From Amoebidium appalachense (lineage: Eukaryota; Protista; Ichthyosporea): DNA of 30,460 nucleotides. The DNA is taken from contig CAVNZM010000046.1 of the NCBI GenBank assembly GCA_963693365.1, positions 1-30,460 on the forward strand. The letters are read 5' to 3'. The translations under genes and the position numbers were made by a program. Position 1 is the first letter of the stretch. Each line of letters starts with the position of its first letter. The notes under the pieces are model-generated. The model was not told the origin of the DNA. It made no database searches and was given only the letters and a program-made list of their open reading frames with translations. Below are positions 1 to 30,460 of this stretch, piece after piece.

Positions 1-365
1 TGCCTGTACGCCCTGCGAGTGGCAAGGGCCTTTGCGAGCCGCTTGACGCCAGCAGCCGAGCGCCCCAGCGCGCGTTTGACCAGCGGGCAGTGCAACAGCG
101 TGTGTGCGGCGAGGGCGGCGAGCTGCGTGGTGCGCAGGCCGTGGCGGATCCGGTGGCAGACGGTGCACACGGGACGCACGTTCCCGTGGACGTAGCCGCG
201 CTTGTAGAGGCACAGTGCCACGTTACGGTGGGTCCGCTCGGCCTCGGCGCGGTTGCACACCTGGCACGGCCGCTTGAACAATTCCGCCAGGGTGGTGGGC
301 GACAACTCGATGGGCAGCTTCTTGTTGGCGGCGTTGGCCCTAAGACTGGCCACAAACTGCTCCAT
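1..365 (-). CDS. Degenerate HNH-endonuclease-like Zn-binding protein (3' end runs off the window; absent from ORF track)
   Basis: Manual translation from ATG at 365: MEQFVASLRANAANKKLPIELSPTTLAELFKRPCQVCNRAEAERTHRNVALCLYKRGYVHGNVRPVCTVCHRIRHGL. The CxxC ... GYxxGNVxPxCxxC pattern matches NCLDV HNH-family proteins. The usual DR/DH catalytic pair before GY is missing. High GC3. Confidence 0.6.
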   Translation of the reverse strand, partial: MEQFVASLRANAANKKLPIELSPTTLAELFKRPCQVCNRAEAERTHRNVALCLYKRGYVHGNVRPVCTVCHRIRHGLRTTQLAALAAHTLLHCPLVKRALGRSAAGVKRLAKALATRRAYR

Positions 366-383
366 GTTAAACCCAACAATAAA

Positions 384-686
384 TCAACCGGTGACGAACA
401 CACGCGGCCCATCTGTTGCGACCACCACTCCCAGCGGGGCGCACAAACCCGCCACCCAGGACGCGTACTCGGGCGTGGCGTGCAGCAGCAGCAGCCGCGG
501 CCTACCCCCTCCCCGTGCGCGCTCAAGGATGCCCAGCAGTCCCGGCACCCAGCTGTGCACGTACCCCGGCCCCACGGCGGCCTCGATGCCCAGCCGTGCA
601 CAGGAGGCCCTTAGGAGCGTCCACTTGCGCATGGGGAGCACAAACATGCCGCAGGGGATGATGTGGTCGACATGCCTTGCCTCCAT
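384..686 (-). CDS. Hypothetical protein (~100 aa, MEARHVDHIIPCG...)
   Basis: 3' part of ORF 384..971. ATG at 686 in CAAATG context, GC3-rich codons. The upstream extension overlaps the opposite-strand gene. Confidence 0.55.
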   Translation of the reverse strand: MEARHVDHIIPCGMFVLPMRKWTLLRASCARLGIEAAVGPGYVHSWVPGLLGILERARGGGRPRLLLLHATPEYASWVAGLCAPLGVVVATDGPRVFVTG

Positions 687-710
687 TTGCGGGAGCCGGG
701 GGGGGGGGGT

Positions 711-727
711 CGCGGGTATAAATACCC
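711..727. promoter_or_regulatory. Palindromic TATA element (CGCGGGTATAAATACCC) between divergent genes
   Basis: GGGTAT-AA-ATACCC inverted repeat at 714-727. TATA lies 42 nt before ATG 759 (+); TATTTATA lies ~38 nt before ATG 686 (-). Confidence 0.6.
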
Positions 728-758
728 TCGACGCCACCCCACCCGGCCAGTCTCGACA

Positions 759-1010
759 ATGGTGGCCTACGACGAATTCGAACTTCTGGCCTACCTCGGC
801 ACCCCTGTGCCAAGTGAAACGGAGTCGGAGGACGAGAGGGAGCCCCTGCCGCCCCCCCTTGATCAAGAGTTTGAGCTGTTGGTGCACATCTTCCAGGAAA
901 TCAAGTACCGATCGGCCACCACCGGCCTGTTTGACCGACTCACCCTCAAGCATTTCTACACACTGGCCCACAACACGTCAAGCTGCTTCACGTCGGCACG
1001 TTTGCGGTGA
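759..1010 (+). CDS. Small acidic hypothetical protein (83 aa, MVAYDEFELL...)
   Basis: ACAATG start 42 nt after a TATA element. 3' part of ORF 663..1010. GC3-rich. Confidence 0.6.
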   Translation: MVAYDEFELLAYLGTPVPSETESEDEREPLPPPLDQEFELLVHIFQEIKYRSATTGLFDRLTLKHFYTLAHNTSSCFTSARLR

Positions 1011-1545
1011 GGCTGTCGAGGATGCTGAAACACAGCTGACCGAGTTTGGCCGGGTCCCGGTTCTCAAGCAGGGCGCGGGCGTCATCGTCGGTCATGTTTG
1101 AGGTGGCGGCCTTCGCGATGTTGAAGATGTTCGACATGGTGGCCGGGTCGAGTGGCGGGAGCTGGCCGGCATGGTCCAGGACCTGCGTGGACGGGACTGG
1201 TGCAGCTGTCGCACCACTGTACACGACCAGGCGCTCGACATACTCGACTACGGCAGCCTTGGTAATGGGGTGCATGCGAGTCCATGCCGCGTGCAGCCCC
1301 ATCTGTTGGAGTGGAGAGTGGTCGCCCTCAAGAAACGACCAGTCCTTGGCGGCGACCTGCGGCATGAACGGCGCTATCTGAGCCGCAAAGACCTGAGGGG
1401 GCATGTCCGGGCTGACTTCAGCTGTGGAGGCCGCGATGGACCTTGCCTGGGCGATCTCCGGAAGGTCGGGGAACGCGGTCTGGAGCTTGGCGCAAAGCTC
1501 ATCGAGGCATGCATTAAACGAGGCAGCTTCCATTAGCAATGCCAT
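988..1545 (-). CDS. Conserved-type NCLDV hypothetical helical protein
   Basis: The pattern FNxxLxExxxxLxxxFP ... P..F...IxPF...VxxKDxxFL ... LxxxWxxMxxxTKxxxxxYxxxL resembles a widespread uncharacterised giant-virus family (recognised from memory). The start may be ATG 1533. Confidence 0.65.
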   Translation of the reverse strand: MALLMEAASFNACLDELCAKLQTAFPDLPEIAQARSIAASTAEVSPDMPPQVFAAQIAPFMPQVAAKDWSFLEGDHSPLQQMGLHAAWTRMHPITKAAVVEYVERLVVYSGATAAPVPSTQVLDHAGQLPPLDPATMSNIFNIAKAATSNMTDDDARALLENRDPAKLGQLCFSILDSLTANVPT

Positions 1546-1598
1546 ACAAAAAAAGGGCGCAGGGGATGTTGAGAAAAAATGATCAGCCCGTCATACAG

Positions 1599-1811
1599 AT
1601 GGCAACAACACGCAGACGACACCACCGGCGGCGCGGCGCGTCAGTACCGGGAGAAAACAAGGCGCTTGCGCTTCTGACCAACCAGATCCAAGAGACTAGT
1701 CCCGGATGTATGCCCCGGGGGTTTGCGAGAACCATCGCGGCTGCAAAGCTCGGCAACATGCGGCGTCACATTCGCCGACGACTGTGCGAGGCGTGGCGCA
1801 GCAAGTGGTAG
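1599..1811 (+). CDS. Small Arg-rich basic protein (70 aa, MATTRRRHHRRRG...)
   Basis: Fills the gap between neighbouring genes. An AAAAATG tract lies upstream. Strongly basic. Confidence 0.5.
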   Translation: MATTRRRHHRRRGASVPGENKALALLTNQIQETSPGCMPRGFARTIAAAKLGNMRRHIRRRLCEAWRSKW

Positions 1812-1831
1812 ACACGACAAGACACAAGCAT

Positions 1832-2818
1832 CTACACGGTCATGAGACAACGCGGGGTTGTCCGTGTTTTAATAAACGACCAGCCCAGCTTTGCACAGAT
1901 GGCCTGCCATGTGCGGTCGTGGTCACAGAGTTTGTCTGCAGACTTTAGCAGGGGTATGTGGGGTAGATAGGCGCCCCACTGGAGCAGCTCGCAGAACTTG
2001 AACAGCAGGTAGTTGACCGAGAGGAAGTTGATCCTGTCATCGCACGCGTCCTTGAACACGCCCTGCGTCTGCATGAACATGTCGCGCAGGCGGTCCAGCT
2101 GCTCGGGGTTGAACTGCGGGCACTGAATGCCAAATGCGCTCTGCATGATGCTGGGGATGTTGCGGTAGTAGCGGTTGAGCTTGCGGCTTCTCAGGAGCTT
2201 CTTGACATGTGCGTGCGTGATGCGTTCCATGGGGTAGTGCAGCGTGGCCGCGTCCCTGACAAACTCGATGACGTCAACCGGTATGTCTGTGGTCTCCTTG
2301 CCCTGGAAGTGCACGAGCGTCTCGTTGAAATGGTTGAGCGGCTTGTATACCTGTTGGCGCTGGCTGCGGGGTGGGGGCATCTTGAACACCGACTTGTTGA
2401 ACTCACAGAACCCGGGCACGGCCTCACCGCACTCGTCGCACACGTACATCTCCCTCATCTTGTCCAGCAGGCCGACGCCGCACGCGGGGCAGGGATCGGG
2501 CTCGCGGCGGGGAGCACGGTCCTGCACGTCCTCCACATGGGTCAGGTAGTCGCGATACACCTCCCTCCTCGAATCCCTGTCGCTGCACTCGTAGTGCTTA
2601 AGCATGTAGGGCAGGGTGTCGAGAAGGAACTCAACCTCCTCCTGGACAACAGCGGCGTCGCCGATCCTGCGGCGCTTGGCAAACTCGGCCATGCGCACGT
2701 CCACACGCGACTCCATGTCGTTCTGGGCCACGTGCTGCACATACTGCTTGTCTGCCTCGCAGCCCTTCTTGGACCGGTAGGGCGCGCGCATCGGGCGCTT
2801 GCGCTCGTCCGCTGACAT
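1832..2818 (-). CDS. VLTF3: Viral late transcription factor 3 (poxvirus A2L-like)
   Basis: Zn ribbon CPACG...VCDECG and motifs YKPLNHFNETLVHFQGKE, LNRYYRNIPSI, RINFLSVNYLLFKFCELL, LLKSADKLCDHDRTWQAICAKLGWSFI. First ATG is at 2818 (the track starts at TTG 2830). Confidence 0.95.
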   Translation of the reverse strand: MSADERKRPMRAPYRSKKGCEADKQYVQHVAQNDMESRVDVRMAEFAKRRRIGDAAVVQEEVEFLLDTLPYMLKHYECSDRDSRREVYRDYLTHVEDVQDRAPRREPDPCPACGVGLLDKMREMYVCDECGEAVPGFCEFNKSVFKMPPPRSQRQQVYKPLNHFNETLVHFQGKETTDIPVDVIEFVRDAATLHYPMERITHAHVKKLLRSRKLNRYYRNIPSIMQSAFGIQCPQFNPEQLDRLRDMFMQTQGVFKDACDDRINFLSVNYLLFKFCELLQWGAYLPHIPLLKSADKLCDHDRTWQAICAKLGWSFIKTRTTPRCLMTV

Positions 2819-2852
2819 GCTAGTTGGCAAGAAAGTGTGCCGCGGACGCGCC

Positions 2853-2865
2853 TTATATACCTGCG
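2853..2865 (-). promoter_or_regulatory. TATA element CGCAGGTATATAA upstream of VLTF3
   Basis: TATA begins 41 nt before ATG 2818. The same extended motif recurs at five other sites. Confidence 0.7.
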
Positions 2866-2871
2866 GGAGCC

Positions 2872-3564
2872 CTAGTTCACGCTGTCGGCCTGGATGATGA
2901 ACAGTATGGGGAAGGTACTCCCTGGGATGCTTTCAGCGAACGAGCCCGTTGCGGCGCTCAAACCCAGGTTTGTGGCCTGCCCAGACCCTTGAGAAGCGAC
3001 GCTTGTTCCCAGCAACTCGATGATTTCAGTGCCGTGGGCAACAGACTCGCGGCTGTAGTCGGGGGGGGGAGGTGCCCGACCCGGCTTAACGCCACAGTAG
3101 CCCAAGACGTTCTTTGGGGTGGCCAACACGCATTCACCGCCTACGCTTACGGTGCCAGGCCCGCAGCTTCCCCCTTTCCGCGAGCTCGAGCGAACACGCA
3201 TGGTTGCGGCAGGTCTGGACTTGGGGGCGGCAGTGGGCTTCCTGGTTGCCATTGCCTTGGTTGGGGCTTGAACGGGTTTAGAAACCGGCCTCCTGGAGGC
3301 GGCCTTGGGGGCAACGCTCACCCGCATGGTCCCCATTGGTTTCAGAGGACGCATGGCGGTCGCAAGCTTGGGTTTCTTTGGGGGGTGGCCGACGGTCGCA
3401 TGCTTGGCTGGTGCCTTGCGCTTGGCGCTGTCACCTGGCATCCCCAGACGCCCAGCACGACCGATGAGCGACTCGAGCGCCTTCACCTCCAACTCCAGGT
3501 TACTGGTGGACACGGGAACAGGCAGCACGCGTGATGCTTCCGTCAGTTTAGTGTTCCTGCGCAT
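2872..3564 (-). CDS. Basic Lys/Ala/Pro/Arg-rich protein (230 aa) with a small Cys motif
   Basis: TAAATG start. Long K/A/P/R low-complexity middle region, then CGPGTVSVGGECV...YCG. Confidence 0.65.
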   Translation of the reverse strand: MRRNTKLTEASRVLPVPVSTSNLELEVKALESLIGRAGRLGMPGDSAKRKAPAKHATVGHPPKKPKLATAMRPLKPMGTMRVSVAPKAASRRPVSKPVQAPTKAMATRKPTAAPKSRPAATMRVRSSSRKGGSCGPGTVSVGGECVLATPKNVLGYCGVKPGRAPPPPDYSRESVAHGTEIIELLGTSVASQGSGQATNLGLSAATGSFAESIPGSTFPILFIIQADSVN

Positions 3565-3587
3565 TTATTTGTGGACAAGAAAAGATA

Positions 3588-4415
3588 TCACACACAGCGC
3601 CGGGCAACGTTGGCCAGCTTCGTTTGCTCCGCATGGAAGAGAGCCAGCTGTGCATCGTAGTCGAGGGTCTCGTTTGTGCGCACGTTACATCTCTGGAAGA
3701 GTATGTAGCGTACACGCCGGTAGAGGTCCTCGCTGAACAGCGTGATGTCCAGTGGAAGCACGCCGTACTCCCCAAACCATGACAGGATGTCCTTGTCCAA
3801 CTCGTTGGGCTGATACCAGTCAGGAAGCGCCATCAGCGTGTCGGGGGTTTTCTTTCGCACCAGCTCCTCCAACTCTATAAGGTAGGTCTGGATCTTGGAC
3901 GCCTCGTCCAGGCCGATTCGCCACTTGCACGCGTACTTATCCAGGTCCTCGATGATCCACGGCTCCCTGCAGCTGGAGCTTGCCTCGAGGGACGAGAAGT
4001 CATCAGGGAAAGACCCGAACATGGCCATGCGGATGCGCGAGTAGACGTCCTCGGCCACCTTGAACACGCTCACATCGGTGGCCTCGTCGAGTGCGGATCC
4101 CTTGGCGCCGTTTTTGTTGATGTCGACACCGAGATTGATGACGCATCCAAGAATAAACCCAACTGCGTCCAATGGCTGCAGGCGCCCCTTGCAGGAACCG
4201 ACGACCTGCTGGACGGCGTACAGGCCACGCCATACATAGAGCGAGGCCCGGTCGGCGACCGGCGCCGACACGCACATCTCGCGCGCATAGTCCTTCTTCT
4301 GCCTGATCAACAAGTGCTTTGCGGCCTTGACGTCATTCTCTGATGTGGCGCCGGTGGCCTTTTTCAGCACCAGGTTGGTGGTGTTTGTGATGTTTGCTTT
4401 GTCGTACTTGGGCAT
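3588..4415 (-). CDS. Hypothetical protein (275 aa)
   Basis: TAAATG start, GC3-rich, tiles with neighbours, AATAAA just downstream. No family recognised. Confidence 0.75.
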   Translation of the reverse strand: MPKYDKANITNTTNLVLKKATGATSENDVKAAKHLLIRQKKDYAREMCVSAPVADRASLYVWRGLYAVQQVVGSCKGRLQPLDAVGFILGCVINLGVDINKNGAKGSALDEATDVSVFKVAEDVYSRIRMAMFGSFPDDFSSLEASSSCREPWIIEDLDKYACKWRIGLDEASKIQTYLIELEELVRKKTPDTLMALPDWYQPNELDKDILSWFGEYGVLPLDITLFSEDLYRRVRYILFQRCNVRTNETLDYDAQLALFHAEQTKLANVARRCV

Positions 4416-4453
4416 TTATAGCGGCCACGGAAAATATTGGGAGGCACCGTGCT

Positions 4454-4714
4454 TCAACCACTGAACCTGCTGATCATGCGTGCGATGTCGCCGAACTTGG
4501 CGTTGGCCATCTTGGGAAACAGTGGGGCAAGGGCGCGGTCCACCTTGATCTTTTGGCCTTCGGCAAGACCTTTCTTCTTGGCGTACGCCCACACCGCCTT
4601 TACGATCTGTCCACGCGTGGCCGACGACTTGTGCATGAAGCCCTTGAGGGGGGGATTGAGCTTGACGGGACGATTGAACGCCGATTTGGTCTTGCGCGTG
4701 TAGCATATGGCCAT
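4454..4714 (-). CDS. Stand-alone SWIB/MDM2-domain protein (86 aa)
   Basis: FNRPVKLNPPLKGFM...TRGQIVKAVWAYAKKKGL...IKVDRALAPLF matches the SWIB consensus (LSxxLxxF...RxxVxKxxWxYIKxxxL...IxxDxxLxxLF). Confidence 0.88.
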   Translation of the reverse strand: MAICYTRKTKSAFNRPVKLNPPLKGFMHKSSATRGQIVKAVWAYAKKKGLAEGQKIKVDRALAPLFPKMANAKFGDIARMISRFSG

Positions 4715-4770
4715 TGCTCATGTCGACAATAAAATCCATGACTGCAAGGACCCGCCACTGTTCTGTGACT

Positions 4771-5550
4771 CTATCTGACCTTGACGTTGAACTCCTGCGG
4801 CAGCGTTGGCCCCGCCACCATGTCCGGGATGGGCATCATCGGCGCGTCCGTGTTCGCCAGCCCGCGGATCTCGGCAAAGTCGTGTGTGCGGATCCCCCTG
4901 CGTGCATGCACCACCTTCTCTGGGTCCACGCGTGCCGGGTTTGTCGCGTATGTCGGTAGCGGCGGCCGCACGCCCTGCTGTGCATCCTCCCTGCTGTTCA
5001 GCACGGCCTCCGGCCGGGCTCCCTCGTTGCGCATGTTGCCGTTGTACACTGGCGCGCGCGTGCGTGTGCGGTACAGCTCACGCATGTAGTTGCTGCGCGA
5101 CTGCTGTTCCTCGGGATGCACATGGCCGTCGACGGCAGCACCTGCCAGCACGGCCACGGTCTGGGGGAGGGGTGTGCGGTCGGCGGCGTTGGCGGCGTCG
5201 TCGAAGGGCTTCTGCCGTTGGTAGGGCGAGAGGTAGCGGAATCTGCCGTAGTGCTCGTCATGGGGCACCTCCATGACCTTGGTGTTGAGACGGTCGAGGG
5301 GGTTGAACGGCCGATTGAGGCCGAGGGCGTCAGTGGCCCCGGCGTGCGGTGCATAAAGGGTGTTCCTGTCGAGGTTCAGGTTAGGCTGGAAGTCTGCGGG
5401 GGACAGGGGCGGGGCGGGCTTGGGCGGAGGGTCCGGGTTGTCAAACCCCCAGGCCTGATAGAACGGATTGCCTTCGTGCGAACTCACGTACAGGTAGACC
5501 ACCGCCAAACACACGATTGCAAGGGCGAGCTCCGAGTGCGAACTGTCCAT
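4771..5550 (-). CDS. Hypothetical membrane-anchored protein (259 aa)
   Basis: N-terminal hydrophobic helix LALAIVCLAVVYLYV followed by a Pro-rich region. GC3-rich. Confidence 0.75.
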   Translation of the reverse strand: MDSSHSELALAIVCLAVVYLYVSSHEGNPFYQAWGFDNPDPPPKPAPPLSPADFQPNLNLDRNTLYAPHAGATDALGLNRPFNPLDRLNTKVMEVPHDEHYGRFRYLSPYQRQKPFDDAANAADRTPLPQTVAVLAGAAVDGHVHPEEQQSRSNYMRELYRTRTRAPVYNGNMRNEGARPEAVLNSREDAQQGVRPPLPTYATNPARVDPEKVVHARRGIRTHDFAEIRGLANTDAPMMPIPDMVAGPTLPQEFNVKVR

Positions 5551-5608
5551 TGAGAAGGGCTACATTAATGCCACCGCCACGGGTTGGCGCTGTTTATTGC
5601 CTGTGCGC

Positions 5609-6118
5609 TCAGCGCCGGCACACCTGGTAGTCGACCACGTACCGCACGCGGTCCCGCAGCGTCCGCAGGTGGCTGACCCCAAACAGCCGCCCGTGCTTGT
5701 TGACCTTGCGGTCAAGGCACACCTCGAGCGCGCCCTCGCACGGCCGCCACTGGTTGTCAGGGCACAGGATCTCGAGCGTGACCTTGGTCAGGCGCACACT
5801 CTTGTGGATGTTGCCGTTCGAGTCGATGGTGTTGGACTCCGTGTACGGCACCAGCGGCTTGCGCCCGTCCATTAGGCCCCAGCCGTTGGCCACCTCCAAG
5901 TCGACGTAGCTGTTCTCAGACCCCACATCGTACACCAGCTTGAACGTCTTCTTCTGCCCCGCCACGCGCACCGTCACCATGTGCGTCTTCGAGCACTCGG
6001 GGATCAGGAACACCGGCACCTTGCTGTGCCGCGTCGACGTCCGCCGCACGCACGTCTCGAGCCGTCGTGCCCGGCAAGCGCAGCCGCGCCCTCTGGCTTT
6101 GCGTTTTCGTTGATGCAT
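5609..6118 (-). CDS. Retropepsin-like (clan AA) aspartic protease homolog (169 aa)
   Basis: MVTVRVAG..LVYDVGSENSYV..VANGWGL, a flap-like TIDSNG, and C-terminal LFGVSHLRTL..VVDY. The active-site motif is DVG rather than D[T/S]G. ATG at 6118. Confidence 0.7.
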   Translation of the reverse strand: MHQRKRKARGRGCACRARRLETCVRRTSTRHSKVPVFLIPECSKTHMVTVRVAGQKKTFKLVYDVGSENSYVDLEVANGWGLMDGRKPLVPYTESNTIDSNGNIHKSVRLTKVTLEILCPDNQWRPCEGALEVCLDRKVNKHGRLFGVSHLRTLRDRVRYVVDYQVCRR

Positions 6119-6165
6119 ACTGGGGGCCCACAATGTAGCGTTGGCCGCTCAACGGCCGCGCCTTT

Positions 6166-6426
6166 TTAGGGCTTCTTGAAGCTCTTCCAGCACCGCCGCT
6201 TGCGGCAGCAGCCCCGCTTGGGCTTCTTGCGCCCGGGAACCAGGCCCTTGCACTGGCCGGCGTACGAGCACATGACGTACTTCATGTTGTAGTCGGTGAC
6301 GCGCTTGATCCACTCGGGATCCGCCGAGGGGAAGCGCTTGTAGAGGTCCTGGCCGATCATGGCCTTGACGTGGTGGTCTGTGATGCCCGTGCTTTCCGGT
6401 AACATTTGCAGAAGGCGCAAAAACAT
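6166..6426 (-). CDS. Small protein with a basic, Cys-rich C-terminus (~86 aa)
   Basis: ATG 6426 (MFLRLL...), GC3-rich, tail RKKPKRGCCRKRRCWKSFKKP. Confidence 0.6.
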   Translation of the reverse strand: MFLRLLQMLPESTGITDHHVKAMIGQDLYKRFPSADPEWIKRVTDYNMKYVMCSYAGQCKGLVPGRKKPKRGCCRKRRCWKSFKKP

Positions 6427-6471
6427 ATGCTGCGTCGCGCCGTGGGAGCTATTTTGGTTCACAACGCCCGC

Positions 6472-9099
6472 CTACTTGACGAGTCGCAACAGCACCGTGT
6501 ACCGACCGACCACGAGGTTGTCTTCCAAATCACGCACCTCGACTGACACGGACGTGGCCGCGGTGCGGTGCATGAGCCACATCTGCCCGTGCGAGCTCAG
6601 GAGGTCCGCGCGCACCGTGTGGCCGTCACGCACCAGCACGTACGTCAGGCCCGGGCGGGAGCGGCCGGCGTAGTCGTTGGGGTCGGTGGGCATGGTTTCG
6701 GCAGTGGATGGGTCCGACTGGAGGGCGGGCCGGCACCAACTGACGCCCCTGCCGAAGACGTCATCGATCTTGACATAGAAAAGCATGGTCGCAGGGGCTG
6801 GCCGGGGACACGGAACCATTAAGGCGCTGCCGTCCGTGTAGTAATACCTTCTGGGCGGACGAAACTGCAAGATGCCCACCCTGTCCAGGGCGCTGTTTTC
6901 GAAGTAGCTCCGCCTAATGCTCGCCCAATCCATTTTAGCCGTAACCATCTTCGGGGGTAAAGGGGTATCAAAGTCGACGTCATTGAATGATTCATAGATA
7001 CGACATGATAGAACTTTTTTTGTGGGCTCTGATATCCCAAGGGCACGGCAGAGGGGGCCGGTGAATTCTACACGGATTGGTGTTCTGAAATACTCCGGTG
7101 ACATATAACACAGGTGGCGAAGACGCAACGAATCGTCAGTCCAGAGCAGGGCATTTTCCCAGTTAGGGCGGACGAATATAGTGTAGGTATTCAACTTATC
7201 GTCGTCACCTAAGGGTTGATGACCGATTCTCATGTATACCGCCCTTAAATCTTCCACCACTGCGTCCATAGGATTAGGCGTGTTAGGCACTGGGTTTTCC
7301 TCTGTGAGAATGTACATCAGCGCAAAATATTCTGGCCCGTAGTTGTCCATCCAAGGCTTCATAATGGGGACTGGGCCGTAGGGGTATTCCGCCATTTCGC
7401 TTTGTAACCTTGCATCATAGACTATTGGTTCTGGGTAACTGATCTTTTTTTCTCGGCACACATGTGCAAGTTCCAATGGGGATTTCACTTCTAAATAGAA
7501 AGGCATTAGATAGTCGTGTTTGACCTCGGATGGTTCTATCCTGTTATCGACATGTGGATTATATGGTGATAAACTGACTTCGAATGTGTGGACTGTGTAT
7601 TTTGACACATCAACAGTAACAAGCGATCCAAACTCATTTGAAGTGTAGTAGTATTGGTCTGTACCATGCTGAACCCTGTATATAGTTTGTCGTTCGGAAA
7701 CTTCATTCCCGCCACGAAATTTCCAATTGAACCGATATAGTATACTCTCCAAAAGCACGTGTTCAATTGTATAGTTTATGTCAGAGATCCGATCTGTTTC
7801 GCCGTACAGAGGTTGCGCAAAAAGAAGCCCCCTGTGTATTCTGGCAACGACTGTCCTGCTGGCCAACATGCGGTCATCGATGACGACTATTGAATTAGCC
7901 TCTCGTGGCTTTAGTGAAGAATACGGGTCATGCCCACCAGCTTGGAACCACTCAAGCAGCTCAATAGGCATTGATTCCAGAGGGCGGCTTGAGGGGAAGG
8001 TTGTGGTCGCGTGAACTCTAAGTCTCGTGTAACTCGCACAGTCTTTGGTGTCTTGGAAGTCTTCTGGTGTATAAAAACAGGCCCTATCGCTTAGTGTACC
8101 AGCCGGCAGATCCGGTTTAATATGTGCGCCTGACCCGAAGCCAGCCATTCCCATATTGCCGAACCAGCCTTCATGTATGATTAAAGGTCCATCTGGTGTT
8201 TGCCTCGGTGGTTGAATAAATTCTATCTTTTTCTTGTATGTATCAAGAGTCTTCAAAACAGGCCAACTCTGCATGGGCACAAGACTGATTGGATATCTGT
8301 TCCATTGTATAATGCGTGGAACAGCCGTCCCATTGATATGAAGATCTTGATACGTAGAGTCTGTAGGGTCAAGCTCGGTTGGGCTCAGGTTATGATTGAG
8401 AAACCCAATGGTTGATGTTCGGTCGTAAATTGGTGGTCTTAAACCAAAACTCTCCAGAATATGATTAGATGACAGATACGTCGCCTGAATCCCAAAATTG
8501 AAACGTTTGATCATCGTGTCAATGAGATATGCAGCCGTGTAACGACCTTCGGGGATATTCACGCTGACAGTAATATCACGAAAAGGTGGATCGGGATTGG
8601 TAAGAAGTGTGGGTGCATCTCGCACCACACAACTGACAGTGTTGTTCTTCGCCGTCACAACAAAACCCTCCTCCGTGCTCCCGTGCACGGTCACTGACTC
8701 TACTTGCACCCCCCGAACGCCGTGCACGCGCTGTGCAAGCTGTGTGGTCACCTTGGAATCGGGTGCGGCCATTGAATTGCTCAGGAGCACATACTCGTCC
8801 TCCACTCTACCGCCCGCATCTCGGCTGTATCCACCCATCCCCGCCTGCACGTTACCCCCGTCTGCCCCATGCTCACGGCTGCCCGACGTGGAACCCTCCC
8901 TCACGGTCCGCGTCTGCGCCTGCCGAACTGCACCCCCCACGCCCTGCTTGTTCTGCTGTCTCTGCGCATTTCCCTGCTCTCCCCCTTCCACAAAGGCCTT
9001 CATCTCGGCGTAGATCTTGGCCCGGGACCCGGAGTACGGGGGCATGCCGGGCGTGCGCGACGCACGCCGCCCGTCGCTGTCTGAACCCCGCGTGGCCAT
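6472..9099 (-). CDS. Penton/minor-capsid-like single jelly-roll protein with a very large insertion (875 aa)
   Basis: N-part QLAQRVHGVRGVQVESVTV...NNTV...VNIPEGRYTAAYLI; C-part LCRALG...MLFYVKIDD...VSVEVRDLEDNLVVGRYTVLLRLVK. This is the motif order of NCLDV penton-type proteins and is shared with the gene at 24895. Confidence 0.65.
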   Translation of the reverse strand: MATRGSDSDGRRASRTPGMPPYSGSRAKIYAEMKAFVEGGEQGNAQRQQNKQGVGGAVRQAQTRTVREGSTSGSREHGADGGNVQAGMGGYSRDAGGRVEDEYVLLSNSMAAPDSKVTTQLAQRVHGVRGVQVESVTVHGSTEEGFVVTAKNNTVSCVVRDAPTLLTNPDPPFRDITVSVNIPEGRYTAAYLIDTMIKRFNFGIQATYLSSNHILESFGLRPPIYDRTSTIGFLNHNLSPTELDPTDSTYQDLHINGTAVPRIIQWNRYPISLVPMQSWPVLKTLDTYKKKIEFIQPPRQTPDGPLIIHEGWFGNMGMAGFGSGAHIKPDLPAGTLSDRACFYTPEDFQDTKDCASYTRLRVHATTTFPSSRPLESMPIELLEWFQAGGHDPYSSLKPREANSIVVIDDRMLASRTVVARIHRGLLFAQPLYGETDRISDINYTIEHVLLESILYRFNWKFRGGNEVSERQTIYRVQHGTDQYYYTSNEFGSLVTVDVSKYTVHTFEVSLSPYNPHVDNRIEPSEVKHDYLMPFYLEVKSPLELAHVCREKKISYPEPIVYDARLQSEMAEYPYGPVPIMKPWMDNYGPEYFALMYILTEENPVPNTPNPMDAVVEDLRAVYMRIGHQPLGDDDKLNTYTIFVRPNWENALLWTDDSLRLRHLCYMSPEYFRTPIRVEFTGPLCRALGISEPTKKVLSCRIYESFNDVDFDTPLPPKMVTAKMDWASIRRSYFENSALDRVGILQFRPPRRYYYTDGSALMVPCPRPAPATMLFYVKIDDVFGRGVSWCRPALQSDPSTAETMPTDPNDYAGRSRPGLTYVLVRDGHTVRADLLSSHGQMWLMHRTAATSVSVEVRDLEDNLVVGRYTVLLRLVK

Positions 9100-9124
9100 T
9101 AGTGAGTCTCACCATTTTATTGGA

Positions 9125-10567
9125 TCAACCAGCTCCCAGCAGCAGCAGCACGAGCGCCACCGCGATCACCAGGCCCCAGTACGCCGCGGCGTTCGCGTGC
9201 GCCCAGGCGCTTGCCGACCCCAGTGGTGTTGGGGCAGGCTGTGTCGGCACAGGCGGCGCAGGCGGGTTCTGCGAGTCCTTTCCAGCCTCCCCAGGCACAC
9301 CGGGTACGGCCGGAGCCCCGGGCTCTGAGGGCTTGTTGTCGGGGTTGGTGTTGGTGGTGGTGGCACCCGACTCCTCCTTGCCGATCTGCATGAGGCACTG
9401 CTGTACCTGCGTGGCCTGGATCTTGGCGTCAGTGTTCTCCGTGACCTCCATGGCCTGGTTGCAGATCTGCACGTTGAGCGCCGTGCACTCCTCGTTCTCC
9501 ATGTCGCGCGTCTTGTAGCCCTGCACCTTGCACACGGCGTGGTGGCACTGCACGCTCCAGCCGAACTTCTTCTTGAGTGTGGCGTGGTCCATTCCCGCCG
9601 GCAGCGGCGCAAAGCACCCGCACGTGGGATCATTGACCCCGGCCTCGGTCTTGCAAAAGAACTCGGCATATGCATTCACAGCGCTGTCCTGTGTTGCCGG
9701 GAAAAGGTAGTTCTTGTCCATGCGAGCCTGGTCGTGCAGCGGAACCACCGAATCGTCCCGCCCGCGCGAAAACTCGAGGAGGTCGCGCAGCCGCAGCGGC
9801 CTAGCGGTGTCCCAGTTCTGCTCTCGCTTGTAGTCAAACTTGTACAGCAGGTAGCGGTCGTGCATGCGCAGGAGGCTCACGGGCCGCATGGTGTGGTCGT
9901 TTCCCTTGGCCAGCTCGCCGCGGTACTGGACTCGCAGCTTGGACTGCTGCAGGGACACAAGGTGGCGGTGCGGGGCGCGCAGCCAGTAGTCCGGGTTCCA
10001 GTACTTCTGGTAGTCGTCCCACTTCCAGTCCTGGTTCTTCCTGGAGGCCGAAGGGGCGCACATCTTGTCGCCGGGGTTGTACGTGGGGAAGGCCGGTTGG
10101 TCGCTGAGCGCCACGTAGTCGGCCGGGCACGTGAGCACCTTGAGCCGGGTGGCGTTCTGGCGGGTGCTGGCCGGGCACCCAACGGCCTGTGCGTCCTCCT
10201 GGATGTCTGCCAGGCTGGGGGTGTAGCAGAATCGCGGGTCGTCGTAGATCAGACACACCAGGTCCGAGTCGACGGGGTTGTACTCGGGGTCGCCGTGGTT
10301 TCGCCTGCAGCCGGCGGGGTCCTCTGCGGTCGCACACGAGGCCCACGACACAAAAGAGACGGCCTTGTATTTCGGGAACGCAGGGTGTGGCAGGGGGAAC
10401 TGGAGCTTGAGCGAGGGCATGCGCCCACCGTGGTGCGCCCACTCGTTGCCGAACTGCCAGTCCCACAGTTGCTTTCGGTACTCGTCCCAGCGCACGAACT
10501 TCCACGGGTAGTCCGGGTTCTCCTTGAGACGCTCGATGTCGTCCTTTCCCCAGGTGATGTTGGCCAT
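9125..10567 (-). CDS. Poxvirus A16/G9/J5-like entry-fusion membrane protein (480 aa)
   Basis: FCKTEAGVNDPTCGCF...VQCHHAVCKVQGYKT...CTALNVQICNQ has the Cys spacing of the Pox_G9-A16 domain. It is followed by a Pro-rich stalk and a C-terminal TM helix (YWGLVIAVALVLLLL). Confidence 0.8.
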   Translation of the reverse strand: MANITWGKDDIERLKENPDYPWKFVRWDEYRKQLWDWQFGNEWAHHGGRMPSLKLQFPLPHPAFPKYKAVSFVSWASCATAEDPAGCRRNHGDPEYNPVDSDLVCLIYDDPRFCYTPSLADIQEDAQAVGCPASTRQNATRLKVLTCPADYVALSDQPAFPTYNPGDKMCAPSASRKNQDWKWDDYQKYWNPDYWLRAPHRHLVSLQQSKLRVQYRGELAKGNDHTMRPVSLLRMHDRYLLYKFDYKREQNWDTARPLRLRDLLEFSRGRDDSVVPLHDQARMDKNYLFPATQDSAVNAYAEFFCKTEAGVNDPTCGCFAPLPAGMDHATLKKKFGWSVQCHHAVCKVQGYKTRDMENEECTALNVQICNQAMEVTENTDAKIQATQVQQCLMQIGKEESGATTTNTNPDNKPSEPGAPAVPGVPGEAGKDSQNPPAPPVPTQPAPTPLGSASAWAHANAAAYWGLVIAVALVLLLLGAG

Positions 10568-11319
10568 CAGTTACCATCCTCCCCATTAATTTGTGCACGC
10601 CGGGCCTGCAGCCAAAGCAGCGCGCGGGCGGCCAGGGCACCAGCCACGCCGCCCAGCAGGGGCCCCAGGAAGAAGATCCACAGGTGCTTGAGGTCGTGGC
10701 TGTCGCCAAACGTGGCCGCCGCAAGGCTTCTTGCGGGGTTGATGGAGCAGCCGGTGACAGTGACCAACAGCATGTGCATGAGAAACACCACAGACCCGAT
10801 GGCGAGAGGGGAAATGACGGGCGCGACGTCCTCAAGCTTGGGATGCTTGCATGCCAGCGACACCGTAAACACCAAGAACGCCGTGGCGAGCAACTCCATG
10901 GCCAGGGCCTCGGCCTGGGTGGTCCCGCCGACAAGCCCGTTTGTTCCGAACGAGCCGTGGAGGGCGGGAGGCATGCCGGCCCGCAGCAACGCCGTGCCCA
11001 CGATACCTCCGGTAAACTGGGCGGTGAAGTAGAGCGGGAGAAGCACGGGGTCCAGCCAACCGGCGGCAACCATGCCCAGAGTCACCGCCGGGTTGACGTG
11101 GGCACCCGACACGGGGCCCAGCACGGCCACCAGCCCCCCAACAACACCCCCGAACCCGGCGGCCACAGCAAGGACGTCAGCGGCCGATGATGCACCGTGT
11201 GAGGTTTCACCCGTGGCCATGGCGATGCCGATGGCGGTGAAGGTGAGCAGGGCGGTGCCGCAGAACTCGGCGATGAAGGTGGGTGCGTTGTGCAGGAGGA
11301 AGGACTTCACGCTCTGCAT
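10567..11319 (-). CDS. Aquaporin (MIP family), orthodox water-channel type (250 aa)
   Basis: AEFCGT helix 1, SGAHVNPAVT and TGCSINPARS NPA boxes, WIFFLGPLLGG, six hydrophobic segments. ATG at 11319 (ACCATG). Confidence 0.97.
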   Translation of the reverse strand: MQSVKSFLLHNAPTFIAEFCGTALLTFTAIGIAMATGETSHGASSAADVLAVAAGFGGVVGGLVAVLGPVSGAHVNPAVTLGMVAAGWLDPVLLPLYFTAQFTGGIVGTALLRAGMPPALHGSFGTNGLVGGTTQAEALAMELLATAFLVFTVSLACKHPKLEDVAPVISPLAIGSVVFLMHMLLVTVTGCSINPARSLAAATFGDSHDLKHLWIFFLGPLLGGVAGALAARALLWLQARRAQINGEDGN

Positions 11320-11354
11320 GGTTGAGTGTGGCACACATTTTGTGGGGTGGTGGT

Positions 11355-12185
11355 TTATTTGGACTTTTTGAGGATCTCGCGGGGGCGCTCTACCAGCATG
11401 CCAAGGGAAGTGTGTGGGGGGACCAGGTGGATGATCTCGGTGGCGCTCTCCGTGGTGTTGTACGGCTCGCTTAGGAGCACCACGGAGTCGTACCCACGGG
11501 CCCGGGCCTCATTGATGAGGTCGAAGTCGTAGAAGTCGAAGTAGCCCGTTCCAACAATGGAGCTGTAGTGCGCGCCGCTGCGCATGAGCTCGACGAGTCT
11601 GTCCACCTCGGCCACGTAGTGCTTCTTGTTCTGCGTTTTGGAGAGCACCTGAGACACGAAGTACTGGTCGCCCGGATGGAAGGACTCTTTGGTCAGTCGG
11701 TTGTGGAAGTTCCAGTTTAGCTGCACCAGCGCGTCCAGCTTGGTTTTGGCCACCAGGGGGTTGGCCAGGTTCAGGTACAGGGCGGTGGTGTCTGGGGCGG
11801 CATAGTAAAAGGTATAGGTGGGGCCATTTGGTGCCTTGCGTACGTCACTGGCCCGTCCGAACCGCATGACCTCCACGTACCCCCTGCTAAACGACTCCAG
11901 TTTGGGAAACGGCCGCGTGGTGCACGTCGTCGAGGGCTCACGGTACAGCTTGTCCCGCCTACAGAATTTTGGCGGGTTTTTAAGAAGGAAGTAAGCGTTG
12001 CGCCTGCGCAGGTCGAATGGGCAGCTGTCGGTCTTGTGCACGGCCTTCATGTAGTGTGGGTTGCAGCGGCTGGCCTTGAGCTTGTCGTAGCTGAAGACGC
12101 GCTTGCGGGCGCTGCTGTTGAACAGGTGCTTGTACTCGGTGATGGGCCGTAGCGGCCTGCGCTCACGCGTGCTGGGTGCGTCCAT
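11355..12185 (-). CDS. Putative ADP-ribosyltransferase-fold protein (276 aa)
   Basis: YVEVMR ... FYY ... LYLNLANPL ... ARARGYDSVVL ... TEIIHL resembles the ART-PolyVal-like motif order. ATG 12185. Confidence 0.45.
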   Translation of the reverse strand: MDAPSTRERRPLRPITEYKHLFNSSARKRVFSYDKLKASRCNPHYMKAVHKTDSCPFDLRRRNAYFLLKNPPKFCRRDKLYREPSTTCTTRPFPKLESFSRGYVEVMRFGRASDVRKAPNGPTYTFYYAAPDTTALYLNLANPLVAKTKLDALVQLNWNFHNRLTKESFHPGDQYFVSQVLSKTQNKKHYVAEVDRLVELMRSGAHYSSIVGTGYFDFYDFDLINEARARGYDSVVLLSEPYNTTESATEIIHLVPPHTSLGMLVERPREILKKSK

Positions 12186-12192
12186 CGTGTTG

Positions 12193-12402
12193 TCAGTTGG
12201 CCTTCTTTTTTTGCTCGGGGGCCACCGCAGCCGCCTTGGCACTGCGCGACCGGAAAATCTCCTCGTACATCTTCTCCATGGACGGCCGCGGGGTCTGCTC
12301 GGTCACCTCCCTGCCGTTGAGCTGCAGGTACGTGATCAGTTGGGCAGTGGAAAGGTGGTCGGCCAGACCCACGTGTGGGGACGTGCGGGCGTGCTTGCGC
12401 AT
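12193..12402 (-). CDS. Small HeH/LEM-like protein (69 aa)
   Basis: LSTAQLITYLQLNGREVTEQTPRPSMEKMYEE fits the helix-extension-helix pattern LTxxQLxxxLxxxGxxxxxxxxKxxLxxLY. Basic tail. Confidence 0.5.
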   Translation of the reverse strand: MRKHARTSPHVGLADHLSTAQLITYLQLNGREVTEQTPRPSMEKMYEEIFRSRSAKAAAVAPEQKKKAN

Positions 12403-12432
12403 GTTCTACAGGAGGGGGAACAATTTACAACT

Positions 12433-12816
12433 TTACTCAAGCACCCGCCCGGGGTTCAGCAGCACCAGGGCCTCCTTGGGCCCGCCCTGGGCCTTGCTGC
12501 CCCGCACGTACCAGCCGTCCACGCCGAACGCCTGGCACAGCGTGCGTGCGCGGCGCTGCTGCACGGCCGTCAGCTTCGTGCGCTGCGAGAGCGCCAGCAG
12601 GAGCTGCTTCTCGGGGCTGGGCTGCCCGAGGTCGGGGAGGAGCAGCGTGATGTCGGTCTTGACGGTGTACTGGACGGCATGGACGCCCCTCTTCGCGAGG
12701 TGCGTGCCGTTGCTGAGGATGCGGGCGCCCTTACGGATAGCGAGGGTGACGTTGCCGTTGAAGTGGCGGGAGTTGCACATCTTGCGGTCGAGACACAACC
12801 CGTTCGGTGCGGGCAT
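12433..12816 (-). CDS. Small, possibly degenerate ART-fold protein (127 aa)
   Basis: TAAATG start. Motifs IRKGARI ... YTVKTDITLL ... LCQAFGVDGW ... EALVLLNP. The CDS call is solid; the fold call is tentative. Confidence 0.4.
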   Translation of the reverse strand: MPAPNGLCLDRKMCNSRHFNGNVTLAIRKGARILSNGTHLAKRGVHAVQYTVKTDITLLLPDLGQPSPEKQLLLALSQRTKLTAVQQRRARTLCQAFGVDGWYVRGSKAQGGPKEALVLLNPGRVLE

Positions 12817-12898
12817 TTACGAGGGGCTTGCATTATGTGAGGTGCTTTCGGCTTGGCACGCTGCGGCTGTTGGTTTTTGCACTTCAAGGGCTTCCTGG

Positions 12899-12912
12899 CG
12901 AAGGTATAAAAG
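12899..12912 (+). promoter_or_regulatory. TATA element CGAAGGTATAAAAG
   Basis: TATA lies 42 nt before ATG 12947. 13 nt (GAAGGTATAAAAG) are identical to the element at 18816-18828 on the minus strand. Confidence 0.75.
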
Positions 12913-12946
12913 GCCAACACACTCCCACAGGAGCTCAGTCTGCAAC

Positions 12947-14135
12947 ATGGCACTCCCTCCACCTTCATCTACTCTGACCTCTACCCTGGGGCCCAAGGCT
13001 GCACTGCTCGGCGAGTTCGCCAAGTTCTGGGACCTGGACGGCGACATCGACGAGCTGGCCATCAACGAGGAGCTGAGCGGGGCCCGTGTGCAGGCGCTGT
13101 TGTTCAACTACAAGAACGACAGGGACGGAAGACTCGCCATTGCCGAACATTTCAAGAACCGCGATCATGACATTGAGGGACATGACTACCGTTTTGTTAC
13201 AAAGAGGTGAGACAGACAGACAGCCCCGAAACATGATTTTAATTTTTAATATTACATCAAAGACCCTCTATCCAATGGGAATTTGCGACCCCTGGGTCGC
13301 AAAAAAGGATGATTGGACAATAGCTCTGTGAACTTCCAAATATGGCAATTCTAAAATAATTGACAAGTGAACATTCTGACTTGCGGACTTCAACTGCAGG
13401 GCACAGGGGCGTGGTCGACCCGTGACGGAGATTTTCATGAACCCCAAGACCTTCAAGTTGCTCGTCATGACCGTCCAGACTGCCATCGGACACGAAGTGC
13501 GCTACTACTACTGGCGGGTCGAACAAGCCTTCAAGGTACTGCACCGCCAGAACCGTGCTCAGGTCGAGGCCGCTCTGGCCGAGGCAACCGCGCGTGCCCT
13601 TGAGCACGAGACCCACATCATGCAGCTGTCCAACAACCTGGAGAAGATGGAGCAGTGGTACACGCAGACGGCAGAGCTTCTGGACTCCGCCAACGAGCGC
13701 CTGGCAATGCACGAGTGCGACGATGACCACCCCCAGCGCATCGTGTCCCTTCCCCCTGGAACAATCCCTGTGGCTCGCTGCATGGAGACGGACTACGGGA
13801 GAGAGCTGGCCCGCAAGGTGTTCCATGACGCAGCCATAGTGCTGTGGCGCAACCACGAGGAGTTCGAGCACCGGTTTGACCCCAGCTACTGGAACACGTT
13901 CATCAAGTGGCACATGAATGTGGACGTCGATCAGGGCATGTACCGCTCGCACATCAACGTGTACACCGCCATGTGTAAGGCCGCAAACGTCCTGCACGGG
14001 GTGCCCAAGATTACCCACCTGACCTACACCCAGCTCTATGATGTGCTGCGCCGCCTGGTGCAGATGGGCTGCGACCTGGTGCAGAAGACCGAACTCGAGT
14101 TGGTGTTCGGTGACCAGATCTACATCCCTCTTTAG
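12947..14135 (+). CDS. Spliced MSV199/antirepressor-like DNA-binding protein with coiled coil (exons 12947-13206 and 13400-14135; 331 aa)
   Basis: Splicing keeps the frame and gives EGHDYRFVTKR-AQGRGRPVTEIFMNPKTFKLLVMTVQTAIGHEVRYYYWRVEQ. This restores the ExxDY...GRG...FKxLxM..T..G.EVRxYY..xE motif of MSV199-type NCLDV proteins across the junction. Confidence 0.8.
13207..13399 (+). other. Spliceosomal (U2-type) intron, 193 nt, phase 2
   Basis: Donor AG|GTGAGA, branch TTCTGAC (A at 13379), acceptor CTGCAG|G. About 40% GC by hand count against GC-rich exons. Removal gives an in-frame fusion. Confidence 0.82.
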
Positions 14136-14245
14136 AGGGTTCGGGGGGGGGGTCGTGTTAATTTTTAGCCATTGGCTTGAACCATTTTTGACACCCGTGG
14201 GTGTAGAAATTCCGATGATTTGATTGGTCCGTATTGTCTCACTTC

Positions 14246-14374
14246 TCAAATAAAGTACCCGTTCAGTTCGTTCAGCAGGTTCAGCAGCATGGCCGCAAAC
14301 AGCACGAACGTGGCAATCAGTCGCGCGTACTTGAGCTTGTAGTCAAACGTCCATTGGTCGGGCAGGAGCTTCAT
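14246..14374 (-). CDS. 42-aa single-pass membrane microprotein (below the ORF-track cutoff)
   Basis: MKLLPDQWTFDYKLKYARLIATFVLFAAMLLNLLNELNGYFI*. Strong GC3 bias, CAACATG start, AATAAAAT tract upstream. Confidence 0.6.
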   Translation of the reverse strand: MKLLPDQWTFDYKLKYARLIATFVLFAAMLLNLLNELNGYFI

Positions 14375-14423
14375 GTTGCTTCAGCCCCCTATTTTATTGC
14401 CTGGTTGCCCCGTCCCCACCCCC

Positions 14424-15530
14424 TTACCCCTCCTTCGTCTCCTTGCCCTGGTTCAACATCTCCGCCAGCCTTCGCTTGCGCGCCTGCATGCGCGTGCGCG
14501 TCTCCTGGTCCACGTAGTCGTCGTCGTCCGAGGTCTCGACGTCCTCGCCGGCCGCCCGGCGTGACTCGCGGTCGGTGACGTAGGCGCCGTAGAGGTCCGT
14601 GATGACCCGTGCGTCCTTGTTGATGGGATGCGGGAACCCGGCCACCAGCTCCGGCAGCCGCGGCGTGCACTTCTGCACGCGCACGCGCACGTACTGCACG
14701 CGGAGCATCTCGTAGCGCGCGAGCAGCGTCTCGTGGTCGTCCTTGAGCTTGTTGAACTGGATCTCCTTCTGCTGCAGCGCGGCCACGCGGGCGTTGAGGT
14801 GGCGGATGTGCTCGACGTAGCGCTCGCACTCGGGGTTGCTGCGCTTCATCTTCTCCAGTTGGTCCTTGAGCAGCTCGTTCTCGCGCTTGGCCGCGTGCAG
14901 CTGGCCCTTGTCCTCCACCGTCTCCTTGAGCGACTTGTAGTTGGCCCGCAGCTCCACCAGCTCGCGGTTGTTGGTCTCGGCGTTCTGGATGGACTCGCGT
15001 GCCTCGCGCAGGTCCAGCATGATCGCACGGGCGGTGGACTCGTCCACGCCCTTGCGCTGCAGCGTGCTCTGGTCGCCGATGCCCTGCAGGATGTGCACCA
15101 ACACGTTGGCAATCTCGCGTGTGAGCGCGCCGTTGCTGCGGTTGGTCCCGTTCAGCTGCTCGCGGAACCGGGACATGTCAATGGGCAACTTCCACACGAC
15201 CTCCTTCGAGTCCTTGTTTATATTCCCGTCCTTGTCCAAAGTGGGCATGTCCGAAAACGCCAGCTCCACAGCCATTGTAGCAGTGGAGTTGTCACTGGCA
15301 AATGATTGCAGGGCAGTTTCGATGGCCGGCGGGAGTTTGTTGTAGATGTCGCCTATCACTTTCTGGTGGCTCGAGATGACGGCGTTGTTTTGGTTCAACA
15401 GCTTGGCGATCATATCGGTTACACTCTTGATGTCCTGTGTTTGCACGATGCCACTCGGCCCTCCACCCCCAAACTTCAATTTCGTGAGGATCTCTATAGC
15501 CCTGTTAAGATCATCCTGGCTCATGCTCAT
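14424..15530 (-). CDS. Coiled-coil hypothetical protein (~368 aa)
   Basis: CAAATG start (MSMSQDD...), long heptad-rich E/K/L/R region, very high GC3, AATAAA downstream. Confidence 0.8.
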   Translation of the reverse strand: MSMSQDDLNRAIEILTKLKFGGGGPSGIVQTQDIKSVTDMIAKLLNQNNAVISSHQKVIGDIYNKLPPAIETALQSFASDNSTATMAVELAFSDMPTLDKDGNINKDSKEVVWKLPIDMSRFREQLNGTNRSNGALTREIANVLVHILQGIGDQSTLQRKGVDESTARAIMLDLREARESIQNAETNNRELVELRANYKSLKETVEDKGQLHAAKRENELLKDQLEKMKRSNPECERYVEHIRHLNARVAALQQKEIQFNKLKDDHETLLARYEMLRVQYVRVRVQKCTPRLPELVAGFPHPINKDARVITDLYGAYVTDRESRRAAGEDVETSDDDDYVDQETRTRMQARKRRLAEMLNQGKETKEG

Positions 15531-15593
15531 TTGCTCTTGCCCCACATAATGCAGCTTTGGCCACACCCCACCGCATTATTCCCTTGGTCAACA

Positions 15594-15824
15594 ATGTCCG
15601 TGCTCGCCAACGTGATGATGTTTGTCTTCTGGGCGCTCGCCGTCGGCTCCATGGCCGGGTTCATGAGCCTGTACAGCGCCATGACGAAGGAGAAGTGCGT
15701 CGAGGCCGCCGTGAAGAACAGGTACGAGGCCTCGAACACTGCCGTGATGGTGGCCCTGGTGGTCACCGTGTTTGCGTACCTCATCTACGGCGTGTACGCG
15801 TCGGCCTCCTCCGCGCAGGTATAA
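15594..15824 (+). CDS. Small two-TM membrane protein (76 aa)
   Basis: ACAATG start, two hydrophobic helices, high GC3. Confidence 0.7.
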   Translation: MSVLANVMMFVFWALAVGSMAGFMSLYSAMTKEKCVEAAVKNRYEASNTAVMVALVVTVFAYLIYGVYASASSAQV

Positions 15825-15826
15825 AG
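15814..15826 (+). promoter_or_regulatory. TATA element CGCAGGTATAAAG overlapping the upstream stop codon
   Basis: TATA lies 42 nt before ATG 15862. Its TAA (15822-15824) is the stop of the preceding gene. Confidence 0.6.
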
Positions 15827-15861
15827 GGAGCTCGTCCGCAATTGTTGCGCCCAGTCTCAGT

Positions 15862-16254
15862 ATGGGTGCCGTCGCCTCGCAGCCCATCGTGTGCGCGCCG
15901 GTGCAGACCTTCTTCGTCACCACGGACGCCGACTGCTCGCCCGTCCTGGTCACCAACCGTCTCATGGGCACGCTGACCGTGGACTCGACCCGCGTGACCG
16001 TGTGGGCGTCCACGCGCCCGCTCTACTTTCTGCCCACCACGGGCCTCAAGGCCATGCCCCCAGACCAGTACCTGCCGGCGGCCGTGCAGCACGGCTGCGA
16101 CGCACTGCTGGCGAACCGGCTGGTGCTGGGGGGCGACCCCGAGTCGCTGGGGCTCGTGCGCCTGGCCGACATGACGCCGCGCGAGTTCAAGCAGTACCGG
16201 CCGATCTTCGTGTCCGGCACCGTCACCACGTCCATCACCGTGCCGCAGCTCTAG
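15862..16254 (+). CDS. Putative N-myristoylated protein (130 aa)
   Basis: MGAVAS fits MGxxxS. Very high GC3. Confidence 0.7.
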   Translation: MGAVASQPIVCAPVQTFFVTTDADCSPVLVTNRLMGTLTVDSTRVTVWASTRPLYFLPTTGLKAMPPDQYLPAAVQHGCDALLANRLVLGGDPESLGLVRLADMTPREFKQYRPIFVSGTVTTSITVPQL

Positions 16255-16909
16255 GCGTCATAGTCTCGCACCACGCCAGGTCCTTGAGGAACAGCCCCAT
16301 GTTGAAGTACTGCACCAGGCTGTTGAGTCCCGCCAGGAACGGCCGCCGAAACATCGGGTTGCCGGCCATCCCCGGCACCGGGTGGTTCCAGCGCGACTTG
16401 AGCGCCACCTCGAACACCTCGTCCGCGAGGAACCACTGCATGTTGCGCTTCTCCAGGAAGTCGTACTTGACGCGCAGCGTGCCGTCGCGCACCTCTGTCG
16501 ACCCCGGCAGAGCCAGCTGGCCTGCCGACAGCGCCTGGCGCGCAGCCCGGAACCGGTGCGGCAGGTGCGGGTCAAATGGGATCTGCACCATATACGTAAT
16601 AAAGTAGCGGTTCTGACCGGCCGCTCCCGCAAACCTGAGCACGTACGCCCGGTCCCGCAGGATGCCCTCGAGCATCGGGCGGGGGATCACAGTGTCCAGT
16701 GTCTCCTCGTAGAACTCCATGACCGTGGTCTCCTCCACGGTCAGGCCCGCCTTGAGCCTCCCGCCAAACACCCCGTACCTCCCGTCACTGTCCTCCTGTC
16801 CGAGGAGGAACAGCACGCGACGGTCGTGCACGGCGTAGGGTAGTACGCCGGCGCCGATGATGCGACAGTCATCGTCGTGGTAGGGGATGCACATGTCCAG
16901 GACCTTCAT
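16235..16909 (-). CDS. Nudix hydrolase-family protein (NCLDV type) with a divergent Nudix box
   Basis: GAGVLPY..VLFLLGQE..YGVFGGRLKAGLTVEETTVMEFYEETL, then FLEK..MQWF. Confidence 0.82.
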   Translation of the reverse strand: MKVLDMCIPYHDDDCRIIGAGVLPYAVHDRRVLFLLGQEDSDGRYGVFGGRLKAGLTVEETTVMEFYEETLDTVIPRPMLEGILRDRAYVLRFAGAAGQNRYFITYMVQIPFDPHLPHRFRAARQALSAGQLALPGSTEVRDGTLRVKYDFLEKRNMQWFLADEVFEVALKSRWNHPVPGMAGNPMFRRPFLAGLNSLVQYFNMGLFLKDLAWCETMTPRAAAR

Positions 16910-17037
16910 CAAGTGGAGGGGAGATAATCTGGGGTGGGGTCGGTGCCAAACTCACCAGAAACTTGGGGGCGAGCGCGCCCGGCCGGTCTGGGTGAATATC
17001 GGGTGAACCAGGGTGGCTTCAGCGCGAAGGGGTCAAA

Positions 17038-17167
17038 AAACGGTCAAAGCAGCGCAGGTTTGGCCAATATCAGGTGAAGCTAGCGCGAAGTTGGTGAATA
17101 TTCAATGAAGAGGCAGGTGCACGGTTCTCCAATAAACGGTCAAAGCAGCGCAGGGTTTGCCAATATC
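17038..17167. repeat. Direct repeat AAACGGTCAAAGCAGCGCAGG...CCAATATC (two copies 96 bp apart)
   Basis: Copies start at 17038 and 17134. Confidence 0.85.
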
Positions 17168-17260
17168 CGATCGACCAAAAACAAATCCTCGGTCAATATC
17201 CGGTGAACCCCAATTCGTGTACGACGAAAATCCTAGTAAACACAAAACTAAATTGGCGCC

Positions 17261-17458
17261 ATCCCCGGCCAATATCCAGCGAACCCAAAAACGAAGTCGC
17301 GCGACCCCCAGCCAATATCCAGTGAACCCCAAAATGATGTCGCGCGATCCCCAGCCAATATCCGGTGAACCCCAAAACGATGTCGCGCGATCCCCAGCCA
17401 ATATCCAGTGAACCCCAAAACGATGTCGCGCGATCCCCGGCCAATATCCGGTGAACCA
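17261..17458. repeat. 43-bp tandem repeat (~4.6 copies), consensus CCCCAGCCAATATCCRGTGAACCCCAAAACGATGTCGCGCGAT
   Basis: CCAAT at 17269, 17312, 17355, 17398 and 17441 (exact 43-bp period). Each full unit holds the palindrome TCGCGCGA. Degenerate AATATC cores flank the array from ~16995 to ~17480. Confidence 0.95.
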
Positions 17459-17539
17459 AAACAGAACCTCAGTCAATATCGATCGATCCACGGAGCATCC
17501 CTTTCAATAATGCTTGAATCAGATTCACCCGCTATTCGA

Positions 17540-17648
17540 TCTGATTGGTCGAAAACGGCCAAGATCAATCGAGCCCGGGATTCACACTCTGACCAATCAG
17601 AACGCGCAGAAATTCAAAGCCAGTGCTCCGATGTTTCAGCCAATCAGA
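17540..17648. promoter_or_regulatory. Cluster of NF-Y-type CCAAT boxes, two forming an 11-bp inverted repeat
   Basis: TCTGATTGGTC (17540-17550), GACCAATCAGA (17591-17601), AGCCAATCAGA (17638-17648). Confidence 0.55.
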
Positions 17649-17885
17649 GCGCCCCACATTAGATCACGAGACCCAGCCAGTCTGTTTCAACTCATTCGCA
17701 AATATCTTTATTTATTTTGAGAGTGGCCAGGTGCGCTCCAAATAAAAAAAAATGCAATGCAATCCCGTTGGACCAAACTTGCATCCCGGGCCCCGAATTT
17801 TACACACCTGGCCAGCCAGATGATACAAAACACACCCGAACCCGCCATCCCCACAGCAGCCCTGCCAATTGTTGGGGATGACAGG

Positions 17886-18779
17886 CTACCCCAGCACGTG
17901 CTTCTCCAGGAAGCGCACGGGGTACACCTTGACCGGGCGCAGGTCCCCCTGCACCATCTTCAACGTCTCCTCGGGCTCGCAGCCCTCCTGCTCGCGCCAC
18001 GTGCGTGCGAGCATCCGGCCGACCGTGCTGCTGGACCTGTCGGTGATGCCTCGGTCGACGAGGAACTTGGCCACGGTCACGTACCCGCCGATCGCAGACT
18101 CCTCGATGGCCGTGCTAGTTCGGGTAGGGACAAGGATGTTGGCAAGGGTGTCGTTGAGCAGCATGCGCATGCGTGGGTCCCTATCGAGGCCAAAGTCTTC
18201 CAGCAGGCCACGGTACATGGTGATATTTTCCATCTCCAGGCGCCTGACCTCCGCCTCCTCCCGGCGCAGACGCAGCCGACGCTCCTCCTCCAGCTCCTCG
18301 CGGCGCCGCTTGCGGTCGGGGGTCTCGTCGGTGCCGTTGCGGAAGAACTCACGCTCCTCGGGGGTGCTGGCGTCGTAGCGCGCCTCAATCTCGGGGATGA
18401 GGGAGACGTCGCCGGAAAGCAGCCGGGCTATGTAGGTGGCACACGTCCTGCGGAACTCGTGGGCGCGCTTGCCGGGAAGCAGGAAGATGATCTCGAGGAG
18501 GACACGGAAGGGGGCGATTGGGGTGGGCTTTCCAACCCCATTGATCTGGGCGTCCTCAGCCTCGCTGAGGATGTCAACAACACTATGGTCCTTTGATTTC
18601 TTGATCTGTGACCATGCCTCGTACATCGCCGCCTTTCCAATCACCATTGAAATCACATCTAGGACACTTGCCATGTTCTTGTCTCTGTCAATGCGCATAG
18701 TGCAACCTTTGAACTGCGGGAACTCCCTCCAAAGGTCCTGAAGCCACATGTCGCCTTTTTTGTTCTGCTCGCCAGCCAT
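17886..18779 (-). CDS. Bro-N-like viral DNA-binding protein with coiled coil (297 aa)
   Basis: ASVLDVI...INGVGKPTPIA...LLEIIFLLPGKRAHEFRRTCA..IARLLSGDVSLIPEIE, a motif typical of a Bro-like family of algal and protist giant viruses. Confidence 0.75.
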   Translation of the reverse strand: MAGEQNKKGDMWLQDLWREFPQFKGCTMRIDRDKNMASVLDVISMVIGKAAMYEAWSQIKKSKDHSVVDILSEAEDAQINGVGKPTPIAPFRVLLEIIFLLPGKRAHEFRRTCATYIARLLSGDVSLIPEIEARYDASTPEEREFFRNGTDETPDRKRRREELEEERRLRLRREEAEVRRLEMENITMYRGLLEDFGLDRDPRMRMLLNDTLANILVPTRTSTAIEESAIGGYVTVAKFLVDRGITDRSSSTVGRMLARTWREQEGCEPEETLKMVQGDLRPVKVYPVRFLEKHVLG

Positions 18780-18815
18780 GCTGTGTCCGACTGGCCTCCT
18801 CTGCCGGGCGCTGCT

Positions 18816-18829
18816 CTTTTATACCTTCA
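18816..18829 (-). promoter_or_regulatory. TATA element TGAAGGTATAAAAG
   Basis: TATA lies 44 nt before ATG 18779. Confidence 0.75.
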
Positions 18830-18971
18830 GACCAGGAGAACGGGAGCCCCGACGCTCGGCACGGTTGGTGTCGGCCTCCCAGGCTGCCAGCCGCTTGTCG
18901 TAGAGTAAACTGCATCAACACGGAAAGTGCGCCGGACGTGCACATGTAGCAATCTTTTTGGGGTCCCGGGT

Positions 18972-20981
18972 ATGGCGAATATTCTGGAGGATCTGGACTT
19001 GGTGGAAAACATGGAGGACGAGGACACGGACAGCATGGAGGACGAGGGCACGGACAGCATGGAGGACGAGGACACGGACCCCTTCTCAGATGCGTATTTT
19101 GAAGTCCTGGAAGCTGCAGGGGTTGTTGAGCCTGGCACGACGGTCGACGACTGGTTCTGCGCCGACCCGGCAGACATAAGTGCGCTCCGGACAGGTAGAA
19201 ACTGGTGGCCGAACAAGCGCGCTGTTCAGGAGGCCGTGGACAACGGCACGGTGCAGCGGGCGATTGAGCGCCTGCAACAGCAGGGCCTGGAAATGCCCGA
19301 AGGACGGGGGATGGAAGACCTAATAATCGAAACGCTGGTGTTCATGCGCGTGGCCCGCCAGGCACTCTCCGAGTCTGGGATGGTGCGAAAGGTGTCAACC
19401 TTGTGGGGCGGGGAGCCTGAGAACCGCGACCCCTACATACGCGAAAATCTGGAAGATCTGGTGAGCCCCGCCGTGCGCGAAGAGGTAAAGGCGGCCAAGC
19501 GCAATGGGGACGAGAATGCCATTCAAAATATTATGGATGATCCGGAAATCCGCGCCCAGATCACAGACGCGCTGTGGTGCAGGGCTGCTCGCAGGGCCAA
19601 TCGTCTCAAGCGCCTGGAAACAGCTCTGTACATGTCCGAGGGGCTCACCAAGAGAGAGTACATATTCAGGTACGCAGATGAGTTGTTTCCCTCGTACGCC
19701 GCGGCACGGATACGTGATATACCAATGGGTGATAACGAAGCATGGGAAAGGGCCGTCGAAACTGAAATGCTAGACGAAGCTGTGGTGGAGGAAGTCCGGA
19801 AGAAACTTATGAAACGCGCCACCAGTATTGGCGGCAAATATGTCGGAATCTTCCAGTTGGCTCTCAACGAGATGATAGCAAGCCACGGTGGCGTCATTCC
19901 AAACATGCAACAACGTCCCCACAATGGCGATGTCGAAATGGCTGTAGAACCCGAAGCCCCGGATTCGGATTCGATGCCCCAGGCTCCATCTGGTAGCACT
20001 GCACCGGTGTCCGGGTCTGCCATGGATCTTTCGCACGCGGAGGGCGATGAAGATGATGCGAACATTTTCGAATGGACCGCACAAGGCCTTGTCAAACTAT
20101 TCGCTACGTTGACCGCTGACTCTCCGCACCAGGCGAATCGGCTTTGTTATGAGCACAAGTGGGAGCTTGTTGACAAGTTTGAGTTGTTCGCGCGCGGTGC
20201 GCTCGAGATCGCCAGACGACGTCAAATGAAAGAAGATTTGGGCAAAATGCTGAAGGCAGATTTGGACGCAGAAGAGGCAGACGCTAAAGACGAAGAGGAC
20301 GAGGAGGACCGCGCGTTTGTGGTCCCTGATGACGACCCGGAGGTGCAGCCACCAGACAACAATGCACCCGACACCCTTTCCGACGAGCTCCGCGACCTGA
20401 GGGCTGCGGTACAGATTGCACAACCCGAGACCAGGATCGAAGCCGTGAGGCAGGTTCTTGACTGGCTGGCGAGACAGCCGAACGGGGTGTACCACCCACC
20501 GCCGCCACGGATGCTGTTCCACAGGTTGCCGTCTCCATTGGACCTGTCAGACTGGCTCACCCGGACGATTTCTCCCATGGATGAAGAGGACATGAGGATC
20601 CCAGAAGGGGTTTACAACGCGCTGCAGAAGTGGATCAGGTACACGAAACTTAGACGCCTAGAAGCCCTGCGCGCAAATTTCAGACCGGCCCCGTCGACCG
20701 CGGAGTTAGAGGCATACGTAGAGAGAATGTACAGGGCGATCAACGGCTTGCTCCCGGATCGCTTCCACAACCACACTAATGATTGGACGGGACGGTTTGA
20801 TGCCTACCCCAGCGAAACAGCAGCCATCATACTCCTTTCTGGGGCAGAACCCCGGGGGGGATCCATTGGCGGCGGCAGACGGCGACCCCATATTTGCGAG
20901 GATGCTCATCATCGCCGCAGGGGTCCAGGGATTGCACGATGCAGGGGTTTTTCAGTTTACAGGTGTGGAGTCGCCGGTTAG
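18972..20981 (+). CDS. Large acidic hypothetical protein (~669 aa; 3' end uncertain)
   Basis: Long ORF from ATG 18972, D/E-rich. Protein-like character appears to move to the +1 frame after the C4G7 run at 20850-20860. Confidence 0.75.
   Translation: MANILEDLDLVENMEDEDTDSMEDEGTDSMEDEDTDPFSDAYFEVLEAAGVVEPGTTVDDWFCADPADISALRTGRNWWPNKRAVQEAVDNGTVQRAIERLQQQGLEMPEGRGMEDLIIETLVFMRVARQALSESGMVRKVSTLWGGEPENRDPYIRENLEDLVSPAVREEVKAAKRNGDENAIQNIMDDPEIRAQITDALWCRAARRANRLKRLETALYMSEGLTKREYIFRYADELFPSYAAARIRDIPMGDNEAWERAVETEMLDEAVVEEVRKKLMKRATSIGGKYVGIFQLALNEMIASHGGVIPNMQQRPHNGDVEMAVEPEAPDSDSMPQAPSGSTAPVSGSAMDLSHAEGDEDDANIFEWTAQGLVKLFATLTADSPHQANRLCYEHKWELVDKFELFARGALEIARRRQMKEDLGKMLKADLDAEEADAKDEEDEEDRAFVVPDDDPEVQPPDNNAPDTLSDELRDLRAAVQIAQPETRIEAVRQVLDWLARQPNGVYHPPPPRMLFHRLPSPLDLSDWLTRTISPMDEEDMRIPEGVYNALQKWIRYTKLRRLEALRANFRPAPSTAELEAYVERMYRAINGLLPDRFHNHTNDWTGRFDAYPSETAAIILLSGAEPRGGSIGGGRRRPHICEDAHHRRRGPGIARCRGFSVYRCGVAG
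19011..19079 (+). repeat. 24-bp coding tandem repeat x3 (MEDE[D/G]TDS)
   Basis: ATGGAGGACGAGGRCACGGACAGC at 19011 and 19035; the third copy at 19059 lacks the final AGC. Confidence 0.95.
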
Positions 20982-21165
20982 ACCGGTGGTTGAAGACTTG
21001 CCATTAGGACCGGCTGGCAATACCCGGTGGACGCGGTCTGGAACAACGCATGCCCTGAGGACCACCAAAAGGCAAAGGAGACAGCTCAGGCATTACAGGC
21101 CACCCGGGCAGTAAACAAGCGAACACAATCGAAGCCACCAAAGTTTTGGGGTGTTGAATCTATAG

Positions 21166-22671
21166 ATGGCACACGGGCGAGGGAGGGATGTAGTGGAAAG
21201 ATTTCCCGTGAAGCCGCGCTGCTTTTTCAGGTTCGTAAAGAAAAATGCAGAACATTTTGTGGAAGAAACGCCGGTCTCCCCCAGCACTCAGACGTACGCA
21301 TGGACACCGGAAAACGGTTGCCTCTCCCTCTCCCTGGAAAGCACAGAACCCGACACGATCCCGGTGTATCTTGCCTGTGTTAAACGTCTCCGGTTCGATG
21401 CGCAACAGGATGGCTACTCCGTGAATATCGAGTTCGAGAACCAAGATAGTCCTGGGATACGCACCTTCGACACAACTTACGATTCGGTTCGAAACTTCAT
21501 GTTGGACAAGAGGGGCAATGCTTTCAAGGAGATCATGGTGAAGCACGCCCCATACCAGATCGAGGAGTACAAAAAGAGTACCATCCCTGGGAACCCAACA
21601 CCCCCATATTTGCAGGAGGATTCGGTAGCAGACCTCTTGTTTGACAAACTGTACCGCGGGGCCCAACAAATTTCGGGGTCCATAAAAGATTTGATAGGGG
21701 TGGGGTCTGTGTGGACTTCGCCTGCAGTAGAGGGGAGAACCAATACTATAGTAATGCTACAGACATATCTTCCGAAGTCCACAATTTTCGCCCCCGGAGA
21801 ATTGCTCCGTACACAACCCAACAACGAGTCAATGACTGTCCAGCAATCGTTTAGGAATCTCAGGAACGATGGCTTCATGACCACCATATCGATGCCTAAA
21901 TGGAAGTTCTTTTTTAGGAACGAACTCGCGACAATGTTGTTCCAATGGCTGACTGACCCCCAACGGGTGCCCTACTTTATTATATACACAGGTGAAGTGC
22001 ACCATGCTTCTGTCATCATACTCGTTTCAGGTGACAAGTCGAGTATAGTTCTGGAGTTCTTCAATGTCCATGCCCCGAGTAGCACGTTGACAAAAGCCCT
22101 TGTCTCATTCATGAGAAGCGCTGATCCCACAGGCAAGCTGAAAGACATACTTCGATCCCTCAAACCCGAAAGGGTTTGCACTGATTTGCAAAATCTTCAT
22201 GGAAAAAGGACATTGTACGACGAATTGTTTGACAGAGACGAGGTGGTCGATGGGGCCTGTGCGTCTTGGTTGAGTATTTATATACTGCTGCGGACTTCAC
22301 AAGCCGACTGGTCGTCCATACCGGGTGCGGATGGGCACACCATAGGCGAGCGGATCTGCAACTTCATCAAGACGAAAATCGCAAGGGATGGGGGATTCCA
22401 AGCGGTCTATAAGGTCGGGGGAACGATCGCGATGTACGGAAAGCGCCTGATCGAACTCTACGGGGCTAAGATGTATCAAACTGCGGATTGGTGGGCGCAA
22501 GACGGCGTCAATCAACAGGAGCGTTACCGAGAGGTCGTGGACATGGTGCTTTCCAAGAAAGTTCTCGTATTGACCGATGCCGAGCTTAAGGATGCAGGAC
22601 TGCCAACACGCAAGGACGGCGAGCAACTTGTGAACGAGGTCCGAGAACAAGCGGCGCGCCTCCTCCCCTGA
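21166..22671 (+). CDS. Putative CE-clan-like (Ulp1/adenain order) cysteine protease, paralog A (501 aa)
   Basis: HASVII...LEFFN...DLQ...DGACASWLSIYILLR gives His-Asn-Gln-Cys in CE-clan order. Co-linear with 27494..29020. Confidence 0.6.
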   Translation: MAHGRGRDVVERFPVKPRCFFRFVKKNAEHFVEETPVSPSTQTYAWTPENGCLSLSLESTEPDTIPVYLACVKRLRFDAQQDGYSVNIEFENQDSPGIRTFDTTYDSVRNFMLDKRGNAFKEIMVKHAPYQIEEYKKSTIPGNPTPPYLQEDSVADLLFDKLYRGAQQISGSIKDLIGVGSVWTSPAVEGRTNTIVMLQTYLPKSTIFAPGELLRTQPNNESMTVQQSFRNLRNDGFMTTISMPKWKFFFRNELATMLFQWLTDPQRVPYFIIYTGEVHHASVIILVSGDKSSIVLEFFNVHAPSSTLTKALVSFMRSADPTGKLKDILRSLKPERVCTDLQNLHGKRTLYDELFDRDEVVDGACASWLSIYILLRTSQADWSSIPGADGHTIGERICNFIKTKIARDGGFQAVYKVGGTIAMYGKRLIELYGAKMYQTADWWAQDGVNQQERYREVVDMVLSKKVLVLTDAELKDAGLPTRKDGEQLVNEVREQAARLLP

Positions 22672-22713
22672 GGGCATCAAAAGGTCAAGAATTGAGGTGG
22701 ATTGATCCCTGCC

Positions 22714-23079
22714 TCAGCGGAGGACCTCCCTTCTCAGCGCAGCGGCCAGCCGCGCGAGCCAGGCGGTGCGGTCGTCGCCCAGGCGTGTGGCAAAGTCGGC
22801 ATAGGACATCTGTGCCGAGAACCATTGACCCTTCTCCTCGTTCCAGTAGCGCAGGCCGTTGACATTGGAAACTTCCATGCGCGGGCACCGGCCGCATTCG
22901 CCAAAACGGGCTGTGTCGGCCTCCCAGCCCGCGGCCAGGCGCTTGTCATAAAGCAGGGCGGCACAGGCGGGTGCGTCGCAGGGCGGGTCACGACCGAACA
23001 CCGTGCGCACCGCATCTCGCAGCGCAAGCGCAAGCAGGGTGGTCACGCAGAGGGCCATGAGCAGGAGTACCAGCTGCAT
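22714..23079 (-). CDS. Small secreted or membrane protein (121 aa)
   Basis: Signal-like N-terminus MQLVLLLMALCVTTLLALA, paired Cys residues, ACAATG start. Confidence 0.7.
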   Translation of the reverse strand: MQLVLLLMALCVTTLLALALRDAVRTVFGRDPPCDAPACAALLYDKRLAAGWEADTARFGECGRCPRMEVSNVNGLRYWNEEKGQWFSAQMSYADFATRLGDDRTAWLARLAAALRREVLR

Positions 23080-23127
23080 TGTTACGTCACGGGCGCATTT
23101 TGTGCCGGCTTAATCTTCCTGTAGTGC

Positions 23128-23716
23128 ATGCACATCACGCACGGCGACCGCTTCGTCAGCCGCAACCTCGCGCTGCTCAGCTGCCCGGTGGAGTGGCCCG
23201 AGGACCTGGCCAACACGAGGCACACGGGCATGGGCCTGCGGTGGCGGCGTGACGGCGACAAGGTCACCGCCATGCTCGGTGAGACACGCATGTACTGGAG
23301 GGCGCTGCCCGAGGCCAACGTCGTCACGTTCACCGATGACCCGGCTCAGGCGAGCTCTTTTGGGTTCAGCGACTGCCCGCTCCCGCAGCCCAACCACGTT
23401 CCCGACACGGGTCTGGCGGGCGTGCGGGTGCGTCTGCACGACAAAGACCTGCCGGCTCTCCCCCCACCTAGCGCACCGCCCCCAGGGCCGCGTGGAGCTC
23501 GGCGTGGCCTTCTCCATCGGCGTGCTCGGCGTGGGGCCCCTGCCCATGCCCTCGTGGTTTGTGTCCTCGGTCGCAGACACGAGCCCCACCATGCAGTATG
23601 GGTTCCGCGGCGTCAACCTTGCGCTGTGCCTGCTGCACGTGTGGCGCGTGCGCGTGTGCGTGGACCTGTTCCCGTTCCCGGGCCTGACGCTTTTTCTGGC
23701 GCTGCTCGAGCTCTGA
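23128..23716 (+). CDS. Hypothetical protein split across two frames (short intron or +1 indel near 23428-23485)
   Basis: GC3-rich codons run in the 23128 frame to ~23460, then in the +1 frame to TGA 23716. Confidence 0.55.
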
Positions 23717-23736
23717 TATTTTGTAGCCATCTATCA

Positions 23737-24132
23737 ATGCGTGCGCTGCTCCTGTGTCCCCCCCTGCTTGCACTGGTCCTTGCGGCCCCCGAGTGCCTGG
23801 TGTTTGCGAGCTCGGCAACCCTTGCGGCAACCACCGCGCACGTGCCGCCCAGCTCCACTGCCGAAACAAAGACGTGGTGGGCGACCCTGACGCACGTGGA
23901 GACCGTTGCAGCCACCACCACAGCCGCCGCTTCGATTCAAACCATCGAAACCACCTCGGCCTCGGAAACTCCCACCGAAACGGACACCGACGTATTCGAG
24001 ATCCCCACCTCCATCACTGAAGGCGACCCAACCGACGAACCCATGCCCACGATGCCCGTGGACCCGCCCGCACCACCCGCCGGGGTGAACGCATCCAACT
24101 GGGAGTGCCGTTGCACGCTCATCAGACGTTAA
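23737..24132 (+). CDS. Secreted Thr/Pro-rich (mucin-like) protein (131 aa)
   Basis: TCAATG start with an upstream ATTTTGT motif. Signal peptide MRALLLCPPLLALVLA, T/E/P-rich body, C-terminal CRC. Confidence 0.7.
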   Translation: MRALLLCPPLLALVLAAPECLVFASSATLAATTAHVPPSSTAETKTWWATLTHVETVAATTTAAASIQTIETTSASETPTETDTDVFEIPTSITEGDPTDEPMPTMPVDPPAPPAGVNASNWECRCTLIRR

Positions 24133-24212
24133 TCATTTCTCGGAAAACCAGAGTTGGCCTGTCCATTCTTTGTTTTGTTCAGCCACGCCAGCTTTTAATT
24201 TGCGCAAGAAGA

Positions 24213-24716
24213 ATGGACTTGTCAAATGCGATTGCCTTAATCATTCTAATGCTTACTATCGGTGTGTTGGCATGGGCATACATCAAGTACGAACCCAAAC
24301 CTGCCCCTGGCAAAAACGACAGTACCCCTAAGCCTGGCCCCGGCAAAAACGACAGTACCCCTGCAGTCGCACGGACACAGTGGTATGCTTTCGACCAAGT
24401 GGGGGACCACAGCACGGACAACACGTTTAACGACTGGCAAGACCCGGTGAACTATGGGTACACGTCGGCCAGTCAGTGCATTAACCGATGCCAATCTATG
24501 AGCGGATGCCAACAGGTGGGCTATTCGCCATGGCAGGATATGGACGGGAAGCGGCCAAAAGGCTATTGCTACATGAGAAAAGCCGTCAAGAAATGGCCGT
24601 TGGATGCGTGGTCAAACAAGTCCGGTGTGGCTGCATCGGAATCGCAGGTCACGTATGTGATGGCCGCACAAGTGCCGGAGAGCGAGAAGCAACATGGCAA
24701 GCTGGTTGAGTTCTAG
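24213..24716 (+). CDS. Membrane-anchored PAN/Apple-domain protein (167 aa)
   Basis: N-terminal TM helix, repeat stalk, then SASQCINRCQSMSGCQQVGY...GYCYMRK (C-x3-C-x5-C...CxxK PAN pattern). Confidence 0.72.
   Translation: MDLSNAIALIILMLTIGVLAWAYIKYEPKPAPGKNDSTPKPGPGKNDSTPAVARTQWYAFDQVGDHSTDNTFNDWQDPVNYGYTSASQCINRCQSMSGCQQVGYSPWQDMDGKRPKGYCYMRKAVKKWPLDAWSNKSGVAASESQVTYVMAAQVPESEKQHGKLVEF
24294..24359 (+). repeat. 33-bp coding tandem repeat x2 (PKP[A/G]PGKNDST)
   Basis: Two near-identical copies, each with an NDS glycosylation sequon. Confidence 0.9.
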
Positions 24717-24894
24717 CATGAATCAGATGAACAAATGTAAGAAAGGCTGGCATTTCCATTGCCCCCTGGTTTGGGTGCACGCTGCTACAAAGATATTTGG
24801 CAACCTTGTTTTTCTTTGTCGTGTATATGGCCAATTTGATGGCTGTTTGATCTTGTGTCTAGAGCTGGCTTCTTTTTTATTGTGCCCCAATGTA

Positions 24895-26253
24895 ATGTCG
24901 CATGCGCGCTCCCGCATCCTTGACGACATGGCGTCCCACATCGATTTCTCGGCAGCCGTGGCGCGCCGGGCAGCGTTCCCGCACGGGCCAGCCCTGCCCT
25001 CGGCCCCCCGCAGCGTGTCGGTGCCGAGCGAGGCGCCCCCGCGTGTCGAGCCCCCGCAGCCGCCGCAGGGCCAGTGGCGCTACCACTTCGTGACGGGCGG
25101 GTCCGAGTGCCGGCCGCTGCAGGTGGAGTTTCCCGCCACCCAGTCCGTGCACGGCATCCGTGTTGAGGGCATCAAGGCGCACAGCGTGTACGACGTGTGC
25201 GAGGGCGCCAACAAGCTCACGCTGTCGCTGTCGTACCTGGACTCGCCCGACGGCCGGCCCCCAGGCATGTGGGTGAAGGCGTCCACCGACGTGTACCTGC
25301 CTGTGGGCAACTACACCCTGGACACCCTGTGCGCCGAACTCGAGATGCGTCTGGACGCCGCCATCGCCGCATGCTTCAACCCCAGCTACAGCCCCGAGGA
25401 GGTGGCGGACATTTTGGAGATGTACCCGGACACGCTGCCCTACTACGCCAGCGTCACACACACGGAGCGGTTGCGCCGGGACGCCGAGCGCAACGGCGAG
25501 GCGTGGACCAGGCACCAGGACTTTGTGTGCAAGACGCGGTGGGCGCCACGCCGGCAGGGCCCGCGCGACGAGATCGCATTCGAGGCGCTGATGCTCGCGC
25601 AGCTGTACTACAGGGAGAACGCATGGGCGTGGCGTGAGCTGGCCAACGAGCGTGACACCCACGGGCGCATCCAGTGGCCGTTCCACAACACGCTGTACAA
25701 CCTCATGACGCCCTCGAAGCTCGCGCTGCCCGGGCGACTGGTCATCAGCATCCACCACCGCAAGAACATGGACCCGGACACCATGAAGCACTGGCTGCCG
25801 TATGCGTCGGTGCCGACGTTCTCGCTTGACGTGTGCCGGGGGCTCGGGAGCGTGCTGGGAATGGCGGCCGGCGCGCACGTCAGCCACAGCCTGACAGCGG
25901 GGCTGCCTCCGCTGGCCCGCTACTTCGACGGGCGAGACCATGCGGCCGTGGAGGAGGGCGACCAGCAGCTGCCGTGCCAGGGCGACAACATCCAGTGCGT
26001 GTTTGGGACGGATGCACCCCTGGGCCCGCGGGGGGCGCTCATGGTGCACGTCATGCAGGGCGAGACGAACCTGCAGGGGCGCATCATGGCGCCGGGCGTG
26101 CAGGGGGCGGCGGGCGGGGCGGTGGACGACATGCTGGCGAGCCCGCAGATCTTGGGGACGCTGGACCACGTCGACACGCTGCGGCTGGTGGTGGTGGACG
26201 AGACCGGGACAAGGGTGACTGGCTGTTTCTCGGCGCTGGTCGCGGTTAAATAA
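24895..26253 (+). CDS. Penton/minor-capsid-like protein, second paralog (452 aa)
   Basis: VEFPATQSVHGIRVEGI...ANKL...VYLPVGNYTLDTLCAEL; C-part LGSVLG...LMVHV...LRLVVVDETGTRVTGCFSALVAVK. TAATG start, AATAAA at the stop. Confidence 0.65.
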   Translation: MSHARSRILDDMASHIDFSAAVARRAAFPHGPALPSAPRSVSVPSEAPPRVEPPQPPQGQWRYHFVTGGSECRPLQVEFPATQSVHGIRVEGIKAHSVYDVCEGANKLTLSLSYLDSPDGRPPGMWVKASTDVYLPVGNYTLDTLCAELEMRLDAAIAACFNPSYSPEEVADILEMYPDTLPYYASVTHTERLRRDAERNGEAWTRHQDFVCKTRWAPRRQGPRDEIAFEALMLAQLYYRENAWAWRELANERDTHGRIQWPFHNTLYNLMTPSKLALPGRLVISIHHRKNMDPDTMKHWLPYASVPTFSLDVCRGLGSVLGMAAGAHVSHSLTAGLPPLARYFDGRDHAAVEEGDQQLPCQGDNIQCVFGTDAPLGPRGALMVHVMQGETNLQGRIMAPGVQGAAGGAVDDMLASPQILGTLDHVDTLRLVVVDETGTRVTGCFSALVAVK

Positions 26254-26280
26254 AAGAGACTCCCAGATAATTCCTGACCT

Positions 26281-26796
26281 CTACCCGCCCATAGCCGCCC
26301 TGTCAGCGGGGCGTTCAACCTGTGGGAACCTAGGCACGAACGAGAAGGACTCGAATGTCGCGTACGCCGCACGGCGCGCCACAGCCATGCCGCAGTGACG
26401 CGCGCGCTCCTGGAACTGCTGGTAGCGGTCGGTGTACTGGGGATCGGACGACGTCTCCATGAGGAACACGCCAAACCTGTCCTCCTCCTCGTCACCGAAG
26501 AAGATGATGTTGACGACGACGGGGACCCCCTCGAGCCGCCCGACCATGAGCCAGTTGTAGTGCCCCCTCCCATGGATCATCCAGGGCTCCCGCGCCTGTG
26601 CGCTTTCGATCAAGAACAGAAACGACTCCTGCCCGGACAACACATCCTCGCACGGCAGTGTCAGCTGCAAGTAGAATGTGTTCGGCTGGCCCAGCCGTGG
26701 TATCATTTCGGCCAAATCCGAGCCGCCGTCGATAAACACCTCGTGGTCGTAATCCGCGTCCCATCCCCATGTGGCCTGTGAAGTCCCGATTCCCAT
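26281..26796 (-). CDS. Putative N-myristoylated protein (171 aa)
   Basis: MGIGTS fits MGxxxS. An AATATTGT motif lies 10 nt upstream. 3' part of ORF 26281..27399. Confidence 0.65.
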   Translation of the reverse strand: MGIGTSQATWGWDADYDHEVFIDGGSDLAEMIPRLGQPNTFYLQLTLPCEDVLSGQESFLFLIESAQAREPWMIHGRGHYNWLMVGRLEGVPVVVNIIFFGDEEEDRFGVFLMETSSDPQYTDRYQQFQERARHCGMAVARRAAYATFESFSFVPRFPQVERPADRAAMGG

Positions 26797-26874
26797 GCCT
26801 GTGCCAACAATATTCTTGTAAACGAGTTGGGCAGGGAAGCATAAAAGGGAATCCCCCAACCCCCCACCCTCACA

Positions 26875-27474
26875 ATGCGTGTGGCCGCCATCGACATCGG
26901 CTTCCTGAACCTGGTGGTGTGCGTGCTCAGCACGACCGACGACCCCGCCACGCCCTTCATCATCCACACGTGGGACCGCTGGCTCGTGGGCAACCCGGAC
27001 ACCACGGCCACGGTGCTGGTGGAGCTGCTGCTGCGCCGGCTGCACGAGGACCGCGCGCTGTTCGCGGACGTCGACATGGTCGTCATCGAGCGCCAGATGG
27101 TCACCAAGCTGAGCGTGCTGGCGCACGCGCTGCAGGCGTACTTCCTCACCCTCAGATTGACCAATGGCCACGGGCCCGGCGTGGTGCTGCAGCACGGCAC
27201 GCGCAAGAACCAGTGCGGGGCGTGGCTCGCCCGCCACGGAATGGCTCCTGCGGAGACGGGCAAGGCGGGGTATGCGGTGTACAAGCGGCGTGCGGTGGTC
27301 GACACGCAGCAAGCGCTCAAGCTGCAGAGTGAGCAGGGGTGGCGGGACAAGTTTGGGCGGGAGGGCAAGAAGGACGACATGGCGGATGCGCTGCTGCACG
27401 GTCTGTGGTACCTGTTCTGTCGGAATCAGAAGGGGGGGGTCACGCTGAAAGAAGGCAGACAGTGTTCAAAATAA
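26875..27474 (+). CDS. Holliday junction resolvase (poxvirus A22/RuvC-like)
   Basis: AIDIGFLNL, VVIERQ, YKRR and KKDDMADALL; the acidic catalytic residues are present. Confidence 0.93.
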   Translation: MRVAAIDIGFLNLVVCVLSTTDDPATPFIIHTWDRWLVGNPDTTATVLVELLLRRLHEDRALFADVDMVVIERQMVTKLSVLAHALQAYFLTLRLTNGHGPGVVLQHGTRKNQCGAWLARHGMAPAETGKAGYAVYKRRAVVDTQQALKLQSEQGWRDKFGREGKKDDMADALLHGLWYLFCRNQKGGVTLKEGRQCSK

Positions 27475-27493
27475 AGTTGGCAATCGCCCCTGC

Positions 27494-29020
27494 TCATGCG
27501 AGCACACTTGCATTCGGAGTTGTCGCTGCTGCTTTCGCGATGTCTTCCACAAGCCGCTCTCCATCCCTGCGCCTCGGCAGTCCTGCGGCTTCAAGCTCGG
27601 CATCGGTCAACACGACCGTTTTCTTGGTTATTACCTCTCTTATTACCTGTGTGTACCGTGGGTCATCAAGATTCGGCTGCACCACATTTATCTCTCCTCC
27701 ATGCATCTTAGCCCAGTAGAGTTCGGTCAGTTGCTTCCCGTACAGGGACAGCACGGCCCCGATTTTGTAGACTGCCCGGAATCCTCTGTCCACCTTCTCA
27801 AGCTTTGTCGTTATATGATTGCAGACCCGTTCCCCAATGGTGTTTCCATTGCCCGGTTGGGAACCCCAGTCGAAGCTTGACGTGCGCAGGAGTATGTAGA
27901 CCATCAACCAGGAGGCACATGCCGAGTCGTGTATTTCGTTTCTATCGACAAGTCCCTCATACAAAACCCTCCTAAAACTTGTCTGAAGGCTCTTACATAC
28001 AGATTCGTGTTGGTAGGTGCGCAGAACTTTCGAGCTTCCAGTGTAACCGGCCCCCTCAAGGAACATACAGAGGGCGTCAGCGATTAGCCCTGCCGGGGCA
28101 GACATGTTAAAGCACTCGACCACCTTGACTTGCGAATCGATAATGACAACAGAAGCATGCTCTGGGCTCGACACATGCATTATATAGTAGCGCTCACGTT
28201 CTTGGCTTTTCAGCCATGAAGAGAGGTTCGACACGAATGCTTTCGGGCATCTGAAACCCCACTTTCCTGCTGACACCTTCCAAGTGGACATTTTACCATT
28301 GTCCGTCACAACACTGAGTGCTGGTGTGGACTTGGGGACAGCATCACTATTATGCTCTATTTTGAGGGATGTCCAGGGGTGTGCAGGGGAAAAACGAACA
28401 GATTTTGGCAGATAGGTTTGCAGCAGTACGAAGGTGTTGTCCCGAGACCTGGCGCCACACCCTGCCACAGCCGGTGAGGCTTCAACGGAGCCAACCCCAA
28501 TCAGCTCGGTCAGTGACTTCTGAAGATCAACGAGACCGTTGTACCAGTCAAATAGAAGTGGCCACGTTTTTTGTATGTCCTCCATCATGTCCGAGGGCGT
28601 AGGTCTTCCAGGGACAATAGCCTGTTTGTACTTTTCGGCCACGTAGGGAGCACACTTCACCACAATCGACCCGAAACGGTGCTTCCGCTGGTCCACGAGA
28701 AACCGGCTTTTTGAATCATACCTTACAGCAAACTTGTATTCCGTACCAGCTGTTTGACGCATACAAATAAACAACAATCTGTAGCCACCCAGCCCTGCTT
28801 CAAAAACCAGAGATGTAACACAGGTCAGACAGACTGGTTCGACATCATTTTGAGTGCTCCACAAGTTGATGGAGAGACAGACGTCCCCCATAGCCCACTT
28901 GTATGTCTGGGTGTTGCGGGGTTTCAGATGTGCGTCTTCCAACTTGAAATGTTGGGTATTGCGTTTGACAAACTTGAAGAAGCAGTAGGGCTTTACCGAC
29001 AATGTCTGTGTTGAAGCCAT
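27494..29020 (-). CDS. Putative CE-clan-like cysteine protease, paralog B (508 aa)
   Basis: HASVVIID...VECFN...SLQ...DSACASWLMVYILLR. Shares VKPxCFFxFVK, LIGVGSVxxSPAVxG, LQTYLPKS, TIGERxCN and VLTDAELxxAGLPxRxDGE with paralog A. Confidence 0.6.
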   Translation of the reverse strand: MASTQTLSVKPYCFFKFVKRNTQHFKLEDAHLKPRNTQTYKWAMGDVCLSINLWSTQNDVEPVCLTCVTSLVFEAGLGGYRLLFICMRQTAGTEYKFAVRYDSKSRFLVDQRKHRFGSIVVKCAPYVAEKYKQAIVPGRPTPSDMMEDIQKTWPLLFDWYNGLVDLQKSLTELIGVGSVEASPAVAGCGARSRDNTFVLLQTYLPKSVRFSPAHPWTSLKIEHNSDAVPKSTPALSVVTDNGKMSTWKVSAGKWGFRCPKAFVSNLSSWLKSQERERYYIMHVSSPEHASVVIIDSQVKVVECFNMSAPAGLIADALCMFLEGAGYTGSSKVLRTYQHESVCKSLQTSFRRVLYEGLVDRNEIHDSACASWLMVYILLRTSSFDWGSQPGNGNTIGERVCNHITTKLEKVDRGFRAVYKIGAVLSLYGKQLTELYWAKMHGGEINVVQPNLDDPRYTQVIREVITKKTVVLTDAELEAAGLPRRRDGERLVEDIAKAAATTPNASVLA

Positions 29021-29143
29021 CTACACAACAGCCGAATTTTTCGACATATGGGTGGTTCCCTGGGACAGTTTCGGATGGGTTCCCGCGCGGGGGTGGGGGG
29101 GGGGGGATTGCGTCCATTCTGTGACCGATATATGCAAAAGAGT

Positions 29144-29551
29144 TTATATCCCTGCTGCACCGATGCCAGCAGGCTTGACGCAGCAGAAGTCCGGCGCGCA
29201 CGGCATCGACGTGGCCCTGCGCCGCTTGCACCGCAGCACCCCGCCGGTCTTGGGGTCCGGTCGGTAGAGGTTGCAGCCCACAAACTGGTTGCACGGCACG
29301 AGCGACGGATTCTGCGGCACCACCGTGCGGCACAGCCACCCGCACCCCACCCCCGGCACCGGCACCTGCGAGCACACGGGCGCTGCGGTGGCCGTCTGCG
29401 CAACGAGCCGTGTGCATCTGGATGGTTGGGTGAGGGTGGGCGTCGGGGTGGTTGGCGCCGGCGTCGGGGGGGCCGCACGGTCACGTAGCTGGGCGGCGGC
29501 GGCGGCGGCTTGTGCAAGTAGGGCAACGAGCACGTACATTACCGTGTGCAT
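29144..29551 (-). CDS. Small secreted Cys-rich protein (~135 aa)
   Basis: Signal peptide, PT-rich linker and a domain with 10 Cys. The start could be ATG 29539. Confidence 0.7.
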   Translation of the reverse strand: MHTVMYVLVALLAQAAAAAAQLRDRAAPPTPAPTTPTPTLTQPSRCTRLVAQTATAAPVCSQVPVPGVGCGWLCRTVVPQNPSLVPCNQFVGCNLYRPDPKTGGVLRCKRRRATSMPCAPDFCCVKPAGIGAAGI

Positions 29552-29646
29552 GGATAATAGTTGTGGGCGCAGGGGTGTTCTTGTTTGTTGGGGGGTGGGG
29601 GGAGGTCCCAGAGCTGGTTGTGTTCTATTTATTGGGGCCTGCACAT

Positions 29647-30403
29647 ATGAACTGGCCGGTGGAAAAGAGGGTGCTGTCCAACCCGGGGGACCTGCAAGCC
29701 TTTGTCGACGACCCAACGTGGTTTCATCCCGCCCAGCCGGGCATTGCGGGTGGGGTCCAGACCCGAGCACTGGGTGTAGTCCGCATCGTCTACCCGCAGC
29801 CGCCCGAGCCCACGGACGAATTCGGCAACATTCGCAGGGGCAGAATGTCGGTGCTGACTGCCCCACTCAGGTTTGTGTGCAAGCACACGCACTTCATCGA
29901 TGCCTGGTATGACCCTCCACGCGTGATGGATGATGGCCGCGCGACGGGCTTCTGGGAGTTTGCAATTGATGCGGGGCATGACTGGGTCGATGACAGGCGG
30001 CTCATGGTCACGTACAGCGCTGCACTGAATGCCAAAGTTTCAGTGGATGATGGTCTTTGACCTGGATATCCAGCCGCCGGATTGGGCAGATATCATGCCC
30101 TCCTACACGGAGACCCCCACCTTGATCTTCGAGCGCCCGCTCCCCGGTGCCCCCACACTCGCACAAACAGCGGCCACTGGGCTCATCCGAAACCAGGCCG
30201 CCGTCGTGCCTGCCCCGCCCTACACGCGCGACCGCCTCTGGATCCACAGGAACTTATGGCGCGGGCTGGCGCACGTGCTGCCCGATGAGGCCATCGAGGC
30301 CGTGCTGGGCTTCGGCAACACGCTCTACGGGCTGCTCGGCACCACCCCCGGGGGCAGTGCGTACATGGGCACCACCGAGTGGCCCATCGACTACGGCGAC
30401 TGA
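29647..30403 (+). CDS. Hypothetical protein(s): ORF 29647..30060 overlapping ORF 30029..30403 (+1 frame)
   Basis: Both halves are GC3-rich and overlap by 32 bp. Removing one A from 30034-30036 fuses them (...NAKFQWMMVF...). Confidence 0.5.
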
Positions 30404-30410
30404 GGCCCTG

Positions 30411-30428
30411 CGCGGGTATATGTATACC
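30411..30428. promoter_or_regulatory. Palindromic TATA element CGCGGGTATATGTATACC
   Basis: The first 10 nt are identical to the element at 711. GGTATA-TG-TATACC inverted repeat. The target gene is probably beyond the window edge. Confidence 0.45.
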
Positions 30429-30460
30429 TGCTTATCGAAATATTGATGTGTTTCCTCTGT

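What the first reader, a model, noticed from the sequence alone, without database searches (positions are those of the whole stretch)
6472..9099. Penton-like gene carrying a ~1.7 kb compositionally foreign insertion
Seen: GC falls sharply inside the ORF from ~6900 to ~8650 (hand counts: 43% and 37% for the lines at 7501 and 7561, 75% for the line at 6601) while the frame stays open. The low-GC part roughly matches the segment between the N- and C-terminal jelly-roll-like motifs. Known: single jelly-roll pentons of virophages and NCLDVs carry variable insertion domains that project outward. Inference: a recently swapped-in vertex or receptor-binding module, i.e. cassette-like exchange of a host-range determinant within a conserved scaffold.
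Basis: partly seen in the sequence, partly recalled or inferred. Interest (0 to 1): 0.7.

Follow-up and report, generated by a model that had tools for sequence, protein, structure and literature searches.

The report
Giant-virus penton with low-GC outer domain
A gene of a GC-rich giant virus, likely its capsid-corner (penton) protein, has a 1.7-kb AT-richer middle that covers most of the predicted outward-facing domain and was likely swapped in from a related virus's copy of the same gene rather than from an unrelated source.

Summary
The ORF is on the minus strand (875 aa). Codons 154-724 (8640-6928) have 0.44 GC at four-fold sites against 0.72 and 0.86 in the flanks and 0.82 in 14 neighbouring genes. 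Contigs from other studies bridge both junctions. A penton is likely but not proven: both folds failed, while residues 97-205 align to a profile that hits PBCV-1 and adenovirus pentons. The low-GC part covers most of a predicted 630-residue insertion domain. It is not an unrelated cassette: both its ends align to the one full-length homologue, and related copies in the same runs share collinear islands inside it; only residues 201-520 are unalignable. Sixteen other giant-virus pentons and a paralogue in the window show no such GC step. Best reading (0.55): homologous replacement of most of the insertion domain by an allele from a lower-GC relative, as described for adenovirus D penton loops. 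Rival (0.3): long-standing hypervariability. 'Recent' and 'receptor-binding' are untested. One run shows the locus CpG-methylated, so it may be an endogenous virus.

The parts
6472..9099 (-). Penton-like ORF, 875 aa (P0001)
   Evidence: full-length homologue P0003, 948 aa, E 1.1e-32
8803..9099 (-). Residues 1-99: Gly/Arg/Gln-rich N-terminal extension, high GC, poorly conserved
   Evidence: sequence; 11 of 42 aligned residues identical to P0003
8677..8802 (-). Residues 100-141: predicted jelly-roll strands B-D (labels by analogy), high GC3
   Evidence: 24 of 45 identical to P0003 over 97-141; collinear with penton profile A3; GC3 0.69
6790..8676 (-). Residues 142-770: predicted D-E insertion domain, about 630 aa (C-terminal limit inferred by analogy, not by a significant match)
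   Evidence: position of the domain in solved pentons
6928..8640 (-). Low-GC segment, codons 154-724 (boundaries 142-159 and 714-731)
8488..8574 (-). Residues 176-204: strand + PEGxYT motif + helix, the conserved base of the penton insertion domain, inside the low-GC segment
   Evidence: HMM of 16 giant-virus pentons, 9.0 bits, best shuffle 2.6 (circular at the motif); same motif in two adenovirus penton bases
7540..8499 (-). Residues 201-520: core not alignable to P0003; no family, PDB or internal-repeat match
   Evidence: local score 33, reached by 205 of 300 shuffles
6928..7209 (-). Residues 631-724: low-GC yet clearly homologous to P0003
   Evidence: 29 of 93 identical, score 108, 0 of 300 shuffles; GC3 0.51
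6475..6789 (-). Residues 771-875: predicted jelly-roll strands E-I (by analogy), high GC3
   Evidence: 26 of 62 identical to P0003 over 791-875; beta-strand run in both low-confidence models; no significant profile match to A3
24895..26253 (+). Second penton-like paralogue with a roughly 280-aa insertion domain and no GC step (internal control)
   Evidence: GC3 0.93 scaffold, 0.92 insert; homologue P0002 43%

Best explanation
The ORF likely encodes a single-jelly-roll penton of a GC-rich giant virus, and its 1.7-kb low-GC middle is likely an allele of the penton's own predicted outward-facing insertion domain, taken over by homologous recombination from a related virus with lower GC. The two crossovers would lie in conserved sequence, near the start of the insertion domain (codons 142-159) and about 45 codons before its end (714-731), so the frame and the capsid-building strands stay resident while the exposed crown changes. 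Shown: the composition step, the open frame, the true junctions, conserved flanks with a divergent core, homology of both ends of the low-GC segment to another penton. Inferred: the fold, the exposure, the recombination event, the donor, the timing and any role in attachment.
For: Step at synonymous sites, uniform along the segment (six blocks, p 0.17) and sharp at the C side (GC3 0.51 over 631-724, 0.90 over 725-745). No GC3 step in 16 of 16 other giant-virus pentons (all p 0.12 or more) or in the window's paralogue, against 0.82 vs 0.48 here (p 5e-15). Residues 631-724 (low GC) are as close to P0003 (29 of 93) as the high-GC residues 746-790 (13 of 43), so composition changes where protein conservation does not. 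Residues identical in P0003 still have lower GC3 inside the segment (68 of 137) than in the flanks (57 of 74), p 1e-4. Related copies exist in the same runs: a 2269-nt contig of X5 lies on 8535-8841 at about 79% and runs on for 1898 letters that match only in a short island near 7315-7323; further copies lie on 8666-8802, 8681-8728 and 7738-7775. Penton assignment: profile A3 hits PBCV-1 P1 (E 1.6e-9) and P1v1 (E 4.9e-4); P0001/P0003 residues 97-205 align to A3 over 80 columns, score 31.4, best of 12 shuffles 17.6; Atlas neighbours carry V18-19 and Adeno_Penton_B.
Against: No donor was found. The N-side boundary is graded (GC3 0.69, 0.57, 0.42 over 97-141, 142-162, 163-200). Conserved residues inside the segment keep somewhat more GC3 than variable ones (0.50 vs 0.40, p 0.06; in the reliably aligned part 21 of 35 vs 57 of 74 in the flanks, only p 0.07), as residue turnover or amelioration would give. 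Related copies also seem GC3-poor in their insertion domains (22 of 39 codons, hand count from 30-letter loose ends; against 23 of 30 in their flanks, p 0.13), which would make low GC a lasting trait of this region, not the mark of one recent event. Fifteen of the 16 control pentons have scaffold GC3 under 0.35, so a drop is hard to see in them. The C-terminal half has no significant match to the penton profile, the match without the motif is not above controls (2 of 12 higher), and the Atlas recognition value is under its threshold.
Confidence: 0.55

Rival explanations
1. No single import: the insertion domain is a long-standing hypervariable region of this virus family. Fast residue turnover or frequent exchange among close relatives keeps it near a neutral base composition while the rest of the genome keeps its GC bias, so every member has a low-GC insertion domain.
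For: Related copies' loose ends inside the domain are GC3-poor (22 of 39; p 2e-4 against 0.82, hand counts). Four-fold sites are near uniform (T 73, A 72, C 59, G 55). Conserved residues keep slightly more GC3. Adenovirus D hypervariable capsid segments are lastingly GC-poor (PMC3648800, passages).
Against: The step at codon 724/725 falls where conservation to P0003 does not change. The paralogue's insertion domain keeps GC3 0.92. Near-identical copies of the segment in four other studies differ by 0-2 letters per contig piece, so it is not hypervariable within this virus.
Confidence: 0.3
2. An unrelated foreign module (receptor-binding domain from another gene family, or an in-frame intein or intron ORF) was inserted into a short penton.
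For: Residues 201-520 do not align to P0003 and match nothing in Pfam, PHROGs or the PDB, so a foreign sub-domain nested in the core is not excluded.
Against: The low-GC segment is wider than that core and includes penton-type sequence at both ends. P0003 has a middle of similar length. Related copies share collinear islands near residues 442-454 and 592-598. No intein end motif in the protein, no Hint or endonuclease family, no repeats at the junctions beyond chance pairs.
Confidence: 0.08
3. Artefact or decay: an assembly chimera, or loss of GC through deamination of methylated cytosines in an endogenous copy.
For: The locus is CpG-methylated in run X14.
Against: The 6928 junction is bridged by contigs of X5, X9, X10, X12, X13 and the 8640 junction by X9, X10, X11, X13, from four studies besides the possible source. 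CpG is barely depleted (0.87 vs 0.97), the high-GC flank is methylated too (contig 8798-9018), and the frame is intact.
Confidence: 0.02

Closest known systems
PBCV-1 penton variant P1v1 (PDB 8H2I; PMC9617893, passages read)
   Same: Single jelly-roll with a large D-E insertion forming an outer crown; more than one penton gene per genome; the profile that matches residues 97-205 hits P1 and P1v1.
   Different: P1v1 is 530 aa; no direct sequence match to P0001; the passages read report no composition step or exchange.
EhV-201/EhV-86 penton (PDB 8RBS/8RBT; PMC11006232, passages read)
   Same: Jelly-roll with a 538-residue multi-domain insertion, so a 630-residue insert has a precedent.
   Different: No sequence match shown; nothing on exchange or GC in the passages read.
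Mavirus and Sputnik pentons (PMC6048507, section 9 read)
   Same: Insertion domain between strands D and E, surface-exposed, variable in sequence, proposed for host or giant-virus recognition.
   Different: 139 residues only; fold conserved between the two virophages; recognition is proposed, not shown, in that section.
Human adenovirus D penton-base hypervariable loops (PMC3648800, passages read)
   Same: GC-rich genome, abrupt GC fall in the exposed, variable part of capsid genes, homologous exchange with crossovers in conserved flanks.
   Different: There recombination is shown from 38 genomes and the loops are short; here one allele, 570 codons, a giant virus, and no donor in hand.
Methylated giant endogenous viral elements (PMC11244446, passages and section 7 read)
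   Same: Intron-poor giant-virus genes (VLTF3) under dense CpG methylation, several divergent copies side by side.
   Different: Cited as the described kind only. The host of this window was not determined, no virus-host junction is in the window, and methylation by a viral enzyme is not excluded.

Membership tests
Single jelly-roll penton (Nucleocytoviricota / virophage / adenovirus type) | Eight-stranded single jelly-roll fold | tested here: inconclusive
   AlphaFold2 mean pLDDT 29.9 and 28.4; fold searches on these models carry no weight
Single jelly-roll penton (Nucleocytoviricota / virophage / adenovirus type) | N-terminal strands followed by the insertion-domain base (strand, PEGxYT, helix) in family order | tested here: met
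   80-column collinear match to A3, E 4e-4, above 12 of 12 shuffles; A3 hits PBCV-1 P1, P1v1 and adenovirus pentons; partly circular because A3 was collected by the motif
Single jelly-roll penton (Nucleocytoviricota / virophage / adenovirus type) | C-terminal strands E-I matching the family profile | tested here: inconclusive
   No significant match; conserved with P0003 and predicted beta
Single jelly-roll penton (Nucleocytoviricota / virophage / adenovirus type) | Pentamer at the five-fold vertex of the virion | not testable with these tools
   Needs virions or purified protein
Nucleocytoviricota genome | Hallmark genes nearby | tested here: met
   Pox_VLTF3 E 1.4e-33 at 1832-2818; A22/Ydc2-type resolvase below cut-off at 26875-27474
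Adenovirus-D-like exchange of hypervariable capsid segments | Abrupt GC fall over the variable exposed part | tested here: met
Adenovirus-D-like exchange of hypervariable capsid segments | Discordant trees or shared alleles between otherwise different genomes | not testable with these tools
   Only one full homologue (protein only) and 30-letter ends of related copies
Intein | Hint domain and terminal His/Gly-Asn before Cys/Ser/Thr | tested here: not met
   No such motif (motif recalled), no Pfam hit
Giant endogenous viral element | Dense CpG methylation | tested here: met
   X14: 29 of 29 non-CpG C read as T, 0 of 10 CpG C, in the two ranges fully listed
Giant endogenous viral element | Junction with host chromosome | not testable with these tools
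   No genome held for the window

The most novel reading that the evidence does not exclude
A family of GC-rich giant viruses exchanges almost the whole 570-codon outer domain of a penton as one cassette from a pool of low-GC alleles, by crossovers in the conserved jelly-roll and domain base, to change what the capsid vertex binds: the adenovirus-D mode of capsid evolution at the scale of a whole domain in Nucleocytoviricota, with several alleles lying side by side in the same, possibly endogenous, virus set.
Probability: 0.3. Interest if true: 0.65.

Novelty: new variant of a known kind. Interest (0 to 1): 0.42.

Why it matters
What giant viruses use to recognise their hosts is largely open, and penton insertion domains are a standing but unproven candidate. 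A gene whose outer domain carries a clean compositional scar, with related alleles in the same public runs, lets one test from sequence alone whether these domains are exchanged as units. Large, variable penton inserts are already known, so the value lies in the exchange signature, not in the architecture.

Tried and rejected
Folding: single sequence 97-875 (pLDDT 29.9) and two-sequence alignment (28.4) both failed; Foldseek and VIA-align rows on them (best Z 4.0) are noise and were not used. Direct family searches of P0001 found nothing: Pfam, NCBIfam, PHROGs, PDB. Homologue searches: none by word index; 2 among 1.84 billion representatives, of which P0004, a repetitive insect protein, was rejected. 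No related loci in viral contigs or metagenome contigs (60, 97). No DNA was on record for P0002 or P0003, so their GC could not be read. The MAFFT identity of 26% over 154-724 is not evidence of homology in the core: 201-520 scores like shuffles; a global score for 301-450 beat 299 of 300 shuffles but the range was chosen afterwards. Repeats at the junctions: only chance pairs. Promoter and terminator scan: at chance level and not meant for this virus. Twelve listed single-letter differences in the gene (8 change the residue, 4 do not; random expectation 77%) come from single contigs and are too few to read. Summed contig depth is higher and more broken in the flanks in X5; contig depth cannot be used as copy number, so this was not counted. 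Of 31 motif loci, 29 gave an ORF with the motif and 16 went into A3; dropped were 2 adenovirus pentons, 1 near-duplicate and 10 not or barely linked by BLAST. Paper searches listed no paper on GC-marked exchange of a penton insertion domain in a giant virus; the library lacks most subscription papers and no supplements were read.

Full report
Observation. The ORF at 6472-9099 is on the minus strand and encodes 875 residues. Third-position GC falls from 0.79 to 0.45 over codons 154-724, window 8640-6928. The change-point statistic is 50.1 against at most 13.0 in 200 permutations, with boundaries at codons 142-159 and 714-731. Four-fold sites read 0.44 inside, 0.72 and 0.86 in the flanks and 0.82 in 14 neighbouring genes. 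Amino-acid choice explains little: core codon usage would give GC 0.60, observed 0.46. The frame has no stop where the other five have 23-39.

Not an assembly artefact. Twenty of 22 listed runs hold the stretch; I laid 8 of them, all as contigs. The junction at 6928 is bridged in X5, X9, X10, X12 and X13, the one at 8640 in X9, X10, X11 and X13; X4 spans the whole gene but belongs to the study of the possible source. These near-identical copies differ by 0-3 letters per piece.

Context. VLTF3 (E 1.4e-33), an aquaporin and a weak A22-type resolvase place the window in Nucleocytoviricota. In X14 every non-CpG cytosine reads as T (29 of 29 in the two fully listed ranges) and no CpG cytosine does (0 of 10); difference counts of six contigs equal their non-CpG C or G counts within 1. 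The locus is thus CpG-methylated in that sample, flank included. This fits a silenced endogenous giant virus of the kind described in PMC11244446 (passages and section 7), but the host was not determined and a viral methylase is not excluded.

Is it a penton? Probably (about 0.8). P0001 has no direct Pfam or PDB hit. The Atlas puts it next to clusters with V18-19 (10% of members) and Adeno_Penton_B, at a recognition value under the threshold. A scan for the insertion-base motif gave 31 viral loci; two are adenovirus penton bases and 16 related giant-virus ORFs were aligned as A3. A3 hits PBCV-1 P1 (E 1.6e-9), P1v1 (E 4.9e-4) and adenovirus pentons (E 0.03-0.3). Residues 97-205 of P0001/P0003 align to A3 over 80 collinear columns (score 31.4; best of 12 shuffles 17.6). 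Without the motif the same register is found but is not above controls, and the C-terminal half does not match. By analogy, strands B-D are about 100-141, the insertion domain about 142-770 and strands E-I about 771-875. In solved pentons the insertion lies between D and E and faces outward (PMC6048507 section 9; PMC9617893 passages); EhV has one of 538 residues (PMC11006232 passages).

Is the middle foreign? One full-length homologue exists, P0003 (948 aa). Identity is 30 of 57 over 97-153 and 45 of 126 over 725-875. Residues 201-520 score like shuffles (205 of 300 as high), 521-630 are marginal (1 of 300), while 176-260 and 631-724, both inside the low-GC segment, are clearly homologous (0 of 300 each). 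So the flanks are conserved and the core is not, but the low-GC segment is wider than the core and is penton sequence at both ends. The runs hold related copies. X5 record 22 (2269 nt) lies on 8535-8841 at about 79% and runs on for 1898 letters that do not reach 80%, except that its depth reappears at 7315-7323; other records lie on 7738-7775, 8666-8802 and 8681-8728. Read by hand, their 30-letter loose ends are in frame and share residues with P0001 at the same positions. The segment is therefore a strongly diverged allele of the same domain, not an unrelated cassette. An intein is not supported.

Is the GC step generic? No. None of the 16 pentons in A3 differs in GC3 between scaffold and insert (p 0.12 or more), nor does the window's paralogue (0.93, 0.92); P0001 reads 0.82 and 0.48. 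Most controls are AT-rich, which weakens them. Lower identity in the insert is generic: 11 of 11 pairs with scaffold identity above 45%.

Mechanism. Best supported (0.55): homologous replacement of most of the insertion domain by the allele of a lower-GC relative, with crossovers in conserved sequence. The step at 724/725 (GC3 0.51 to 0.90) falls where similarity to P0003 is flat (29 of 93 before, 13 of 43 over 746-790), which residue turnover does not predict. Conserved residues inside the segment are GC3-poorer than in the flanks (68 of 137 vs 57 of 74, p 1e-4). Against: that contrast is only p 0.07 in the reliably aligned part, conserved residues keep slightly more GC3 than variable ones (p 0.06), the N-side boundary is graded, and related copies also look GC3-poor in the domain (22 of 39 codons by hand, 23 of 30 in their flanks, p 0.13). 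This keeps the rival alive (0.3): a lasting low-GC hypervariable region in the whole family. The two are not exclusive; adenovirus D shows both low GC and repeated exchange in its penton-base loops (PMC3648800 passages). Methylation decay is unlikely: CpG ratio 0.87 vs 0.97. No donor was found, so the event is undated; low amelioration is the only hint of recency. A role in attachment rests on position alone.

Novelty. Penton paralogues and large variable inserts are known, and earlier unchecked notes of this scan report the same theme in other genomes. My paper searches listed no GC-marked exchange of a penton insert in a giant virus; coverage is limited to open papers and I read no supplements. 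Verdict: a real feature, a new variant of a known kind, interest 0.42; 0.65 if whole-domain exchange is shown from the related copies.

Noticed in passing
window:6935-9018 (run X14): Six contigs carry strand-specific C>T or G>A changes whose number equals the non-CpG C or G count within 1; CpG sites stay unchanged. This reads as a conversion library of a fully CpG-methylated locus, suggesting a host-silenced endogenous giant virus.
   Followed up: partly
window:24895-26253 (+): Second penton-like gene; in its homologue P0002 the insertion domain is as conserved (132 of 282) as the scaffold (43 of 104), the opposite of P0001.
   Followed up: partly
window:21166-22671 (+) and 27494-29020 (-): Two paralogues of unknown family, 43% identical, both with lower GC at four-fold sites (0.62, 0.56) along their whole length; possibly acquired genes.
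   Followed up: no
window:1832-2818 (-): VLTF3; the only named close hit (51%) is annotated in a Daphnia sinensis assembly on a 183-kb contig, which may be viral or from an associated organism.
   Followed up: no
window:10567-11319 (-): Virus-encoded aquaporin (MIP, E 3e-45); a more divergent copy lies on 10579-10770 in run X9.
   Followed up: no
window:9125-10567 (-): 480-aa protein directly upstream of the penton gene with a Cys-rich C-terminal part and a hydrophobic tail, resembling viral membrane proteins of the L1/F9 type (resemblance recalled; no Pfam hit).
   Followed up: no
window:6051-6337 (runs X4, X5): A related virus copy (about 85% alike) has 377 other letters in place of these 285, and in X4 its contig runs on past 6411 without lying on the penton gene.
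   Followed up: no
window:6676 (run X9): One contig follows the gene's 3' end up to codon 808 and then carries 148 unlike letters; a variant allele or a library chimera.
   Followed up: no
L016:351-6017 (-): A 1889-aa viral protein with the penton motif near residue 998 and no Pfam hit; possibly a very large penton variant.
   Followed up: no

Follow-up and report, generated by a model that had tools for sequence, protein, structure and literature searches.

Spliceosomal introns are rare in nucleocytoviruses. They are known from the giant viruses of protists and algae, and an arthropod-linked case would be new; we know of no spliceosomal intron in a nucleocytovirus of animals. In chloroviruses, the DNA polymerase and pdg genes are reported to carry such introns (PMC7019647). 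Seven of the 461 medusavirus genes are described as putatively spliced (PMC6450098), about 4% of the mollivirus genes are given as spliced, and pandoraviruses also have introns (PMC11814242). The introns reported in the latency genes of punuivirus, which are host-like genes expressed before virus production, have a mean length of 176 bp (10.64898/2026.10.09.758095), the mirusvirus introns described are of the GT-AG type with a CTGAC branch motif in one order (PMC12768974), and introners are reported in integrated dinoflagellate viruses (PMC12166617). An earlier, sequence-only reading of the DNA studied here had named pandoraviruses and chloroviruses as examples of nucleus-dependent viruses with such introns; the precedents agree with it and extend to medusavirus, mollivirus, punuivirus, and the mirusviruses. 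Decaying endogenous elements aside, the nucleocytovirus cases given in these sources are amoebal and algal viruses (PMC7019647, PMC6450098, PMC11814242, 10.64898/2026.10.09.758095, PMC12768974). The "Mininucleoviridae" are nucleocytoviruses that replicate in crustacean nuclei and are described as having the smallest nucleocytovirus genomes, and the word "intron" is absent from the main text of the paper on them (PMC6960288). For Daphnia pulex, isolated capsid genes only are reported (PMC5294986). In a preprint on the Ariadnavirales, two nucleus-dependent groups are reported to show no sign of invasion by introns, a contrast with the mirusviruses that is described there as enigmatic (10.64898/2026.08.29.747986).

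Here, we describe a 193-nt GT-AG segment within a gene, variable and probably early, of a large DNA virus, found in a stretch of 30,460 nt (the window, meaning the whole stretch of DNA that was analyzed). We estimate the probability that it is a true spliceosomal intron, most likely spliced by the host, at about three in four. The locus resembles the chlorovirus cases in having a single short intron in a probable nucleocytovirus gene, with intron-plus and intron-minus relatives. The chlorovirus pdg intron is reported to be nearly 100% conserved while the exons vary, in viruses of an algal host, whereas here the interior of the intron varies and the acceptor is common. Medusavirus, mollivirus, and pandoravirus are GC-rich and nucleus dependent with a minority of genes spliced, as the virus in the window appears to be, but their hosts are amoebae, and the VLTF3 protein encoded in the window is at most 30% identical to its 11 best matches in a structure library, so that no close kinship is demonstrated. 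Punuivirus, with 61 of 506 genes reported, is integrated in an alga; here, one intron was seen in 30 kb. The mirusviruses share with this locus the GT-AG ends, the CTGAC motif, and different introns at one splice position in related genomes (PMC12768974). Their introns are, however, described as mostly about 80 bp long and enriched in virion genes, some with homing endonucleases, and none is encoded in the intron of the window. The small genomes of the Mininucleoviridae stand against a 183-kb contig that carries a relative of the VLTF3 of the window.

Gene layout and splice signals

The gene and its flanks comprise the following features (window coordinates).

12905..12911, forward strand: TATA box, with GG before it and the ATG 42 nt downstream
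12936..12939, forward strand: initiator-like CAGT and predicted start of transcription, 31 nt from the first base of the TATA box
12947..13206, forward strand: exon 1, 260 nt, phase 2, N-terminal part of an MSV199/AntA-like domain
13207..13399, forward strand: intron of allele A, 193 nt, phase 2, GT-AG
13272..13316: intron element, comprising a CCAAT box, a 22-nt inverted repeat (13282 to 13303), and a second CCAAT box on the other strand
13376..13380, forward strand: CTGAC, predicted branch-point motif, with the A at 13379
13400..14135, forward strand: exon 2, C-terminal MSV199-like part, predicted long helix (coiled-coil-like), and helical C-terminal domain with no family match
14185..14227: palindrome/CCAAT element of the 3' flank, with the same core as that of the intron and a close copy inside the allele B intron
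14249..14254, forward strand: AATAAA, predicted polyadenylation signal

The segment from 13207 to 13399 has a GC content of 39.9%, compared with 57% and 60% for the exons; it begins with GTGAGA, ends with CTGCAG, and contains stops in all three frames. The branch-point A lies 20 nt ahead of the acceptor end, and the pyrimidine tract of the allele A intron is weak. The sequence-only reading had described a spacer of 193 nt and about 40% GC between AG/GTGAGA and CTGCAG/G, with CTGAC 20 nt from the 3' end, the removal of which keeps the frame. All of these signals are in the sequence, and removal of the segment yields a computed joined frame of 331 codons. The GT...AG ends, the consensus donor and branch point, and the conserved frame regained upon precise removal are the features of a U2-type spliceosomal intron. 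Random 193-nt deletions across the window read GT..AG on either strand in 377 of 29,960 cases. Three in-frame GT..AG pairs are possible near the junction, and the intron boundaries therefore needed outside evidence.

A group I or group II self-splicing intron was considered and rejected: an Rfam scan of 13207 to 13399 at E values up to 1 returned no self-splicing intron match, the RNA fold of the segment is ordinary (z = 0.59), and its length is merely 193 nt. An introner would be expected in several near-identical copies in unrelated genes, and a search of the 30-kb window for a second copy of the intron found none; the ends of the allele A intron have 3 letters in common, which is also the usual splice context.

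Protein homology across the junction

Residues 11 to 43 of exon 2 match positions 99 to 131 of the 132 positions in the Pfam MSV199 profile (PF10553), which is the end of the domain. The first 60 residues of exon 2 score 22.3 bits, against a gathering cutoff of 22.4, and the whole of exon 2 scores 19.3 bits; a Pfam scan of exon 1 alone did not match MSV199. With exon 2 as the query, a search of 1.84 billion representatives returned two matches, among them P0004, a single ORF of 301 aa whose cluster mate, P0009, lies on a 22-kb contig. P0004 matches both exons in their order (exon 1, 34% over 59 columns, E = 2e-9; exon 2, 30% over 235 columns, E = 1e-43). It was also the only protein found by a word-based search with alignment A1; in the word-based search with exon 2, none of 762 candidates passed.

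The X-joined protein gives a single alignment to P0004 (residues 18 to 162) with 60.5 bits, compared with 25.3 and 28.1 bits for the halves. For all five single-ORF homologs (P0004 and L015 to L018), the best alignment to the X-joined protein (the two exons with an X at the junction) spans the junction and beats each half; for the four distant MSV199-type loci among them, which come from a metagenome scan, the gain is about 2 to 6 bits. A distant profile made of six domains from the four loci of that scan, in which two scanned domains exceed the Pfam cutoff, scores the X-joined protein at 40.4 bits and the first 60 residues of exon 2 at 30.4 bits; with exon 1 shuffled (200 controls), the score is at most 34.3 bits. 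These comparisons support the earlier claim that an MSV199/antirepressor-like domain is continuous across the junction, and the joined form and the intronless homologs (P0004 and P0009) behave as that reading had anticipated.

The distant profile also discriminates among the possible boundaries, with 40.4 bits for the join that removes 13207 to 13399, compared with 31.0 (13196/13406) and 31.8 for two alternative joins. P0004 alone favors 13196/13406 (64.5 versus 57.7 bits), because its loop is shorter. The splice pairs 13196/13406 and 13196/13430 were ruled out by the distant profile together with the joint found in a sequencing run (see below), though P0004 favors the first of them.

Two further proteins, P0003 and P0008, are annotated as exon-2-only proteins, which is what a prokaryotic gene caller would be expected to produce from a split gene. 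The C-terminal domain is common only to P0003/P0008 and P0004/P0009, and prokaryotic gene callers would truncate this protein family. The fold model of P0004 has a pLDDT under 50 for residues 1 to 86 and is confident for the long helix and the C-terminal helical domain. It had no matches in a viral structure library at an E value of 0.001 and generic long-helix matches only in the PDB (best Z, 6.7). In an atlas, P0004 lies nearest to AntA, Bro-N, ORF6N, and MSV199 clusters, with scores of 0.86 to 0.89 that serve as leads only. By family resemblance, the 331-residue protein is predicted to bind DNA.

Unbroken, skipped, and joined forms in sequencing runs

The stretch is contained in 20 of the 24 listed runs, 8 of which were examined in detail; all of the data are contigs. 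None of the 20 runs is on record as RNA; X17 to X19 are labeled "DNA?", and X22 to X24, which are guessed to be RNA, contain next to none of the words of the window. Contigs of X1, X8, X9, and X13 cross both intron boundaries unbroken, indicating that the segment is real DNA and not an assembly artifact.

In X17, one contig omits exactly the 193 nt reading GT..AG. Its depth (39.3) is near that of the intron-bearing contig of allele A, the form found in the window (32.6). On the short side of the joint there are 27 letters, and 3 more could belong to either side, at a likeness of 85, and joints with a side under 30 letters at this likeness are flagged as error-prone; the 27 + 3 letters would correspond to the 30-letter overlap expected from 31-letter words. 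In X18 and X19, exon 1 of a second allele, B, joins the window at 13398, with depths of 196 and 200 and 59 letters on the short side. Allele B contigs that contain the intron match the window from 13397, compared with 13398 in the joined form, and this one-base shift is what an exon-exon join gives. The sequence between 13119 and 13398 in the joined contigs was not reported; the allele B contig of X17 ends 88 letters past 13119, at the position equal to 13207.

Joined forms were found in all three runs of one study (P3, comprising X17 to X19) and in none of the five other examined runs. The skip is absent from all four flat-cover runs that carry allele A, and the depth of allele A in X13 is 918. 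No allele A skip is expected in X18, X19, or X10, because the places that distinguish allele A are uncovered there. The P3 runs contain 44 to 52 million assembled letters, with longest records of 10 to 11 kb. Long-contig depth ranges from 8 to 177 in X18 and from 7 to 79 in X19, compared with 65 to 82 in X10, and 2 and 3 of 30 bins are empty in X18 and X19, respectively, versus none in X10. This patchy cover suggests that X17 to X19 are likely transcriptomes, although the run label guesses DNA. Either reading of these runs fixes the intron boundaries, whereas only the RNA reading shows splicing, which we consider likely to occur in RNA. The junction that the sequence-only reading proposed to look for between 13206 and 13400 is thus present, as the exact skip in X17 and as the allele B join in X18 and X19; the part of that proposal that concerned expressed RNA depends on runs that are RNA-like but labeled "DNA?".

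No other GT..AG joints were found over 5500 to 17000 in X18 and X19, where the cover is thin over much of the range. The P3 cover is highest over about 12000 to 17000 and low over 5500 to 12000. If the runs are RNA, this pattern would agree with a division into early and late genes, although contig depth provides no basis for ranking genes or for estimating the share of cells.

Alleles and the intron interior

The runs contain at least four forms of the locus (A to D). Allele A is the form in the window, with a frame-keeping 3-nt difference at 13165 to 13174 in the five runs covering it. Allele B departs from the window at 13119 and returns to it at 13397. In between it has a close copy of 14185 to 14227, followed by 37 further letters that include a branch-like motif and a pyrimidine tract; its acceptor is that of allele A, but the intron-like sequence ahead of the acceptor differs. 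The intron form of allele B is present in X1 and X8 and partly in X9, X13, and X17. Allele C replaces 13090 to 13524, and a loose end in X18, 126 letters before 13524 and hence at 13398, gives a hint that it may be a third intron-bearing allele. Allele D diverges immediately past the ATG and meets the window again at 14252, next to the AATAAA. A, B, and D look like alternatives at one locus, because their depths in X9 (72, 86, and 64, respectively) add up to about the flank depth (212). Two joints in X13, one from 12887 to 14151 (depth, 509) that bypasses both promoter and gene and one from 12840 to 13017 (depth, 480) that bypasses the promoter, suggest that the population may include forms that lack the gene or its promoter.

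The core of the palindrome occurs at two sites in the window, in the intron and in the 3' flank of the gene, compared with 0.83 expected, and 20 of 100 shuffles reach two. A chance figure for the palindrome-plus-CCAAT pattern is circular, because the pattern was drawn from the two sites. Since the core count is weak and the pattern figure circular, the firm evidence is the copy within allele B. The simplest reading is that the intron and the 3' flank trade sequence by recombination. Speculatively, the element in the intron could be an enhancer, an origin, or a binding site.

Promoter and transcription signals

The TATA promoter noted in the sequence-only reading is present at 12905, and a CAGT motif lies 31 nt downstream. 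TATAWA followed by CAGT occurs at five sites in the window, compared with 0.09 expected, and none of 100 shuffles reaches five. Four of the five sites, including that of the intron gene, have GG-TATA, CAGT at +30 to +32, and an ATG at +42 to +44. No TATA or TATA-plus-CAGT site was found before the internal ATG of exon 2 at 13437. The other sites are at 717, 15820, 18823 (reverse strand), and 21986 (reverse strand), three of which lie 42 to 44 nt ahead of ATGs at 759, 15862, and 18779. The sites with nearby ATGs likely define a class of early genes. The VLTF3 gene (2818, reverse strand) has the GG-TATA and the spacing without CAGT. At 17886 to 18779 (reverse strand), a 297-aa protein without a Pfam match is encoded, the N terminus of which we take to resemble Bro-N-type domains; its gene shares the GAAGGTATAAAA promoter motif with the intron gene, and its 3' flank is rich in CCAAT.

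TATA plus CAGT is reported as a baculovirus early promoter (PMC5988703, PMC1550435) that is read by host Pol II and is akin to the arthropod initiator (PMC5988703). Baculovirus early genes resemble the intron gene, as predicted here, in TATA plus CAGT, use of host Pol II, AATAAA, and occasional splicing (PMC5988703, PMC1550435). The promoter class supports nuclear transcription and, by analogy, gives a hint of an arthropod host. No kinship is known between baculoviruses and viruses that carry VLTF3, and the likeness of the promoters would be convergence on the arthropod nucleus. The sequence-only reading had assigned the gene to host Pol II and the spliceosome: the first part gains support from the TATA-plus-CAGT class, and the second is backed by the exact skip in X17, a run that is only RNA-like.

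The virus, its relatives, and its possible host

VLTF3 is encoded in the window (PF04947, E = 1.4e-33), and its fold matches are mostly nucleocytovirus VLTF3. The model of the protein is poor (pLDDT, 44) and gave no family placement. VLTF3 also occurs in mirusviruses and is therefore not exclusive to the Nucleocytoviricota. The window also encodes SWIB and aquaporin, with weaker matches to an A22-like resolvase and Nudix. A scan of the 32 window proteins found no double jelly-roll capsid protein, A32 packaging ATPase, or family B polymerase and likewise no HK97-type capsid protein, terminase, or portal. Judging from VLTF3 and the weaker hits, the virus is likely a nucleocytovirus; since no capsid gene lies in the 30-kb window, it might instead be a mirusvirus.

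Two close VLTF3 homologs were found, 51% and 50% identical, and the better scoring of the two (51%) lies on a 183-kb contig in an assembly of Daphnia sinensis. The host may thus be Daphnia or something sequenced with Daphnia; the link consists of this single homolog, 51% identical, the contig of which could be cosequenced. No relative came up in scans of IMG/VR with exon 2, VLTF3, P0009, a VLTF3 alignment, or the 3'-flank motif, and none of the 14 IMG/VR hits to the allele B motif is similar to the window. A scan of prokaryote genomes gave one partial VLTF3 (L019) at a contig end, no phage records matched VLTF3, and an exact-sequence lookup of 13 window proteins in a protein collection returned none. 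The literature searched, that outside the subscription journals, gave no description of the present virus; a paper on a Daphnia iridovirus exists. Long open frames lie close together throughout the window, and no host-like multi-intron gene was seen. It is contained in small runs (1 to 3 million assembled letters) with a depth of about 90 in X1, and its depth reaches 6,000 to 9,000 in X13.

Interpretation and alternative explanations

The data are best explained by a gene that depends on the host nucleus. Host nuclear RNA polymerase II would transcribe a probable early viral gene, and the host spliceosome would excise the 193 nt to give one message for a 331-residue protein carrying a predicted MSV199/antirepressor-type DNA-binding domain. 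The viral DNA would have to reach the nucleus, and the host would be an arthropod, probably a water flea. The gene acts as a variable cassette between the promoter and the poly(A) signal, with an intron position that appears older than the alleles and an intron interior that recombination or gene conversion has probably exchanged or rebuilt from the CCAAT/palindrome element of the 3' flank. If the intron is spliced out, the virus could carry such an element in coding sequence without cost to the protein. A more ambitious version, which we regard as tentative and on balance doubtful, is that of a crustacean giant-virus lineage with baculovirus-like early genes (TATA plus CAGT, host Pol II, and AATAAA), the first spliceosomal intron of an animal nucleocytovirus, and a swappable CCAAT/palindrome slot that serves as an enhancer, an origin, or a self-binding site.

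The joined forms could instead be intronless DNA alleles in P3 runs that are DNA, as their label guesses, in which case the segment would still be an intron. The depths in X17 are alike (32.6 and 32.5 for the two intron-bearing forms and 39.3 for the skip), single-ORF relatives such as P0004 and P0009 indicate that intronless forms exist, and there is a reported precedent in the chlorovirus pdg intron, present in 19 of 42 (PMC7019647). However, the P3 cover varies about 10- to 20-fold among long contigs and includes empty bins, unlike that in X10, and two alleles are joined in the P3 runs and in none of the five others, including X13 with its deep cover of allele A, which makes this explanation unlikely. 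The idea of two separate short genes, or of one gene broken by an unspliced inserted repeat element, draws on the ATG at 13437, which opens a 232-aa ORF in exon 2, on the exon-2-only annotation of P0003 and P0008, and on the relation of the element in the segment to intergenic DNA. Against this, the similarity to P0004 already begins five codons ahead of that ATG, at residue 8 of exon 2, and the ATG has no TATA before it; the exact GT..AG skip exists in X17; and the 3-nt length difference that sets five runs apart from the window late in exon 1 keeps the frame. We consider this idea highly improbable.

A host-resident viral element, integrated or latent, that acquired the intron after entering the nucleus and is either punuivirus-like or decaying would account for the occurrence of the best-scoring VLTF3 homolog in an animal genome assembly and for alleles that co-occur at like depth in X9 (72, 86, and 64), and introns are reported to mark punuivirus latency genes (10.64898/2026.10.09.758095). 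It is nevertheless quite improbable, as the long frames are densely packed and free of any host-like multi-intron gene seen in the window, and the depth in X13 and the presence in small runs suggest high copy, with the proviso that depth does not give a share of cells. The latent version would in fact fit the preferred explanation of a host-spliced viral intron, and only the decayed version is a true rival to it.

With the host-spliced intron as the preferred reading, the kind of intron is known, and this case adds a promoter class of the arthropod type, a probable link to crustaceans, and intron interiors that have been swapped. A spliced early gene with an arthropod-type promoter likely points to a nuclear phase of the virus, in a lineage linked to Daphnia, itself a model in research on hosts and parasites. 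Because single samples contain several alleles that differ in the intron at this position, the turnover of virus introns can be traced in such a population.

Other features of the window

An intact viral aquaporin is encoded at 10567 to 11319 on the reverse strand (MIP, E = 3e-45; best PDB matches, AQP1). The adjoining frame, at 9125 to 10567 on the reverse strand, encodes a 480-aa protein with a cysteine-rich stretch and a C-terminal hydrophobic segment; it matched DUF5773 at an E value of 0.12 only, atlas and PDB searches gave no match, and we take it to resemble poxvirus entry-fusion proteins. Two inverted, lower-GC paralogs of about 500 aa with no Pfam family are found at 21166 to 22671 (forward strand) and 27494 to 29020 (reverse strand) and are 73 to 74% alike over stretches of about 100 nt. 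Long proteins at 6472 to 9099 (reverse strand) and 24694 to 26253 (forward strand) have no family match and share a short "P.G.Y" motif, presumably of the kind known from viral minor capsid proteins; the former has a low-GC middle, and X10 and X13 have a variant at 7329. The region from 16910 to 17880 is noncoding, with 43-nt tandem repeats (17236 to 17457) and a dense set of CCAAT boxes (14 in 971 nt, versus 53 in the whole window), and runs depart from the window at 16928 and 16955. We take this repeat region to resemble the homologous regions of baculoviruses, which act as origins or enhancers.
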